DNA of 64,000 nt, from the IMG/VR virus record IMGVR_UViG_3300005529_000006, positions 1-64,000 of that record, one strand, 5' to 3'. Source of the DNA: a virus. A model generated the notes under the pieces. That model was given only the letters and a program-made list of their open reading frames with translations. It was not told the DNA's origin and did no database searches. Within the stretch, counting starts at the first letter, position 1, and each line of letters starts with the position of its first letter. Below, one piece after another: positions 1-64,000 of this stretch. Made by a program: the position numbers and the translations under genes.

Positions 1-120
1 GACTGAGTATTCAACCTCTACCAGATTATAGGCAAGAGAACTATTGTTCTTGGCAATCCGCGTAATAGTCCCTTGCTTCTGTGGCTTCCACACGTCACAA
101 GTATCGACCAGCACCCTCAT
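1..120 (-). CDS. hypothetical protein, N-terminal 40 aa only (gene runs leftward out of the window)
   Basis: ATG at 118-120 on minus strand overlaps the TGA stop of the upstream micro-ORF (ATGA). The open frame MRVLVDTCDVWKPQKQGTITRIAKNNSSLAYNLVEVEYSV continues to position 1. Confidence 0.3.
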   Translation of the reverse strand, partial: MRVLVDTCDVWKPQKQGTITRIAKNNSSLAYNLVEVEYSV

Positions 121-230
121 TCCGACACTAAATTGCATACTTGCCCCCTGATTGGCTGCACATCGCCACACATCACACAGAAGTATGCGCGTATGGTGTG
201 CTGATAAACGTAGCAATGTTTACAGTTCAT
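117..230 (-). CDS. 37-aa Cys4 zinc-ribbon micro-protein (MNCKHCYVYQHTIRAYFCVMCGDVQPIRGQVCNLVSE)
   Basis: Hand translation; below the 60-aa cutoff of the ORF track. Its ATG overlaps the stop of the 227..538 gene as ATGA, and it has two CxxC pairs. Confidence 0.35.
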   Translation of the reverse strand: MNCKHCYVYQHTIRAYFCVMCGDVQPIRGQVCNLVSE

Positions 231-538
231 TTGTTTTCTCCACAACTACACAGTCCAGTTTCAACGATCTTGCAACCGGGCTTATGTAAGCCCCTACGGA
301 CATCAATCACCCCGAGCAAATACCACATGTCCTTGTCCCGCTCGTCCCACTCCCCGTTGGCATAGCGTTCATCAAGAGCCTTGCGGATTTCTTCTATGCG
401 GGGGGACAGGAGGGGATCGGTGTACATGTTTTGCGCGAGTGTCGCCACCAACGGACCTGAGTTGTAGTACGAGATAGACATGGCAGGCGAGGCGGTAAGC
501 ATACCCCCGAAAGTCTCGAACAGATTATTTATAGCCAT
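227..538 (-). CDS. hypothetical protein (103 aa)
   Basis: ORF packed in the minus-strand operon; 14-nt overlap with the upstream Sak4-like gene. Confidence 0.45.
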   Translation of the reverse strand: MAINNLFETFGGMLTASPAMSISYYNSGPLVATLAQNMYTDPLLSPRIEEIRKALDERYANGEWDERDKDMWYLLGVIDVRRGLHKPGCKIVETGLCSCGENK

Positions 539-1346
539 CTAAAATCTTCTCCAACATGTACTTAAACCCCCCTTTGCTGCGCGAGATGTCCTTCTCGTCC
601 AGCTCGAAGATCTCCTCCCTATCGAGTAGCGCCTTGCCTCTGCCGTTGTTTGCCCGGCACTTGGCGATCACCCCCGGCTCCCGATCGGTCAAAAAATATC
701 TTTGGTTGTACCGACTTTTCGGGTCGGACGGGTTCCTTAAAACGGGTCGAGTCCGCATCCTTAATACAAAATCAAAAAGGGCGGGCGCTTCGGTGAACAT
801 TTGACCCGCCAAATTCGGGCCAAAAAGACTCTCCGTCCCCGGAGGATCATTCTCATTCGGACGATCCCACTTCTCCGTCGCGGTGACGATGATGTGAGAC
901 TCCGGATGAGACACCAGAAGTTTGTTCAGCAAGGTAGCTGTAAGGCTCCCGATTACCCCGAAGTCATCCAACTCCGGGACACCCATCTTCCGCTTGGGAC
1001 TCTCCCCTTTGGTGCGGGGAATAGAGAGGGCAGCATCCTTAATAAAGGTCTTGGCCATGGCAGACAAGCTGTCGATGACCAGGATCTTCTTGTCCTTGAA
1101 AATTTTGCCTTCGCAGAACTCCGACAGGTCACTCAAAGAGGAAGGAACAATGTGGTCGTATCCCAAGTGGGCAATAGTCAAAAGGCCATTGCCCACTCCC
1201 GTTTCGCAAGCAGCAATCCCAGTCTCTTCGACTGGACATGTTCCCACGAACTGCGTCTTGCCTGTGCCCGGCAGCCCATAGAGCAGCATCACCAGGCGGA
1301 ATTTATTAGGATCGAGATATTGCTTTGTGTTTAGTACTTTTACCAA
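525..1346 (-). CDS. Sak4-like RecA-fold recombination ATPase (AAA_24 family)
   Basis: N-terminal Walker A LLYGLPGTGKTQF and Walker B-like KILVIDSL, about 270 aa; typical phage ssDNA-annealing/RecA-like ATPase architecture. Confidence 0.6.
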   Translation of the reverse strand: MVKVLNTKQYLDPNKFRLVMLLYGLPGTGKTQFVGTCPVEETGIAACETGVGNGLLTIAHLGYDHIVPSSLSDLSEFCEGKIFKDKKILVIDSLSAMAKTFIKDAALSIPRTKGESPKRKMGVPELDDFGVIGSLTATLLNKLLVSHPESHIIVTATEKWDRPNENDPPGTESLFGPNLAGQMFTEAPALFDFVLRMRTRPVLRNPSDPKSRYNQRYFLTDREPGVIAKCRANNGRGKALLDREEIFELDEKDISRSKGGFKYMLEKILDGYK

Positions 1347-1536
1347 CTGGACTCCATGTCAAAATGCTCTTGTCGGGAAACGCAAACTCCCCCGACACCT
1401 TGTAACTATGAAACGAATACAGCGTTGCACATGCCTTGCACTTCTTACGGGGAATTCCCTTACCCGTGTAGTGCGTGTGTTTGTGACACTTAAACCGTGC
1501 TTCCAACAGCATTTGTGTCCTCCAAGGGATAAGCAT
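1306..1536 (-). CDS. hypothetical small Cys/His-rich protein (start uncertain, possibly M9)
   Basis: ORF fills the gap between the Sak4-like gene and 1490..1687; CHKHTHYTGKGIPRKKCKAC. Confidence 0.25.
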   Translation of the reverse strand: MLIPWRTQMLLEARFKCHKHTHYTGKGIPRKKCKACATLYSFHSYKVSGEFAFPDKSILTWSPVGKSTKHKAISRS

Positions 1537-1687
1537 CCCATACTTCTATTTCACTACTGCTAACAACTCCCCGGTCGCCTTCCTCCAACATCTGTTCGGC
1601 GACCGTAATTGCCTCCTCCGAAGTGCGAGCATCAATCTGATACTCATGCATGGTGGAGACGCCGAGCGAAACCACGAACGTTGCCAT
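1490..1687 (-). CDS. hypothetical acidic protein (65 aa)
   Basis: ORF; stop abuts the start of the downstream nuclease gene. Confidence 0.4.
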   Translation of the reverse strand: MATFVVSLGVSTMHEYQIDARTSEEAITVAEQMLEEGDRGVVSSSEIEVWDAYPLEDTNAVGSTV

Positions 1688-1693
1688 CTGCGC

Positions 1694-2806
1694 TTATTTT
1701 CCTTTAATATAATTAGCGGCTCTGAGTAAGGCCGTTTGATTGTCTTTGAAGAAACCGAGCCCGCGATTGCAATAGTGACACAATAAACCTCTTACCCTCC
1801 CTGTTCCATGATCGTGATCTACAACCAGAGGTTTGCTTTCGAGACAAAGGGCGCATTTTCCCTCTTGCAAAGCCACAAGACTTTCATAATCAGAAAGGGA
1901 GATACCGTATTTTGTCTGGTAATCCCAATCGCGCTTTTTATCTTTGTTCTCTGCGTACCAAAGCTTGGTGCGAATGTTGCAACAGGTTTTACATTGACTG
2001 CCGGTGAACGAAGTTGTGGGTTGCCACATTCCACAACCGTTGCAAATGCGTCCTCCGCTCTCAAGCTCTTTAACTCTTTTGTGTAAAGCTAAAGCGCCCA
2101 AGAACGCTGCACGATCTTCGATATAATCTGTGCGCGTTCGCTCCAACACTTCAAACGCGCCATCTAGTTTGCCTAAGCGTATGATGTAACGACGTTGGAT
2201 TCTATCGTTTGTCTCTTCTTCATACGCATACTGATACGCCGCTGTTTGAAGGACGTACTCAGGGTGAAAGTTCTTTGAACTCTTCCAGTCAATGATGGCA
2301 GAGTAACCGTTAACGAGGGCACGTCCGTCCAATCTCCCGGCAAATCTGTGCCTTCGTGAATAAACAAGTCTTTCGTGCTCAACAAATGAGACTCCGTTCG
2401 CATTGACCCACTTGAGAGCAGAATCGAAACAGTTCCTAACTGGAGTACCTTCGGCGGGAAGAACAGGGTTCTCCCCCTTGAAGTAGGCTTCGATGAGCCT
2501 GTGTGCTTCTGTTCCAACATCGGCTGCCTCCTTTTTGATTTCCCGATGTGCACGCTTCGCGTGTTGATACACTTCCTCCAGATATACACTTGGGTAAGCT
2601 GTATCTGGCTGAATAGCCCCCTTCAAAATCTCCACGGTTTCCTTAACCGCCCATGGAATAAGTGCAGGCTTATTAAGGATTCCAAGTACACTTGTGACAG
2701 AGGGAATCTTGACACGATTCTCGTTGACGACAAGCGAATAACGGTGACGATCTGGGTCAAACTCCAGATGAACGTCACCGTTATAGAGTAGGAAGGATTC
2801 GATCAA
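1694..2806 (-). CDS. PD-(D/E)XK-type nuclease fused to a C-terminal endonuclease VII / HNH domain
   Basis: C-terminus CALCLESKPLVVDHDHGTGRVRGLLCHYCNRGLG matches the EndoVII HNH signature. The upstream part has the D...IDWK pattern and a Cys4 cluster like Cas4/RecB-type nucleases. It sits next to the Sak4-like gene. Confidence 0.6.
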   Translation of the reverse strand: MIESFLLYNGDVHLEFDPDRHRYSLVVNENRVKIPSVTSVLGILNKPALIPWAVKETVEILKGAIQPDTAYPSVYLEEVYQHAKRAHREIKKEAADVGTEAHRLIEAYFKGENPVLPAEGTPVRNCFDSALKWVNANGVSFVEHERLVYSRRHRFAGRLDGRALVNGYSAIIDWKSSKNFHPEYVLQTAAYQYAYEEETNDRIQRRYIIRLGKLDGAFEVLERTRTDYIEDRAAFLGALALHKRVKELESGGRICNGCGMWQPTTSFTGSQCKTCCNIRTKLWYAENKDKKRDWDYQTKYGISLSDYESLVALQEGKCALCLESKPLVVDHDHGTGRVRGLLCHYCNRGLGFFKDNQTALLRAANYIKGK

Positions 2807-2874
2807 ATATACGGTGCCCCCGTATTGAGCATAGCCGTGGACTGCACGCGATCCACCCGGCTTACTATGGGGGC

Positions 2875-3177
2875 CTAACTTTTATGCGGGACTTCTTCTT
2901 TTGACATATTCAACACGATCTCCGCCCTCTCATTTAGCAAATATGGCAGGTTAATCATGATGATCCCCAAAGAAGCAGCGATCATTTGTGCACGGGTCAG
3001 ACCCTGTTCCTGCATGAACTTCTCTGCTGCCTGTCCCTCTTTTGAAATGTCGAACGATGTGAACTCATCTTTCGCCAAGAGATGCAACGTCTCCTTAACA
3101 TCTTCGAGCGTAAAGCCTTGTACCTTATCGAGAATATCCCTAGCTATATCCCTATGCGACTTCATGTTTGGCTCCAA
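2875..3177 (-). CDS. hypothetical protein, paralog A of a tandem pair
   Basis: About 100 aa; shares the pattern ...IL.K..G..L.D......L....F.SFDIS... with the 3152..3457 product. Confidence 0.5.
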   Translation of the reverse strand: MEPNMKSHRDIARDILDKVQGFTLEDVKETLHLLAKDEFTSFDISKEGQAAEKFMQEQGLTRAQMIAASLGIIMINLPYLLNERAEIVLNMSKEEVPHKS

Positions 3178-3457
3178 TCATTGCTTGCACGATCTCCTTA
3201 TTGTCGATGACCGCAGTAGGCACGGTAGTGAAAGTCAAAGCCATAGCGATCATGGCAATTTGTGCAGATGTCAGCTTCTTATCGACCATCAGGTTGTGTA
3301 GCTCCTCTGCGATACCTGAAATATCAAAGGACAGCACGTCATCGCCCAAGATTTTCAACAAAATATCCCGGACGTTTTTAAGTTTTAATTCCGCCAAGAG
3401 ATCAAAGGTCTTGAAAACATCCCTGGTCTCCCTGTTTTCTATTCCACTCCAATCCAT
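3152..3457 (-). CDS. hypothetical protein, paralog B of a tandem pair
   Basis: About 100 aa, similar to the 2875..3177 product (LSFDISGIAEELHNLM vs TSFDISKEGQAAEKFM); GGAGGG RBS upstream. Confidence 0.5.
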   Translation of the reverse strand: MDWSGIENRETRDVFKTFDLLAELKLKNVRDILLKILGDDVLSFDISGIAEELHNLMVDKKLTSAQIAMIAMALTFTTVPTAVIDNKEIVQAMIGAKHEVA

Positions 3458-3469
3458 CTTTCCCTCCGT

Positions 3470-3488
3470 GAACCCCTTTTTAGGTAGG
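3470..3488 (+). repeat. 19-bp motif copy A (GAACCCCTTTTTAGGTAGG)
   Basis: Exact copy. On the minus strand it reads CCTACC-TAA-AAAGGGGTTC, with the TAA being the stop of 3480..3785; 13 nt upstream of the 3457 start. Confidence 0.8.
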
Positions 3489-3785
3489 ACACAGGCTTCG
3501 TCTTTGCTGCCACAAAGCGGCAGCAGAATAGAAGTGATAATCCTGCAATAAGGGGCCTATTCGCTTTCTCGGTTTTGAGCGACATCTACCTCTCTGATAC
3601 TCCCGTTTCATGTGACATGAGCGACAGACTGGCTCAACATCCAAGGGGTAGTCGTAACCAAGGTAGTGGTCGTAATCTCGCGCTCGACCGCCGCAGTCGG
3701 TGCAAGATAGCGATTTAGCTGGAGGGATCTTCCCTCGCTTTACGTAGTTCTTAATGCGCTCTCGCGCACGTAATTCCTTGGTCAT
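3480..3785 (-). CDS. zinc-finger protein (CTDCGG...CRSCH)
   Basis: ORF with Cys4 motif; ends ...CPT* inside the 19-bp motif. Confidence 0.45.
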   Translation of the reverse strand: MTKELRARERIKNYVKRGKIPPAKSLSCTDCGGRARDYDHYLGYDYPLDVEPVCRSCHMKREYQRGRCRSKPRKRIGPLLQDYHFYSAAALWQQRRSLCPT

Positions 3786-3947
3786 TCGACCTTTTCTGAA
3801 ACAGAGCGTAAGGGTATGGGGCTTGTTGGGATACGCCTACCACCGAGTCGTCAGGGGTCACGGACGTTGCTCGGATTTTCTATTCATCTCCCTCATCCTT
3901 GAATTGCGAACCCTTACACTCCATTTCAGAAAGGGCCGAAAGCCCTT

Positions 3948-4106
3948 TCACTTCTGTAACTCCCGAACGTTCTCACAGTATCCTTCATACATCAGGATGC
4001 TTTCTTCCTCTGCGAGCCGTCCGACATGAATCCCCCCACAATTTTCACATTCATACATTGTGAAGGGAGCTTTACTTAGTTTGTTGAGCTTATTCGCCAG
4101 GTTCAT
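3948..4106 (-). CDS. small zinc-ribbon protein (start taken at internal Met)
   Basis: C-terminal YECENCGGIHVGRLAEEESILMYEGYCEN; trimmed to avoid the overlap with 4130..4456. Confidence 0.3.
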   Translation of the reverse strand: MNLANKLNKLSKAPFTMYECENCGGIHVGRLAEEESILMYEGYCENVRELQK

Positions 4107-4129
4107 AGCGAACCACCAATCAGGAAGGT

Positions 4130-4456
4130 CTAACTTCTTCCTGCACTGGTTTCGCCTGAAGTCGTACTCTCTTTGCCTGAGGAGTTTGCTTCTCTGTCCC
4201 ATTGCTTTCCGATTTCTTGAATCTCTGCAATCGCGCCCCAAGGGATGGTAATGTCATCAATGGACGCACGGGAGTGCCCAATGGAAGTGGTGAGCACAAT
4301 GCCTTCTTTATTGGTCTGCACCACGTAACCGATGGACTGGATTTTCGCACAACCCCTCTGGAGCGTATCGTCGTATGTCCATCCAAACATGCTCTTGGAG
4401 TCATACCACCTGACTTGTACTGCCTTCCCAAAGGGATACTTTCTTGCCTTCGTCAT
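4130..4456 (-). CDS. hypothetical protein (108 aa)
   Basis: ORF preceded by AAGGAG-like RBS, a hairpin and a motif copy. Confidence 0.45.
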   Translation of the reverse strand: MTKARKYPFGKAVQVRWYDSKSMFGWTYDDTLQRGCAKIQSIGYVVQTNKEGIVLTTSIGHSRASIDDITIPWGAIAEIQEIGKQWDREANSSGKESTTSGETSAGRS

Positions 4457-4479
4457 CCGTCTCCTTATTAGATGAAACA

Positions 4480-4503
4480 GGGGGAGGTTTTATTTCCTCC
4501 CCC
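4480..4503 (-). terminator. GC-rich hairpin (GGGGGAGG-N8-CCTCCCCC) between two minus-strand genes
   Basis: Perfect 8-bp stem read directly; a weak U-tract follows on the minus strand. Possible attenuator or terminator. Confidence 0.35.
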
Positions 4504-4521
4504 AAATATGAATTCTGCGCA

Positions 4522-4540
4522 CCTACCTAAAAAGGGGTTC
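4522..4540 (-). repeat. 19-bp motif copy B (reads CCTACCTAAAAAGGGGTTC on plus)
   Basis: Exact copy; overlaps the TGA stop of 4539..4862. Confidence 0.8.
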
Positions 4541-4862
4541 AGAAGCTATATTGTTCTTCGTACTTCACCTTGAACATGAACTCGAAAGGTTTAACGGGTT
4601 GTTTTTCGTCAAACTTGACGATGAAGTCATCTGCCTTCTTCGGGGCGGAGAGAAAATATGTAACTCCGTCTAAAGTAATGGAGTAGTACCCGCCTCCAGA
4701 TATGTCCACGTTTATTTGTTCGGACGGCTTCAAATTGAGGATTCGTCCACACGCCCGAGCAATAGGACAATAAGAGCCATTGCCAACTTTTCCCTTGTCA
4801 ATATCCTCTTGCGTCACAACCACCTTGAACTTCTTTGGTACCGTTCGTTTGATTTTTGCCAT
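4539..4862 (-). CDS. hypothetical protein (107 aa)
   Basis: ORF; first gene after the 450-bp non-coding gap. Confidence 0.5.
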   Translation of the reverse strand: MAKIKRTVPKKFKVVVTQEDIDKGKVGNGSYCPIARACGRILNLKPSEQINVDISGGGYYSITLDGVTYFLSAPKKADDFIVKFDEKQPVKPFEFMFKVKYEEQYSF

Positions 4863-4976
4863 ATTTTCATCCTTTCACCAGTTCTACTGCCTTTTTGTGT
4901 CCCTCTTCCGCTTCTGTTTCTGGCGGCATCCAAGATGTAATTCATGTTGCGTTTCCCTTTATTCAAAAATTGGTGG

Positions 4977-5082
4977 GGCAGGAGTGGCTCACTCGCAGAC
5001 TGAGTACAACTAGAGTATCCGGGCTTATGGCCATGCCGGACTCGCCCTCATTCGTCCCTATGAGCTAAACCCCACTCCTGCA
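4977..5082. other. non-coding element closed by a 10-bp inverted repeat (GCAGGAGTGG ... CCACTCCTGC); contains the palindrome ATGGCCAT
   Basis: Read directly from the sequence; lies in the 4863-5318 gap with no ORF. Possible structured RNA or ori element. Confidence 0.35.
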
Positions 5083-5094
5083 CCGGGAGCGACC

Positions 5095-5350
5095 CGGCGA
5101 CCCATGTGTGGGCACAACATCACCCAAGTGGTCGATTCTGTCTCTCTCACTACCCCCCTGAACACCTAATTCCAACTTCGAGTGGGCACATCTTTACCCA
5201 GGTGGTAGAATCTGTCACTCTCTCTTTCCCCCTTAACCCCTTTAGAATCCTATAAATAAATAAACACCCAAAAAGAGAGAGACATATCTAACCACTTGGG
5301 CGTAGTTGTGCCTAAATTTCAGGACTTACCACTTGGGCAACTTGTGCCCG
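5095..5350. repeat. repeat cluster: two ~60-bp direct repeats starting GTGGGCACA(A), then two inverted partial copies (ACCACTTGGGC..TTGTGCC)
   Basis: Repeats at about 5108-5165, 5182-5240, 5291-5312 and 5328-5350. The same GGGCACAA core recurs at 56759-56950. Confidence 0.6.
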
Positions 5351-5561
5351 AATCTTGGTAATACTGACAATGATTGTTCCCTTCCGCGTCCAGTCCACCT
5401 CTTTCATTGAACCCGAAGTGTTCACATTCCTCCGGGATGAACTGTTCTCCAGTAGCTTGCAACCACACTTCGTTCATGACCACACCTAGGTGATGCTCCG
5501 TCCAAGAGTGGCCGCAAACACATATGCCCGAACATTCCGGCCCACTGTATCTAGGATTCAC
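5319..5561 (-). CDS. Cys/His-rich small protein, candidate anti-sigma or zinc-binding partner of the sigma factor
   Basis: Its start overlaps the sigma gene end by 11 nt; motif CSGICVCGHSWTEHH. Confidence 0.45.
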   Translation of the reverse strand: MNPRYSGPECSGICVCGHSWTEHHLGVVMNEVWLQATGEQFIPEECEHFGFNERGGLDAEGNNHCQYYQDSGTSCPSGKS

Positions 5562-6078
5562 GTCCCCTCCTCATCTTTTCCGCAATATCAAACCACTTCT
5601 TACACGCCCCACCCACAGTGATCCCCAACCTCTCTCCGATCTCCTCATGCGTGAGCCCTTCCAATCTCATCCTCACCACCAACTTCTCCTCATCATCCAA
5701 GACCTCCATTGCCTGCTCCAACTCCGCCTTTGCAAGCATGGCTCGGCCTTGTCTTTCCTCATCTCCTAATGTCTCCTCCAACGTGTCCACGGATATCTCA
5801 GGGTGCGTGATCTTCTCCCTCAAAGAGAGATTGCACATTTGCGTCACAATCGCCTGGAACCACGTACTAAACAGGCTCTCTCCCCTGAACGTATGGGCCT
5901 TATCAATTGCCTTCCACACGGCATCGGCCACAATATCCGGCCTATACTCCCCCAACTTCAACCAACAAACCGCGAACGCATGTCTGCGGAGGAGAGGAAT
6001 CAGCAAGTCCAACGCCGCTCGTTTCTCCTCCTCAGTCTGCGCACTCTGCCATAACGCGAACGCCTCATTCTCCTTCAT
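5551..6078 (-). CDS. ECF-type sigma-70 family RNA polymerase sigma factor
   Basis: Region 2 (DAVWKAIDKAHTFRGESLFSTWFQAIVTQMCNLSLRE) and region 4 HTH (LEGLTHEEIGERLGITVGGACKKWFDIAEKMR); 175 aa. Confidence 0.75.
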   Translation of the reverse strand: MKENEAFALWQSAQTEEEKRAALDLLIPLLRRHAFAVCWLKLGEYRPDIVADAVWKAIDKAHTFRGESLFSTWFQAIVTQMCNLSLREKITHPEISVDTLEETLGDEERQGRAMLAKAELEQAMEVLDDEEKLVVRMRLEGLTHEEIGERLGITVGGACKKWFDIAEKMRRGRES

Positions 6079-6415
6079 CTAACGGACTGTTCCTGTCCTC
6101 TTTCGGCTCCGTAATCACGATCTCCGTCTGTTTGACTTCGACCTCTGGAGCGAATCCAGCAGGTTTCCCCACCTTCTTTGTACGGATGATCCAAGCAATA
6201 TCCTCCATTTCATATAGACCCGGAGTCCGTTTGTCATCGTAGCTAGTACACTGACTCACCGGCCATTCAACGAAGTAAGGTTGCCACTCAGAGAGCTGAC
6301 CACACCTCACCAACTCTTGACTTGGAGTGACCCCCTTAACAATCGTCGCTTTCCTGCAAGTCCGGCACAGGCTTTCTCCGTCTGGTGCCGTCCCTCCAAC
6401 TACTTTTATGCGCAA
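6065..6415 (-). CDS. hypothetical protein (116 aa)
   Basis: ORF overlapping the sigma gene start by 14 nt. Confidence 0.45.
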   Translation of the reverse strand: MRIKVVGGTAPDGESLCRTCRKATIVKGVTPSQELVRCGQLSEWQPYFVEWPVSQCTSYDDKRTPGLYEMEDIAWIIRTKKVGKPAGFAPEVEVKQTEIVITEPKEDRNSPLDEGE

Positions 6416-6424
6416 AGTTCCCTC

Positions 6425-6658
6425 CTATGCGACTCCTACCCCTTGATAGGCCATGCTCCCCACTGCCACCTGTACCACCTCCTGCCCACAAGTCATACAC
6501 CTGACTGTAAGCACTCCAGTAGAGCTATACGCGACATCCAGCCCCGTACCGGGATGACACTTACTCGTAAGCAGCATCTCTTCATGCTTTCCACCACAGT
6601 GCGTACAGCCTTTGTCCAGCGACCCGTCCAAATCTTCACGAAACTTTATTTTTGCCAT
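6425..6658 (-). CDS. zinc-ribbon protein (CTHCGG...CMTCGQ)
   Basis: ORF with two CxxC pairs. Confidence 0.45.
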   Translation of the reverse strand: MAKIKFREDLDGSLDKGCTHCGGKHEEMLLTSKCHPGTGLDVAYSSTGVLTVRCMTCGQEVVQVAVGSMAYQGVGVA

Positions 6659-6721
6659 GTCTTATCCTTTCCCTGAGGAATCCAATCAAAATTGCTAGGC
6701 CCAAAATAATGAGCCCAATCT

Positions 6722-8149
6722 TCAAAGCACTCCTATGCCAAGCTTGGCGCACAACATATCAAGATCATGGCAATGTATGAACTGCTTGTTCTTCAGTGCT
6801 CCCTTGAAGAGTTCATCCGTCGCCTTCCGGAAAGAGTCATCTCCTGTCCATCCAGTATCCGTTACAAAGTACCTGGGGGCAGGCTGTTTCAATAACCACT
6901 GAAGCGCAGGGAAATCAATATAGTTCTCCCCATACCTGAAGGGTAGTTTTCCTCCGCCTTGATGCTTATAACGTCTGCCTTTCTCGGAGTAGATAGCCAA
7001 GGTGCCGTTGTACTGGATACAAGGGTCCCCCTTGCTATCCTTAACAGCCTTCCCATTCTGCCCCGAGTAATACGCCACCGTACCCAAGGGGATCTTCTCC
7101 GCCACAGCCTGGAGCTGTCCATCAGGAATACTCATACTCCCCGACGCATCAATCAAAACCGTCCCGCCATTCAGATGTTTCGCTCTTCGCAAAAACATCC
7201 TTGGCGGAGCAGGACTAATCGCAAGCGCCAACTTCTTCGCCCGAATCTTCATGCCTGCCATGACCAGCTTCTCGCTTGGCCCCTTGAAGGTGGCTTCACT
7301 GGTGGCCTTCTGCGCCATGTGCTCGATCTTCATGCGCGGGTAACCATCGGGCTTGGACATGATGTCTTTAATCGAACCGCCCGACAGATAGTCCGTGGCG
7401 TCCCCCAGAGAAAGGAAGTTGCTTTTCTCCTCTTCCCTTTTCTTGCCCCCTCCACGTCCCCATCCCCGCGTGGTCATCTTCATCAGCTCTCTGGGGCTTT
7501 GCATCTTGGCCCCAGTGAAGAACTTCTCGATGATTCTCCGAGCCGCCGCCTTGTTGTCTTTCTTCAGGTAGTCCAAAGCAGAATCAATTGCATCCCGCGC
7601 CAATTGCCCGTTCCCAAATAGCGGCATATCTGGGTCATAGAAGTGCCCTAAATCTGTACACTTCTGAAACAACTTATCCGCCAATTCTGGATGAGGAACA
7701 TCCCCTCCCTGCATCATGGCCCTGGCTCTCAAGGCCACAAGAAATGCAGCATCCTTCATGCCCAAAGGCATATACCTGATCGACCGCAAATCCAAGTAAG
7801 CCATGGTCAGCTCGTCCCGCCTGACCGAGCCCCTGGTCTGTGCGCACTTCACATGCAAATACGCATCTTCCACAGCCTGACTCAGGAAACTCTGATCGAC
7901 AGAAGCCTCCCCTGAATAAAGCGCATGAAGAGATTCATGAAGTCGAATTGTTCTGCCCACTGCATCTTCAAAGGTGGGGAGGATGGCCTCTTTCTTTTCC
8001 GGACTATATCCCCCCATAACATTGTTCAGCGGGTCGGCCTGTTTGACCTTGACCTTCGCCCCATCCTCCTTAAGCCTGTCCTTGAAGAGTTCCAACACCT
8101 CATCGACGTTGGACTTCAGGTACTCCGCACCGAAAACCTCTTCACTCAT
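6722..8149 (-). CDS. VWA-domain protein (CobT-like partner of the MoxR ATPase)
   Basis: MIDAS motif VLIDASGSMS in the C-terminal half; 475 aa; coupled by an ATGA overlap to the upstream Cys-rich ORF. Confidence 0.65.
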   Translation of the reverse strand: MSEEVFGAEYLKSNVDEVLELFKDRLKEDGAKVKVKQADPLNNVMGGYSPEKKEAILPTFEDAVGRTIRLHESLHALYSGEASVDQSFLSQAVEDAYLHVKCAQTRGSVRRDELTMAYLDLRSIRYMPLGMKDAAFLVALRARAMMQGGDVPHPELADKLFQKCTDLGHFYDPDMPLFGNGQLARDAIDSALDYLKKDNKAAARRIIEKFFTGAKMQSPRELMKMTTRGWGRGGGKKREEEKSNFLSLGDATDYLSGGSIKDIMSKPDGYPRMKIEHMAQKATSEATFKGPSEKLVMAGMKIRAKKLALAISPAPPRMFLRRAKHLNGGTVLIDASGSMSIPDGQLQAVAEKIPLGTVAYYSGQNGKAVKDSKGDPCIQYNGTLAIYSEKGRRYKHQGGGKLPFRYGENYIDFPALQWLLKQPAPRYFVTDTGWTGDDSFRKATDELFKGALKNKQFIHCHDLDMLCAKLGIGVL

Positions 8150-8727
8150 GACTTCCTCCGTTTGCAGTTGCCATCTTCGTCGAAATGATCTGTTAGATCG
8201 GCGTTAAGCCACCGGTCGCCTTTGCGCCAAAAGGCTCCGGAGCAGTAGCCGCAGTTAGTAGGCCAATAGCCCTTCTTCACCAGCGCCCCCGCAGGAATAT
8301 AACAATCGGGTTCGCCTTCGCTTGGTGCCCAATTATGGTGTTCCCCCCAAGACTTCCCGCAGTTCGCACAAGGCTCCTTCGAGTTCCTGTCATCAAACGT
8401 TGCCCCACAGACCATACATCCCATCCCATCACATACACATGGTTTGTAAATGACTATGGGCTCGAAAGAACAGCCGACCCCTCCTTTTGTTGTATGCCTA
8501 CCTGCATGTTTCCCACACTTCTTACAACGCGCACTGTATGGATAACCGTAGCTGCCAACAGTGAGAGGATCGCCGGAGGGATACTCTTTCCTGTATCCCT
8601 CCGTATCCAGCACAACCACTTCCCCCTCACTTGTTGTCCAGGTCTCAGCTACGTCCCCTAAAAACCGGGGTGAGTCAAATACCCCTTGCCTCCAGGACAC
8701 TTCATGGCCTCTGAACTCCCCGCCCAA
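8146..8727 (-). CDS. Cys-rich protein with repeated CxxCG..W.EHH zinc-binding units
   Basis: CKKCGKHAGRH, CANCGKSWGEHHNW, CGYCSGAFWRKG; sits between the AAA and VWA genes. Confidence 0.45.
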   Translation of the reverse strand: MGGEFRGHEVSWRQGVFDSPRFLGDVAETWTTSEGEVVVLDTEGYRKEYPSGDPLTVGSYGYPYSARCKKCGKHAGRHTTKGGVGCSFEPIVIYKPCVCDGMGCMVCGATFDDRNSKEPCANCGKSWGEHHNWAPSEGEPDCYIPAGALVKKGYWPTNCGYCSGAFWRKGDRWLNADLTDHFDEDGNCKRRKS

Positions 8728-9707
8728 CTATGGTCGTTGGCAGTGAGGCCACAGTTTCTACATTTCACACTTGAGTAATCATTGGGCAGATACCCTTGCT
8801 TCGAGCCCCCATCCTTTCCATGTGGCCCATTCCTATGCGGACAAGTCTGCCCAGGGCCAAACTCCGGATGAGCAAGGTGCGCTCCCTGTTGTTCCCCACA
8901 GTAATAACAGGGGCTGCTCGTATCAGGAATCTTTCCCTTATATCTCGCAGCCGTGGTCAGTACCGACAGAATCTCTTTCCCCGTCGTTCCAAACACACTC
9001 TCCGCGATCTGTGTCTCGCACAGAATCTCCGCCTGCTTGATCTTGGCGAAAGCCCGCATCCGGCGCAGCGTGGGTTTAGTAGAAAACTGCCACGGAGCAG
9101 GAGCCACGTTCTTGAAATGGTTCTTAACCGCCGCAGCTTGCGCCTCATCCAACCCGGTCAGCGCATCGGGATGAGGGTCTTTGGCAATCAAAACCGCCTC
9201 AAACCGATCAATGATGGCTTCCGGCAGACTGGCCAAGTTCGCATTAGTAGTGGCAATCACCACATACCCCTGCTTCGCCTTGACCATCTCTCCGGTGGGG
9301 AGCATAATCTGCGGAGCGTCATCCAGGAACGCATACATCAAAGACGCGATCTCACTTGGATGGTGGTCGATCTCGTCAATGAGCAGAGCCTTCCCTTCCC
9401 GGAGGGCTCTCGTTCCTGGGCCATCAACCCAAACGGTTTCCCCTTCCCGGAGCTGATACATCCCCACAATGTCCTCCACTCCCGTGCCTTCCGTCATGGT
9501 CAGACGGTAATCACTGCGAGTGACCTCTACTGCGGTGCGGCTTTTGCCCGTTCCCGGAGGGCCACAAAGCAAAATCCGGTTGCTCCCGCTATCCACCAGT
9601 GCGGGAAGGGCCTGGTACCATGCCACACTACGTGCAAACTTCGTCGCTTCGCTCATCTTCAGTAGCTCCTTCGATCTCTTCTTTTTCGTTCTCAATGACG
9701 TAGCCAT
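8658..9707 (-). CDS. MoxR/CobS-like AAA+ ATPase (AAA_5) with a Cys/His-rich C-terminal tail
   Basis: Walker A LLCGPPGTGKSRTA, Walker B LLIDEIDH, sensor ATTN, IDRF; C-terminal CYYCGEQQGAHLAH...CRNCGLTANDHSW. Confidence 0.7.
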   Translation of the reverse strand: MATSLRTKKKRSKELLKMSEATKFARSVAWYQALPALVDSGSNRILLCGPPGTGKSRTAVEVTRSDYRLTMTEGTGVEDIVGMYQLREGETVWVDGPGTRALREGKALLIDEIDHHPSEIASLMYAFLDDAPQIMLPTGEMVKAKQGYVVIATTNANLASLPEAIIDRFEAVLIAKDPHPDALTGLDEAQAAAVKNHFKNVAPAPWQFSTKPTLRRMRAFAKIKQAEILCETQIAESVFGTTGKEILSVLTTAARYKGKIPDTSSPCYYCGEQQGAHLAHPEFGPGQTCPHRNGPHGKDGGSKQGYLPNDYSSVKCRNCGLTANDHSWAGSSEAMKCPGGKGYLTHPGF

Positions 9708-9767
9708 GTTGCTCCTGATGTTTCTTACTCAGCCGCCTGAACACTTCCAGCATGTCTGCTGACTGCA

Positions 9768-10052
9768 TCAGTTGGCCTTTTCCTTGCGGAACTTCTCGTC
9801 CAGCTCCTTGAACTTAGCCGGATCACCTATGTAGCTCTGATCGACTTGTTGTAGAGTCTGTTTGGATTCCCCTGCAAAATGGGTTTCCTGACAAACCCCT
9901 CCAACCTCTTTTGTCCATTCCCGGAGGGTGTGTTCCAGTCTCTCGACCAGATTTTTCGCTATTCCTTTGGGAATCTGTGCTCCAGTCACGCTAACCGAAA
10001 AGGTGTCCGGCCCATCTGGTTCCCACCCCACTGCCAATACACTCCTGCGCAT
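9768..10052 (-). CDS. hypothetical protein (94 aa)
   Basis: ORF. Confidence 0.4.
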   Translation of the reverse strand: MRRSVLAVGWEPDGPDTFSVSVTGAQIPKGIAKNLVERLEHTLREWTKEVGGVCQETHFAGESKQTLQQVDQSYIGDPAKFKELDEKFRKEKAN

Positions 10053-10061
10053 AAGAACCCC

Positions 10062-10373
10062 CTAGTTGCTATCTTTTTTCATTGCTTCCATGATTTCCTG
10101 ATTCCCAAAAGTGGTGGACTTGATCTTCTGGAGGTTCTCCAGATTCTCTCCCCCATACACTTCTTCGGTACCAGTCGCGCCACAAATCTCACACCACTGG
10201 TTAAGGGCTGCATTGAATAACGCACTGAGAAGTGCAGCTTTCTTAACTCCAGGGATGTTGAGGGCTTTCACGTTCACGTTAAACAAGTCTCCCCCGTCGC
10301 CAACTGGAGTCTGTGTGATCTCCAGTTTGATTCCGGGATGGACATTGAACTTCTCGACCTCTTCACGTTTCAT
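10062..10373 (-). CDS. hypothetical protein (103 aa)
   Basis: ORF directly downstream of an intrinsic terminator. Confidence 0.4.
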   Translation of the reverse strand: MKREEVEKFNVHPGIKLEITQTPVGDGGDLFNVNVKALNIPGVKKAALLSALFNAALNQWCEICGATGTEEVYGGENLENLQKIKSTTFGNQEIMEAMKKDSN

Positions 10374-10404
10374 GCTTCCTTCGTTTACTTCTACCCAATA
10401 AAAA

Positions 10405-10436
10405 AGCCCACCCTTTCGGGTGGGCCTTGTCTGCCT
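10405..10436 (-). terminator. rho-independent terminator (minus orientation)
   Basis: Stem GCCCACCC/GGGTGGGC with loop, followed by UUUUUUAUU on the minus-strand transcript; about 38 nt after the SPFH gene stop. Confidence 0.55.
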
Positions 10437-10473
10437 GTATTTGAGCGAAACCGGAGAGCTTCGGGACTCCCCT

Positions 10474-11352
10474 TTATTGTTTTGAATTTACAGGCAAATT
10501 GAATAACAATCCGCCACCGGCACCTGTCATCACACTTGGCACATCTCCATGCCAGCGATCAACAGCTTTGTCCTGGATAGCGAGTCGCCGCCACTCTAAC
10601 AACTGAGGTGTAAGGCTCTCAGTCAGCTTTTTGTTGGCTTGCGCTTCACCATCAGCTTGAGCGATATGCGCTTTGGCCTCACCTTCAGCCTGCGCCACTC
10701 GCTTCTGCGCTTCCGCTTGAGCAGTCAGCACTTCATTCTGAACTTTCAGTGCAATTTGCTGCGCTTGCATCTTCGCATTGATAGCTTCAATGATCTGCTG
10801 CGGTGGACGAGGAGAACCGATCAAACCAAAACTCTGAATCTGCACTCCCAAATCCTTCGTGCCATCTTGCACACAACCCCGCACATCATCCAACAGCGGC
10901 TGCACATTGCTCATCAACTGATCCACAGTGTATTTCCCACCGTGGCTGGTGAAGCAATCCCGCGTGACATTGTGCAGATACCCAAAGGTAAACTGCGTAA
11001 TATCGTCGGTGCGGAACTTCACATAAAACGCTGGCACCTTGGTGGAATCGAGCTGATACGAAAGGTTCACGTCAACATTCACCGTCATGCCCCCGTTCGT
11101 ATTGAACGTGAAGGACTCATCGCCCTCCGAGTTCTTCGCCGTCCACACGTACGTTTGCACATACGTGGGATATTCCATGATGCTCGTTGTGAACGGGTTG
11201 TAGAACACCCAACCCGTCGTGGTGGTGTAATCCTGTACCCCACGATGCGTTCCGGCCATGTCTACCACAATTCCCACATGGCTCGGGTTAATCCGCGTGC
11301 ACCCCACTCCTGCCATTAACAGGAGCACTACCCCCAACAGACTCTTTCTCAT
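10474..11352 (-). CDS. SPFH/band-7 (stomatin/HflC-like) lipoprotein
   Basis: Signal peptide MRKSLLGVVLLLMAGVGC (lipobox-like); band-7 core; C-terminal coiled coil AQAEAQKRVAQAEGEAKAHIAQADGEAQA. Confidence 0.65.
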   Translation of the reverse strand: MRKSLLGVVLLLMAGVGCTRINPSHVGIVVDMAGTHRGVQDYTTTTGWVFYNPFTTSIMEYPTYVQTYVWTAKNSEGDESFTFNTNGGMTVNVDVNLSYQLDSTKVPAFYVKFRTDDITQFTFGYLHNVTRDCFTSHGGKYTVDQLMSNVQPLLDDVRGCVQDGTKDLGVQIQSFGLIGSPRPPQQIIEAINAKMQAQQIALKVQNEVLTAQAEAQKRVAQAEGEAKAHIAQADGEAQANKKLTESLTPQLLEWRRLAIQDKAVDRWHGDVPSVMTGAGGGLLFNLPVNSKQ

Positions 11353-11536
11353 GCTTCTTCTCCTTTTTCCAGACCCGACGCAAGATAGTGGGGACAACAA
11401 TACCCCACGAAACTAAAAACAACCCCGCTCCCAAGAACAACTGAGTGTCACTGGGAGCGTCCATCATAGAGAGAGCGATGGTTGTCACTCTCATCATGAG
11501 CAAGAACAACAAAGCCGTAAGTATCGCTTTCTTCAT
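11288..11536 (-). CDS. small membrane protein (NfeD-like partner candidate)
   Basis: Two TM helices; immediately upstream of the SPFH gene, with overlap. Confidence 0.4.
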   Translation of the reverse strand: MKKAILTALLFLLMMRVTTIALSMMDAPSDTQLFLGAGLFLVSWGIVVPTILRRVWKKEKKHEKESVGGSAPVNGRSGVHAD

Positions 11537-11920
11537 TCAGTTAGTCCATTTCCCCATAGGGACGGTTTCGACCTTAGGCTCTCCTACCTCTACCAACGCC
11601 CCATGAATGTGGAAATTGCAAGCCTGGGCTACCGCTGCCTTGAAAGAGCACGCTGCCCCATAGGGCAACATCCCGGAATCCACCAACATGGCAAACGCAT
11701 CTTCCATGGCATCACCCGCAGCAATTCGGTCATCGTTCAAGATGCCATCCCGCTTTAGTGATTGCACATGTTTCAGAGCTTCCTTGTCGTTCATCCGGCG
11801 CTCTTGCCAAGCCCGCAGAGTTGCTCCTTTAGGCTTCGGTGTCTTTTCCGAGCGTTTTCCAAACCGCCCGAGTAGTGTCGTCCACTTTCCCATATCTGTG
11901 CTCCTGTATGCACTCGCCAA
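11537..11920 (-). CDS. hypothetical protein (127 aa)
   Basis: ORF contiguous with the next gene. Confidence 0.4.
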   Translation of the reverse strand: MASAYRSTDMGKWTTLLGRFGKRSEKTPKPKGATLRAWQERRMNDKEALKHVQSLKRDGILNDDRIAAGDAMEDAFAMLVDSGMLPYGAACSFKAAVAQACNFHIHGALVEVGEPKVETVPMGKWTN

Positions 11921-12086
11921 GAGTGCGGGTGATTTCCATGGCTACCATCCCCGGCAGAGCCTCTGCCTTGACCAGCTTTGCCATGGCTTTTGAAAACAAA
12001 ATCAGCCCCTCAAATTGATCGGGAGTCAAAATCCCCAACCCTATGAGTTTGGCCTTGTGCTTCTCGATCTCAACCATCAAGTCCAT
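11829..12086 (-). CDS. hypothetical protein (85 aa)
   Basis: ORF; 92-nt overlap with the downstream gene, so the start is uncertain. Confidence 0.35.
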   Translation of the reverse strand: MDLMVEIEKHKAKLIGLGILTPDQFEGLILFSKAMAKLVKAEALPGMVAMEITRTLGECIQEHRYGKVDDTTRAVWKTLGKDTEA

Positions 12087-12124
12087 CAGTCCTCCAACAC
12101 GTTGCTAGTAAATGAATACATGGC

Positions 12125-12643
12125 TTACTCCGGTTTGCGCTCTAGTTCAGCTAAACGAGCCTCAGCAGCCCAGGCTTTGTCGCGCCAGAGATTGAATAAC
12201 TTCATTAAATCGTCCCGTTCGGCTTTCAGGCGCTCTACTTTGTCAGCCAAAGTCATCTCATGACCGCCTAGAGCTTCTGGATAATGCAAATCGGGCAGCA
12301 CCTTTTCGGCCTCGTCGTATTCGAGGACTTTCCCAATATTCTCGCGCTTCCATAATTCGAGGCGCTCTACTTGCTCGCGGAGAGAAGTGACTTCATCACA
12401 TCGGCACGTTCCCTCAATGCAATGCCGCACATCGCCTGTAGTTATATGGCCGGGGCGGGCATCTTGTGGGGCGGGCTGCTCGGGTTGTTTCTGGCAATCG
12501 TGGGTTTCCCCGAAATTCCCGTTATCGCAGCATGTGGAGGGTTGCTCTAGCGGAACAGTCGCCGACAAATCCTGTCTAGAAGCGGCGGGAGTCCTATCAA
12601 CACTCCGAACACTATCAGTGGCAATATCCAATGATCGAACCAT
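12125..12643 (-). CDS. hypothetical coiled-coil protein
   Basis: C-terminal heptad-like ERLELWKRE...LKAERDDLMKLF. Confidence 0.4.
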   Translation of the reverse strand: MVRSLDIATDSVRSVDRTPAASRQDLSATVPLEQPSTCCDNGNFGETHDCQKQPEQPAPQDARPGHITTGDVRHCIEGTCRCDEVTSLREQVERLELWKRENIGKVLEYDEAEKVLPDLHYPEALGGHEMTLADKVERLKAERDDLMKLFNLWRDKAWAAEARLAELERKPE

Positions 12644-12786
12644 GTCATGTGGTTTCTCCTTGACGGGTTGTTCTAGCGTGCGGGCATCTTGTGGGGCGTT
12701 GAATCATGCATCGTCCACATGCTCGCATCTTGACGCAGTTGGCATCGACATACGGATTGTTGTCAGTTGCTCCGCAGCTTGGGCAT

Positions 12787-13119
12787 TTACTCATGGCTCA
12801 CCTCCACCAGCACGCGCCCAACCTCATCGGGTAATCTGATTGCCGATTGAGGCATCCAGTGTGTCACCGTGCGGATTCCGTAAAGATGATGTTCATCGTC
12901 GTAGCCGTAAGTCGCCTCGGACTCAAAGATTTCTTCAGCGGCCCTATACGTGCCACATTCCCAATACTTCCATTCGGGCGACCAATAAATAACCAACTCG
13001 CCCTCAGTGGGCAGTTTGTCATCGACCGAAATCCACTTCGGCAGGGCTTCTACCAGTCTCCGTTTGTCCTCCGCTAGATCACCGTCAGCCATTTTGCTCT
13101 CCCCCTTGGGCACGTCCAC
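12787..13119 (-). CDS. DUF551-like phage protein
   Basis: KWISVDDKLPTEGELVIYW pattern typical of DUF551. Confidence 0.5.
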   Translation of the reverse strand: MDVPKGESKMADGDLAEDKRRLVEALPKWISVDDKLPTEGELVIYWSPEWKYWECGTYRAAEEIFESEATYGYDDEHHLYGIRTVTHWMPQSAIRLPDEVGRVLVEVSHE

Positions 13120-13348
13120 GAATAGCGGAGGCCACGCTTGCTACTAAGTCTCGGCGGTCATCACAATCGGGGCAGCCGCATCCGAGCTCAGGGAACCACT
13201 TGTCGCATACTTGGGCGCAAGCCTCTCGTTCAGCGGAGCGGCCTAGCTCGTAAGCCTCACGGAAATACTTGACGCACCACTCTTGGTCAGTACCCGATAC
13301 GTCACGCAACATTCTGACCGCGATCTCTCTCAGCTTCTCGTCACTCAT
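13085..13348 (-). CDS. hypothetical protein (87 aa)
   Basis: ORF. Confidence 0.4.
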   Translation of the reverse strand: MSDEKLREIAVRMLRDVSGTDQEWCVKYFREAYELGRSAEREACAQVCDKWFPELGCGCPDCDDRRDLVASVASAIRGRAQGGEQNG

Positions 13349-13475
13349 CTAGGCTCCTCTTTCTTCTTCTCCTCCATCTTGCAATAGCAGGTTCCCTTGA
13401 TGGCATTGCACCGTTTGCACAGCAGCCCCTTAGCAGCTAACTGACTGCCAATCGAATAAGCCCCCTTGGGCAGTT

Positions 13476-13850
13476 TCATAAGATCCCCCATATCCACCTC
13501 ATCAGTGCCAGTCCCAAACCAGCAAAGATGAAGAAATCTCCAATGCTGAATCCCGCGAACCGATCACACAGGAACAAAAATCTATGCGTGCTATCCGCTG
13601 GAACCCAAACACTCAACGGGTTTCCGAGCTTGCTCAGCACAGGCATATAGCCCTTGTTAGCAATCGTCACAATCGCGTTCATAAGGGCACCCAACGCACT
13701 GACTAGCACCGTCCAGTCATGCGTTCGACCGTAGCTGTAATTCATCGACCAGAACACCACCACCCAAAACAGCGAGCAGGTGAACATTCCCGGCCACATC
13801 TGCCAAATAATCCGAAATCCCAGGCTAATCAATGGGCAGTCCTCCAACAA
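13476..13850 (-). CDS. integral membrane protein (about 4 TM)
   Basis: Hydrophobic segments FWVVVFWSM, LVSALGALMNAIVTIA, FAGFSIGDFFIFAGLGLAL. Confidence 0.45.
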   Translation of the reverse strand: MLEDCPLISLGFRIIWQMWPGMFTCSLFWVVVFWSMNYSYGRTHDWTVLVSALGALMNAIVTIANKGYMPVLSKLGNPLSVWVPADSTHRFLFLCDRFAGFSIGDFFIFAGLGLALMRWIWGIL

Positions 13851-13902
13851 AAGCCCCCGAAGGGGGCTTTTGCAAGAGCACTTACTCAGGCCAGAGCGTG
13901 CT

Positions 13903-14148
13903 CTACAGGTTGAATGGAATCAGTCCTTCAACCGCAGGCGTGGGAGGTTGTGTCATCTCGGTGTACTCTGCCACGATCACAAAGTACGGCAGCTTATAGA
14001 CCTTCTCGGCCCACGTCTTGGCCTCCAGTGCTGCCTTGACTGCCTCTTCTTTGTTCTCCCTCATGTGAAACTGATAGGCCACCAACGCCTCTCCATTGAC
14101 ATCGTTCGTGTCCTTCTTTCTCACAACCGTTGCCACATACATCTTCAT
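13903..14148 (-). CDS. hypothetical protein (81 aa)
   Basis: ORF; ATGA overlap with the upstream gene. Confidence 0.45.
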   Translation of the reverse strand: MKMYVATVVRKKDTNDVNGEALVAYQFHMRENKEEAVKAALEAKTWAEKVYKLPYFVIVAEYTEMTQPPTPAVEGLIPFNL

Positions 14149-14504
14149 CGCATGGCCTCCGCTATCAGTTCAATCGCAGAAATCGCGTCGTTGTCCTTGA
14201 TCCACTGATTGGCAACTTTCCGCACACGATTGGGGAGATCTGGCATCTCTGCAATCATGCGCACCACATTGGCCTTGAAGGGAGCACGCACACTGGCGAT
14301 TGCCTTGCCCTCTAATAGCCTGCCCTTGGCGAGCTGCCTGCCCAAAGCCTTGTTGTACTTATCCACGGGATTGTGGATGCTCATGGCGAACTCCACCACA
14401 TCCCCCTTCACTTTCCTGCTGGCTATGCAAGCCACAGGAAACCTGTCTCTGTTGCGTAGATAGAACACCCTCATACAGCCTTCACCTTTCCACAGACCGT
14501 GCAA
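14145..14504 (-). CDS. hypothetical protein (119 aa)
   Basis: ORF. Confidence 0.45.
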   Translation of the reverse strand: MHGLWKGEGCMRVFYLRNRDRFPVACIASRKVKGDVVEFAMSIHNPVDKYNKALGRQLAKGRLLEGKAIASVRAPFKANVVRMIAEMPDLPNRVRKVANQWIKDNDAISAIELIAEAMR

Positions 14505-14707
14505 GTGGCTACTTTCTTCCCACTTGGTTTGTCCGTAACCGTATGGAGCCGCATCCCTTTGCCATAAGTGGCATCCTGATATTTGGCTCCATTCTCTTTG
14601 GTGTTAAAGGGCACCTGCACCATGGGACGTGCGGTTCGCAAGCCAGAGCCTGCCTGAATCACATGAACCACCGTGCAATCACATGTCAGCACTCTTGTCT
14701 CCGCCAT
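14471..14707 (-). CDS. small zinc-finger protein (CDC...CTVC)
   Basis: ORF with Cys pairs. Confidence 0.4.
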   Translation of the reverse strand: MAETRVLTCDCTVVHVIQAGSGLRTARPMVQVPFNTKENGAKYQDATYGKGMRLHTVTDKPSGKKVATCTVCGKVKAV

Positions 14708-14896
14708 GTAGCTCCTCTCATCAACTTCCTATACTTAGCCCTGCACCTCTCGCAATAAACATGGCCAGGACTGTCTTCCTTGCATCTCACACACAGCCCC
14801 TTCTCCTTGAGCAATTCATACCTGCTTTTAAGGTCTGCGGCTGATGTCATAGCTCCTCCACACCCTCCACATCCCCATATGGAAGGTGCGCAACAG

Positions 14897-15331
14897 CTAA
14901 TCGACCGTTACCGTACTGCCCATCTTCACTACGTAATGCCAGCCCAACGTCGCCCCACAACCTCTACCCGAACAGGTCTTGACGTAGTAGGCATAGACAA
15001 CGAAGTTCCCGTTCACCAGTCCGGCATCTGACGCATATGTAGCCACTCCATAAAACGGGTCAGTTCCAGATGATGGTTGCGGGAAGCTGTATCCTCCGTG
15101 ATACCAAGTGGTGCTGCCGCCACTCGGAGTGATTCCCAAGTACCCTTGTCGATACGGCAGTCTGTTGTCTATTGTGATCTGCACAACATTGCCGTTCTGA
15201 TCGACCGCATTGAGCCAGCACAACATGCTGGTCTTACCTCCACACGAATCTTGTGTGGTGGTATAGGTGGTTTGTCCGAACGACGCCAAAGACATCAGCA
15301 GGAACAACAAGGTGGTTGTTATTGTGCGCAT
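14897..15331 (-). CDS. secreted protein (signal peptide MRTITTTLLFLLMSLASFG|Q)
   Basis: Classic signal peptide followed by Gln; Thr/Gly-rich mature part. Confidence 0.5.
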   Translation of the reverse strand: MRTITTTLLFLLMSLASFGQTTYTTTQDSCGGKTSMLCWLNAVDQNGNVVQITIDNRLPYRQGYLGITPSGGSTTWYHGGYSFPQPSSGTDPFYGVATYASDAGLVNGNFVVYAYYVKTCSGRGCGATLGWHYVVKMGSTVTVD

Positions 15332-15492
15332 ACTCCCTTTCCTGGATAGAGTTTTGTGGTGATGTCATCGCCCTCAGTTACAGCAGCCATGAACACCGCT
15401 CCACACGAACAAACAAACCTCCATGTCCTCTCGTCATCAGTCTTGGTTTCCGTCCACTTATGACCAGTAGGCATGGAAATCAACTTGACCAT

Positions 15493-15786
15493 TTACGCCT
15501 CCTCAACACGCTTGAATATGTGCTTTGCTCCTTCATAGTGGTGCACATGATTGCTGCACGGATGAGCGAGATTGTCGGGATACAACAAATCTTGAAAAAC
15601 CCTTCCAGCAAACTCAGTGTGCTGAGTTGTCCCATCCTTGCCCACTAACATACAAATACAAAAGCCCGCTTTAGCGCGGGCCAGGGCGGGACGTGCAACT
15701 TCCCGGTCGAATTCGGCTGGATTATCTTTCGCTTGCTGTAATACCCGAGCAACAGTCTTTACGTCTTGCTCGGTTTTAACGGCCAC
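15493..15786 (-). CDS. hypothetical protein (97 aa)
   Basis: ORF. Confidence 0.4.
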   Translation of the reverse strand: MAVKTEQDVKTVARVLQQAKDNPAEFDREVARPALARAKAGFCICMLVGKDGTTQHTEFAGRVFQDLLYPDNLAHPCSNHVHHYEGAKHIFKRVEEA

Positions 15787-15864
15787 GTCAGAATCTTCTC
15801 CTTTCCCCGAACGTTGTGTCCGTTAAGGCACTTGATCGTGCCATAACTGTGCTTGCCGTCGGTC

Positions 15865-16173
15865 CTAACAAGCCTCCACATACTTAAACAATGCACTACC
15901 TTCCTCACTTGATTGGTTGGCCTTGCTACGATTTTGTGGCAGGGATGAACTGCGCTTCTTAGCTCCAACTTTGCTCTCATCGCCTCTCCTCTCGCATCGA
16001 ATAGAACAGAAACTTTGCTCGTCATTAGCAGTGCTGAGTGTGAATAATCCTCCACACCCATAGCACAGCCTTGCTGAATGCCTACAGGCCGCACACTCTT
16101 TGTGGCTCCTGCGCGTCCACACCTTGGGTTCCCCAGGCTCTCCCTCACCAAACCAGTTAGGATGAATTTTCAT
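15865..16173 (-). CDS. zinc-finger protein (CAACRHSARLCYGCGG...CSIRC)
   Basis: ATGA overlap with 16170..16652. Confidence 0.4.
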   Translation of the reverse strand: MKIHPNWFGEGEPGEPKVWTRRSHKECAACRHSARLCYGCGGLFTLSTANDEQSFCSIRCERRGDESKVGAKKRSSSLPQNRSKANQSSEEGSALFKYVEAC

Positions 16174-16652
16174 GCCCTTGCCCCACCTTCACTAAGATCA
16201 AACGCAAATCTTCCTGCACCCTCAGAACTCCAAACGAAGTCCTTAAAAACCCTCTCACCCTTGTCATCCCTGGAGTATTTCCACACACAGAGCGATGGCT
16301 TCATGCCTTGTGCACTGACCGAAGCGATAAACGCCTCAGTTCTGTCTGGATGCTTGCTTGGAGGAATCGCCATATCTGCATCCGTCAGCTCTCGATCTAC
16401 CGTCCAGGCATCACAGAGCAGGATCATGGCGGGATACTCATTTAACATCTCCCTCAACCAATCAGCCAGTTGATCCTTGAGTTCCACATTCTCCATGCCC
16501 TGAGACACATCCACGCCCTTGGCAATCTTCCCTTCCTTGTTGAGAAAGAGCACACAGGCAGGCAGATTGGTGGAGGCAGGATATTGTTTGGCCGCTGTCC
16601 TCATGGCCTCTTCAACAAATAGCTTGAGATCTTTCATGCCGCTCCTCCACAT
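16170..16652 (-). CDS. hypothetical protein (160 aa)
   Basis: ORF. Confidence 0.45.
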   Translation of the reverse strand: MWRSGMKDLKLFVEEAMRTAAKQYPASTNLPACVLFLNKEGKIAKGVDVSQGMENVELKDQLADWLREMLNEYPAMILLCDAWTVDRELTDADMAIPPSKHPDRTEAFIASVSAQGMKPSLCVWKYSRDDKGERVFKDFVWSSEGAGRFAFDLSEGGARA

Positions 16653-16879
16653 CTCCGGCTTGCTCCCACCGTCCTGTTTGGAATAAGAAAGTGGCCTATG
16701 AACTCCTGATAGCTCAGGAGTTCCACAGGCTCAGTAACTATCCCTTTTGCTGCCGCTCTCTCAGCCTTGAGTCTCGCTAACCTGCGAACCTCAAATGCCT
16801 GGTTAGAGCAGCGTTTGGTGCAGAACTTCTGTTTGTTGTGGTGCGGACTAAACTCCTGCTGACATTGCGGACAACGCAT
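16634..16879 (-). CDS. zinc-ribbon protein (CPQCQ...CTKRC)
   Basis: ORF. Confidence 0.4.
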   Translation of the reverse strand: MRCPQCQQEFSPHHNKQKFCTKRCSNQAFEVRRLARLKAERAAAKGIVTEPVELLSYQEFIGHFLIPNRTVGASRRCGGAA

Positions 16880-17054
16880 CCGGCACCTCCATTCCCCGAG
16901 TTTCTATTTCCCCTCTAAGCTCCTTGAGGGAATACTTAAAACACTTGGGATGTGCACTCGCTGCTTCCCAAGCTTGCTTTAGCTCCGCATCACTGAGATA
17001 GGGGAGCTTTACGCCCTCTGAGAAATCCCACACTAGCGACATGACATCCCCCAA
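16848..17054 (-). CDS. hypothetical protein (68 aa)
   Basis: ORF. Confidence 0.35.
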   Translation of the reverse strand: MGDVMSLVWDFSEGVKLPYLSDAELKQAWEAASAHPKCFKYSLKELRGEIETRGMEVPDALSAMSAGV

Positions 17055-17169
17055 ATAATTAAAGCGTCCATTAGCAGGACGCCCACATAGGTCACGATAA
17101 AGCGCCAGTTAAGTTTACCGACCAGCGCATGAGCCAACACCATGGCCCAGAACACCAGCACACCAGTGG

Positions 17170-17472
17170 TTATGAAGCTCTCCACGGCTCGAACCCCCTG
17201 CCAATCCGAATTGCATTGGCCTTGTCCAACAAGGCTTGCGCCCTGCGGACCATCTCGTTGAGGGTGTTCACATCAGCGATGTGGATAACCTTCTCTACCA
17301 GAGTTGGGGTAAGCTCGGGACTCTCATGCTCACCCAGAAACAACACCGCAGCTTGCTCCGCCGTCCTGCACGTACAGCCAATCGTGGCTGGTGCAGTCAT
17401 CGGCACACCATACAGGCTGTGCAGATATGCCGGACATTGTTTGTCATGCTGCATATTGCTCTCCTGAGGCAA
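17170..17472 (-). CDS. hypothetical protein (100 aa)
   Basis: ORF. Confidence 0.4.
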   Translation of the reverse strand: MPQESNMQHDKQCPAYLHSLYGVPMTAPATIGCTCRTAEQAAVLFLGEHESPELTPTLVEKVIHIADVNTLNEMVRRAQALLDKANAIRIGRGFEPWRAS

Positions 17473-17677
17473 AAAGCCTCACAGAGCAGTAAGTCCAGTG
17501 TTTTTGCCGTAGCTCACACTGGCAGTCATACTGCTCTGCGCGGCTCTTATAGATCAGCCACTCCACTCTCCAGCCATCTCTCCAGCCATGGCCATATCTC
17601 AAATATCGGAATCCCAATTGCCACCAATGGCTTGCCCTGCCACATCAAAATCCACGCAAATGGTTGGTAGGTGATGG

Positions 17678-17923
17678 TCATAGCAGCATCCCTTTCACAA
17701 TCTCCTGTAACTTAGGCCCACGGTCATAACCACAGCGACTATCGAAGCTACGAACCAAAGTGAACTTCCGGCCATTGAACAGAACCAACTCATGCCGATA
17801 GTGCTGAAACGCAATCTCCTTGCGTACTTCTTGCACATACGGTCTGTCCTTGGGCTCGCTGCCCCTGATCTGCAACTCACCGCTGCGAAGTTTTACCCAA
17901 TAGATCACTTGAGCACCTCCCAC
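17678..17923 (-). CDS. hypothetical protein (81 aa)
   Basis: ORF. Confidence 0.35.
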   Translation of the reverse strand: MGGAQVIYWVKLRSGELQIRGSEPKDRPYVQEVRKEIAFQHYRHELVLFNGRKFTLVRSFDSRCGYDRGPKLQEIVKGMLL

Positions 17924-18312
17924 TTTCTCCGTTTCCCATCACCCACTGGACTAACCACAGCCCGCATATAGTCTCGACTGTTAATGTCCTGTGCCAATGG
18001 GCCTTTCTGATATGCTCTCGCTTCCTTGGCAGTGCAGGCGTGCCAAGTGGGAGCATCAGCACATTGGGGCATGACCTCTACCCATTTCTTCTTGGGGATG
18101 AACTTCTCAGTGTTGTCTTCGTGGTTGTATAGCTTCCTGACTTGCCTCTCCAGGCTGTCTAACTCATCCATCTGCCGCTTGAACTCAAGTCCATCAATAC
18201 GTCTACAGATGCCAGCCTTCTCAGCCTTGGCAGAGATGACAAATAACTTACGCAGAGAGCTACGCTCACTCTCAATTGTCTCCAGCATCGACTTGAATTC
18301 TTTGTAGGTCAT
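17905..18312 (-). CDS. hypothetical protein (135 aa)
   Basis: ORF. Confidence 0.45.
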   Translation of the reverse strand: MTYKEFKSMLETIESERSSLRKLFVISAKAEKAGICRRIDGLEFKRQMDELDSLERQVRKLYNHEDNTEKFIPKKKWVEVMPQCADAPTWHACTAKEARAYQKGPLAQDINSRDYMRAVVSPVGDGKRRKWEVLK

Positions 18313-18515
18313 TACTCACCCCCTACCTGAGATACCCACAGCATCCAGTTAGCCCCGATAACCTGCCGAGCAAGCCAACGCATTGCCCAATAGAACCCAT
18401 GTGACCTGTTGGCATCGAACACATTGCGCGAATCAAATGCGTTCCCGGTCAAACTCAGGAACACATGCAAGCAATTGCGATTTGTCCGAATTGTCAGCAT
18501 TGGTTTCTCCTTCAC
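18312..18515 (-). CDS. hypothetical protein (67 aa)
   Basis: ORF. Confidence 0.3.
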   Translation of the reverse strand: MKEKPMLTIRTNRNCLHVFLSLTGNAFDSRNVFDANRSHGFYWAMRWLARQVIGANWMLWVSQVGGE

Positions 18516-18561
18516 TCGATGCCCACTCAGTAGGCATCCAGCGAAGAAGCCCCATAAGGGG

Positions 18562-18966
18562 CTACTTCTTGGACATCTTGGCCTTGAACGTGTTGACCTT
18601 GGCCTGCTCCTGAGGGGTCAGGTCAGTGCGCTTCGCCAGAACTTCATACTCCGCGAAGGTCAGCTCGCTGTTGTCGATGGGATTGCCCTTGGTCGCCAGC
18701 TTGTCCTGATTGGCAGCGATGAACTTGCTCACCTCAGGGGCAAACTCGATCAGCCGTTTCCACTGCTCCCCATACAGGGTCACGGGCATACGCTGTAGGC
18801 CATAAATGCTCACAGCGCCCTTCTCGCTGACCTTGCAGACCAACTTGCCCGAAGTACGGGCTGCTAACTGCGATTCCAGTTCAGCGATTCTCGCTTTCAT
18901 CTGCTCAAGTGTTTGTGACATGTTGTTTCTCCTTTCGGCCTGTCGCCGTTTGTTCGAACGGGCCAA
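18562..18966 (-). CDS. hypothetical protein, first gene of the leftward operon
   Basis: ORF abutting the control region; basic N-terminus with a coiled coil. Confidence 0.45.
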   Translation of the reverse strand: MARSNKRRQAERRNNMSQTLEQMKARIAELESQLAARTSGKLVCKVSEKGAVSIYGLQRMPVTLYGEQWKRLIEFAPEVSKFIAANQDKLATKGNPIDNSELTFAEYEVLAKRTDLTPQEQAKVNTFKAKMSKK

Positions 18967-18993
18967 ATACCCAACTTTCGATTCCGCGGCAAG

Positions 18994-19053
18994 TTGAAGA
19001 AAACAAAGGACTTAGAAAAAACCGCTCTAACTTGTTGAAAACAAAGGACTTAG
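18994..19053 (+). repeat. two direct copies of TTGnnGAAAACAAAGGACTTAG, 39 bp apart
   Basis: aagTTGaaGAAAACAAAGGACTTAG and aacTTGttGAAAACAAAGGACTTAG, read directly. Confidence 0.7.
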
Positions 19054-19476
19054 CGGCCTTGCTATTCCCCCTCAATCTCCCTGATAACGCTCATGTCAGC
19101 ATGATTTAGATAATCAGCGCACAATAAGGGGCGATGTGCTATGTCATTGGCAGGTAATGAGTTGGCATAGGTTTAAGCTGATCGCCAGGGGGGTGGCAGT
19201 TTTTAATTGGGTGGGCCCCAACGCTCCTCAAAAATATAAAAATATGCTATTAAATTGTTGATTCTGAAGGGGGGTGGGCTGTTTTCTTATGGGGTCCCCA
19301 AATATGTATTGGACTGCCTGGCCAAAAGGAGGTAAGTTGCTGGAATGCACCTCTACCGGTTCATCCAGTTTTTGCCTTATACCAGGCGGCAATATCCGGA
19401 TCTGACCTTGTGGCAGCAGGTAATCCTGACCTGGCGAGATGTTCGAAGGTTCTTATGAGGGTGTATACAGTTCTAT

Positions 19477-19495
19477 GAACCCCTTTTTGGGTAGG
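19477..19495 (+). repeat. 19-bp motif copy C (GAACCCCTTTTTgGGTAGG, 1 mismatch)
   Basis: In the control region, followed by AGGTATG. Confidence 0.65.
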
Positions 19496-19584
19496 AGGTA
19501 TGACATGTGTTTTCAATGAGATACAAGAATTTTCCTTGTAAGTCGTTGATTCTAAAGCGCAATGTCCAAATGACACTTTTCTGA

Positions 19585-19604
19585 TAAGTCCTTTGTTTTC
19601 AAGG
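19585..19604 (-). repeat. inverted third copy of the GAAAACAAAGGACTTA element
   Basis: Plus strand reads TAAGTCCTTTGTTTTCAAGG, which is the reverse complement of the 18994 and 19033 copies. Confidence 0.65.
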
Positions 19605-19724
19605 GTCCTCATGTTTCTCACTACCCCGCCGATCACCAGCCCCAGGACCCAAAATCCTTTAGAATATTCACCCCTTTAGTGAGAAACATTTACTATATTG
19701 ATAAATAAGGGTTTATGCATTTTG

Positions 19725-19748
19725 AGTGTCACGACGTTTTTCGTGACA
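19725..19748. promoter_or_regulatory. perfect palindrome GTGTCACG-N8-CGTGACAC (operator-like)
   Basis: Read directly; 8-bp arms. Confidence 0.4.
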
Positions 19749-19836
19749 CTTCCTGCAAGTGGCGTGTTTTCAGCTATTTACCCCTATCTATAACGTACAC
19801 CTGGAGTTGCGCTGATACACAATTTGGACACATCCT

Positions 19837-19855
19837 CCTACCTAAAAAGGGGTTT
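19837..19855 (-). repeat. 19-bp motif copy D (CCTACCTAAAAAGGGGTTt, near-exact)
   Basis: About 72 nt upstream of the first rightward gene. Confidence 0.65.
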
Positions 19856-19927
19856 CGAAGCACCTGTATAAAATATTTTTATGTTGTTGGAAATAAAAAT
19901 ACTTCCGGGGGGATCTAATTCAATGAA

Positions 19928-20401
19928 GTGCCGAGATCTAAGTTCTCTGAGAACATAACTCCTGATTGGTTTCGGGAAGCGGCCCGGTTGATGGCCAGGA
20001 ATGACATCAGCCTCAAGCAAGCCGTGGTCGAACTCCAGCGTGAGTTAGCCCCTGAAGAATGCGAGCGCCTGGCTCGCCGGGATGACTTCAAGCAGATTCT
20101 CCAGCAGGAGAAGAATCGCTACCGCTCTGAAGTCGCCAACAGTCCCGACCGCACCAAAGCCACCAAGATCGGCATTCTCCAACTGGCAGTTGAAAAACTT
20201 CTGGCCGAAGGCGAGTGGGAAAAAGCTGCCAAAATCACCATGGAACAAGCGAAGCTCGAAGGGGAGCTGAACGCTGACTCCAATATCAACATCTTCGCTG
20301 GCCTGACCGCCAAAGATATCGCCTCCGAACGCGAAAAAGTCCTCAAACAGATTGAAGCTGACCGATCCGACCGAGATACTCCAGAAATTCTCCCCAACTG
20401 A
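19928..20401 (+). CDS. putative terminase small subunit
   Basis: First gene of the late operon, immediately upstream of and overlapping the TerL gene; 157 aa, helical and charged. GTG start is uncertain. Confidence 0.4.
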   Translation: MPRSKFSENITPDWFREAARLMARNDISLKQAVVELQRELAPEECERLARRDDFKQILQQEKNRYRSEVANSPDRTKATKIGILQLAVEKLLAEGEWEKAAKITMEQAKLEGELNADSNINIFAGLTAKDIASEREKVLKQIEADRSDRDTPEILPN

Positions 20402-21863
20402 GCGTCTCGCCATCATCAATGCGCTCGAAAAGAAGCGCAAAGATGAACAATTCGCCAAATACTGGACTCCTCAGCCTCAACAAGAGCCGCATTTCGCCCA
20501 GTTCACCTCCAAAACCAAGATTTTCGGCATTCTCGGAGGCAATCGCTCAGGTAAGACAGAAGAAGGGGCTTTTATAAGTGTAGCTTGGGCTCTAGGTAAG
20601 GACTATTTCATAGGAGAACCTGCCTATGAGTGGGTCAAGGACCTTCCTATTCCCGAGCCTCCCAATAACATCTGGGTCGTGGGGCTCGACTTCCCCACAC
20701 TCAGAGATGTTATCTGGCGAGAGAAACTAAGGTTTGGCAGACAGCATCCCCCGATCCTCCCCAAAGATCCCTCGGTCGTCACCAAAGTATCCGATGGTGA
20801 CTACCAGATCTTCTTCGCCAACGGCTCCATTATCACAGGCAAATCGGCTGATTCGGGCCGTGAGAAGTTTCAGGGCGCTTCAGTTGACCTGGTGTGGATC
20901 GACGAGGAGCCTGAGGTTTCAATTTTTGATGAAGCGTATCAGCGAACCGCTGACTGCGCAGGAAAGATCCTACTTACACTCACTCCTCTTACGGACATTT
21001 CCTCGGGCGTTAGGACTCCCTGGGTCTTCGATCTCTACGAAGAGATGAAACAAGGGCGAGACGACATCAAGTTCGTCTCCCTGAATGTTCTAGAGAATCC
21101 CTACGTTCCCGATGACGAGAAAGATAAGCTCGTTAAAAAGTGGACGGGACACTTTGAAGAGAGAGCCAGGTTGTATGGCGAATTCATCCAGCGATCCGGA
21201 CTTGTTTATAACCTCTGGAAACCCTCTGTCCACCTTATCCCACCCCGAAAGATCCCACGCGAATGGCGAAGGATTGTCAGTATTGATCCTGCCGCTACTG
21301 GCACTACTGCTGCTATTGGGGCCGCCATCGAGCCAGGCACGAATAACCTCTACCTCTACCAGGAATATTACGACCGAAACAAGGTTGTCAGTGACCACGC
21401 TCGAAATATTCTTGTGCGTTTCTCGGGAGAACCCGTCGATATTTGGCTCATTGATCCTAAATGGGGAACCCAACGTAATGGCGAGACCCACAAAACTGGG
21501 ATGCAATTGTATCGAGAGAATGGAATTCCAGTCCGACTTGCCGAGGTCGATGAAGATTATGGTCTTAACGCCTCCCGAGAGTATATTGCCGCCACGCTTG
21601 ATCCAAATTCCCGCCACCCCAAAGTCTTCGTTTTCAATTCCCTCAAGAACTTTCGATTCGAGATAGAACATTACGTTTGGGACTTCTTCCAAAAGGGAGA
21701 ACAAAAGGGCCTCTCAAAGGACAAACCTCTCAAGCGTAACGATCACTTGATGAATGCCTTCCAATATCTTTGCGCTTTACGGCCACGCGGACGGAGATCC
21801 TCCGGACTTCCTCTCAACGAAGAGGACAAAAAGATCTACTCCAACCTCAACAGTTACACATAA
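20352..21863 (+). CDS. terL: terminase large subunit
   Basis: ATPase motifs FGILGGNRSGKTEEGAF (Walker A) and VDLVWIDEEPE (Walker B); C-terminal RNase H-like nuclease region (VSIDPAATG); 503 aa. Confidence 0.85.
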   Translation: MKLTDPTEILQKFSPTERLAIINALEKKRKDEQFAKYWTPQPQQEPHFAQFTSKTKIFGILGGNRSGKTEEGAFISVAWALGKDYFIGEPAYEWVKDLPIPEPPNNIWVVGLDFPTLRDVIWREKLRFGRQHPPILPKDPSVVTKVSDGDYQIFFANGSIITGKSADSGREKFQGASVDLVWIDEEPEVSIFDEAYQRTADCAGKILLTLTPLTDISSGVRTPWVFDLYEEMKQGRDDIKFVSLNVLENPYVPDDEKDKLVKKWTGHFEERARLYGEFIQRSGLVYNLWKPSVHLIPPRKIPREWRRIVSIDPAATGTTAAIGAAIEPGTNNLYLYQEYYDRNKVVSDHARNILVRFSGEPVDIWLIDPKWGTQRNGETHKTGMQLYRENGIPVRLAEVDEDYGLNASREYIAATLDPNSRHPKVFVFNSLKNFRFEIEHYVWDFFQKGEQKGLSKDKPLKRNDHLMNAFQYLCALRPRGRRSSGLPLNEEDKKIYSNLNSYT

Positions 21864-21867
21864 ATCT

Positions 21868-22044
21868 ATGTTGAAGAAATTTCTCGCTCTTGTGAAACTC
21901 AATAACTTCCTGAAGTTCCTCGGAATCGCAGGCTTAGTTGCTGTGCTTCTACTGTTCTGCTCGTTAAAAGCCCGAATCTTGGGATTTGTAAGTCTCGGGG
22001 TACTTGGTGCAGGGGCAGCTTACGAAAAACTCTACAAGGAATAA
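21868..22044 (+). CDS. small membrane protein (58 aa, 2 TM), trimmed from ORF 21754..22044
   Basis: ATG 5 nt after the terL stop; LGIAGLVAVLLLFCSL / ILGFVSLGVLGAGAA. Confidence 0.35.
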   Translation: MLKKFLALVKLNNFLKFLGIAGLVAVLLLFCSLKARILGFVSLGVLGAGAAYEKLYKE

Positions 22045-22233
22045 ATGAAAACAATCGCTACTATCTTGGTTTTGTGCTCTATGTCGTTCGCTTCGGCGCA
22101 CGTCGTAAGTCACGCAGCTAAGGAAGCCGTATCTATGTCTCCGGCTCACGCCGCTAAGCGTGTTGTTCAGGGAGCTAAATTGGCCTCCTTTCCCGTTCGT
22201 CATCCTAAGAAATCTGCCAAAGCGGTTTTCTAA
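22045..22233 (+). CDS. small secreted protein with an internal repeat (HAAKEAVS / AHAAKRVV)
   Basis: Signal peptide MKTIATILVLCSMSFASA. Confidence 0.35.
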   Translation: MKTIATILVLCSMSFASAHVVSHAAKEAVSMSPAHAAKRVVQGAKLASFPVRHPKKSAKAVF

Positions 22234-22235
22234 AT

Positions 22236-22418
22236 ATGGATGTCCACAAGGACTTCCTCCCGAAAGTCCAGCGTATTCCCTCTAAAGACGAGACCTTCTC
22301 GTACTCGGGAACTAAAGACTTCGAGAAACCAGAAGAAGGAGACGTACGAACGTTAGATCGCAAGATCTCCGTTCCTCGCTCCCGGACTCGAAACTCTCTC
22401 AACAATAGCTACACATAA
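22236..22418 (+). CDS. hypothetical protein (60 aa)
   Basis: ORF. Confidence 0.3.
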   Translation: MDVHKDFLPKVQRIPSKDETFSYSGTKDFEKPEEGDVRTLDRKISVPRSRTRNSLNNSYT

Positions 22419-22430
22419 AGGAAAAACAAT

Positions 22431-22781
22431 ATGGCAATCACTGGCTCAATCACATACTCCGGACAAGCGCCCGTGGCTGGCGGAAGCCCTACACTGGCTT
22501 TCGGCGGCACCTCGATGCTTGAGGTCTCGTATGTTGGCACGGTCACGCTGACTCTCGACGGCGCGGCTACCACCTTCACCTTCAACTACGTTGACGGCAC
22601 CACGGCCCTCCCGTTTACCCCGAAGGGAATTCTGTATTCCCTGAACGGTGGGAACGAAGGCACCGCAGTAATCAAGAAGTGGGTAGATGCAGCCGATGGT
22701 GGAAAGACCTCCACTATCACGCTGAGCGCGGCTGGTACCAACACCAACACGCTGATCTACAGCTTCATGATCTTGAAGTAA
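22431..22781 (+). CDS. Thr/Gly/Ala-rich beta-type putative virion protein
   Basis: Composition; position between terL and portal. Confidence 0.45.
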   Translation: MAITGSITYSGQAPVAGGSPTLAFGGTSMLEVSYVGTVTLTLDGAATTFTFNYVDGTTALPFTPKGILYSLNGGNEGTAVIKKWVDAADGGKTSTITLSAAGTNTNTLIYSFMILK

Positions 22782-22799
22782 CTCCTTGAGGAGGGGCAA

Positions 22800-22985
22800 A
22801 TGCAAAATACTCACTGTAATGGGGGTCATGAGATCTACGTAGCTGAAGTCGTCGCGGTGGAAGCAGAAGGCAAAATCGTAGTTATAACGGTTTGCCGGCT
22901 GTGTGATCGCGTCAGCTTTACTGAAAAGCAGATCTGTGGCTCTCACTCCCCCATTGCTTTCTTAAAAGAAAAACAAAAGGAATAA
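22800..22985 (+). CDS. small zinc-ribbon protein
   Basis: CNGGHEIY...CRLCDR...CGSH. Confidence 0.3.
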   Translation: MQNTHCNGGHEIYVAEVVAVEAEGKIVVITVCRLCDRVSFTEKQICGSHSPIAFLKEKQKE

Positions 22986-22986
22986 A

Positions 22987-23490
22987 ATGGGCTACAATTT
23001 TCGTGATGATAACCCGGTCCTGGGCCCTAATACCCAGATCGAAATCCCCAACGGCGCATCTGCACCTACATTGGTCAAGATGCAGGTCATCGAGTGCGTC
23101 AGCGTATTTCTCCCCGCTGCCGCCAACGCGGTGAACCAGCCGATCTTTATCAACCCGCCTGCGGCTTCCGTGGCATCTGGTACTTTCCCCATGGGACAGT
23201 ATTCCCTGGTGGGATGTTCGGTGCGTTTCGGCACCGCAAGTACCTCGGGAACCCTCCAGATTGAACGGACACCTTCCGCCACGGCGGTGGGCTCGGGTAC
23301 CAACCTTCTCTCCGGTACCGTGTCGCTGGCTGGCACAGCCAACACAGTGGTGAATGGAGTTCCCTCCACGTCATTGTCAGCGGCTAACCAGGTCCTGGCT
23401 CCAGGAGATTCATTGAGTTTGATCTTCGCTGGCACCCTGACCAACTTGGCGAATTGCGCCATCACGGTATTTCTCTCAAGGACTGTCTAA
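22987..23490 (+). CDS. Thr/Ser/Gly-rich putative virion protein (167 aa)
   Basis: Composition; TAATG junction to the next gene. Confidence 0.45.
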   Translation: MGYNFRDDNPVLGPNTQIEIPNGASAPTLVKMQVIECVSVFLPAAANAVNQPIFINPPAASVASGTFPMGQYSLVGCSVRFGTASTSGTLQIERTPSATAVGSGTNLLSGTVSLAGTANTVVNGVPSTSLSAANQVLAPGDSLSLIFAGTLTNLANCAITVFLSRTV

Positions 23491-23849
23491 TGGCTAGACC
23501 TCTACAAACGGGCGATCAAGCTCCTGACTTTTCGCGCACCGATAGTTCCACGTCAGCGGATCGTCGTCAGCAAAGGGAAGAAGGCGTCACTCCGGAGTTC
23601 GGCCGCAACCGCGCTCCGCAGCACGACGCTCCTATAGGCATGAGCTGGAGAGCGGGTCAACTGCCTCCCAACTCCTTCCTGAGCGCACCTTTTGCTCCCG
23701 TAAACAGCGATGATCCCAATGAGATCGAAGTACGTGAGCTTGACATCGCCTCCTATGGCGATTGTTACGACACTACCTCTCCCATGCGCGTTCGGGACGT
23801 GAGCCGCGAGTGGGACGTTGACACTGACCACGACGGTCGCAAGAACTAA
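23490..23849 (+). CDS. hypothetical protein (start at internal Met of ORF 23454..23849)
   Basis: TAATG coupling to the upstream gene. Confidence 0.4.
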   Translation: MARPLQTGDQAPDFSRTDSSTSADRRQQREEGVTPEFGRNRAPQHDAPIGMSWRAGQLPPNSFLSAPFAPVNSDDPNEIEVRELDIASYGDCYDTTSPMRVRDVSREWDVDTDHDGRKN

Positions 23850-23864
23850 TATGAAAGGGTTCCG

Positions 23865-24188
23865 ATGCCCTTCTTGTTGGGTTGTGTCGCCCTTATCGTC
23901 CTCGACCTCTACCTGTCCGCAGTGCGGCTGCGCACTTACGGACCCAGAGTGGAACTCAATCCCGTTGCCCGACAGCTCGCAAGTGACTTCGGACCAACAG
24001 TTGGAATTGTTTTCCTTGGAATCTTTAATGCAGGACTTCTCGGACTTGTAGCGCACTCTCCGACCCTCCTGCATGTTTTCTTCGGCCTCAAGCTCGGCCT
24101 GGCTTTAATGCAGCTTAAATCTCTCCAGCTCGAAACTTACATCGAAAGAATCTTAAGAAATGTCAAAGCGAAACATATTCCCCGCTAA
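23865..24188 (+). CDS. membrane protein (3 TM)
   Basis: Hydrophobic helices FLLGCVALIVLDLYL, VGIVFLGIFNAGLLGLVA, FFGLKLGLALM. Confidence 0.45.
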   Translation: MPFLLGCVALIVLDLYLSAVRLRTYGPRVELNPVARQLASDFGPTVGIVFLGIFNAGLLGLVAHSPTLLHVFFGLKLGLALMQLKSLQLETYIERILRNVKAKHIPR

Positions 24189-24378
24189 CGTCACGCCCAG
24201 TTCGAACAACGCTAACGTCTCCACAGGCGCAAGCACACTCAAGGGCATGAAGGACAAATCGGTAATTGTTAAATCGAACAGCCATCCAGTTCAGGTGGAT
24301 GCCGATGGTGCATGTTGGGACACGACCAGCAATGCGTTTGTGAAACCCGAAGACACCAATCTGCACGATCCTGCATAA
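24160..24378 (+). CDS. hypothetical protein (72 aa; start uncertain)
   Basis: ORF. Confidence 0.3.
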   Translation: MSKRNIFPANVTPSSNNANVSTGASTLKGMKDKSVIVKSNSHPVQVDADGACWDTTSNAFVKPEDTNLHDPA

Positions 24379-24478
24379 GCTGGAGCCGGGGGGATGCGCG
24401 TCCTGCCCCTCTCCGCGCCAGAGGTTCCGCCCTACACTCCTAGCGTTGAGCCCTAACCCCCGGCCCCGCCAAACCTAA

Positions 24479-24559
24479 ATGGAAATCATTCCAATTCTCT
24501 TCATGCTCTCGGGAACGATCTTCTTCGTTACCGCCACCGTACACCTGCTCAAGAAATAA
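24479..24559 (+). CDS. 26-aa single-TM micro-protein (MEIIPILFMLSGTIFFVTATVHLLKK)
   Basis: Hand translation; its TAA is followed immediately by the ATG of 24560. Confidence 0.3.
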   Translation: MEIIPILFMLSGTIFFVTATVHLLKK

Positions 24560-24841
24560 ATGGAACTTATCGGAATCACTCGGGACGGCGAAGATCAGTT
24601 CGTAGTCAAGTGCGAGATTCATGATTGGTACTTCGCAGGTCATCCACCTCTTACAACTGGTTGCAGGGAATGTTGGAATGCCTATTACTTTGCCCAAATA
24701 GCTCTGGCAACCGGAGATAAATACACCCTCGTTCAGCAACTAGAGAGTGCCATCCGGCACACGGCGGAATTAGTCGATAAAGGTGCTTGGGACTTCGTTC
24801 CCAACATGCAGATCGAGAGCATTGAAAAAGAACCTGATTGA
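24560..24841 (+). CDS. hypothetical protein (93 aa)
   Basis: ORF. Confidence 0.45.
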   Translation: MELIGITRDGEDQFVVKCEIHDWYFAGHPPLTTGCRECWNAYYFAQIALATGDKYTLVQQLESAIRHTAELVDKGAWDFVPNMQIESIEKEPD

Positions 24842-25551
24842 ACCTAACCTTAGCCAAACAGACAGGTAGTACCACAGACGGAAGCAGCTTCGCAACCACT
24901 GCCTTCACTCCAACTGCTGGTGATCTGTTAGTGGTTATTGTGGCCAGCTCCGGTACCACCGATCCAAGCTCGGTCAGTGATACAGGCCAAGGTTTCACTT
25001 GGACAAAGGTTACATCCTGCGTCAAGAACACCAGCGCAGACACGATGTACATGTTTGTCCCAAGTGGGTTGGCTGCGGCGGTTTCAACCACGATCACCTG
25101 GTCTTGCGGGGCGACAACGGCCACAGGTGCGTTTATCACCGTCATTGCGATTACCGGCATGGCCGCTACAGGGCTTTCGGCAGTTAGACAGTCCGCGGTT
25201 CAGAACAATGCAACCGCAGCTTCTACCCCCACTGTGACGCTCGGACAATCTATCAACAGCGCGAATCCGCTTATCGGAGCGGTGTTCAACGCCAGTTCTC
25301 CAGCCACCATGACGCCACCTACAGGCTGGACGGAATTCAACGATGCAGGCTACACCACTCCGACTACTGGCATGGAAACGGTGGGACTAGTTAGCGGTGG
25401 AAGTGGAACCACGGTCACCTGGGGAAATACCTCTACTGCCTCCGGTGCAATTGTGGCGGAGTTTGCTGCTCCGGTAGTGGCTACTTCAACTTCCTCTCCT
25501 GGCGGCCTAGCCCTCGTTCAGCGTCCGCTCAATCATTTAATACAACTATAA
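24838..25551 (+). CDS. Thr/Ser/Ala-rich putative virion structural protein (237 aa)
   Basis: Composition; ATGA coupling. Confidence 0.5.
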   Translation: MNLTLAKQTGSTTDGSSFATTAFTPTAGDLLVVIVASSGTTDPSSVSDTGQGFTWTKVTSCVKNTSADTMYMFVPSGLAAAVSTTITWSCGATTATGAFITVIAITGMAATGLSAVRQSAVQNNATAASTPTVTLGQSINSANPLIGAVFNASSPATMTPPTGWTEFNDAGYTTPTTGMETVGLVSGGSGTTVTWGNTSTASGAIVAEFAAPVVATSTSSPGGLALVQRPLNHLIQL

Positions 25552-25560
25552 GGCAATTAA

Positions 25561-25875
25561 ATGGCAATCTTTAGTGCGATTTTAACCCCCTCGGACACAA
25601 CCGCTATCAAAGTAGCGGCTCTTGCAACCACCACTAGCTCCTCGGAACAAGCTCTGGGGACGAATGTGGTCTTCGCAATTAACGCCGATCAGGACATCAC
25701 AATTAAGTTTGGAATCGCTGGAATGGCAGCGGCTGCGACCACCGACTTCCGCATCCCCCAGAACCAGACCTTCACCTTCTTCACCGGAAGAAATTTCGAC
25801 CGTATCCGCGTCTTCAACCAGAGCGGCTCCACTGCGGCCAACGTTTACATTCAACCTCTCACTGTCCTTAGGTAA
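25561..25875 (+). CDS. putative virion protein (104 aa)
   Basis: ORF ending at the portal start. Confidence 0.45.
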   Translation: MAIFSAILTPSDTTAIKVAALATTTSSSEQALGTNVVFAINADQDITIKFGIAGMAAAATTDFRIPQNQTFTFFTGRNFDRIRVFNQSGSTAANVYIQPLTVLR

Positions 25876-27986
25876 TGGCGGAATATACAACCCCATCTGT
25901 AGCTCCCATGGTGAGCGTGTCGGACGATCCTAACGCCGACATCACCAATAAGGTCATCGAACATCTGCGCCGGATGAGGTATTTCCGCAAGCAGTATGAC
26001 CAGCGGAGAGCTTATTTCTATCGCCAATACTTGGGCCAGAGGGACCAGCGTTTTTATCCCGACAACATCACCCCCAGGGCAAACACCTTTGTCCCCTATC
26101 CGCTTAGCAACGTAGAGACCATTGTTTCTCGCGTTCTAGACGCTTTCTTCTCTTACGAAGACTGGTTCGAGGCAAAAGGCCGCTCTGCGCAAGACGAACC
26201 ATCTGCGGAGAAGATGCAGGTGGTTTTGTTGTATCTGCTCAAGAAAGGCAAGTTTATTCCTGCCTTCGAGAGCCTGGTCAGAAACATCTGTATCTACGGC
26301 CACGCAGCCATCAAGGTTGATTGGGACTGGGATTACGATTGGGTCACCTATTCCCAACCCATCCCCGCACTCGACGAGAACGGGATGCCGATTATCCAGC
26401 CCGTTCCCGACATGAACACAGGCCAGATCACGATGCAACCTGTGATCCAGGGCTACCAACCTGCCCGCAAACCTGTCCCTCGCGCCTGCCCCAGATTCAT
26501 CCCCATTGATGTTTATGATCTCCTCCTCGATCCGGATGGCGGAATCGTTGCGCATTTAACCGAACGCACCCTGGGCCAGATGCTCCGCGAGCAACAGATG
26601 AGCGTCGAGGCGGCCATGGAAGATCCTTCCAAGAAGCCCCTCTACATGCCCGCAGCGCTTAATCTCCTGGTCCATCGGGTAAGCGAGAACGTCAAGAGTC
26701 CAGATAATCCCCTGGACACGGTTATCCGATTAGCAGAGGTTTGGAATGAATACGATCAGACTCAGACCATTATCACTTACGGAGAGGATGCAGAGGCAAT
26801 CTCTTGGAAAGACCTCCGTGCGTCATATCGAGCTGCGGGTTACTCACCCTATAAGCGAAAAGTTTATGCAGGACAACCCCTCCTTCTCTACCACGGGGAA
26901 ATTCCTTTTATGCATAAACGTGCCCCCATCCTCGCCACTTCGTTCATAAAGATTCCTAACGAAGCTTTTGGCCTGGGGGCCATTGAGATCATCTCCGACC
27001 TAACCGAGTCCATGAACAAGTTCGTAAACATGATTACGGACAACTGGAACCTCGGCATCAATCGCCGCTTTGCCTTCGACGTGAACGCCGATATCGACCA
27101 CGAAGCACTCAACAGTTTCAACGTTCCCGGAGGCAAGGTAGCAGTCAACGGAGATCCCTCGAAGGTGATTCTCCCTCTGCCCTTCTTTACTCCCCAAGCA
27201 GGGGACTACCAAATCCTTGAACTCTTCAAGGGAATGGTCGAACAAACTTCAGGTGTCTCGGACTTCTATAACAAAGCCGTGGGATCGCCCACCGGCAATC
27301 GTACAGCGACTGGCATCAACTCAGTAATGCAGGAGAGCAACTTCCGCTTCAAGATGTTCATCCGGAACCTCGAAGTGGATGTCCTCCAACCCCTCCTCAA
27401 CATGTGCGCCTCGATGGTGCAGCAGTATGTGAAAGATCCCATCGAAGTGCAAATAACCGGGGAGATGCCTCAAATTAAAAAGTGGGTCGCACTTATGCCG
27501 GAGGAGCTTGTAGGCTCCATGGACTTCGACATGGTGGCTGCGAACTACGCCACCAACCGCATGATTAAACAGCGCAATATCATGGCCCTGTTTAACCTGG
27601 CCGCCGCGAGTCCGATCTTCGCGCCCTTCGTCAACCCCTACGAAACTCTCAAAGAGGTCTACAAGGCTTTCGAAATCCGCAATATCAACAAGCTTCTCTT
27701 CACCCCGCCCCAGGTGCAGATGATGCAGCTTGCACAACAGAAGCAACAGATCAACATGATGCTCCTGGAAAACATGATGAACGTCGAGGGCAAAGCACGT
27801 TTACAGCAATCGAAGCCGCAACCTGGCGGCAAGGGTCCTGATGGCCGTCCCCGACGACCGATGCAGCCCGAGGGCAAGATGCCAGGTGCTGGCCTCATGA
27901 GTCCAATCCTGGACCTCGCTCAATCCATGGGCGCTAACGGGCTCGGCCTGGAAGGTATGGGTCAAGTTCCTGGAGCTGAAGGATGA
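25875..27986 (+). CDS. putative portal protein
   Basis: 703 aa; first large gene after terminase in the morphogenesis block; Gln/Met/Pro-rich C-terminal tail. No motif-level confirmation. Confidence 0.55.
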   Translation: MAEYTTPSVAPMVSVSDDPNADITNKVIEHLRRMRYFRKQYDQRRAYFYRQYLGQRDQRFYPDNITPRANTFVPYPLSNVETIVSRVLDAFFSYEDWFEAKGRSAQDEPSAEKMQVVLLYLLKKGKFIPAFESLVRNICIYGHAAIKVDWDWDYDWVTYSQPIPALDENGMPIIQPVPDMNTGQITMQPVIQGYQPARKPVPRACPRFIPIDVYDLLLDPDGGIVAHLTERTLGQMLREQQMSVEAAMEDPSKKPLYMPAALNLLVHRVSENVKSPDNPLDTVIRLAEVWNEYDQTQTIITYGEDAEAISWKDLRASYRAAGYSPYKRKVYAGQPLLLYHGEIPFMHKRAPILATSFIKIPNEAFGLGAIEIISDLTESMNKFVNMITDNWNLGINRRFAFDVNADIDHEALNSFNVPGGKVAVNGDPSKVILPLPFFTPQAGDYQILELFKGMVEQTSGVSDFYNKAVGSPTGNRTATGINSVMQESNFRFKMFIRNLEVDVLQPLLNMCASMVQQYVKDPIEVQITGEMPQIKKWVALMPEELVGSMDFDMVAANYATNRMIKQRNIMALFNLAAASPIFAPFVNPYETLKEVYKAFEIRNINKLLFTPPQVQMMQLAQQKQQINMMLLENMMNVEGKARLQQSKPQPGGKGPDGRPRRPMQPEGKMPGAGLMSPILDLAQSMGANGLGLEGMGQVPGAEG

Positions 27987-28186
27987 TCGAGTGGTTAGCT
28001 CGCTATGCCCGATGGGACACAATCGCCTGGTTGGTGTTAATTGCTATTGGCGGAGTTCTAGAGGGCCTCGGTGTGGCAGACAGACATCTCGCCACATTCA
28101 CTTCTTTCGTGCGTAGTACTGTTCCGGTATGGGCCCGCGCTGCACTTTGGGGCTGGCTCGGATACCACTTCCTGATGCAAAAATGA
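27983..28186 (+). CDS. small membrane protein
   Basis: ATGA overlap with portal; WLVLIAIGGVLEGLGV. Confidence 0.4.
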   Translation: MIEWLARYARWDTIAWLVLIAIGGVLEGLGVADRHLATFTSFVRSTVPVWARAALWGWLGYHFLMQK

Positions 28187-28812
28187 CCTTTGACATGCTT
28201 AGTTGGATGATGATGGACCCGGCGCTGGCCAGCAAATATCATCTGTCGGGAAATGCAAACCCCCTCTACACATTCAACGACCCCGCCAACAACCGCTTCT
28301 TCTGGACCAAAGGCTCCACAGGACTTCCGTGGGATGTCCAACTGTATGACAACAACTATATCTACCAATCCGTTACGGAAGTTTCTTGGACAGATCCGAC
28401 GAACTACAAGATCTTCAATAGCCCGGTTTATGGATTATTTGGCCAGCCCATGTGCCCGCGCATTGCAGAACCTGGGCGGCTCATTCTCAACAATCCCGAT
28501 TCCAGTTACGAACTGCATACCAGTTGTTCGGCGTTCACGGTCAAGACCGTAGGCACCACAAAATTCACTTTATCCGGGCCGACGCCAATGGATATGGGGT
28601 TCGGTTCCCTGCCGACACTCACCCTGTCGTACTTTTGGGGAGGGGACCCCACGTTCACTACCTTCGGCCACCGCGAGGACTACTTCCTCCAGCAGCCCTT
28701 TGGGTTGGTTAAATGGCAGCACACCACTCTGCCTGGAACCACGCCTGACAACGTGAGCAACTTCAACAAGCTCACCTTGGGCACTGTTACTCCTGTGCAC
28801 CCTTGCTTCTAA
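28183..28812 (+). CDS. virion protein sharing a ~170-aa module with the 1334-aa tail protein
   Basis: ATGA coupling at 28183. FFWTKG..GLPWDVQLYDNNYIYQSVTEV and GQPMCPRIAEPGRLIL align with WWIKG..GWPWDINLYDSNFIYLSVTEL and GLPFCKRFSTPGDFVL in 43278..47282. Confidence 0.5.
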   Translation: MTFDMLSWMMMDPALASKYHLSGNANPLYTFNDPANNRFFWTKGSTGLPWDVQLYDNNYIYQSVTEVSWTDPTNYKIFNSPVYGLFGQPMCPRIAEPGRLILNNPDSSYELHTSCSAFTVKTVGTTKFTLSGPTPMDMGFGSLPTLTLSYFWGGDPTFTTFGHREDYFLQQPFGLVKWQHTTLPGTTPDNVSNFNKLTLGTVTPVHPCF

Positions 28813-29049
28813 ATGAAACCTGATTGTTATTACAGCGAATCCACAGGCAAGTACTACTGGCCCAACGGAACTCCGTTTACTTTTCAAAAACGGGACATCG
28901 AATACCTGGATATAAAAAAAGCGGCTGCACGATTGGCTGCGAACATCATCTTCGATCATCCGGAACTCCTTTTGTCCGAATTAGACAATCCTCTTAATGA
29001 TCCGGACATGCTTCCTCCGCCTCCGGAAATTTACAATCCTTGCTTCTAA
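28813..29049 (+). CDS. hypothetical protein (78 aa) ending ...NPCF
   Basis: ORF. Confidence 0.4.
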   Translation: MKPDCYYSESTGKYYWPNGTPFTFQKRDIEYLDIKKAAARLAANIIFDHPELLLSELDNPLNDPDMLPPPPEIYNPCF

Positions 29050-29378
29050 TCCTGGCATTCATCTTCCTCGCCTGCGCAGGTCTCGATTGCGCGTACAGCG
29101 AACGGGGCTTCGCACACGGATACGTAGAAAGCAACGAGGTCGCAGCCCGCTTACTCGGCGAACAGCCCTCGTTCTTCTGGCTGTTTCTCTTTGATGGAGT
29201 GCAAGGACTTCTGTTCTGCCTGCCAGAACTCTTCTTCCACGGATGGGCCTACGGAGTACTCCCCGCACTCGCCTTGAAGCACCTCCTGTCCGTCCGCAAG
29301 TGGAGAAAGGCATTCGCCACAAACGGTGCATCTCTCCGCGAGCCACGCAATGTCTTGCAGAAATTCCTGGGACTCTAA
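29040..29378 (+). CDS. hypothetical hydrophobic protein (TTG start)
   Basis: ORF. Confidence 0.35.
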   Translation: MLLILAFIFLACAGLDCAYSERGFAHGYVESNEVAARLLGEQPSFFWLFLFDGVQGLLFCLPELFFHGWAYGVLPALALKHLLSVRKWRKAFATNGASLREPRNVLQKFLGL

Positions 29379-29572
29379 TGGCCGGTAGAATCTCCATCTC
29401 CTCCCCTGACGGGAAGGACTTCTTCAACGTCCTCACCGTCCAAGGCGTTGTCTTGTTAGTGTGGAACGACGCCCTCTTCTACATGTCCATGGAAGAAGCA
29501 GGCAGACTCCTCAATATGCTTTCCCAGGCAGTAACAGGAGCAGCCCCCCAAATAACTATCCCCCCTACCTAA
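29378..29572 (+). CDS. hypothetical protein (65 aa; trimmed from ORF 29243..29572)
   Basis: TAATG junction; the N-terminal part of the longer ORF looks like out-of-frame Arg/Pro-rich translation. Confidence 0.3.
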   Translation: MAGRISISSPDGKDFFNVLTVQGVVLLVWNDALFYMSMEEAGRLLNMLSQAVTGAAPQITIPPT

Positions 29573-29582
29573 AAAGGGGTTC
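29564..29582 (-). repeat. 19-bp motif copy E (CCTACC-TAA-AAAGGGGTTC, followed directly by ATG)
   Basis: Exact; the TAA is the stop of 29378..29572; ATG of a 38-aa ORF at 29583. Confidence 0.8.
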
Positions 29583-29691
29583 ATGACCATCACGATCAAA
29601 CTTCTCTTTGAGAAGAATCCTTATGGATGGCGATGGGTAGCTGTAATAACCGACGGCTCTACCCAGTGGACAGAAACCTACACAGTTAAAT

Positions 29692-30042
29692 ATGTTTAAT
29701 AGGAAACCTCAATACCTCGTTATTGAGATTGAGAAGGGCAGCAAATTACCAGAATTGACCGGGGACCTCAAAGAGGCCATTAAGGTTCTTCCCCAAATCC
29801 CGGCTTTTAACTACCTCCTTCAGCGTCTCAAGCACCAGCGTGCTGCTCTACAAGCGCATCTCGCAAATGGTCTCAACCTCTCGGAGGTCCAGCTTCGATA
29901 CATTCAAGCTGGCTTGTATTGGCTCAATCACCTAGACCGTGAGATCAAACTTCTAACTCAATCGAAGTCTGCTCCCACCGAAGCAACTCCCGACGTAACT
30001 GAGGAGTTCGAGAAGATTCGCCAATCCATAGAGCTTATTTAA
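29692..30042 (+). CDS. hypothetical helical protein (116 aa)
   Basis: ORF. Confidence 0.45.
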   Translation: MFNRKPQYLVIEIEKGSKLPELTGDLKEAIKVLPQIPAFNYLLQRLKHQRAALQAHLANGLNLSEVQLRYIQAGLYWLNHLDREIKLLTQSKSAPTEATPDVTEEFEKIRQSIELI

Positions 30043-30086
30043 TCTCCACGCCACAAGCGTGAAATCCCATACCCACAAGGTAGCCA

Positions 30087-31013
30087 ATGCCCAATCCAAT
30101 CAATGTCCCTAGCTTCGACCGAGGGTTCGTCCCGATGGACGATGCTCCAGGGGCAGACAGTTCCTTCGATGAATTGTTTCCGCCCGAAGGAAGTGAATCA
30201 GCAGCTCCGCCACAAGCGCAGCCCCAGGAAACAACCCCTCCGGAACCGCCACAAGCTAACACCCCCTTCCTGCAAGCAGGCAAGAGTGTGTATCTCACTC
30301 CAGAGGATGCGGCCAAAGGAGTCGCCCATAAAGACGAACTCATTGACCGCTACCGGACCTTCCTCGCTGAGCAAGGTTTTGACCCTAATACGTTCCAGCC
30401 AAAAGCGTCTGCACAGCCACAAGCCCCACCCAAAGTGGAGCAGTCGCCATACACCTACTTCGGCAACGGCCAGAAACTCTATGACGATCTCGCCCAAGCC
30501 GTAGCTAGCAAAGACCCGGTTCGTTACGAACGAGTCATGCAGCAATACCAGACGGAATCTTTCAACGCACATCTGGCTCCCGTCGCTCCCCTTATCTCTG
30601 AGGTTGCCCGCAATCGCGCAATCCGCGAGGTATCACATGAGCTACCCGAGTTTGCCAAGTTCGCTGATAGTCAAGATTTCTACTCCACCGTGGACAAGCT
30701 CCCTGTACTAAAAACCGGGATTGCCGCATGTGAGCAGAACATCACCGTCCCTGGTGCGGCGGAACAACTTCGTGAGCTATACAAACTAGCTTACTTAGTC
30801 AATCAAGGTCTACGAGGGTCCGTACCCGTGCAAACACCCCCTGCACCAATTCCCCCCGCACGACCCACTACTCTTCCATCCACTATGACTCCTCCCGCAC
30901 CCGGAGTCCCCACACAAAACTGGGCTACTAACCGCGAAGCGCGTAAGCAGCTCATCAAGGACGCCGAAGCCCGAGGGCTTGGTGTAGTGGACTGGTCCAG
31001 TCTTGGGAAGTAG
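30087..31013 (+). CDS. putative scaffolding protein
   Basis: Acidic Pro/Ala/Gln-rich N-terminus, helical remainder, directly upstream of the capsid gene. Confidence 0.4.
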   Translation: MPNPINVPSFDRGFVPMDDAPGADSSFDELFPPEGSESAAPPQAQPQETTPPEPPQANTPFLQAGKSVYLTPEDAAKGVAHKDELIDRYRTFLAEQGFDPNTFQPKASAQPQAPPKVEQSPYTYFGNGQKLYDDLAQAVASKDPVRYERVMQQYQTESFNAHLAPVAPLISEVARNRAIREVSHELPEFAKFADSQDFYSTVDKLPVLKTGIAACEQNITVPGAAEQLRELYKLAYLVNQGLRGSVPVQTPPAPIPPARPTTLPSTMTPPAPGVPTQNWATNREARKQLIKDAEARGLGVVDWSSLGK

Positions 31014-31027
31014 CTCCCTAAGGACCA

Positions 31028-32050
31028 ATGTTTAAGAAATTCCTGTCAGTTATCACTGACCTGTTCCTCTTCGTCCTGGGTTTTGGGGCTGATGTCGTCA
31101 CCGTAACTGCGGGGTCGGCAGGTAATGCAGGTAGCACAGCCGCCGAGCTGATTACCTACATGTCTGCCCGTCTCCTAGAAGTGGCCGAGTTCAATACGAT
31201 TCTCGACCAGTTTGGAGACAAGCATCCACTTCCTAGCAACTCCTCGAAGACGATTCGTTTCGTCCGTGAAGAGAAGCTGAGTGTAGCTTCGACCCCAACC
31301 CAGTTGTCGGAAGGCATTCCGCCCGATGCCGTTGGCATCACCCTCAACCAAATTGAAGCAACGATTGAGCAATATGGCTCCGTAGTTCGTCTGTCGGACC
31401 TGGCTGAGATCACCGCCCGCCACAACGTGGTAGAGCGCACGATCTACATCCTGGGCCTCCAGGCGGCTGAAACCTATGACCAGTTGATCTTCAACGTGCT
31501 CGACGCCGCGACCAATAACTATCGCCCCAACAACCGTGCGGGTGATACCTCGTTGGCTGGCTCTGACCTGGTTAGCTATAACGACCTGGTTGAACTGGAT
31601 GCTCTGCTCCAGGACCAAGGCGCTCGCCCCTTTGAAGGTGGAGAATACGTTTTCGTATGTCCCCCGCAGGTCTACTCCGGCCTGCTCCGTGATCCGGACT
31701 TCAAGGCGTCTAACCAGCTTCGCGCTCCGGAGAAAATCTGGCGTGGCGAAGTCGCCTCGCTTGGTGGGTTCCGAGTTATTCGCTCGAACTCCCCCTCGTT
31801 CGCTGCCACCTCTCAGGCTGGTGCCGGACAAGCCAGCAAGGTGTTCAGCTCGTTCGGCATTGCGCGGTTCGCATATCAGATTACTGATTTGCAGAACCTG
31901 CGTGTCTATGTGGTTGCCCCTGGCGGCCAGATCGACCCCCTCCAGCAATCCCGCAAGATCGGTTGGAAGTTCGCTTTCAAATCGGTCATCACGAACCAGA
32001 ACTGGATTCGTCGAGTGCGATCTGCTGGTGCGAACAGCGTCACTAACTAA
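31028..32050 (+). CDS. major capsid protein (lambda gpE / HK97-fold type)
   Basis: 340 aa, after the scaffold gene, with a strong stem-loop just downstream. Pattern DLVELDALLQDQGARPFEGGEYVFVCPPQVYSGLL resembles gpE-like capsid proteins (recollection). Confidence 0.6.
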   Translation: MFKKFLSVITDLFLFVLGFGADVVTVTAGSAGNAGSTAAELITYMSARLLEVAEFNTILDQFGDKHPLPSNSSKTIRFVREEKLSVASTPTQLSEGIPPDAVGITLNQIEATIEQYGSVVRLSDLAEITARHNVVERTIYILGLQAAETYDQLIFNVLDAATNNYRPNNRAGDTSLAGSDLVSYNDLVELDALLQDQGARPFEGGEYVFVCPPQVYSGLLRDPDFKASNQLRAPEKIWRGEVASLGGFRVIRSNSPSFAATSQAGAGQASKVFSSFGIARFAYQITDLQNLRVYVVAPGGQIDPLQQSRKIGWKFAFKSVITNQNWIRRVRSAGANSVTN

Positions 32051-32059
32051 TTAACCCTT

Positions 32060-32079
32060 GGGGAGGGTTCGCCCTCCCC
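32060..32079 (+). terminator. stem-loop GGGGAGGG-UUCG-CCCUCCCC, 10 nt after the capsid stop
   Basis: Perfect 8-bp GC stem with UUCG tetraloop; no U-tract, so likely a partial terminator or stabiliser. Confidence 0.45.
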
Positions 32080-32093
32080 ATAAAAGGAAAACT

Positions 32094-32306
32094 ATGGGAC
32101 ACAACTTCGAAAGTTCCCGTCCGGAACACATGATTATGCACAAGCGCATCCCATCGAGCCATGCTCATCAAGATCAGAAGCTCGACAAAATGGGACGCTC
32201 GCCCATGATCGGCCAGCTTCCAAGTGACGCCCACTTGGAATCTCCGGAACTCGAACCTATGGTCGATGGCTCAGGCCACGGCGATAGCGAGTACGGAGGC
32301 ATGTAA
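32094..32306 (+). CDS. hypothetical protein (70 aa; start moved past the hairpin)
   Basis: ORF 32058..32306 trimmed to Met-13. Confidence 0.4.
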   Translation: MGHNFESSRPEHMIMHKRIPSSHAHQDQKLDKMGRSPMIGQLPSDAHLESPELEPMVDGSGHGDSEYGGM

Positions 32307-32621
32307 ATGGCCAACAAAACAATGGCGGATCTCTATAAGACCGACAAGGCGACTTGGGAATATATCTCTGTTCCTGAAGAGAACGTCCTTGGTGAGGTGC
32401 ACGCTGATATCGTCATCAACACCGAACGTTTTCGTGCAGGACAGACCTACCTGGTTCCCAAGCTAGTAGCGGAAACCGTCCGTGAACGCCTGAAGACCTA
32501 TCAGAGATCGTGTATGCGCATCATGTCCCCTAAGAAGGACACAGCCGCAGAACAGGCAGTCGCAGTTGGCAGTGCCAACGCAACTGTCCCGGTTGTAGCA
32601 GATGCCAGCTTGATCCAATGA
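32307..32621 (+). CDS. hypothetical protein (104 aa)
   Basis: ORF. Confidence 0.45.
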   Translation: MANKTMADLYKTDKATWEYISVPEENVLGEVHADIVINTERFRAGQTYLVPKLVAETVRERLKTYQRSCMRIMSPKKDTAAEQAVAVGSANATVPVVADASLIQ

Positions 32622-32995
32622 CTTGGGACAACTGGAAAGATGCTCTCCTAGCCCTAACCCTCTGGCGAGAAGCCAGAGGGGAAGGCAGGCGAGGTATGGA
32701 AGCCGTAGCGTGCGTTATTCGTAACCGCGCTGTTGGTTTGGACCAGATTGCTGCGATCTCTAAGAAGTGGCAGTTCTCCAGCCTCACGGCTCCCGGAGAT
32801 GCCATGCTCGTCAAATGGCCCCTCCCAGGCGACGTGGCTTTTGAAACAGCCATGGACATTGTATCGAACCTGGCGCTCCTTCCAGATATCACCAACGGTG
32901 CGACTCACTACTTTAATCCCAATGTTGTCCGTCCACCTTGGGCGGCAAGCATGACCAAAGTAGCCTCCATCGGTCGTCACGATTTCTATAAATGA
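32618..32995 (+). CDS. SleB-like cell-wall hydrolase (Hydrolase_2), putative endolysin
   Basis: LTLWREARGEGRRGMEAVACVIRNRA ... QFS ... ATHYFNP signature. Confidence 0.7.
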   Translation: MTWDNWKDALLALTLWREARGEGRRGMEAVACVIRNRAVGLDQIAAISKKWQFSSLTAPGDAMLVKWPLPGDVAFETAMDIVSNLALLPDITNGATHYFNPNVVRPPWAASMTKVASIGRHDFYK

Positions 32996-33597
32996 CCCCC
33001 CAGATTTTTCTGGTTCGCCACGCCAAAACCCTTCTCAACAACGCATCGTCCGAGGCTATTCGTGGACACTCGGATATTCCCATTTCTGGTGAAGGCGAAG
33101 AGGCACTTAAGCAAACCGCTGAATTCCTCAAAGGTCATTCCATTAAACGCATCTTGGCCAGCCCCTTGCAACGCGCCATGATGACCGCCTTATTTATTGC
33201 GGACAAAATAGGGGCAAAGGTAACTCCCAACTCCGGTCTCACTCCTTGGGATCTCGGCAACCTAACAGGCAAACGCATAGAAGAAGTTGCCCCCAAGATG
33301 AACTATTACCAGGACTACCCCGACATAAAAGTTCCTGACGGCGAAAGCTATAGAGACTTTTATGATCGCTGGTCGCAAGCCCTGGACCGGATGTTGGCCT
33401 ATGCAGAGAAGCACCCCGACGAAATTCTCACGGGCGTAGTGCACTCGCGCAATCTTCTTTCTCTTCCTTCCATCATTGGCAAGCGACCTATGGGCGAAGT
33501 CCCAGTCAAAGGCGGTCCTCCTCCCGAGAGCGTAACTCGCGTCTACCTCGATGATGACACCTGGAAATACGAAACCATTTTTGAATTAAAGCAATGA
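32992..33597 (+). CDS. histidine phosphatase (phosphoglycerate-mutase-like) family protein
   Basis: IFLVRHAKT...RGHSDIPISGEGE...ASPLQRAMMTA; ATGA overlaps on both sides. Confidence 0.65.
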   Translation: MTPQIFLVRHAKTLLNNASSEAIRGHSDIPISGEGEEALKQTAEFLKGHSIKRILASPLQRAMMTALFIADKIGAKVTPNSGLTPWDLGNLTGKRIEEVAPKMNYYQDYPDIKVPDGESYRDFYDRWSQALDRMLAYAEKHPDEILTGVVHSRNLLSLPSIIGKRPMGEVPVKGGPPPESVTRVYLDDDTWKYETIFELKQ

Positions 33598-34109
33598 ACT
33601 TCCTAAAAAAGATTCTCCCCTGGATTGGAGCAGCTGCTACGGGCAACGTCCCGGCGCTTGTGTCCATGGCCGCGAACGCGGTTAGCGGAGCCCTCGGTAA
33701 CAAGGTTGACTCCAGCGTCGATTCCATTGTCTCCGCAGTGCAAGGCGCAACACCCGAACAGCTCGTAGCCTTAAAGCAAGCAGAGTTGGATTTTCAAGCC
33801 AAGATGCAAGCTATGGGCTTCTCTCACGAAGAGGAGCTTGCTCAGATTGAGGTCGCAGATCGCGACTCGGCTCGGGCCCGTGAAATCAGCGTTCGTGACT
33901 TCATGCCCAAGGTTCTCGGTGGGGGAGTGGTCGCGGGTTTCATTGTCGCTACGTTCCTCATCCTCACAGGTCACGGCAAAGCCGATAGCGTGATGGCCGG
34001 AACCCTTATTGGTTATCTCTCCGCAAAGGCAGAGCTTGTCCTCGCCTACTACTTCGGTAGCTCCGCTGGATCTGACCGCAAGACAGAACTCCTCGCCCAA
34101 GGTAAGTAA
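33594..34109 (+). CDS. holin-like membrane protein (resembles 3-TM GTA-type holins)
   Basis: Gly-rich N-terminal helix, ADRDSARARE motif, C-terminal TM segments; position after the lysin. Assignment from recollection. Confidence 0.4.
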   Translation: MNFLKKILPWIGAAATGNVPALVSMAANAVSGALGNKVDSSVDSIVSAVQGATPEQLVALKQAELDFQAKMQAMGFSHEEELAQIEVADRDSARAREISVRDFMPKVLGGGVVAGFIVATFLILTGHGKADSVMAGTLIGYLSAKAELVLAYYFGSSAGSDRKTELLAQGK

Positions 34110-37100
34110 TGAAGAAATACATTCTCCTGTTATTTTTGCTTGTCCCACTATTTGCTTGGGGACAAGCCAGTCGTGTGGATGGTCAGGTACTGGGGCCGAA
34201 CGGTCAGCCCGTTCATTTCCCCCTGGTCCGCGTTTGTACGGATACTTCTAACCTTGGTTCTGGGACGGTCTATTGCGGAACCACAAGCGGGGGACTAAAA
34301 ACCCTATTCACCGACATAACTGCTCAGGTGCAGTGTACCGGGTCCAACGGTTGTGCCAATCCGATCACTGGCGACTATAACGGCAACTACCATTTTTATT
34401 CCGCCCCTGGTAAAGCCATCGTTGAAGTTATTGTCAACGGTGTAGTTCAGGGGGATACCCCTGACACCATCATCCCCTGTGATCCCGATTTCAATTGCGG
34501 AACAGGCACTGGAGGTTCGTCCAGTATTCCCTTGGGTTCGCAAGGGCAATTCATTCAGTACACCGGAGTCGGAGATCTCACTAATCAAATCGGTCCCTCC
34601 AACATGCGGGATCTCACCGGCACTCTCACAATCCCAGATGTCTCGAATGTGGACTTTGGGGGACCGGGGGTAGGCAGTGCGCAGTTTAGTATGCGCGGGC
34701 TTAACTCTGGATTGGTTGTGGTTCGCGTGCAGGACGCGGCAGGTAATTACACCCTAACTTTACCAAACGGTCCTGGGCTAGCTAACCAAGTCCTAGCCAC
34801 AGATGGTGCAGGCAATCTCTCCTTTGTGACCCCTGCCGCAAGCGCTGTAGGTGCAGGCGCAGCCGGACAGGTAAGCGTCTACAACGGTCCTAATAGCGTA
34901 GGTGGTGACGCTCTCTTTACAGACTCAGGCAACACCCTCGCCTATACAGGCACCACCTTCACCCTCGGTAATGCTACCGCTGGAGTATTTAATACCTTTG
35001 ATGGTTTTAGTATAAGCACTGGGACAGGCATTAAGGATACAATCTCCAGCGGCACTAGCACCTCCGCTGGCCTTACATCCGGCAGGCACCTTATCATTCA
35101 AGCCCACGCCGGAACATCCACAGGCTTTGGAGGAGACCTATATCTCCAAGCTGTAGGTTCTACTTTCTCTGGGAACCAATCCTTCTCTCCGGGATGGGTC
35201 TATGTTCTGGGTGGAGTAAATACTGGCTCTAGCGGTGGCGGCATCGCCTTAATCCCCGGTGTGGGGAACACCACTCCTGCTTACGTCACAATAGGTTGTA
35301 ACGCCTCCAACGGCAGCCCTTGCGGCTCTCCGGGCAATCCTTCCAACCCCACAATCACTGGCAAGGTGGCGTTCGTAGGCAAGAATGGCGGCTCGGTCTT
35401 CTTGACCGTGCCGGACAACGTGGGTGGAGCTGTTACCTTAACGCTCCCTACCTCCACGGGTACGAATGGCCAAGTGATCTGCACGGACGGCACGGGAGTG
35501 CTGAGTTTCTGTAACCAAACTGGCGGAGGCGGGAGCGTATCTGGAAGCGGTACTACCAACACTCTTCCTAAGTTTACCGCTGCTACGGTCCTCGGAAACT
35601 CCGGCATCACGGATAACGGAACAACCGTCAACACAGCGGAGAACCTCTCGGTTGCATCCTCGACCGCTGCTACAGGTATTTCAAACGTCAACTCTCCGTT
35701 CTTTCAGGTCGCAGGCAACTCTTGGAACGGCGCGTCTGTCGCAGATGTCTGGAGCTTCCAGAACGTCGCTGGCGCAGGCACAAACCCCACCCAAACGCTG
35801 ACGATTACTCATAGCGGCTCAAGTGGTGCAGCCTCGATCTCGGCTGCCTTCCCCTTCACTATTGCGGGCTTAACCAGCACAGGCAACGTCAACTTAGGTG
35901 GAGCCTCTTCGGTAATCAACTCTACGCTCGGGAACGGCGCTCCCAACAACGCAACTTGCATTTCCACTGGACAGGAATACTTCCAGTTGGACGGGACCGC
36001 AGGGCAAGAGAAGTGGTATTGCAAGGGCAACGTCTGGACTCAGCAACTCAACTCAGGTGCGGCTGGAGCTAACGTCCAGTTAAGCAACCTCTCGGGTACG
36101 ACCGCGATTCCAGTCGCCCTTTTGCCAAACGCGGCTGGCACCTTGGCCTTCGGTAGCAACGCGCTCCCTTGGACCAGCGTGTTCATCGGTGGTGCAGCCA
36201 CAAACAACATCCAGCTTACGGGCACCGCAACGAGTGCTAAGGTAGCCACTCTCCCAGACAACACAGGCACGATTGCCGAATTGAATCTGGCGCAGACGTG
36301 GACTGCCAATCAAACATTTCCGGTTGTAATCTCTTCAGCCGCCAATCCAGCCAATGCCGGGTTTCTCCGCTTCTCGTCTGGAGATGCCCTCAGCTTCCGC
36401 AACAATGCGAACTCTGCCAATGTCAACGGCCTGAGCAAAGATACCTCGGATATTGTCCAAGTAGGCGATACGGCGGGTATCAAGCTAGCGGGTCCCCTCT
36501 CTAGCGTGGGCGCTGGCTCCGCACTGACGATTCGACCCACTCTGCAAACTGTCAATGGCACGGGTGGGGATTTGACTGTCGCCGCAGGTAATACCTCCGG
36601 CACAGGGGCCAACGGCAACCTTCACCTTTTGGCGGGCTCCGGCGGTTCTGGTACTCCCGGCGCAATTGACATCGGAACTTCCCCGTTCGCTGTCACTCTT
36701 CCAAACGACACTAGCAACGGAACTCTGCAATTCAATCTTGTCAGTGTTACCTCCACTGGCAACGCGATTCAAACCCCTGCTGGCTCCAATGCAGGCGTAG
36801 TTGGTATTGCGATCAGCGGCGCAGGCACTTCCGGTAGCGCAACCGTTGTCCAGCTCGGCCAGGTCAATTGCGTATTCGATCAGGCTGCCACACCTGGAAA
36901 CTATGTTGGCATCTCCGTTAGCAATAATGGGCAGTGCCATGATATCGGTGCAGTTCCAACTATCAACACTCAAGCCGTTGGAACAGTCTTGAGTTTGGTA
37001 TCGGGCACGACCTACAAGGTCCTCGTTGATCTCGGCTCGGCTCCTGGGGCGAACAGCAACAATACTGTCATCACTAACCCCGGCAGTACACAGCAAATCC

Positions 37101-39094
37101 AAGCTACCGCGCCTACCGCTGTTTCTCTTGTTGTAAAGCAACCTACCAGCGGGTCGGTTGATATTTTCCAAGTCCTGCTAGCCAACGGCACCAAAGCTTT
37201 CTACGTAGACAGCACGGGTGTTGTTCACTTCGGAACCGGGACTTCTTCGGTCACGTCTTCGGCGTTCATTAGTTCCGCTGCTAACCCTGCGGCTACGGGA
37301 GTTTTCCGTGCGGCATCTTCGGACGTTGGATTGGCTTTCCGCAACAACGCAAACACTGGCGATGTCACGATTGCCAAGAACAACTCCGATGTGTTGACCT
37401 TCAATGGCACTCCCGGCTTCGCGGTTACACAAGCCGGAGCAAGTTTCGGAGACACTGTATCCTTCACAACCCCCGCAGCAAACCGAACTATCACCTTTGC
37501 TGACCCCGGTGGGAATGACAGCGTGGCTTATCTCGCTGCGACCCAGACCTTCACGGGTAAAACTATTGGCACGGGTGGCTTGCTATTCGCTACCCAAACC
37601 GCTCCCGGCAACCCCGCTGGCGGCAACATCCTCCTGTATGCAGATAGCGGCACTGGCAACCTCGCTTGCTTAACCTCTGCTGGCGCAAACTGCTTGCCCT
37701 CTGCTGGAGGCGGCGGCACCGTAGCACTTAGCGCGATCACGGCTGCTACCAGTACACCCGCTGCTATTAACAACGCTAACTTCCCTCAGAAATGGAACTG
37801 GCAGCTTACGACCAACGGCACCAGTGGATTCACCTTTGGCGAGTTCGCAGCATCGACTGCCACTAGTTCTAACCTAGTAAACATCAAGACTCTCGCCTCT
37901 TCCACGTTAAACCCGTTGACCATTACTGCACTGGGCAACGTAAACGGACTTCAAGTAAACAACATCGGTGATCTTACCTTCTTGGGTACGGGCATGTTGG
38001 ATACTGGAACATCCTCCCAGACAGGTAGTGAGTGTGCCAATGAAGGTGTTACAGGTACAACCAACGGCCTCGTCGCCAAACTTAACACTTCCAACCAATG
38101 CATCAAGGCCACTACGTCTGATGTAGCTGGCGTGGAAGGTATCGTCGTCAAGGGCGGCGGCACAAGTGGTAACGCTGTCATCGCTACCTCCGGCGTGGTC
38201 AGTTGCACGTTTTCCAATACCGCAGTGGTAGGAGATTACGTTGGTGTCTCGACTACTACGGGTGGTGACTGCTTAGACTTAGGCTCTCAGCCTACCGCAG
38301 GCACACAGGTCTTAGGACGGGCGTTGACTGCTGGTGCAGGTAGCCAATCTGTCCTCGTCTACGGGCGCGGGATGCTTGCAATCACAGGCGTACCCAACCG
38401 CGTCACTACAGCCTTCGCTGGTGGTGTTCTTACTCTGTCTCTCCCTCAGGATATCGCCACCACATCAATCGTCCAGTTCGGCGGAGTTAAGAGCGGCACT
38501 TCTGGTATTTCCGGCTCCAGCGGCACCAACTCTTACGATGTCCGTTGCGGCATTGATGGCACTGCTTCTCAGGTCTGTGTGCTCACGGTTCGTGGCGCAG
38601 ACTTCTCCGGCACTGGCAACAACAACGGCGGTGCCTTCGTAGCGAGAGGCGGAAACACTGGCTCCAACGGTTCAGGTGTTGCCGGGAACGCTGACTTCCA
38701 AGCTGGACAAGACACAGGAAGCGGCGGAAACAACGGTCACATTCAGATCGACGGCGCTTATGTCAAAGGCGCTACCTACACTACTGGAAACACTCAATGC
38801 TTCACTGCTGACAATACCGTTCAGGATTGCGGCACTAGCGCGGTGAACTTCGTAGGTGTGGCTGTAAGCTCCAACGGCAGCTCCGCCATAGTCGCTCTCT
38901 CCGGCACTCAAGTCCTCGTCAACTATGACGCAACCGTTAGCCCCTCAGCGGGATGGTTCGCGTGCTCAAGCGCCAGCGTAGCTGGCAAAGCCACTGCCCA
39001 ATCAGGAGCTTGCTCCGCAGGCAGAACCATTGGAGTCATCGAAAAAGGTGGAACGAATGTTACGAGCGGTAACGTTACTCTGGCTCATTTCTAA
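34109..39094 (+). CDS. giant fiber-like protein (1661 aa) with N-terminal signal peptide
   Basis: MKKYILLLFLLVPLFAWG|Q; Gly/Thr/Ser/Ala-rich with internal ~300-aa repeats (SSAANPANAGFLRFSSGDALSFRNNANSANV / SSAANPAATGVFRAASSDVGLAFRNNANTGDV). Confidence 0.6.
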   Translation: MKKYILLLFLLVPLFAWGQASRVDGQVLGPNGQPVHFPLVRVCTDTSNLGSGTVYCGTTSGGLKTLFTDITAQVQCTGSNGCANPITGDYNGNYHFYSAPGKAIVEVIVNGVVQGDTPDTIIPCDPDFNCGTGTGGSSSIPLGSQGQFIQYTGVGDLTNQIGPSNMRDLTGTLTIPDVSNVDFGGPGVGSAQFSMRGLNSGLVVVRVQDAAGNYTLTLPNGPGLANQVLATDGAGNLSFVTPAASAVGAGAAGQVSVYNGPNSVGGDALFTDSGNTLAYTGTTFTLGNATAGVFNTFDGFSISTGTGIKDTISSGTSTSAGLTSGRHLIIQAHAGTSTGFGGDLYLQAVGSTFSGNQSFSPGWVYVLGGVNTGSSGGGIALIPGVGNTTPAYVTIGCNASNGSPCGSPGNPSNPTITGKVAFVGKNGGSVFLTVPDNVGGAVTLTLPTSTGTNGQVICTDGTGVLSFCNQTGGGGSVSGSGTTNTLPKFTAATVLGNSGITDNGTTVNTAENLSVASSTAATGISNVNSPFFQVAGNSWNGASVADVWSFQNVAGAGTNPTQTLTITHSGSSGAASISAAFPFTIAGLTSTGNVNLGGASSVINSTLGNGAPNNATCISTGQEYFQLDGTAGQEKWYCKGNVWTQQLNSGAAGANVQLSNLSGTTAIPVALLPNAAGTLAFGSNALPWTSVFIGGAATNNIQLTGTATSAKVATLPDNTGTIAELNLAQTWTANQTFPVVISSAANPANAGFLRFSSGDALSFRNNANSANVNGLSKDTSDIVQVGDTAGIKLAGPLSSVGAGSALTIRPTLQTVNGTGGDLTVAAGNTSGTGANGNLHLLAGSGGSGTPGAIDIGTSPFAVTLPNDTSNGTLQFNLVSVTSTGNAIQTPAGSNAGVVGIAISGAGTSGSATVVQLGQVNCVFDQAATPGNYVGISVSNNGQCHDIGAVPTINTQAVGTVLSLVSGTTYKVLVDLGSAPGANSNNTVITNPGSTQQIQATAPTAVSLVVKQPTSGSVDIFQVLLANGTKAFYVDSTGVVHFGTGTSSVTSSAFISSAANPAATGVFRAASSDVGLAFRNNANTGDVTIAKNNSDVLTFNGTPGFAVTQAGASFGDTVSFTTPAANRTITFADPGGNDSVAYLAATQTFTGKTIGTGGLLFATQTAPGNPAGGNILLYADSGTGNLACLTSAGANCLPSAGGGGTVALSAITAATSTPAAINNANFPQKWNWQLTTNGTSGFTFGEFAASTATSSNLVNIKTLASSTLNPLTITALGNVNGLQVNNIGDLTFLGTGMLDTGTSSQTGSECANEGVTGTTNGLVAKLNTSNQCIKATTSDVAGVEGIVVKGGGTSGNAVIATSGVVSCTFSNTAVVGDYVGVSTTTGGDCLDLGSQPTAGTQVLGRALTAGAGSQSVLVYGRGMLAITGVPNRVTTAFAGGVLTLSLPQDIATTSIVQFGGVKSGTSGISGSSGTNSYDVRCGIDGTASQVCVLTVRGADFSGTGNNNGGAFVARGGNTGSNGSGVAGNADFQAGQDTGSGGNNGHIQIDGAYVKGATYTTGNTQCFTADNTVQDCGTSAVNFVGVAVSSNGSSAIVALSGTQVLVNYDATVSPSAGWFACSSASVAGKATAQSGACSAGRTIGVIEKGGTNVTSGNVTLAHF

Positions 39095-42062
39095 TGCCCT
39101 AGCGTTTGGACAGGGCATTACAGCCACTGGCAACGCCACTGCATCAGGCACACAGACAGTCTTTCAAACACAGGTAGCTTCTGCACCGCCTCCTCTGGCG
39201 TTTACGACTGTCTGCCCGTTACCTACTGCCAACCAGAATCAGACCTATGCGACCAACCTGAACGCTACGGGGGGCCTTGCCCCCTATGCATTTAGCATAG
39301 CGTCAGGAACACTCCCAACAGGTTTGAGCTTGGCTGCAAGCGGAGCTATCAGCGGTACGCCTAGCGGGACGGGGACATCGGTGGTGAACTATCTCGTCAC
39401 TGATTCCAGCACTCCAGTTCCCCAAACGGCGCAACTTAATAGCTGCTCGATCACTGTCAGCCCTGCTCCTCCCCCTCCCCTTAGTGTCAATACCTCCCCT
39501 CCTCCCCCTGCGGGTTTTACAGGGGTAGCGTATAGCTACACCTTCAGCGCGACAGGTGGAACTCCGCCCTATACCAACTGGGCCATTATCAGCGGCAATC
39601 TGCCGAATGGTCTTAGCCTGAATCCAAGTACCGGAGCTGTATCCGGTACGCCAACTACCGCCCAGACTTCCTCGTTCACTGCACAAGTGATGGATTCAAT
39701 TGGAGCCACGGCCAATGCTCCCTTCAGCATCACCATCAACCAAGTGACTCCATCTGGAGGGACAGCCGACGAGCCACACCTTTGGGCCGACCCTCATGAA
39801 GTGGATTCGTCTATCGCAAGCCCCGCTGTCACGCGCTATTGGGGTGCTACTTCCACTGGCTGCCCAACCAACACAGGCAGTGTATGTAACTACGTTGGTG
39901 GCAACTTCACTACGTGGCAGAACATAGAAAATGATTATTGCGCAGACCTAGACAGGGACTGGAAGGTTGTAGTTACCCACCAGCTTCTAGTCTCAGGTCA
40001 TGGCCCTGTTAATCTATGTGCCAAGACAGGAGCCACGCACTTCATCTCCTACATCTCGGATAGCCCCAACCCCTCCAAGGTAACCGTTTGCTCGGGAGGG
40101 ATTAACGACTCTAACCAAGTTGGTCTAGACCCCGGCTCGCGTAACTACCAATGCGCCAACGGCACATGGCTCTCCCATATGTGGACTGCTGAATGCACAG
40201 GCTACTCTGGCAGCAAAGGTTGTGTCATCAGCGCCAATGCAGTAGACGGCAACGGCAAAGGCCCACATCATCATGCGTTCTTTGATGCGGAAATCCGGCC
40301 TAACACATCCATCGGCACGGCAATCCAAGTCTTCATGATCGACCAAGGGGCGGCCTTAAACTCTGCTGCCTCAAATGGCGAAGCCGAGCATATGTGGTAT
40401 TTCCGTAACTACTGGCACGGCACCATTCCCGACAATCCTGTATTTCCAAATCCCGGAACCTACATCAACATCTCAAACTTCATTCGTATGGAATGTAAGT
40501 TCTGCGGAATCATGGATAGTTACATGGACCAAATAGGGTGCTCTCAAGGCTGTGAGAGCCACATCATACTATCCGTAAGCGCCCACGGACCCGAGCGCAT
40601 CGAGCACAACTGGGTCGAAGGTTCCAGTGTCCCTCTCTTCCAAGGAGGCGGGTTGCCCGCCATCGCGGGGACGGTAACCAGTGACGTTGAAATTCGACGT
40701 AACAGATTCACGCGCTCCACTACGTGGATTTCAGCCACGCCTTGTTCTACTGGAAACTTCTTGGACGTAAAAGGAATCGTGGAGCTTAAAGAAGGGCAGC
40801 GAATCCTTCTTGATGGCAACATCTTCGAGAACAACTGCGGTGGTGGTCAGGAAGGTCAGACCATGACCCTCACGCCGCGTGTCGGTTCTGGTCCGTCAAA
40901 CTTCGATGGCTACACTGAGCGGCTGGACGACATTCTTGTAAGCAACAGCATCATGCGCCACTCGGCGACATTCGTTCAGACGGATTCTACATCTGGCGGA
41001 GTTGGAAATGGCAACGGCGTCGGTAACCCTGGTCGTAGGTGGACGTTCATTGACATCCTAGGCTATGACTTGGGAACGGTTTATGGAACGACCACAGCTT
41101 ACTTCTTCAAGAACGTCCAGAGCCGCCACAGTTGGACGGGCTGCATAGCTACCCGTAACGCGGCTGGCACGTCGTCAACCATAGACTGCACAGCCAGTCC
41201 CAGTACTGCCACGGGGCAACTTCAAACTGACATCCTTCCGGGTGATGCGGTATGGGTCAATACTTGCGCTAGCGGCGGGCCAAATCCAGACCCAAGCCCT
41301 ACCAGCTTTCAGGTAGGCAATGGTTCTTTGGGTCCGGCCGCAACCAGCGTCACCAACTTAACTGTGACCTATCCCAACCCCGGAGCCGCGAGCAAGACGG
41401 CTTCGTGTACCTTGGTGGACCCGCAAGGATTCGTGGATGGTCTTAGCGCACGCCACATCACACTCGTCGCTGTCCCCCAGTCCATTAAAGGCGCAGGAAA
41501 CTGGACAGCGCCAAGCTACGCGTCGACGGGCAACATATCCTTCAACAAAAACACCACATACCAAGACGACATCTTCGCCGTCAATGGCAGCTACGGTGGA
41601 TGGGGAGATAGTCTCTCAGCTCCTGGACATGAAGGCACAATCACCGAGAACTACCAAGACACTGCCACTTTAGTTGGCAATCACTTGCTGTTCTCCATGT
41701 CTCGCCCGCTGAGTCAGTACACAGAGTACGGCGGTCCCAACTCTGGGGCAAAGCCTCCTGTAACTATCTGGTCCCCTGCTAACATTAGCTGCGCAGGTGC
41801 CTCGGCTGACTCCACCTGCTTCGGCTTCACCAACATGCGGAGCGGGGCAGCCTTCAACGTGGCGGACTCCGACTACCACGGGTACGCCCTCCACAGCTCC
41901 AGCCTATATAAAGCTGGCGGTTCTCGCCAGGCTTCTGACGGCACTGACATGGGCGCTCGCATTCCTAACATCGACAACGCCCTGACTCGTCCCCAATACG
42001 TCTGTACCAACTCCTCGAAATGCACCCAGAACGGTACAGTCCATGGACCTTACGTTTACTAA
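39030..42062 (+). CDS. tailspike-like protein: Ig-like (He_PIG-type) repeats plus a predicted beta-helix
   Basis: LPTGLSLAASGAISGTPSG and LPNGLSLNPSTGAVSGTPTT repeats. The N-terminus (MLRAVTLLWLISNALAFG|QG) is encoded in the frame overlapping the end of the previous gene, so the start is uncertain. Confidence 0.5.
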   Translation: MESSKKVERMLRAVTLLWLISNALAFGQGITATGNATASGTQTVFQTQVASAPPPLAFTTVCPLPTANQNQTYATNLNATGGLAPYAFSIASGTLPTGLSLAASGAISGTPSGTGTSVVNYLVTDSSTPVPQTAQLNSCSITVSPAPPPPLSVNTSPPPPAGFTGVAYSYTFSATGGTPPYTNWAIISGNLPNGLSLNPSTGAVSGTPTTAQTSSFTAQVMDSIGATANAPFSITINQVTPSGGTADEPHLWADPHEVDSSIASPAVTRYWGATSTGCPTNTGSVCNYVGGNFTTWQNIENDYCADLDRDWKVVVTHQLLVSGHGPVNLCAKTGATHFISYISDSPNPSKVTVCSGGINDSNQVGLDPGSRNYQCANGTWLSHMWTAECTGYSGSKGCVISANAVDGNGKGPHHHAFFDAEIRPNTSIGTAIQVFMIDQGAALNSAASNGEAEHMWYFRNYWHGTIPDNPVFPNPGTYINISNFIRMECKFCGIMDSYMDQIGCSQGCESHIILSVSAHGPERIEHNWVEGSSVPLFQGGGLPAIAGTVTSDVEIRRNRFTRSTTWISATPCSTGNFLDVKGIVELKEGQRILLDGNIFENNCGGGQEGQTMTLTPRVGSGPSNFDGYTERLDDILVSNSIMRHSATFVQTDSTSGGVGNGNGVGNPGRRWTFIDILGYDLGTVYGTTTAYFFKNVQSRHSWTGCIATRNAAGTSSTIDCTASPSTATGQLQTDILPGDAVWVNTCASGGPNPDPSPTSFQVGNGSLGPAATSVTNLTVTYPNPGAASKTASCTLVDPQGFVDGLSARHITLVAVPQSIKGAGNWTAPSYASTGNISFNKNTTYQDDIFAVNGSYGGWGDSLSAPGHEGTITENYQDTATLVGNHLLFSMSRPLSQYTEYGGPNSGAKPPVTIWSPANISCAGASADSTCFGFTNMRSGAAFNVADSDYHGYALHSSSLYKAGGSRQASDGTDMGARIPNIDNALTRPQYVCTNSSKCTQNGTVHGPYVY

Positions 42063-43259
42063 ATGCCTGTAATTCAAGGAAACAGCAGTCCTCTCTATAC
42101 CACGTCCACGACTGTTCAGAACATTCTGGACGCGGTGTCGCAAGACATTCGTTCGCAGTTGTCCTCGCAGGTTAATACCGGTGGGCAGCCGATTCTGCTT
42201 GACTATCTGAATCGTACCCAACTGGAGATGCTGCGGGCGAGCAGGTGGCAGTTCTTGCTCTCTGCTCCACAACGTTTCATTACACAATTGGGAGTAACCG
42301 ATTATTGGCTTGGTACTCCTGGGCAAGCTCCCCCTGGAGCCTATGACACTCTCCTTAACCTGGCGGATCTTCGTACCATAAAGCCCGGAACGGTTTACGA
42401 CCGAACGAACAATGTGCCTCTGGGCCGAGTCGATGAGGCTCCCCTAGTAGCAAAGCTGGAGTATCCCGATGCCAGCTTTCGGATGTTCCGCCCTTCCGAT
42501 TGGCGACAGAGCCCTACAAGTCCACAGGTCCTGAACATCTACCCGGCCCCGGATAACCAGGCAATCTATAAGCCCCAACCCATGCCTGCAATCTGTGGAA
42601 CCATGGCAGGAGGCGCACTAGGCTCCAGGATCTACTACGTCACTCTGACCTACGTGGACTCGTTAAACAACGAATCTAGCTCTCCACAAGTGAGCAAGAT
42701 CTTTGTCCCTGCGGGCAGCGTATTGGTGGTCAATCCTCCAAATCCCCCGATTATTCAGGGCACCACTGGAATCCGCTACGACCGTTACAACGTGTACGTA
42801 AGCACCAACAACACTCAGTTCCAGCAGCACAAGCAGAACAACTCTCCGATCTCATACCTCCAGGCGTGGGTTGAACCCACCAGTGGTATCACCACGAACG
42901 GAGCACTGGTTCCTTCGACCAACAATGTCGAGCCCATTGACGGGTACATCATCGAGTTTCGCTACTTCAAGCAACGCGTTCAACTCAACAGTAATACTGA
43001 TCCCTCTACCGTCATCCAGATTCCGGATGACTACAAAGATGTGGTGGTATCTGGAGTCAACGCCAGGGCCTATCAGTACCTTCGTCAAGGACAAGAAGCC
43101 ATGCGCGAGTTCCAACTTTTTCGAGATGGCCTAACCCAAATGGTCCGAGACATGAACCTGCACCCGCGTGGACAGGAATACCTTAAGCCCGACGGGTCCT
43201 CGATTGGTGGCACTCTCCCCGCAGTCGAAACTATCGACCTCTCTGTACTGAGTAACTAA
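42063..43259 (+). CDS. putative tail/adaptor protein (398 aa)
   Basis: ORF in the tail block. Confidence 0.5.
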   Translation: MPVIQGNSSPLYTTSTTVQNILDAVSQDIRSQLSSQVNTGGQPILLDYLNRTQLEMLRASRWQFLLSAPQRFITQLGVTDYWLGTPGQAPPGAYDTLLNLADLRTIKPGTVYDRTNNVPLGRVDEAPLVAKLEYPDASFRMFRPSDWRQSPTSPQVLNIYPAPDNQAIYKPQPMPAICGTMAGGALGSRIYYVTLTYVDSLNNESSSPQVSKIFVPAGSVLVVNPPNPPIIQGTTGIRYDRYNVYVSTNNTQFQQHKQNNSPISYLQAWVEPTSGITTNGALVPSTNNVEPIDGYIIEFRYFKQRVQLNSNTDPSTVIQIPDDYKDVVVSGVNARAYQYLRQGQEAMREFQLFRDGLTQMVRDMNLHPRGQEYLKPDGSSIGGTLPAVETIDLSVLSN

Positions 43260-43277
43260 ACCCCTTTTTAGGTAGGA
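43259..43277 (+). repeat. 19-bp motif copy F (aAACCCCTTTTTAGGTAGG; ATG 1 nt after)
   Basis: Fills the whole intergenic spacer between 43259 and 43278. Confidence 0.75.
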
Positions 43278-46200
43278 ATGTCGATCTACAAGTCCCCCCT
43301 TCGCCCCTTTGATCCCATCATTGTGGACGATCAGCCTGTCCCGATAAGTCGTTACTTCCGTGATGACTTCGCCGGGTCGGGACAGGACAGTTTTACCGAT
43401 CCCCCTGCTCAAGATCAGAGCATGTGGCAGAAGCTTGTCAACATCATGCCGATTGCGTCTGGGACCATTAAACGACGCTTTGGGTACGCGAGCCTCAGCA
43501 ATTTTACGTTCGCCTCCGGGGTGGTTCCCCAACATCTCTACACCTACCAGAGAGACATAGACGGCCTGCGGAAGATCCTGGTCTCCACCACACAGCCCGT
43601 CCCTGGGAGCCAGTCAGCGCTAGTCGCTCCTTACGACATGCTCTCGTTCATGGTCCTCGATCCCACGCTTCGAGGCAGCTTCCACTACACAGGTGTGAAG
43701 CCGCTCAAGACCATGAACATCACGAACGTTCAGGTCCAGAACAACGTCGTGACATTGACGGGAAACAACACTGTAGCTGTAGGCGACTTCCTGTCTGTCT
43801 CTGGACTATCGGTGGCGACGTTCCTCAATAGTGCCACAGGTTTGCAGGTTGCCAGTCGAACTCCGACCCAGATCACCTTTAACTTCAATCACGCCAATCT
43901 TGCATCAACGCCTGACACTGGCACCGCAATAACCAAGAGCGATCACACCTACTTCCAAATCGACGCCAGTAGATTCTGGTGGATCAAGGGAGATGGCAAC
44001 AATCCTCCCGGCACGGGAGGCTGGCCCTGGGACATCAACCTGTATGACAGCAACTTCATCTACCTCTCGGTTACAGAGCTTAATTTCTCTAGCCCGAACG
44101 ATTGCAAGCGCCAAGAGTCGCTCAATCCGTCAATCGGTCTTAAGGGCTTGCCGTTCTGCAAACGATTCTCCACACCTGGAGACTTCGTACTTTCCCCGGA
44201 ATCGGTTCGAGTTGTCCCTTACAGCAACGGAGTTGCACAGCCTGCTTTCATTCTTGGACACACTCGATGCGAACTGCACGGGCCGTTCCTAAATCAGAAC
44301 TTCAACTCTCCCGGTAATGGGAATCTTCCTCCCAACCTCACTACTCTCGAAGTTCACTATCGTTGGGGTGGAACCGATCCTTCGCCCGTCTACAACACCC
44401 GCGAGATCTATACCTTCGCCTGGGACCCGACCACAAACATTCGATACGGTCTGATTCAATGGCAGACTGCCAATTGGAACGCCACCACTCAACAGTACGA
44501 TCCTCCGAACGACTGGTCTCTTCACAATAATCTTGTCGCGGGAGTTACGGGCCTGCCTGCCTTCGATCCCCAGGGATTCGGTGGCGGTCCTGTCAGTGGC
44601 AATCCTCCTGCCTTCGTTGACACTACTTCCGGGGGCAGCAACATCATTGCCCTCAATGAGGACGGTTCGATCTATGCCAGTGGCGTTTCTTCCGCTACCG
44701 TCCCGCTACCTTCGGACTCTCCCCGTGTAGTTGTCTCCCGGAACTCCGCCTACATCTACGGCACCCAAGGTAGCAACACCAAATGGGACGGGAACGTTGA
44801 TCCCAACGGAAACGCTACCGACGTTACCAAATGGGGCATAGACGTAAACAACGTCGGCAATAGCAGCTTCGGACCTAATCTCCCCACCACCTTCCACGAC
44901 TTCGGGGACAAGGGAATCCCCTGGAGCAATCCCAACAACATCCTCCTAGACGATGGACAGGTTGCTACTGTCACCCAGATTGCACCCGGCGTAGCAAACG
45001 CTCTAGGCGCTGGCACGTTCAACATGAACGCCGCTGGCAACATCCTCGGTCTCAAGGTGGACGTTAAAGCCGCCATCAGCTTCAATAGCTCAGGCATTAC
45101 TTTCGTCCGACCTACAGCTTTCGTAGGCACCAGCAACCAGAACGTTTCTCCTTTCGCCAACCCGCAGAACGCAATTGATGGCCTGGCCAGCACCAGCTCT
45201 ACAGGTTCCGGACACTACATCAAGGTCCCCGATCCCGGCACCCATCAACTTACAGTAGAAGAAGTTCTTGCAGTAGAGACTTGGAAAAGCTTCCCCGCTT
45301 ACACCGGGCCCGCTGCATCTGCAATCAACCTGAAGATAACCTGGTCTTCGAACTTCACCACTGGTGGCAACACACAATTACGCTTGAGTGTAGATGGCGT
45401 GAACTTCACCACTATCGCCAGTTCTAGCTCTAGTGCCCCCCAAGGGCTGACTACTCTAGTCTTCCCCCTGGCCGTCAATCAAGACCTGACTAAGCTTCAG
45501 ATCATAGGGCAGGCTGCTGTAGACGGTACAAGCAGCACAGGCTTGGCTTCGTTGACGATTGTGGATATCTGGGTGGAAGTCACTGGCCCGCAGACCAACG
45601 TTCCACCTAACACCAACCTGGTCATTACCCTGCTCAAGGGCGGTCAGATCTACGGACAAGCCAAGTCACTGGCCCTCACCAGCGGCACACTCTCCACCTT
45701 AACTTATGGTGGAACCACCGATCTTTGGGGCGGGGTGTGGAGTGCAGCGGACATTAACGATCCCAACTTCGGAGTCCTGATTACCGATCAGAACAACGCA
45801 GTCGGGGTGACCACCATCTCGATTGATTCTGTAAAGGTCACGGCCTATACCTCGGGCGCAGGAGTAACCCTCTCCAACTTGAGCAACGCAGGAAACGTGG
45901 TGCTCACGGTAGGCAGGGTCTACTATGTGGCGTTCAAGAACAGTTTGACCGGGCACATCAGCGATCTCTCTTTCCCGAGTGCCTCCACTGGTCCCTTAAC
46001 CAATAAGGCAATCACTCTGGGGCTCCCCGTTAATCTTGATCCTCAAGTCACCTCCAAGGTGATCCTTGCCACCGCAGACGGTGGAGATCCTTCGGTCTTG
46101 TTCCTAGTGGCAGAGGTTCCCAACTCCACTACCTCTTTCGTGGATAACACTGTGGAGACTTCGCTGGTCGTTAACCAGCAATATCTCTTCACCGATGAGT

Positions 46201-47282
46201 TCGGAAACGAATTCGGGATCTCGCAAAACGATCCTCCTCCCCAGGGCACTCTGGCCATCAAGCACAAGGGCCGCATCTGGATGGCAGTTGGACAAAACTT
46301 ATTCTTCTCCAAGAGTATCACCGAGCTGACGCTTCCCAATGGCTTCATCGCCGGGAAATATGAGGAGTCCTGGCCCCAGGATAATTACTTCGATATCTCA
46401 GCGGGCGCTGAAACCATTCGCGGCTTGCTCTCTGATGGTTCCCAATTGTATATCGGCACCGAGCGTCACATCCGTATTCTCTTCGGAGACAATCCGGACA
46501 ACTTCCAAGAACCCGAAGTGGTACATCAAGAAGTCGGAATCCTCAATCAAGATGTATGGCAAACCGTCTTCATTGAAGGCGCACCTGCGGGTGCTATGTG
46601 GATCACTCCTGACTTCCGAGTAGTGGGTAGCGACTTCAACCAGTATCAAGACGTGGGCCACCCCATTCAGGACATCCTGAACTCCATCAACCCCGCAGCC
46701 GCTCAGACCGCGCACGCGATGTTTGTATCGGATGGCGAGTTCGATCTCTATATCTTGGCCGTCCCCACTGGCACGAATACCTATTGCGACACCCATCTGA
46801 TCTATGACATGCGTTCGCGCAAGTGGTTCCCCTGGTACCCGAGTACCCAGAGCACTTCCATGCTCTACAACGTCTCGGCTTCAGGCCAGCCTATGTGGTT
46901 GTTCACTGACCTTCAACATTTGCTGGAGTACAGCAGGGATTCCGTAGACGACAGCGGTACAGTCTTCCCCGCATCTGCGCAGACTTCTTGGCTCCACATG
47001 AGCAGTCCCACGCAGCGGAAGATCCTCAATGAACTTGATATCATCGGCGACCCGGCCCTGACGGTTACAGTCGAGGGTGCTTCTACTCAGGCGGAGTTCC
47101 GCGTTCCCAAACTGTGTGCCCTGCAAGAGTCCCTTATTGTGGATGCTCTGGGACACTACAAACTTCTCCTGGCTGCGGCCAACACCAACTCCCGCTACTA
47201 TCGCTTTACCTTTATCTCGGGTGGGCAACAGAACATCCTCGATAGCTACAGTGTACTCAACATCTCAGTCCATAGCTTGTAA
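43278..47282 (+). CDS. giant tail protein (1334 aa) containing the module shared with 28183..28812
   Basis: See the module alignment under 28183..28812; Asn/Thr/Ser-rich. Confidence 0.55.
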   Translation: MSIYKSPLRPFDPIIVDDQPVPISRYFRDDFAGSGQDSFTDPPAQDQSMWQKLVNIMPIASGTIKRRFGYASLSNFTFASGVVPQHLYTYQRDIDGLRKILVSTTQPVPGSQSALVAPYDMLSFMVLDPTLRGSFHYTGVKPLKTMNITNVQVQNNVVTLTGNNTVAVGDFLSVSGLSVATFLNSATGLQVASRTPTQITFNFNHANLASTPDTGTAITKSDHTYFQIDASRFWWIKGDGNNPPGTGGWPWDINLYDSNFIYLSVTELNFSSPNDCKRQESLNPSIGLKGLPFCKRFSTPGDFVLSPESVRVVPYSNGVAQPAFILGHTRCELHGPFLNQNFNSPGNGNLPPNLTTLEVHYRWGGTDPSPVYNTREIYTFAWDPTTNIRYGLIQWQTANWNATTQQYDPPNDWSLHNNLVAGVTGLPAFDPQGFGGGPVSGNPPAFVDTTSGGSNIIALNEDGSIYASGVSSATVPLPSDSPRVVVSRNSAYIYGTQGSNTKWDGNVDPNGNATDVTKWGIDVNNVGNSSFGPNLPTTFHDFGDKGIPWSNPNNILLDDGQVATVTQIAPGVANALGAGTFNMNAAGNILGLKVDVKAAISFNSSGITFVRPTAFVGTSNQNVSPFANPQNAIDGLASTSSTGSGHYIKVPDPGTHQLTVEEVLAVETWKSFPAYTGPAASAINLKITWSSNFTTGGNTQLRLSVDGVNFTTIASSSSSAPQGLTTLVFPLAVNQDLTKLQIIGQAAVDGTSSTGLASLTIVDIWVEVTGPQTNVPPNTNLVITLLKGGQIYGQAKSLALTSGTLSTLTYGGTTDLWGGVWSAADINDPNFGVLITDQNNAVGVTTISIDSVKVTAYTSGAGVTLSNLSNAGNVVLTVGRVYYVAFKNSLTGHISDLSFPSASTGPLTNKAITLGLPVNLDPQVTSKVILATADGGDPSVLFLVAEVPNSTTSFVDNTVETSLVVNQQYLFTDEFGNEFGISQNDPPPQGTLAIKHKGRIWMAVGQNLFFSKSITELTLPNGFIAGKYEESWPQDNYFDISAGAETIRGLLSDGSQLYIGTERHIRILFGDNPDNFQEPEVVHQEVGILNQDVWQTVFIEGAPAGAMWITPDFRVVGSDFNQYQDVGHPIQDILNSINPAAAQTAHAMFVSDGEFDLYILAVPTGTNTYCDTHLIYDMRSRKWFPWYPSTQSTSMLYNVSASGQPMWLFTDLQHLLEYSRDSVDDSGTVFPASAQTSWLHMSSPTQRKILNELDIIGDPALTVTVEGASTQAEFRVPKLCALQESLIVDALGHYKLLLAAANTNSRYYRFTFISGGQQNILDSYSVLNISVHSL

Positions 47283-47800
47283 TGCGCGTCACTGATCCAA
47301 AAGACCCCACCATACTCAATAAAGAACTGGGCAACAAGGTGGATGCCCTTCGCAAAGAGTTCAACTCCTTGCGGGACATTGTTCATCAAGTGCGGCATCA
47401 GGTGGTGCTCAGCAACTTAGATAAGGCCAAGACTCTGGCCACCAACAACTGTGTCTTCACCTGGACGGGCGCAAGTAACCATCTCTCTTGGAACAACTCG
47501 GCAGTCGTGGACGTGGTGAACACCACCTACCCCATCTACGCAGGCACGCTGACCTTGAGCCCTAGCACCTTCTACTGGATGGTCTGGAACAAAGAGCACA
47601 AGGTCATGACCGCTCTAGCAGACATCCGAACACTGTTCTCTGGGAACTCGGGACAGGCCCTCTCTGGTTCCCACGCAAGCGACAACAACATAATCATCTG
47701 TCAGATCTTCACTGGCACCGGAGGACAAACCGGGATTGCTGGTGGAGGTGGCAGTACAGGTGGAAGTGATCTCATCGGAGCGAGGTATAAAAATTTCTAA
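47282..47800 (+). CDS. putative fiber tip/assembly protein (172 aa, Gly-rich C-terminus)
   Basis: TAATG coupling. Confidence 0.45.
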   Translation: MRVTDPKDPTILNKELGNKVDALRKEFNSLRDIVHQVRHQVVLSNLDKAKTLATNNCVFTWTGASNHLSWNNSAVVDVVNTTYPIYAGTLTLSPSTFYWMVWNKEHKVMTALADIRTLFSGNSGQALSGSHASDNNIIICQIFTGTGGQTGIAGGGGSTGGSDLIGARYKNF

Positions 47801-48091
47801 ATGCTCCACGTCTCTATCAATTGGCAAGTCTTCTACTACTTCCTGGGCGCATTGTCGCTCATGGTAGCGGGAGCCTATGCCGGAATCAAACTCGGAGTCC
47901 ACGTTGTTTCCTTCTTCGTGAGGATGGATACGAAGCTTGATGCTGTCGATGTGAAGGTTGACACCATCATGACCAACCACCTTCCGCACATTTATGAGCG
48001 TTTAGGAGAGAGGTTTGAAGTTACCAAAGATTCGATTAGCTACTCCCGAGGAAATCGTCTCGATAGAAAAGACGAGCGATCTGACCCCTAG
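47801..48091 (+). CDS. small membrane protein
   Basis: TM FYYFLGALSLMVAGAYAGIKLGVHVV. Confidence 0.35.
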   Translation: MLHVSINWQVFYYFLGALSLMVAGAYAGIKLGVHVVSFFVRMDTKLDAVDVKVDTIMTNHLPHIYERLGERFEVTKDSISYSRGNRLDRKDERSDP

Positions 48092-48353
48092 AAGTCAGGT
48101 ATGGGAGTGTGGGGGCATCCTGGGAGTCACCCGGCTGGCAGCCGAGATTGATCCGGTTTACTACGGGGCAGCAACGGACACTCGCAAATACTTCTTCATC
48201 TGGGGCCTGGAAAACATCCTTCGGGGGAATGGCCTCACTGAGTACTACTTCAATGTCCCCGTCTCGGACAAGAAATATCTAGAGATCGTGGAGCACTTCG
48301 GCGCGGTAAAGACCTCCCGCGAACCGGAATTCCGCTTCAAGAAACAACTGTAA
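48015..48353 (+). CDS. hypothetical protein (112 aa)
   Basis: ORF. Confidence 0.4.
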   Translation: MKLPKIRLATPEEIVSIEKTSDLTPRSQVWECGGILGVTRLAAEIDPVYYGAATDTRKYFFIWGLENILRGNGLTEYYFNVPVSDKKYLEIVEHFGAVKTSREPEFRFKKQL

Positions 48354-49051
48354 TGTCAACCAAGACTACTACCACTTCACAGAACCAGAGCAATCTTCAG
48401 TACGACCCGAAGTCCCTGGGGACTTACCAGAACCTTACGGGCTCTGCGGGCAAGGTCCTGTCGGGTTACATGAACAACCCGTTCGGGAATCCGTTCTTCA
48501 ACCTGGGAGCGCAGTTCGCCCAGAAGGGCGCGTCTCAACAGGGGCAGAACAACATCAATGCCATGACCCAGAACATGCTGACCAGTGGCTTGGGTGGGCA
48601 AGCAGGCGCGGGCTTCAAGATGGCGCAGCTCGGCAAGATTGGGAGATCGAATGCTTCCATGATGAGCCAGGCCAACCTGGGCAACGTGATGCAGGCTCTG
48701 CAACGTCAACTTGGAGCAGCGGGCACGGGTCTGGCGTTCCAACCATTGATGACCGGAACCAGCAGCACGGGACAGGAAACTCAAACTAAGAGCGGCTTGG
48801 GGACCTGGTTACCACAGCTCCTGAGCACCGGCATCGGCGCGGCCATGGCTCCCTTCACAGGTGGCGCAAGTATGCTTGGCCCCACGATGGGTGGCAGCAT
48901 GGGCGGTGGAATGGCAAGTGCTATGGCACAAGGCGCACCTTCCCCCTTCAATCTCCCCGGCAACTCTTTCTCGATGCCTAATATCTGGGCGGGCAGTTCG
49001 CCTTCCATCCCGAGCTTCAACCCGTTCACGTTTAGCGGAATCGGATCATAA
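48353..49051 (+). CDS. Gly/Met/Gln-rich low-complexity virion protein
   Basis: ATGA coupling; composition. Confidence 0.45.
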   Translation: MSTKTTTTSQNQSNLQYDPKSLGTYQNLTGSAGKVLSGYMNNPFGNPFFNLGAQFAQKGASQQGQNNINAMTQNMLTSGLGGQAGAGFKMAQLGKIGRSNASMMSQANLGNVMQALQRQLGAAGTGLAFQPLMTGTSSTGQETQTKSGLGTWLPQLLSTGIGAAMAPFTGGASMLGPTMGGSMGGGMASAMAQGAPSPFNLPGNSFSMPNIWAGSSPSIPSFNPFTFSGIGS

Positions 49052-50292
49052 TGGGTATCTACGATTCACTACTGGGTAGTTCCTTTTTAATGGGACCCAA
49101 CCAAGCGATGAGCATGAGTCGCCAACTTGGTGGACTGCGTGCTATGCAGATGATGCAGAGAGAGTCGCGCTATGCCGATCCTCGCCCCATGAGAAGCATG
49201 GGCGGGAGAACGCAAGCGTTCAATCCCTTTGGTGCGGTGGCTCCCGACCAGCCTGACTATTCTCAGTTCACCTTTAACCAGGACGCCCACAACATGGCGG
49301 GCAAGATGCTGGAGCCTTATGGCCTGCATCCCCTAGAGCCAAGCCAGGTAAATCCTTTTGCCCTCTTCCCTAATCGTGGGTTCTTCGGACGCCACCCAGG
49401 GATTACCAACGCTCTAGAAGGCGGGATCTTCGGTGCAGCCTCTGCACAAGGCGCAGACACCTGGGGAGAAGGCATCTCCAATATCGCTCGATCTATGATC
49501 GAAGGCCCGCAGATGCGGCACCAGATGCTGGAGCGCCAGTTTGCTCAACCCTTCGAGGCTGCCGCTGCCATGGAGAAACTCCACGGCCTGGGCCTGGAGA
49601 ACCAACTCCACGAAGCTCAGATCCAAGAGGCTCGGGCGCGGGCGGAGAAACTCGGACAAGATCCCTGGCCGAAGTATGGAGAGCGTTTCAACACGGACGA
49701 TGGCTCGGTGTATGTGGTAGATCAGAACACAGGTATGCCTAAGCAGGTAATGCCTCCGGGTTCCGTCTCTAAGCCTGACAAGGCTCCCACCGGAGTCCTG
49801 GGGATGTACGAGCCCTTCAAAGCGGATTATCTGAGGCGCAATCCCAAAGCCAACGAGGAGCAAATTCAAACCGCTTTCGCCAAGAGTCGCAGAGCCGGGA
49901 GTGCCGGACGCGCAGGCAAGAGTGTGATGGCAGTAGTTAATGGGAAGCTCCAGGAAATTAAACCTGGCGACCCCTGGCCTTCAGGCGCAACCTCCCCAAG
50001 CGTAGCCGAAGGCACCAAGGCAACTTACACCCAATCTCAATGGGACAAAGCCCACCGAGATGTCTTCATGGGCGCGGGAACCAAAGCCCGCTTCTGGCTG
50101 GACAAGAAACTCAAGAGCGGAGAATCTGTTGACTTCTCGAACGAGAAGCAGAAGCAGCAGTGGTTCCAAGAGAACTACGGCGACCGCCCACAGCCATTTC
50201 CTAATCTGCCGCAACCTTTTGGTGGCGTGCAGGTGCTGCCCTCTAGCGTGGTCAACACGCCCAACGACATCCCCGATAATCCTTACGAATAG
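49051..50292 (+). CDS. putative internal virion protein (413 aa)
   Basis: ORF in the internal-protein block. Confidence 0.5.
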   Translation: MGIYDSLLGSSFLMGPNQAMSMSRQLGGLRAMQMMQRESRYADPRPMRSMGGRTQAFNPFGAVAPDQPDYSQFTFNQDAHNMAGKMLEPYGLHPLEPSQVNPFALFPNRGFFGRHPGITNALEGGIFGAASAQGADTWGEGISNIARSMIEGPQMRHQMLERQFAQPFEAAAAMEKLHGLGLENQLHEAQIQEARARAEKLGQDPWPKYGERFNTDDGSVYVVDQNTGMPKQVMPPGSVSKPDKAPTGVLGMYEPFKADYLRRNPKANEEQIQTAFAKSRRAGSAGRAGKSVMAVVNGKLQEIKPGDPWPSGATSPSVAEGTKATYTQSQWDKAHRDVFMGAGTKARFWLDKKLKSGESVDFSNEKQKQQWFQENYGDRPQPFPNLPQPFGGVQVLPSSVVNTPNDIPDNPYE

Positions 50293-53200
50293 TGCCACAG
50301 AATCCTGACATCAGATCGGTCCTCGATCCTCTTCAGGTGGATAAGAGTCTCAAGAAAACCGCTTGGGACTCCTACTACGGAGCGAACAGCCCCGATGAAT
50401 TCCGCCAGAAGTTCGACTCCCTCGCTATCCCAAAGGAAGCTAAAAAGCAACTTTGGGATATGAAGTTTGGAGGGAAACCGAAAGTAAACTTCCCGATCCC
50501 ACAGCCCTTTGAAACTGGGCCACAGCTTCCGGAGAAACCGGAGCAGCCTGGAATTGTCTCCCAGGTCCTAAGTGCGGCCTCGAATATCCCCTTGCTGTCT
50601 GACTTGGGGATACCTTCGAGTCGTGGACCGATGCCTGTCAAGGGTGCAGGTGTAGCCGATGTGACTGGAGCCCGAGGTTATCCCGAGATGTATCAGGGAG
50701 CCAAGGAGTTCTATAACGCGGACCAATACGCAGATAAACGTCGCGCACAATACCAGGGAGCAGCTCGTACCATTGGTGGCGCGATGGAAGCGGCCAAGCC
50801 ACTGATGTATCTCTCCGCAGCGGAAGCCCCCATCGACTTCGCCGCAGGTCTTGCATTGAGTCAAGCAGGAAGTTATGGGGCAGAACATATCTCCCGAAAC
50901 TACTTCAAGGCTTCCCCTGAAGCGCAGCAGCTCTGGGGACAGCTAGGCGGATTCCTGCCCATGGCAGGAGGCATGGCACGGGGATCTATCCGTGGCTACA
51001 AAGAGCTTCGTTCCAATTTGGTTTCGAAACTAGCCGATGACATGTTGAAGCAAGGAGCTACGCCAGAGATGGCACAGCAAGCTGCTGAACATGCGGTGCA
51101 GATGTATGAAGCCACCGGGGACGCGCAACGCATTGGGGCGGAGAACGCTGAACCTCCGAGTGCTACAAAGGTTGCCAAGATCCAAGGAAGGAAGATCGCA
51201 GGTGGAGTGGTTGGAGCCGCACAGCACGCAGCTCCCCTGCCTGAAGAACAAAAGGCAACTCCTATTCCGGAGTTCCAGCAAGCCCCGGTCCCGACGGACA
51301 AGATCGCAACTCCCACGGAGACGTTCGCCCAACCGGAGACACCTAAGACAACTCCCGCCCGTGAGATACTGTCGAGTAGTCCATCTTCTGAGTCTGCCTT
51401 TATGGAGCCTCCGAAAGTGGAGGCTGCTCAGCCGACCGACGTGCGATCTGAGACTCGCCATAACATAACTACCGACGCTGTAACTGGAGAGCAGAAGGTT
51501 GCCCGCAAGGAACTTCCTCCTGCCCAGGAGCGGGCGCAGCAGTACGTCAACGACTATCAGAACTTCGACAAGGAGCAGCAACAGTTAGAGCGCTCCCTCA
51601 AGAACGGCAGACTAAAGAATGCCGACGCCACGCGCCAGCGAGTCGAACTCCTCAAGCAACTCAAGGACAAAGCCTGGAGGAACTATGTCCAGTACGCAGA
51701 CAGGGGAGATGTAGTAGATACCCTGAAGGGCCTGGCCCCTCAGCTCAAGTCTCTTGCCGATCAAAGCTCTCTCCTCCAGAGCATCGGCAAGCATCTCGCC
51801 GACGGCAGCTACACCCTCTACAAAGCAACTGCGGACAAGTCCAACAAGACTTATGTTCCGGATGACCTGATTCAGTCTGCCCTGGGCACAGGCCGCACGA
51901 ACGTAGTGCCTCCCGTCCCTAAGGACTTCGTTGACTCCTTACCCGAAGGCTCCTACAAAGAACAGCTCAAAGCTCTCAATCCTCGCAGCCAGGAAATCCG
52001 TCAAGCCTGGGTATCGAAGTATCTTCTCCAGACCTCCGGAGAAGTCCGCAACCAATACGAGGCGCTTAATGACCGCTTCAACGTCGCACTCAAAGTAAAA
52101 GGCGTGCGACCGGAGGAGTGGCTGCCCCTCACTGCCGAGAGCAAACCCGAACCCAAAGGCCTCCCCGCTTATCGCCCGGAGACTCCTGCCCCCGCTGTCA
52201 ACAAGCCTTCTGCCTCGGCTACCGAGCGCAACTCGATCATCGAGTACTACCAGAAGCAACTGGCTGCCGCTAAGACCGACAAGGATCGGCAGATGTGGCA
52301 GAAGTCAATCGAGAAAGAGCAGAAGAAACTCGGGAAAGTCCCTCCCACAGAGGTCCCCAAGACCGAACCTCCCCTACCTAAAAAGGGGTTCAGCGAACAG
52401 GAGTTGCCTGATGAGATGCGCTCCTTCCTCTCTGCCAATGCCACCATGGGCATGAGAGCGGACGGAGACATAGGCGCACTCCGTCAACTTGCACAGTTCG
52501 GCGACCCCAAAGTTTCTAAACGCGCCCGCCTCTATCTCAAGGCCCTAGGTCATGAAGTCCCCAAAGTTTCCAAAGCCAGCAAAGTGGAAAGTGCCCCATC
52601 AACCTCCGAGGGCACCCCTGCTGAAAAGTCTCTCGAAGCCGCCCAGAGCGCCCAGGCCGCAGGAAAACCCCTTTCGCCTCTCTCGCGGAAAGAAGTTCTA
52701 GATGTAGTTGACAAAGAAATAGCTAAAGCAGGTTTCGACAAAGCCATCGTCAAAGACATTCGCAAGCTGGTGCTCGACACCTACGCCCGTGAAGTGGCGG
52801 CAGGTAACGAGAACGCCCTTGAAGATGTCAAGGGGGTGATCCAATCTTTTGCGAACCAGAAGGGGGTATTCTCCTTCCGTCGCATACCGGGTACGCCGCA
52901 AGGCCCGTCCGTTTTCAGCAGACTCGCTGACACTCTAGACCGAACTCTCAACAAATCTGAACAACGCCAGCTCGCAGAGAACGTTCTCCGTGAAGGCACA
53001 GGCTCGCTCGCCAGGGACAGAGAAAAGGTTTTCCATCGCCTGGAGGATCACCTTGACCGCCACGACGGGGACAATGTAATGGAGTTCCGCGAGTTCATGG
53101 ACGCCGGTGAAGGCAAGCCAGGGGCACGCTTCCTCAATCCCCAAGACCAAGCCATCGCCAACGACCTGCACCAGATGTTCCAAGAACGTTGGGCAAAGCT

Positions 53201-55310
53201 CCAGCAGATGGGCATTGTTGATCCCACCAACGCGGGAATCCAAAACTATCTCAAGCACCTTTGGGAGCGCCCCAACCGCGCCATCGACAGGAACCTCCTG
53301 TTCGGTAAGCGCCCGATTGCAGGCCCAGGAACCTTTCTCAAAGAACGCTTCTACGACTACATGTCAGACGGTCTCGACGCAGGACTAAAGCCTGTCACCT
53401 ACAACCCCATCAAGATGCAGCTCATGGGGATGTTCGAGATCGACCGCTTCATCCGTGCACATGAGATGAAGGACGACCTTATGGCCTCCCGCACCTCGAC
53501 AGGTGCCAGGTTGATGAAGTGGTATAAGCTCGGGGAGTCAAAGCCTCCGGGCTGGCAGAAGATTGATGACCGCCTATTTCAACCGAAGTTCATGACCAAG
53601 AGCGGCCTCACCGAGGCTGGAGCATACTGGGCGCATCCTGACGTAGCCAAGGTCTTCAATAACTACCTCTCCACCGGATTGCAAAACGAAGCCTGGTATC
53701 GAGGGGCCCGACACTTTGGCAACTTCCTCAACCGGATGCAGCTCTCGACTTCTGCCTTCCACGCCACCTTCGAAGTCCTGAACTCAACGATCTCTGAAGT
53801 GGCTCTGGGTTTCCAGAAAGCATTTAACAACCGCGACTTCGGTGCCGCAGCCAAACATATCTTCCGTTCTCCTGTGGCTGCCGCTCATTACTGGAAGCTC
53901 GGCAAGATGATCGAAGCTGAATACCTGACACCTTCGAACAATCTCCAATTGGCTTCTCTCGCTAAGTCCCTGGAGATCGCAGGCGGCAGGATTGGCCTCG
54001 ACCCGCTCTACACTAACAACGCAGTCGAAGCTTTCCATCGTGCAGTGACCGACCGTTCTCTAAAAGCCCTGCCCCGTGCAGTAGATGCATTGGTGGAGAA
54101 ATCTTCTAACTGGCTCATGAAGAACATGGTCCCCCGAATCAAGATTGGGATGTTTGCGGAGATGGCCGACCATCGCCTCAACGAACTCATGAACGCCGGA
54201 GCCTCCCGCGAAACCATCTCGACTGAACTTGGAAAGCTCTGGGACTCTGTGGACAACCGCGCCGGACAGCTTGTCTATGACAACCTCTTCTGGAGCAAAA
54301 CGCGCAAAGACCTGGGCTTCTTAGTTATGCGTTCTCAAGGTTGGAACCTTGGTACGTTACGAGAACTCGGGGGAGGAATGGTCGATCTCGGCAAGATGTT
54401 CGGAGGGAACACCCGCTTGACCGAACGCACAGCCTACATCATGGCGATGACTGCAACCATGGGATCTCTGGGTGCGATCTACCACTACATGGAAACAGGT
54501 CAAGCACCCCGGAAGCCCGCAGACTATTTCTTCCCTGGCAAAGAGGGCCAGAAGAAATCCTTCCCCTCTTATATCCGTGACGTAGGTGCGCTGCTGCACG
54601 CCTTGAGTAGCCCCAACAAGCTTCAGGGTGTAGGCACGATTGCTGCCCACAAACTCAACCCAGAGTGGCAGCTCCTCTACGACCTCTACACTAACCACGA
54701 CTTCTACGACACACAGATCTATGACCCCGGAGATCCGGCTACCCGTCAAGTCTGGGATGTCGCAAAGTACATCGGGAAGCAGGCAACTCCTATCTCTATC
54801 CAATCTGCCATGGAACGGCACCGTACAGGTGAATCGTGGGGTAGCTCGGTGGGTGGCTCCCTCATGGGTATCACTCCCGCGCCCAAGTACATCGGTCAAT
54901 CCCCTGCGGAAGAGATGGCCTTCGAACTTGCCAAGCGCAAGATGGAATCCGGCCCACACTCCAAAGACGAGTTCGCCCGTGAGCAGGCTTTCCAGGAAGT
55001 ACGCCGCACTCTCGCACAGCACGGCAAGCTCGACTTCAACCGTGTTCGCCAGCTTGTAGCCGATGGCAAGGTCACCGCAGAACAGGTAGACCGTATCTAC
55101 GATGAGCAAGGCATGGGTGCCTTGGAGCGCCACGTCGCCAGATTAGACAACCTCAAAGACATGTTCACTATCTGGGATCTGGCCGACCCCAACGAAAAAG
55201 TCCAACTCCGCTCTCGTATTCTGGATGTTTACGATAACGATATCGGTCGCCTGTCTCAGGACCAGCGTGAGTACTACACTCGCAGAATTCGCAGTGAAGT
55301 GCTACACTAG
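50292..55310 (+). CDS. giant internal virion / ejection-type protein (1672 aa)
   Basis: Last and largest structural gene, Ala/Gln/Lys-rich; carries an in-frame motif copy (PLPKKGF). Confidence 0.6.
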   Translation: MPQNPDIRSVLDPLQVDKSLKKTAWDSYYGANSPDEFRQKFDSLAIPKEAKKQLWDMKFGGKPKVNFPIPQPFETGPQLPEKPEQPGIVSQVLSAASNIPLLSDLGIPSSRGPMPVKGAGVADVTGARGYPEMYQGAKEFYNADQYADKRRAQYQGAARTIGGAMEAAKPLMYLSAAEAPIDFAAGLALSQAGSYGAEHISRNYFKASPEAQQLWGQLGGFLPMAGGMARGSIRGYKELRSNLVSKLADDMLKQGATPEMAQQAAEHAVQMYEATGDAQRIGAENAEPPSATKVAKIQGRKIAGGVVGAAQHAAPLPEEQKATPIPEFQQAPVPTDKIATPTETFAQPETPKTTPAREILSSSPSSESAFMEPPKVEAAQPTDVRSETRHNITTDAVTGEQKVARKELPPAQERAQQYVNDYQNFDKEQQQLERSLKNGRLKNADATRQRVELLKQLKDKAWRNYVQYADRGDVVDTLKGLAPQLKSLADQSSLLQSIGKHLADGSYTLYKATADKSNKTYVPDDLIQSALGTGRTNVVPPVPKDFVDSLPEGSYKEQLKALNPRSQEIRQAWVSKYLLQTSGEVRNQYEALNDRFNVALKVKGVRPEEWLPLTAESKPEPKGLPAYRPETPAPAVNKPSASATERNSIIEYYQKQLAAAKTDKDRQMWQKSIEKEQKKLGKVPPTEVPKTEPPLPKKGFSEQELPDEMRSFLSANATMGMRADGDIGALRQLAQFGDPKVSKRARLYLKALGHEVPKVSKASKVESAPSTSEGTPAEKSLEAAQSAQAAGKPLSPLSRKEVLDVVDKEIAKAGFDKAIVKDIRKLVLDTYAREVAAGNENALEDVKGVIQSFANQKGVFSFRRIPGTPQGPSVFSRLADTLDRTLNKSEQRQLAENVLREGTGSLARDREKVFHRLEDHLDRHDGDNVMEFREFMDAGEGKPGARFLNPQDQAIANDLHQMFQERWAKLQQMGIVDPTNAGIQNYLKHLWERPNRAIDRNLLFGKRPIAGPGTFLKERFYDYMSDGLDAGLKPVTYNPIKMQLMGMFEIDRFIRAHEMKDDLMASRTSTGARLMKWYKLGESKPPGWQKIDDRLFQPKFMTKSGLTEAGAYWAHPDVAKVFNNYLSTGLQNEAWYRGARHFGNFLNRMQLSTSAFHATFEVLNSTISEVALGFQKAFNNRDFGAAAKHIFRSPVAAAHYWKLGKMIEAEYLTPSNNLQLASLAKSLEIAGGRIGLDPLYTNNAVEAFHRAVTDRSLKALPRAVDALVEKSSNWLMKNMVPRIKIGMFAEMADHRLNELMNAGASRETISTELGKLWDSVDNRAGQLVYDNLFWSKTRKDLGFLVMRSQGWNLGTLRELGGGMVDLGKMFGGNTRLTERTAYIMAMTATMGSLGAIYHYMETGQAPRKPADYFFPGKEGQKKSFPSYIRDVGALLHALSSPNKLQGVGTIAAHKLNPEWQLLYDLYTNHDFYDTQIYDPGDPATRQVWDVAKYIGKQATPISIQSAMERHRTGESWGSSVGGSLMGITPAPKYIGQSPAEEMAFELAKRKMESGPHSKDEFAREQAFQEVRRTLAQHGKLDFNRVRQLVADGKVTAEQVDRIYDEQGMGALERHVARLDNLKDMFTIWDLADPNEKVQLRSRILDVYDNDIGRLSQDQREYYTRRIRSEVLH
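52373..52391 (-). repeat. 19-bp motif copy G inside the 1672-aa gene (CCTACCTAAAAAGGGGTTC, in frame as PLPKKGF)
   Basis: Exact copy. Confidence 0.8.
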
Positions 55311-55358
55311 AAATAAGATCTGGTGTTTTCAGATCTAATAAGACGAATAACGCAAAGA

Positions 55359-55381
55359 GGGGTTCTCCGGAACCCCTTTTT
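55359..55381 (+). terminator. rho-independent terminator (GGGGTTC-tccg-GAACCCC + TTTTT)
   Basis: Its downstream arm and T-tract are the first 12 nt of motif copy H. Confidence 0.65.
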
Positions 55382-55388
55382 AGGTAGG
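55370..55388 (+). repeat. 19-bp motif copy H (GAACCCCTTTTTAGGTAGG; ATG of integrase 1 nt after)
   Basis: Exact copy. Confidence 0.8.
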
Positions 55389-55389
55389 T

Positions 55390-56259
55390 ATGAATCTTCG
55401 ATTTTGGGCAGGCAAATATGAAGCCTCCCTCGCCACGACAGTACGCAGAGACACCCGCGAACGCTACGGCATAGCCCTCAACCACATCCTGGAATACCTT
55501 GGCCCCCTCCATCCCAAGGATGTCTTCAAGATCGACGCCAAGAACTACATGGCCCACCGGCTCTCTAAGGGCCTAGCTCCCAACACGGTTCGCCAGGAGA
55601 TCTTGGTAGGCTGTGCTTTCTACAACTGGCTCATCGAAAACGAAGTCGTAGAGTACGGCCACAATCCGTTCTCCCGTGTCAAGAAGCCTCGCGCCCCTGA
55701 ACCACTACGTCGGGCACTCTCTAAAGACACTCTCGCCAAACTGTGGGCTGCTGCGGAGAAGAAAAGTGATCTGGTGATGTTGTCTGTGGCATTGCTTACT
55801 CCCCTTAACGCCAAGACAATTGCCATGCTGCAAAAGAGCAACTTCGATTTCGAGCGCAAGCAACTGGTGTGCGAGAGGAGCAAGACAGGTGTGGCCCTGA
55901 TTCTTCCTGTGGCCGATGAACTCCTGGAGCTGGTAGCTTCTCTCCCCGAGGGTCCCCTCTTCCCCAAGGTAATCCTTGACCGCAGGCCCGGCTCTGTGCT
56001 CTCCCGCCGCTTTGCGGTCCTAGCAAAAAAAGCCCTGGGGTTTAACCCAGGGCTACATGCGCTGCGCCATACCTTTGCAACCGACGCACTTCAAAGCGGA
56101 GTTGACATCCGGACCGTTCAAGCACTACTCGGCCATAAGTCAATAATGACGACCGCTCGTTATCTTGCGCCAGCGGACACTGAATCGGTCAGAGGGTTCT
56201 TGGAGACTAGGTTGCTGAAGCTTCAATCACCTTTGTCTCCGCCTCCTGAATCCCCGTAG
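55390..56259 (+). CDS. tyrosine recombinase, Xer-like (289 aa)
   Basis: C-terminal catalytic HALRHTFATDAL...LLGHKSIMTTARYLA (R-H-R-Y). Confidence 0.75.
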   Translation: MNLRFWAGKYEASLATTVRRDTRERYGIALNHILEYLGPLHPKDVFKIDAKNYMAHRLSKGLAPNTVRQEILVGCAFYNWLIENEVVEYGHNPFSRVKKPRAPEPLRRALSKDTLAKLWAAAEKKSDLVMLSVALLTPLNAKTIAMLQKSNFDFERKQLVCERSKTGVALILPVADELLELVASLPEGPLFPKVILDRRPGSVLSRRFAVLAKKALGFNPGLHALRHTFATDALQSGVDIRTVQALLGHKSIMTTARYLAPADTESVRGFLETRLLKLQSPLSPPPESP

Positions 56260-56339
56260 CTTCTTCGATCTGTTCTGCACAAAACCTTAACGACTGTATT
56301 TGTGCAACCAGTTCCATTCGCTTCAGGGGATCTTGTTCT

Positions 56340-56618
56340 CTAGCCAATACCGCATCCAGCTCGTTCGCCCGACGACGCCAATCGTTCCGTAGTCTTAGAG
56401 CGTCGAAAAAGCTTAGAGTCATACGTACTGATAGTAGCACGCTTAGGAGGCCCTAACCAAGCGCCATAATATGCCAACAGATCAAGGGCACCTGATAGGG
56501 TCGCACAGCCAGCACCGAAGCGTAACCATCCCCTAGACGCTACGGTGAATATCGCTGCTCCTAGAGTGAACAGCACACACGACAACAGGGAACATAGGAG
56601 AAGCTCTCTTCCCCTCAT
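56340..56618 (-). CDS. small membrane protein (start at internal Met)
   Basis: LLLCSLLSCVLFTLGAAIFTVA; lies between the two recombinase genes. Confidence 0.35.
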   Translation of the reverse strand: MRGRELLLCSLLSCVLFTLGAAIFTVASRGWLRFGAGCATLSGALDLLAYYGAWLGPPKRATISTYDSKLFRRSKTTERLASSGERAGCGIG

Positions 56619-56734
56619 TTCGGTCCTTTTGTTACCTTTGTTTTGTTTAAGCAGTCCGGGAGGGACTGTACAGTAGATACTGTACTTATTGCGCAGAAGC
56701 AAGTAAAATTATTGTACGTTACGAATTCAGAACA

Positions 56735-56755
56735 AGCCCCGAAAGGGGCTTTTTA
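56735..56755 (+). terminator. rho-independent terminator (AGCCCC-gaaa-GGGGCT + TTTTT)
   Basis: Read directly. Confidence 0.6.
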
Positions 56756-56758
56756 TTT

Positions 56759-56798
56759 GGGCACAACTGGGCACAAAACCTGGACTATTTTGTGCCCT
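56759..56798. promoter_or_regulatory. operator-like site: GGGCACAA direct pair, then a 10-10-10 palindrome GGGCACAAAA-N10-TTTTGTGCCC
   Basis: Read directly; same core as the 5095-5350 cluster. Confidence 0.55.
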
Positions 56799-56889
56799 TT
56801 TTCTTTGTGGCAGAACGCTAACCCACATGGAATCAACAGGGCTTATGTTATATATTTGGGTACCGCGCCCTGCCACAGGGACATTCAAA

Positions 56890-58086
56890 CTATACACCTG
56901 CAACAACTTCTGCCTCAACCGTGGGCACAAGTGGGCACAAAATCGTGCCCATCTGATCCGCTACTTCCCGGTCTTTCTCCCGAATAGCGTGCGCATAAAC
57001 CCGAAGCGTGAGGCTTGGATCGGCGTGGCCGAGCCTGGTTGCCGCCGTTCGGATATCGACTCCTCGGGAAACAAGGAGAGTTGCGTTGGCGTGCCGGAAG
57101 GCATGAAGGCCCCCTGGCTCAATCCCGAGTCGTTCGAGGAGGGGTTGGAGCTTTTGGAATACGATGTCATGGCCATCAAGAGGGGTGCCGTTGCGGGTGC
57201 TAAACACGAATCGCAAAGGGTCTCCCCCTCCAGCACAATGACGTTCAAGGGCATCAGCCAGAGCTTTGGATACCGCGAGCGTTCGTAGTGCGCTCGTCGA
57301 TTTCGGGGTCTGTACTCGACCCTTCCATACACTCTGCCGCACTTGCACTGTATGGTGTCGGGTGTCAACATCACACACCCTGAGTCCAGTGATTTCACCT
57401 GCACGTAGTCCTGTTTCAGCAGCCAGCCAATAGATAGTCCTATATGGTTCTTCGGCTGCGGCGATTATTCTTTGGATCTCCTCCAGGGAGAAGCACCGTC
57501 TCTTGGGTGGCTTCTTCCTTGGGAGCACAATGCCATCACAGGCGTTGTGAGTTACAGTTCCCCAAGATTTGGCGGTCTTCCATATGAGTCTGAAGGTGCC
57601 GATGATATTCCTGACGGTCTTGGGATTTAAGGTGAGGCCCGCGATGAATCTTTGAAGATGCACGGGTGCAATATCCCCCATGTCCATCTCCCCAAAATAC
57701 GGAATAAGATACCTGTTTATGTGGTTCTTCTCCATGCTCTGAGTGGACAACTTGTGGGAGGGCATCACGGTGTCTCGCCAGTTGGTGGCAAATTCCCCAA
57801 AAGACACCTTGACCCTCGGACGATAATCCAGGGCATTTACTTCACCCAGGAGTCGGTCGAGGGCCCGTTGAGCTAAACGTTTAGTAGGGAGTTCCTGTAG
57901 AGTCCCCAATACCTTCGACTTGTGAACTCTCACAATCGCAGAAGTTGAGGCGCTTGCCACAGCTCCAGCAGAAGTCGTAGGTTCCCCATACGAAGGCTTG
58001 ACATCCTCCCTCCACCTGGCGACCCACACCTTCTTCTTGTTTCCCCTGAGAAACAACCTTCCTTTCTGATACCTTCTCCGAGCCAT
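56890..58086 (-). CDS. int: tyrosine integrase (phage type, about 398 aa from the MARRRYQKG start)
   Basis: N-terminal arm/SAM-like region, catalytic C-terminus ...LHAFRHANATLL...GHADPSLTLRVYAH. ORF as listed begins at 58143. Confidence 0.75.
   Translation of the reverse strand: MARRRYQKGRLFLRGNKKKVWVARWREDVKPSYGEPTTSAGAVASASTSAIVRVHKSKVLGTLQELPTKRLAQRALDRLLGEVNALDYRPRVKVSFGEFATNWRDTVMPSHKLSTQSMEKNHINRYLIPYFGEMDMGDIAPVHLQRFIAGLTLNPKTVRNIIGTFRLIWKTAKSWGTVTHNACDGIVLPRKKPPKRRCFSLEEIQRIIAAAEEPYRTIYWLAAETGLRAGEITGLRVCDVDTRHHTVQVRQSVWKGRVQTPKSTSALRTLAVSKALADALERHCAGGGDPLRFVFSTRNGTPLDGHDIVFQKLQPLLERLGIEPGGLHAFRHANATLLVSRGVDIRTAATRLGHADPSLTLRVYAHAIREKDREVADQMGTILCPLVPTVEAEVVAGV
56921..56950. repeat. 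GTGGGCACAA x2 plus an inverted GTGCCC half-site, overlapping the last codons of the integrase
   Basis: Read directly; candidate arm-type/attP-associated sites. Confidence 0.5.
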
Positions 58087-58468
58087 TTTCTCCTGGCCCG
58101 TTGATTCCGGTACCATCATACAAGACACCTGTTGCTCTGTCATCTAGCTCCGGATGTGATACGCTATACTCCAATAGACTAAGGAGGCCCCAACACGCAT
58201 GAGAAAGATGTGGCAATCCAGACTCTTCATCCAGTTCTTCTCCGGACCACCACTTCCAGAGGTGCCGCATGACTGCCGCGAATATGCGACTCCATTTCAA
58301 ACCCTTGCGCCAGTTATTGTCCTCATACTTCCCTGCGCCGAACGTGTACACTCGGCCTAGTTCCCACAACGGATAGGCTGGTATGAGGTCCAGCCTATTC
58401 TTCCCTCCATCGTCCTTCGCGCCTTCCTTAAGCTTACTTGTTTGCTGCAATTTCTCTTGCGAACTCAT
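57881..58468 (-). CDS. dATP/dGTP diphosphohydrolase-domain protein
   Basis: DDGGKNRLDLIP...FGAGKYEDNNWRKGLKWSRIFAAVMRHLWKWWSGEELDEESGLPHLSHA, the hallmark of the phage dGTP-diphosphohydrolase N-domain (recollection). Start trimmed to Met-42; about 200 nt overlap with the integrase start is unresolved. Confidence 0.6.
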   Translation of the reverse strand: MSSQEKLQQTSKLKEGAKDDGGKNRLDLIPAYPLWELGRVYTFGAGKYEDNNWRKGLKWSRIFAAVMRHLWKWWSGEELDEESGLPHLSHACWGLLSLLEYSVSHPELDDRATGVLYDGTGINGPGENGSEKVSERKVVSQGKQEEGVGRQVEGGCQAFVWGTYDFCWSCGKRLNFCDCESSQVEGIGDSTGTPY

Positions 58469-59021
58469 CAAAACTCTTAACCCTTTTAATGTCCTTGTGG
58501 GTGTAGCCCTGATTGTGTGAATGATTCCGAAGAAAGACTCGGCAAGCAGGGTTGTATCTCTTGACTGCCTCGCAATTGTGGGGACGGTCATCGAGAAAGT
58601 AATCCAGTTCCAACGCCAAACCTAAAGGCCCCTTGTTGGGCGTGACCAAGACAGTCGGATTAGGAAGCCCGAACTTTTCCTGTAACCACTTGAAGGTTTG
58701 CAGCTCTACAGGTTCCCCTTTGGTGGGGAACCGGGATGTAATGAAGTAGGTTCGATTGAGCTGAATGAACCACTTGTCCAGCAGAGTCACACCACCCTCT
58801 TTGTTGAGGGTCGTGTGGAAGTTATTGATATTCCGGATGCGCCTCCAGACAGCAGCGATCTCTGCCTCGCTGAGTCCGTAGTTGCTCCAGTTCCAATCGA
58901 CAGGCATGGTGCCTTCGACCGGGAGGCCAAAGAGATCCCGCGCCTCTCTGGTAAATGTGGAGATGAAATCTGCTAGGACATCATCCACATCCACCCCGAC
59001 GCGGGGGCGAGTGTCAGTCAT
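58434..59021 (-). CDS. 5'(3')-deoxyribonucleotidase (NT5C, HAD superfamily)
   Basis: N-terminal VGVDVDDVLADF HAD motif I; 195 aa. Confidence 0.7.
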   Translation of the reverse strand: MTDTRPRVGVDVDDVLADFISTFTREARDLFGLPVEGTMPVDWNWSNYGLSEAEIAAVWRRIRNINNFHTTLNKEGGVTLLDKWFIQLNRTYFITSRFPTKGEPVELQTFKWLQEKFGLPNPTVLVTPNKGPLGLALELDYFLDDRPHNCEAVKRYNPACRVFLRNHSHNQGYTHKDIKRVKSFDEFAREIAANK

Positions 59022-59211
59022 ATATTCCTAGTCGGAATAGACAGTAATCCACCACTGCCCAGTACACAAAAGAAGGAACAACCCCTCCTTCGGATACTGC
59101 AATGACCCAATAGATTGCCGCTACTACACCTATGAGTACATAGACGATTTTTTCAAGTAAATTCATGGGGCGGCTTTCGTTTCCCTTCCCCACTTCCCAC
59201 AATCCAGACAA
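59014..59211 (-). CDS. small membrane protein
   Basis: IVYVLIGVVAAIYWVIAV. Confidence 0.4.
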   Translation of the reverse strand: MSGLWEVGKGNESRPMNLLEKIVYVLIGVVAAIYWVIAVSEGGVVPSFVYWAVVDYCLFRLGIYD

Positions 59212-59873
59212 TGGAACCTGCGGTAGCGGTTATGCAACGTCACCACATGCCCTCGATACTCCACTCCCCCTCCACAAGTGGAGCACTTGGCCCGGTCTTT
59301 AACTACCCTGGGATGAGCTGTGTCATAAGGCTGGAGCCTCAGATAAACTTGCTCCAACGTCTGCACGTCTTGGGCACAATACTTCGCCATGTCATGAATG
59401 GCTTCCTTGTCTCCCGCCAGAGCCCTCAGCCACCAGCCCGGCCACTCACTGGGACAATCCTTGTGGTACTTCTTTTCATGGCACCCGAGAATGTCCGCAA
59501 GATGAACCAACCTGTTGCTGGAGAACTTGAAGGTCTTGTAGGCGATATACCAGGTATCGCGCTGCTTGGCTGGCGGAGGAGGCGTCAGTCCGTTGATAAG
59601 GCAACGACCAGCCAGGAATGGCTTGTCAAATCTGTCGCCATAATGCGCAACCAGAACGTCTGCCTCCTCCATAATTTGGAGGGCTGCTTCAAGCAGCCCT
59701 TTGTCACTAATCCCTTTCTTGGGATTGAACCAATCGGGAAATTCATCCACTGTGAGGACGTGGGCTTTCTTTTCCCCGAGCCACTTGTAACCGAAGCACA
59801 CAATAGTGCTCAGGTCTGCATTGAGAGAATTGACACCTGCGGTTTCCAGGTCCCAAATGAGTATTTTCTGCAT
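59163..59873 (-). CDS. stand-alone DEDDy 3'-5' exonuclease (PolB-exo/RNase H-like) with C-terminal zinc finger
   Basis: Exo I ILIWDLETAG, Exo II HYGDRFDKPFL, Exo III YCAQDVQTLEQVY; CSTCGG...CLDCG. Confidence 0.65.
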   Translation of the reverse strand: MQKILIWDLETAGVNSLNADLSTIVCFGYKWLGEKKAHVLTVDEFPDWFNPKKGISDKGLLEAALQIMEEADVLVAHYGDRFDKPFLAGRCLINGLTPPPPAKQRDTWYIAYKTFKFSSNRLVHLADILGCHEKKYHKDCPSEWPGWWLRALAGDKEAIHDMAKYCAQDVQTLEQVYLRLQPYDTAHPRVVKDRAKCSTCGGGVEYRGHVVTLHNRYRRFHCLDCGKWGRETKAAP

Positions 59874-59961
59874 TAACGAGGTCTAAAGTGGACAATCAAA
59901 TACAGCCCAAGGAGCTGTATGCACACCGATACCACTGCACAGATTGTCCGGATTCTTTCCA

Positions 59962-60219
59962 CTACTGAGTCAGTTCCACTTTTCCCGAGAACATGGTGTT
60001 CATTGCCTCCTCTGCCATTTGAAAGAGCAGGTGAACCGTGTCGGGTGCGTCGAAGGGGCCTGAGGCTAAGACGCTGGCTTGATAGGCTTTGTTGTCACCT
60101 TTGAGGGTGACGGTATAGGTAATCTCGTATGACCCGCCCTTGCCAGACTTCACATCCACAATCAGGCGGTCAGCATCGAACGCGGTGACACTACTTGCTT
60201 GTACGTTTGTATTTTCCAT
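59962..60219 (-). CDS. hypothetical protein (85 aa)
   Basis: ORF. Confidence 0.4.
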   Translation of the reverse strand: MENTNVQASSVTAFDADRLIVDVKSGKGGSYEITYTVTLKGDNKAYQASVLASGPFDAPDTVHLLFQMAEEAMNTMFSGKVELTQ

Positions 60220-61405
60220 CTATAACTGCTACGTCCTTTGACTGCAATAAACTGAACAACAACTTGTCCGTATCTTGACTGGAGCAGTAGTTCCTCATCG
60301 CCCGCTTGATTGCGGTATCTGAGAGCATGTCGTCCCCAATCACTTCCAACACCTTGGCTAACATCTTCCCCTGTGGGCTCATCGGCACCACAACCTCCCC
60401 GAGTTTCTTTTGAGAGTACTCATAGAGCGCGATTGCGTTCTTCACATCCTCAGCCGTGATGTGATAACGATTACAGGAGAGGGCGAGCAGGAGCGACAGA
60501 CGGAGGACATGTGCCCCCGCTCGCGCAGCGAAGGGAGATAGCACCCCCAGATCGGGCATGAACATCTGATACCAAAGCCCGTAGGTGTCACTCGCTTCGT
60601 AGTCTAGGAAGTCCACTCTCCCTGCCGAAACATCGGTCAGGCCCTTAAAGGCGTCCATCAAGTCCGCTCGCTCCCGGAGGAGTTGCGCCCTCTGGGTCTT
60701 ACTCATCACCCTGGAGGGGTCAGGAACTCTTTGGCGCTTGTGATCTTCCTTCACAATAAAGAATCGTGGCAGGAATCCGCCTGCGGCAGCGGTGGACGGC
60801 AACTGATCTTGGAGCCACTCTTTGGTACTGCCGCCTATGATGGTCACGGAAGGTTCTTCTACAGTCTGGATACTTCCGGCCTTGGTGCGGATACTGGTAG
60901 GAGCGTAATCAAGAAGGTCAGTAATATAAGGGATCATCCCTTCCTGATAACGCTCCTTGGAGAAGAAGTTGGCCAACTCAGAAGCCACCACAATGGCATG
61001 TCCCCCACATGCAATCAGATCTTCGTGGAGCTTCTCTTTGGTTGCCTTCCCTGAAATAACTTCGGGCTTGCGGTGGGAGGGAAGTTCACCGATAAGCTGC
61101 AACCCAATGTCCCGGATTGCGGTGGACTTCCCAATCCCACTAGGCCCAATCAGCAGCAAGTTCATCATCGGAAATACACGATGCACGTCCTGGTCGAAGT
61201 AGCACTTCCTGCCAATGGCTGCTCCGAACATGGACATTGCGCTGAATAGCAAGTAGCTGGTGGGGGGTTCCGCCAGGGGATAGCAAGCTAGATACTTTCT
61301 AAACCAGCTATCTTTTGGCAGATTTTTTAGCACTGAGTCTTTGCTGTTGGGCTCGACATACCTCATCGAGCCACTTGCCCCACCCGATTTCTCTGATACG
61401 ATCAC
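60191..61405 (-). CDS. P-loop NTPase, putative SF3/D5-like replicative helicase
   Basis: Walker A LLLIGPSGIGKST and Walker B-like HAIVVASE; in the replication module. Family assignment is tentative. Confidence 0.45.
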   Translation of the reverse strand: MIVSEKSGGASGSMRYVEPNSKDSVLKNLPKDSWFRKYLACYPLAEPPTSYLLFSAMSMFGAAIGRKCYFDQDVHRVFPMMNLLLIGPSGIGKSTAIRDIGLQLIGELPSHRKPEVISGKATKEKLHEDLIACGGHAIVVASELANFFSKERYQEGMIPYITDLLDYAPTSIRTKAGSIQTVEEPSVTIIGGSTKEWLQDQLPSTAAAGGFLPRFFIVKEDHKRQRVPDPSRVMSKTQRAQLLRERADLMDAFKGLTDVSAGRVDFLDYEASDTYGLWYQMFMPDLGVLSPFAARAGAHVLRLSLLLALSCNRYHITAEDVKNAIALYEYSQKKLGEVVVPMSPQGKMLAKVLEVIGDDMLSDTAIKRAMRNYCSSQDTDKLLFSLLQSKDVAVIDGKYKRTSK

Positions 61406-61413
61406 GGTCAGAC

Positions 61414-61674
61414 TTATTCAATCCCAGGAGTTGCAGCTCGTCTGGATACTTTGTCAAGCAGGTCCTCCGCCTCTTTGAAGTTCCGGAGCCTTTTGGCTTC
61501 CGGCGTTTCGAGTTCTTCGACATAAAAATCATCCAGTACATGCTGGATTCCACTCTTGCCCATGACCGGACGACGCACACGGGCCATCAGCCGGGTGTCA
61601 ACGTTCATAATCTCCAAGATGAACACGGGTTCATCGGTGGTCTTAACATGTGCGACTTCGTTCACTTTAATCAT
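61414..61674 (-). CDS. hypothetical protein (86 aa; start at internal Met of ORF 61414..61896)
   Basis: Preceded by motif copy I and a 7-codon mini-ORF. Confidence 0.4.
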   Translation of the reverse strand: MIKVNEVAHVKTTDEPVFILEIMNVDTRLMARVRRPVMGKSGIQHVLDDFYVEELETPEAKRLRNFKEAEDLLDKVSRRAATPGIE

Positions 61675-61714
61675 CGAGATATTAGATGGATCACGCTGCG
61701 ACTTTATTTCCCAT

Positions 61715-61733
61715 GAACCCCTTTTTAGGTAGG
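61715..61733 (+). repeat. 19-bp motif copy I (GAACCCCTTTTTAGGTAGG; on the gene strand CCTACCTAAAAAGGGGTTC-ATG)
   Basis: Exact copy; sits 2 nt after the stop of 61736..62137. Confidence 0.8.
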
Positions 61734-61735
61734 CT

Positions 61736-62137
61736 TTAGAAGATCGCCATGGCCGGATGGAACAATTCCCTCCGTAGCGATAAAATCTTGCTTTCAAACC
61801 TTTCTCCATGCTTAAGCCCTGGATAGACGACATGCACCATTTCGTGCAGAAACTCTCGCACAGTAAATTTGAAGGAAGTATTGCACTCAGAATCAAACCT
61901 CATATGAGTCCGACGCTCCCCGTGCTTGATATACACGCACACATCTGCAATTGCGCCAAGATTATCTTTGTATTCAAACCGCACCTTTGCCGGGATCTCC
62001 GGATGCAATTCTTTTAACAAACGATAGTATTTATGCAGCTTTCTGTACGCTTCCCTTTTCGCCATGTAGCGCGGCCACTTCTCGTCTAGCTTTATTCGTC
62101 TTTTCATAGTCCTCACATTCCCCCCAGGAGTCCCCAA
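61736..62137 (-). CDS. SprT-like zinc metalloprotease domain protein
   Basis: HEMVHVVYPGLKHGERF (HExxH...HG..F). Start uncertain; overlaps the polymerase 3' end. Confidence 0.5.
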   Translation of the reverse strand: MGTPGGNVRTMKRRIKLDEKWPRYMAKREAYRKLHKYYRLLKELHPEIPAKVRFEYKDNLGAIADVCVYIKHGERRTHMRFDSECNTSFKFTVREFLHEMVHVVYPGLKHGERFESKILSLRRELFHPAMAIF

Positions 62138-64000
62138 CTTTCACACCAATCGGAATACTCATCCCCTTCAATTCTGGCCAAGGCTGACACATCACCTTGG
62201 TCACCGCATCCACCAGGTCATCCACCAGTTCCTCCGGGCACTCAAACACCAGCGAATCATGCACCTGAATCAACAACCTCGCAGGCTTGGGCAGGGCGAT
62301 GCAGATGGGAGTGACCCGTTGAGCTTGCTCCCGAGTCATCCCAATCCGCTCGTACATCAACCCGATCATGGCCCGGAAGATCACGTCTGCTGCCGTGCTC
62401 TGCGGGATGAAGCTCAGGGCTTCTGTGTAGTAGCTCTGGGTGTAGAACCAGCGTTTACGTCCAAACGGGGTAGTTAAATACCCCCTTCTCTTTGCCTCCT
62501 CCCCTATCCGGGTCTGCCATTGAATGGTGGGCCAGATAGCCTTCTTCCAGGTGTCCTGGAGGGCCTTGGTATCCTTCAACTCCATGTCATAGAGGTTGGA
62601 GATTTTCTTGTAGCCCATCCCATAGTTGGTGCCATGAACGATTCGTTTTGCTTTTCCATATGGAGCATCCTTATCGTTGTCTTTCTCCACGTCCTCGTAT
62701 GCAATTCCCAAAAATAAAGAGGCGGCGTAGCGATGCTCAGAGAACTTAGGATCGACCGCAAATCTTCGCAGTCTTTCCGCATCGCCTGCAAAGAAAGCTG
62801 TAAGGCGGTTTTCGATCTGTGAATAGTCAACATCAACAATCTTCCACCCTGCATGGGATGGTACGTAGATAAAACGAGCTGACTCGGGGATATTTTGTAA
62901 GTTCGGATCAGAACTTGACAGTCTCCCGCTTGCAGTTCCATGCACGTTGAAGTGAGGGAACACTCGGTCAACCTTGACCATATCCGCTTTAGCGAAGGTG
63001 GAAAGAACTTCATCAAGCTGGTTTAGCCTTTTGAGCGCCTTGAGCGAGAGGTTCTTGCTTTTCGCGTAGAGCTTGTCGAGAGCGAGTTTTCCGGTTGTAA
63101 CATTCCCTGACTTGGGGTCGAGGATCGGGTCAAAACCAAGGCAACCTTCTCCGTTAGAGTAAAGATATTGTCTTTTAACTTCCGTACTTCGCCAGGGAAC
63201 AACTTGCTCACTTGCGGGCTCAAAGACATATTTAACAGGCTTGCCAGACTTGCCGAGCGTGCCAGGAGGAGCTGGTACTCGTTTCCTAGTTGCTTCCTGT
63301 CGAGTTCGAAGCCATTCGGGAATAAGCTTTTCTTGTTCATTTCTCTCCGTTAAAAGTTTCTCTCTAACAAACTGAATCCTATTGGGATCTACTTTGAAAC
63401 CTGTTTCGTGCATCAGGCGACAAATCTTCGCCAGCGGCACCTGCACATTGAGATAGAGCTTGTCCAGCCCGTTCTTCTTGGTGAGGGGCCACAGGTCTTG
63501 CCACACCTGAAACGTCACATCCGTATCACGGCAGCAGTAGACTTCCAGGGAGGCTTTGTCATGCTTCCAGGCGGGTTTGCTTACGAACTGGCTTCCGACA
63601 AATTCAAGGTCATGAGGAAAGTCCGGGAAACACAGGTGCTGGAGGAGCATCGTATCGTAAAGAACGGCGCTCGGCCCTGGTGCAACACCGGAGTCCCGCA
63701 GTATGGGCAAATCAAACTGCAAACTATTGTGGCCGACCACTTCTTTTGCATTGGCAAAAATGCGTCGGAGTTCCGGGATGTAGGCTCCCCGGAAGGGGAC
63801 ACAAATGGCGTGTCCGACTCTATCGGAGAGTCCGACACAAACGATTTCTTTGGTGAAGCCTCTGGTTTCAATGTCAAAGGCAAACCTGTCAGACTTGAAA
63901 TTTTGTACATCATCTAAACTTGGGTATGGGTTGTAGTGCTCCTCCGGGATCTCCAGAGGCTTCAGTAGGTCATTGACCGCTACTGGAATATAAACTTGGT
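62031..64000 (-). CDS. polA: family A DNA polymerase (PolA-like), N-terminally truncated by the window edge
   Basis: Pol domain in ORF 62031..63740. Hand translation of the same frame upstream of 63740 stays open to position 64000 and contains Exo I FAFDIETRGF. Exo II GHNSLQFDLPIL and Exo III YCCRDTD follow. Confidence 0.85.
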   Translation of the reverse strand, partial: QVYIPVAVNDLLKPLEIPEEHYNPYPSLDDVQNFKSDRFAFDIETRGFTKEIVCVGLSDRVGHAICVPFRGAYIPELRRIFANAKEVVGHNSLQFDLPILRDSGVAPGPSAVLYDTMLLQHLCFPDFPHDLEFVGSQFVSKPAWKHDKASLEVYCCRDTDVTFQVWQDLWPLTKKNGLDKLYLNVQVPLAKICRLMHETGFKVDPNRIQFVREKLLTERNEQEKLIPEWLRTRQEATRKRVPAPPGTLGKSGKPVKYVFEPASEQVVPWRSTEVKRQYLYSNGEGCLGFDPILDPKSGNVTTGKLALDKLYAKSKNLSLKALKRLNQLDEVLSTFAKADMVKVDRVFPHFNVHGTASGRLSSSDPNLQNIPESARFIYVPSHAGWKIVDVDYSQIENRLTAFFAGDAERLRRFAVDPKFSEHRYAASLFLGIAYEDVEKDNDKDAPYGKAKRIVHGTNYGMGYKKISNLYDMELKDTKALQDTWKKAIWPTIQWQTRIGEEAKRRGYLTTPFGRKRWFYTQSYYTEALSFIPQSTAADVIFRAMIGLMYERIGMTREQAQRVTPICIALPKPARLLIQVHDSLVFECPEELVDDLVDAVTKVMCQPWPELKGMSIPIGVKVGDSWGECEDYEKTNKARREVAALHGEKGSVQKAA

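Follow-up and report, generated by a model that had tools for sequence, protein, structure and literature searches.

A probable lambda-type integration module with a tRNA-Cys 5′-end core in a temperate phage of Terriglobia

The DNA analyzed here, a single stretch of 64,000 nucleotides (the window), belongs to an uncultivated soil phage of about 67 kb for which no close relatives were found among cultured phages or in IMG/VR. Two tyrosine recombinase genes converge near the end of the window: a gene for a Xer-like protein of 289 aa on the plus strand (55390-56259) and an integrase gene, int, on the minus strand, separated by a gap of 630 bp. A giant gene for a virion protein of 1672 aa lies directly upstream of the Xer-like gene, and the gap holds repeats, a terminator candidate and small minus-strand reading frames. 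Nearly all of the elements described in an earlier sequence-only reading (the convergent recombinases of 289 and 398 aa, two terminators, repeats) were found where that reading had placed them. No tRNA genes occur in the 64-kb window or in the related phage loci, and positions 55300-57100 contain no Rfam families.

The open reading frame of int spans 56890-58143 on the minus strand and matches PF00589 and PF14659; a start conserved in the family (MARRRYQKG) sets the gene at 56890-58086 and the protein, Int, at 398 aa. Alignment to XerA/XerC-like structures reveals a complete catalytic set (Arg228, Lys262, His328, Arg331, His354 and Tyr364), invariant or nearly so in 40 homologues. The AlphaFold model of Int (mean pLDDT 84.6) has a strand-strand-strand-helix arrangement at residues 10-83, formed by strands 10-14, 20-31 and 52-62 and a helix at 69-83, with pLDDT of 85-95 in this block outside a disordered loop at 35-48. 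In Foldseek the best match of the model is Tn1549 Int (E=8e-13), and Int aligns over 389-406 columns to full-length lambda Int. Judged by this predicted fold, the N-terminal domain would be of the arm-binding type and Int a lambda-like three-domain protein. Sequence and profile searches with the N-terminal domain returned no match to Pfam, PDB sequences or the lambda profile.

The proposal that attP overlaps the int 3′ end is supported by the region between int and the small genes, where the GGGCACAA repeats behave as arm-type sites would. GGGCACAA occurs eight times in the 64 kb (2.7 expected), and five of these copies are packed into 182 bp, at 56759, 56769, 56790 (minus strand), 56923 and 56933. 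The putative P′ arm (56759..56797) carries the copies at 56759 and 56769 on the plus strand and the one at 56790-56797 on the minus strand. It contains the palindrome that had been described before; the palindrome is present, but as a 10-9-10 and not a 10-10-10 arrangement (arms 56769-56778 and 56788-56797, 9 nt between them). The putative P arm (56921..56950), inside the last 20 codons of int, has GTGGGCACAA at 56921 and 56931 on the plus strand and a degenerate inverted copy, GGGCACGA, at 56950-56943. There are three GGGCAC(A/G)A sites on each side, and the two clusters are direct repeats of each other (46 nt, 72% identity, 164 bp apart). Midway between them on the minus strand is the core, GGCGCGGTACCCAA (56856..56869), which occurs once in the window (0.02 expected) and completes an attP of about 200 bp. 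No core-type site dyad is obvious at the core, and identity with attB is just 14 bp.

Fourteen nucleotides past the core on the minus strand is CCCTGTTGATTC (56830..56841). The motif CCYGTTGRWTC is kept at this position in the related phages L001, L003 and L004 and at attL of a prophage remnant, L005, despite their differing cores, and may be a site for an accessory protein or for Int. A 13-nt inverted repeat (56806-56818 and 56865-56877) encloses the core and this motif and folds at -37 kcal/mol on the int strand (z = -3.1); three related phages have equivalent stems with altered sequence.

Two small genes lie on the minus strand between attP and the Xer-like gene. One reading frame (71 aa, 56207..56422) overlaps the 3′ end of the Xer-like gene in antisense and has no family match; it is recognizably conserved in L001 and L005, and L003 and L004 have a small frame alike in size and position. 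The other (92 aa, 56340..56618) is hydrophobic and of membrane type, is conserved in L001 and L005 and likewise has no family match. No Xis-like family was recognized, and neither frame matches Pfam or PHROG. Upstream of both genes, a perfect palindrome, GTACAGT-agat-ACTGTAC (56668..56685), is a candidate operator.

Both terminators proposed earlier are present as plus-strand candidates that fit a GC-rich hairpin followed by a T-run. The one at 56734-56755 (stem AAGCCCC-gaaa-GGGGCTT, then TTTATTT) is predicted to halt transcription of the Xer-like gene ahead of attP and int. The other, at 55359-55381 (GGGGTTC-tccg-GAACCCC and T5), ends the gene of the 1672-aa virion protein. A 20-nt motif, tGAACCCCTTTTTAGGTAGG, is found nine times across the phage in both orientations, and one copy (55369-55388) includes the 3′ arm and T-run of this hairpin. 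The hairpin partner exists at this copy only, and with eight of the nine copies lacking a hairpin the structure was not accepted as a typical member of a terminator family. The AGGTAGG end of the same copy may be the ribosome-binding site of the Xer-like gene, which starts with the ATG at 55390.

A sigma-70-like match, TTGAGG-18-TATAGT (56889..56918, minus strand), runs across the int stop codon, some 20 nt ahead of the core. It might conceivably drive expression of a rebuilt tRNA-Cys after integration, in the lysogen; it is a 9/12 match of which about two would be expected by chance in the region. The promoter scanner found none matching ahead of the rebuilt tRNA in L001, L004 and L005. By eye, TTGACA-18-TATAAC can be seen in L001.

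The sequence-only reading had suggested comparing this region with host tRNA genes, and the comparison was successful. The core at 56856-56869 is identical to the first 14 nt of tRNA-Cys(GCA) of Terriglobia (Acidobacteriota), and the same 14-mer forms both junctions of a related prophage remnant. That a tRNA 5′ end and not the usual 3′ end supplies the core was absent from the earlier expectations. The 20-mer GGCGCGGTACCCAAGTGGTA matches at least 120 genomes, nearly all of them Terriglobia, and tRNA-Gly(GCC) lies 8-203 bp upstream of tRNA-Cys in 83 of 114 GGCGCGGTACCCAAGTGGTA loci (median 72 bp).

The remnant is a deleted prophage of a related phage in GCA_037025685.1 (L005/L006), bounded by copies of GGCGCGGTACCCAA 6273 bp apart. 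Its Int is 53% identical to that of the window, with a nearly identical N-terminus, and it retains the C-terminal half of the giant virion protein (54% and 49% identical) and the Xer-like gene (61% identical). The arm sites TGTGCCCA and TGTGCTCA, with the same arm motif as in the window phage, lie inside its two ends. An intact tRNA-Cys, oriented like int, follows 20 nt after the int stop codon, the displaced 14-mer sits at the far end of the element, and tRNA-Gly and tRNA-Cys are 7.2 kb apart. The window core also reads 5′ to 3′ on the int strand, the orientation of a 5′ fragment with the rebuilt tRNA downstream of the element.

Core identity with the host attB and duplication at both junctions are thus features of this relative and not of the window phage itself. 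No integrated copy or junction of the exact window phage was found, and a scan for the core plus the P′ motif gave zero matches in GTDB genomes and JGI metagenomes. Among the GGCGCGGTACCCAAGTGGTA loci from species-representative genomes none has a related int upstream of tRNA-Cys, so use of the site is documented by one relative, seen in two assemblies; the weak integrase matches directly beside those loci are on the tRNA 3′ side. Since nothing in other species matches the host flank of the L005 attL at the nucleotide level, the empty site can be demonstrated just through the tRNA-Gly/tRNA-Cys spacing.

The attP architecture is repeated in L001, L003 and L004, where each phage has an arm motif and a tRNA-derived core of its own. 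Two repeats lie in the int 3′ end of each, the same phage-specific repeat recurs about 165-185 bp downstream, and a tRNA fragment lies between; phage-specific equivalents of the arm sites are present in these three and in L005. The core of L001 and L004 is the 5′ end of tRNA-Val(CAC), with 95 of 122 metagenome matches at tRNA-Val starts, and that of L003 is a tRNA 3′ end with the T arm and CCA. One integrase clade on one attP scaffold, with cores from a tRNA-Cys 5′ end, a tRNA-Val 5′ end and a tRNA 3′ end, informs the question of how integrases are retargeted.

Sequence identity, architecture, co-variation among relatives and one integrated relative were all observed for this locus. It very likely serves a temperate Terriglobia (Acidobacteriota) phage of about 67 kb as its integration module for lysogeny, with a lambda-type Int and an attP whose core is the 5′ end of tRNA-Cys. 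In our model Int would be a heterobivalent tyrosine integrase of the lambda type. Its N-terminal domain would bind the GGGCACAA arm sites, three in the P arm at the int 3′ end and three in the P′ arm, and its core-binding and catalytic domains would exchange strands inside the 14-bp core GGCGCGGTACCCAA, common to the phage and the host tRNA-Cys(GCA) 5′ end (acceptor strand and start of the D arm). Which protein would sit on which site, and exactly where the crossover would fall, we infer. The prophage would land between tRNA-Gly(GCC) and tRNA-Cys, two genes that normally share one orientation and are about 70 bp apart. The 14-nt phage copy would restore an intact tRNA-Cys beside int at attR, and the displaced host 14-mer would remain at attL beside the P′ arm and the small genes. 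The predicted attL is the tRNA-Gly spacer followed by GGCGCGGTACCCAA and ATATATAACATAAGCCCTGTTG, and the predicted attR is GTCCCTGTGGCAG, GGCGCGGTACCCAA and GTGGTAAGGGAG. The two terminators would keep late-operon and Xer-like transcription out of the module.

The Xer-like protein is a two-domain tyrosine-recombinase paralogue (PF00589, E=7e-20) with a weak match to a SAM-like N-terminal domain and no arm-binding domain. Its best PDB matches are 5c6k, 4a8e and 5vfz (P2 Int, XerA and Brujita Int; E about 1e-13). Lys165, His223, Arg226, His249 and Tyr258 are invariant in the alignment. Arg I is replaced by Asn140 (TPLN, not TGLR), and the Glu/Asp three residues on is Thr. The Arg I column holds Asn in the window, Asp in L005 and Thr in L001; it holds Arg in 12 of 15 aligned relatives (L003, L129 and 10 others), which read (T/A)G(L/M)R at this site. 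In Cre, Arg I can be replaced by His alone, and weakly by Lys, and substitutions of the Asn, Asp or Thr type abolish activity (PMC2943603). The idea of two active recombinases, which the sequence-only reading had itself made dependent on the R-H-R-Y residues, fails on the first Arg of that set. With Arg I missing, dimer resolution or inversion by ordinary catalysis is unlikely. On its sequence the protein is probably not an ordinary active recombinase, and because the reading frame is still intact (across 45-61% identity) a non-canonical or non-catalytic role seems most likely.

Could the Xer-like protein nonetheless act, either together with Int in a heteromeric complex at attP, like XerC/XerD or Tn554 TnpA/TnpB, or as an active resolvase or invertase at a separate site? 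We regard this as improbable. The conserved synteny of the gene, its retention in a 6.3-kb prophage remnant, the invariant Lys, His, Arg II, His and Tyr and the intact frame at 45-61% identity all point toward activity, but both Arg I and the neighboring acidic residue are lost, the replacements vary (N, D, T) and such changes kill Cre (PMC2943603). Cooperation is further contradicted by L129, which has the Xer-like gene and no int gene in 6 kb on either side, and by L004, which has Int and a Xer-like gene reduced to a 112-aa remnant; these two phages indicate that the proteins are independent of each other. As for a separate site, no conserved candidate for a Xer-type cognate site (two inverted 11-13-bp arms with a 6-8-bp spacer) was found near the gene, which is flanked by coding sequence except at the attP region. 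An inversion might use two perfect 19-bp inverted copies of a repeat, at 52373 and 55370, between which lie the final part of the giant gene and the beginning of the Xer-like gene. This candidate was rejected: the repeat is one of nine scattered copies in both orientations and is missing from relatives that keep the Xer-like gene. It is also quite improbable that the GGGCACAA clusters are instead operators of a regulator of int and the small genes, with the palindrome as a dimer operator, or sites for the Xer-like protein. Their 10-9-10 palindrome and inverted half-site do look operator-like, and the 11-mer GCACAAAACCT recurs at 56277, just past the Xer-like stop codon. GGGCACA also turns up at 5108-5355, within four composite repeats of a regulatory, non-coding stretch, so another protein could recognize it. 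Yet the arm motif varies between related phages and agrees, within each, between P in int and P′ in non-coding DNA; it flanks a tRNA-derived core in every case; L004 retains the repeats with only a Xer-like remnant; the L005 remnant retains arm sites just inside both att junctions; and the related phages L127 and L128 have no such motif in the region equivalent to 5108-5355. The 5108-5355 repeats were also considered as attB mimics, as they contain CCCAAGTGGTAAG, found in the tRNA-Cys D arm. Relatives retain just AAGTGG.CGATTCT and GTCTCTCTC, so that resemblance may be due to chance, and the candidate was dropped.

The earlier suggestion that the Xer-like gene marks a second mobile element captured by the phage likewise did not survive comparison with relatives, and we consider it extremely improbable. 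Two recombinase genes of different subfamilies do face each other, and L129 lacks the Int/attP/small-gene block, from which it follows that at some time one block or the other was acquired or lost as a whole. Against capture, the Xer-like gene comes directly after that of the giant virion protein in at least five related phages (the window phage, L001, L003, L129 and the L005 remnant), among them L129 with no int gene in 6 kb on either side, and a second set of att-like direct repeats around it is lacking. In our model the gene belongs to the older, syntenic components of the phage group and takes no part in attP recombination; if anything was acquired, it was the Int/attP block, in an ancestor. 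A further possibility, tentative and on balance unlikely, is that the Arg-I-less protein is a domesticated recombinase that aids Int and attP non-catalytically, as an architectural or directionality factor or a regulator, and that insertion rewires the tRNA-Gly/tRNA-Cys pair. Were this so, host transcription from tRNA-Gly would run on into the small genes of the prophage, while tRNA-Cys would be expressed from a phage promoter located in the int 3′ end.

To return to the lambda-type module, it is well built and largely ordinary; elements that use a tRNA 5′ end, though rare, have been described before, and this phage adds a clean example to the rare 5′-tDNA class. The match predicts a host (Terriglobia) for an uncultivated soil phage of 67 kb and supplies an exact attB. 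To our knowledge, few genetic tools exist for Acidobacteriota, and integration vectors could be developed from an Int/attP pair whose 14-bp tRNA-Cys target is defined. The Xer-like paralogue offers a natural case of a tyrosine recombinase outliving the loss of Arg I. Like P2 Int, Brujita Int, archaeal XerA and XerC/D, it combines a SAM-like N-terminal domain with a catalytic domain and has no arm-binding domain; unlike them, it is missing Arg I and the next acidic residue in the window phage and two relatives.

Int resembles the integrases of Tn916 and Tn1549, which have SAM-like core-binding and catalytic domains and, in the full-length proteins, an N-terminal arm-binding domain. However, those enzymes accept heterologous overlap regions and work on transposon ends, whereas the window phage has a defined 14-bp tRNA-gene identity and a phage context. 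With lambda the locus shares the full catalytic set and a modeled three-domain Int that aligns to full-length lambda Int, together with an attP of about 200 bp in which a short core, common to phage and host, is flanked on each side by repeated arm sites. It differs in sequence (about 15% identity in Int), in a P arm inside the int coding sequence, in a core that is a tRNA 5′ end and not intergenic, and in that no Xis homologue was recognized.

Finally, integration at tRNA 5′ ends is known from genomic islands: Islander holds 159 islands with a 5′ tDNA fragment versus 3760 with a 3′ fragment (PMC4383910), and Klebsiella arg2 islands use the acceptor 5′ half, D stem and D loop (bioRxiv 10.1101/2020.11.02.365908). 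Like such islands and prophages, the window phage carries the 5′ acceptor strand and the start of the D arm and would insert upstream of the tRNA body. Its integrase clade and host phylum are different, and its identity with the target is only 14 bp. The target is the second gene of a tRNA-Gly/tRNA-Cys pair, a kind of site that the Klebsiella study found to be avoided (bioRxiv 10.1101/2020.11.02.365908), and integration would therefore part tRNA-Cys from the upstream tRNA-Gly.

The sequence-only reading placed the phage attachment site over the 3′ end of the integrase gene; this is supported and can be refined to a 14-bp tRNA-Cys core, which also bounds a related prophage remnant found in two assemblies (L005 and L006). 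The window sits on a 67,277-bp metagenomic contig (ENA ERZ27279688). A 1672-aa virion-protein gene, the giant gene (50292-55310, plus strand), closes the structural block and is followed by a hairpin with a T-run (55359-55381) and a gene for a 289-aa Xer-like tyrosine recombinase (55390-56259, plus strand). Convergent with it is the gene for the 398-aa integrase, Int (56890-58086, minus strand), the first of a replication block that contains a MazZ-like gene, NT5C, RNase H, DUF3987 and DNA polymerase A. The space between the recombinase genes is taken up by two small ORFs on the minus strand, conserved yet without a family match, one plus-strand terminator and roughly 130 bp of DNA that is non-coding. 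The terminator (56734-56755) has an orientation suited to halting the Xer-like transcript ahead of attP, and a perfect palindrome (56668-56685) upstream of the two small ORFs may be an operator. The earlier description of these elements was accurate overall, except that the spacer of the reported palindrome is 9 nt, not 10, and that the first hairpin is built on a copy of a repeated 20-nt motif.

GGGCACAA occurs eight times in the window against 2.7 expected, and five copies fall inside 182 bp: three in non-coding DNA (56759-56797, the P′ arm) and two inside the int 3′ end (56921-56940, the P arm). With a degenerate inverted copy at 56950-56943, each cluster comes to three sites. The two clusters are direct repeats of one another, 164 bp apart. 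No similar phage was found among cultured phages or in IMG/VR. Protein searches showed the Int family to be abundant in Acidobacteriota assemblies and yielded three contigs of related phages (61-67 kb) whose genes are arranged in the same order: L003, L004 and L001, the last from the sample that gave the window. All three carry two 10-11-bp direct repeats in the last int codons, and each one's own int-end repeat reappears about 165-185 bp downstream in non-coding DNA. The motif varies among phages (TTGTGCCCA in the window, TTG(A/T)TCCCAAG in L003, CTGATGCCAAAT and GAGGCCAA in L004) and agrees across both sides inside each phage; this is the pattern expected of arm-type sites co-evolving with their integrase. 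With one of the clusters in non-coding DNA, this agreement cannot be due to coding constraint.

The closest homologue of the Xer-like protein (61% identity) is encoded on a 2.4-Mb contig of GCA_037025685.1 (L005). A 6.3-kb element there encodes an Int 53% identical to that of the window, with a nearly identical N-terminus. The Xer-like gene and both small ORFs are present in it as well, and of the giant protein it keeps the C-terminal half (54% and 49% identity). Given this content, the element is what deletion has left of a prophage from a related phage. Downstream of its int, 20 nt beyond the stop codon, is an intact tRNA-Cys(GCA) gene in the same orientation. The first 14 nt of that gene, GGCGCGGTACCCAA, recur 6273 bp away at the opposite end of the element, a duplication also present in the independent assembly L006, and TGTGCCCA and TGTGCTCA sites lie immediately inside both ends of the L005 element. 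In the window the 14-mer occurs once, on the int strand (56869-56856; chance expectation 0.02 matches), halfway between the two arm clusters. When the window attP, the L005 attL and attR and two unoccupied attB sequences were aligned, identity was limited to the 14-bp core; to its left the window is unlike both L005 junctions and the two attB sequences, and to its right CCYGTTGATTC is common to the window and the L005 attL. We infer where the crossover falls, which sites are of the core type and every assignment of a protein to a DNA site.

A 13-nt inverted repeat surrounds the core (folding z = -3.1). Its equivalents in relatives have altered sequence, with double changes in 7 of 18 consensus pairs (four sequences; consensus energy -5 kcal/mol), which is only suggestive. 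The remnant Int of L005 (5637-7103, minus strand) also carries a C-terminal HNH_3 endonuclease extension of ~100 aa, absent from the phage integrases, and a separate HNH_3 ORF lies immediately inside attL (about 11400-11760).

A 20-mer made of the core plus the six tRNA bases that follow it matched at least 120 species-representative genomes, nearly all Terriglobia, with Terriglobus roseus, Granulicella, Candidatus Angelobacter and Acidiferrales among them. In 83 of 114 loci, tRNA-Cys is preceded by a co-oriented tRNA-Gly(GCC) gene (spacing 8-203 bp, median 72). In L005 the two are 7.2 kb apart, and the phage therefore inserts between both tRNA genes. On insertion, the phage copy would replace the first 14 nt of tRNA-Cys, and the displaced host copy would stay at attL. 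A sigma-70-like match across the int stop codon, immediately upstream of the core, could be the promoter of the rebuilt tRNA-Cys; it was not reproduced by a promoter scanner in the relatives. No junction of the exact window phage was found; scans of GTDB genomes and JGI metagenomes with the core and P′ motif gave zero matches, and no related int lay upstream of tRNA-Cys among the Terriglobia loci from species-representative genomes matched by the 20-mer.

The relatives have other cores in the same place. Between the clusters of L003 (about 9163-9200) is a tRNA 3′ end with T arm, acceptor strand and CCA, from a tRNA that we take to be His-like; a tRNA 3′ end in the attP core is the classical arrangement. 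In L001 (about 11053-11070) and L004 (about 8440-8460) the aligned core, GGGCGCTTAACTCAG(Y)GGTA, is the tRNA-Val(CAC) 5′ end, and 95 of its 122 matches, on metagenome contigs, begin a tRNA-Val gene. One Int clade thus combines the same attP scaffold with the 5′ ends of two different tRNAs and, in one case, with a tRNA 3′ end, which is a switch between 3′ and 5′ tDNA targeting inside a single integrase clade.

The tRNA-Cys gene may bear other traces of integration. In Candidatus Angelobacter sp. (DATFQZ010000059.1, locus L016, 1309-1449) its first 16 nt, GGCGCGGTACCCAAGT, are repeated 125 bp upstream of the gene, with GC-rich, repeat-like filler between both copies and tRNA-Gly 203 bp away, the greatest spacing among the loci (8-203 bp, median 72 bp). 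An element using the same 5′ site may have left this duplication as a scar. At six further Terriglobia loci (L008, L018, L112, L114, L123 and L126), unrelated tyrosine-recombinase genes (22-39% identity, partial alignments) are convergent with the tRNA-Cys 3′ end, so other elements apparently use this gene too, at its conventional 3′ side.

Int has the catalytic residues Arg228, Lys262, His328, Arg331, His354 and Tyr364; its first 90 residues were not recognized by sequence methods. An AlphaFold model built on 40 homologues (mean pLDDT 84.6) has three strands and one helix in residues 10-83, where an inserted loop at 35-48 is disordered. Foldseek aligned 389-406 columns of the model with full-length lambda Int, and its best match was Tn1549 Int. 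The predicted fold fits a heterobivalent enzyme whose N-terminal domain would read the arm sites.

The second recombinase had been suggested to be either a further active enzyme or part of a captured element. Capture is contradicted by gene order: in L001, L003, L129 and the L005 remnant, as in the window, the Xer-like gene comes after the giant gene. L129 is a 69.6-kb phage contig (JGI 3300072492) in which the Int gene is absent within the 6 kb fetched either side. There, at 590-7177, the giant protein is followed by an Xer-like recombinase with intact Arg I, and the 12.8 kb fetched contain neither a second integrase nor an obvious non-coding att region; the group may originally have had the Xer-like protein as its sole recombinase. 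Nor are two active recombinases supported, as the Xer-like protein of the window lacks Arg I. This residue lies in a canonical TGLR-type box in 12 of 15 aligned relatives; the box reads TPLN in the window, TPLD in L005 and TPLT in L001, and in these three the acidic residue three positions further on is gone as well. Lys165, His223, Arg226, His249 and Tyr258 are invariant in the alignment. In Cre, Arg I is replaceable by His only, and weakly by Lys (PMC2943603). At 45-61% identity all three Arg-less proteins are still full-length, and this speaks for continued selection; L004 retains only a 112-aa remnant of the gene. Loss of ordinary recombination with some function kept is the likeliest reading.

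Other repeats and genes of the phage deserve mention. The 20-nt motif tGAACCCCTTTTTAGGTAGG, with AGGTAGG-N-ATG at one end and AAAGGGGTTCATG at the other, has nine near-identical copies in both orientations (3471, 19478, 43259, 55371 and 61716, plus; 4539, 19854, 29581 and 52390, minus). Four are antisense to local genes, one lies within the coding sequence of the 1672-aa gene, and only that at 55371 has a hairpin partner; the motif is absent from L001, L003, L004 and two further large contigs of related phages (L127 and L128). Non-coding DNA at 5108-5355 holds four composite repeats, (G/A)GGCACA-N6-CCCA(A/G)GTGGT, two direct and two inverted, around an AT-rich stretch. Their first half equals the att arm motif and their second the tRNA-Cys D-arm bases right after the core. 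This likeness may be chance, because in the equivalent region related phages keep only the AAGTGG.CGATTCT and GTCTCTCTC inverted repeats; alternatively, Int could bind here to regulate, or the stretch could be an origin. An ECF-type sigma-factor-like protein (5551-6078, minus strand; Sigma70_r4 E=8e-8) has counterparts at 39-44% identity in L127, L128 and two short contigs. Directly upstream of int are genes for a MazZ-like dATP/dGTP diphosphohydrolase N-terminal domain (57881-58591, minus strand; PF18909 E=5e-33) and an NT5C-type 5′-nucleotidase (58434-59021, minus strand). No PurZ-like gene was found among the ORFs tested. L127 and L128 have COOH-NH2 ligase and GATase genes, a hint that phages of this group may modify their DNA bases.

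The module works like lambda Int and attP, and its modelled integrase is structurally like those of Tn916 and Tn1549. The target sublocation is mildly unusual. A tRNA 5′ end is an uncommon yet documented target: in Islander, 159 islands carry a 5′ fragment and 3760 a 3′ fragment (PMC4383910), and the part of the gene used by Klebsiella islands at arg2 comprises the acceptor 5′ half, D stem and D loop (bioRxiv 10.1101/2020.11.02.365908). The latter study argued that tRNA genes within polycistronic units are avoided as targets; in contrast, the site used by this phage splits a close tRNA-Gly/tRNA-Cys pair and appears contrary to that tendency.
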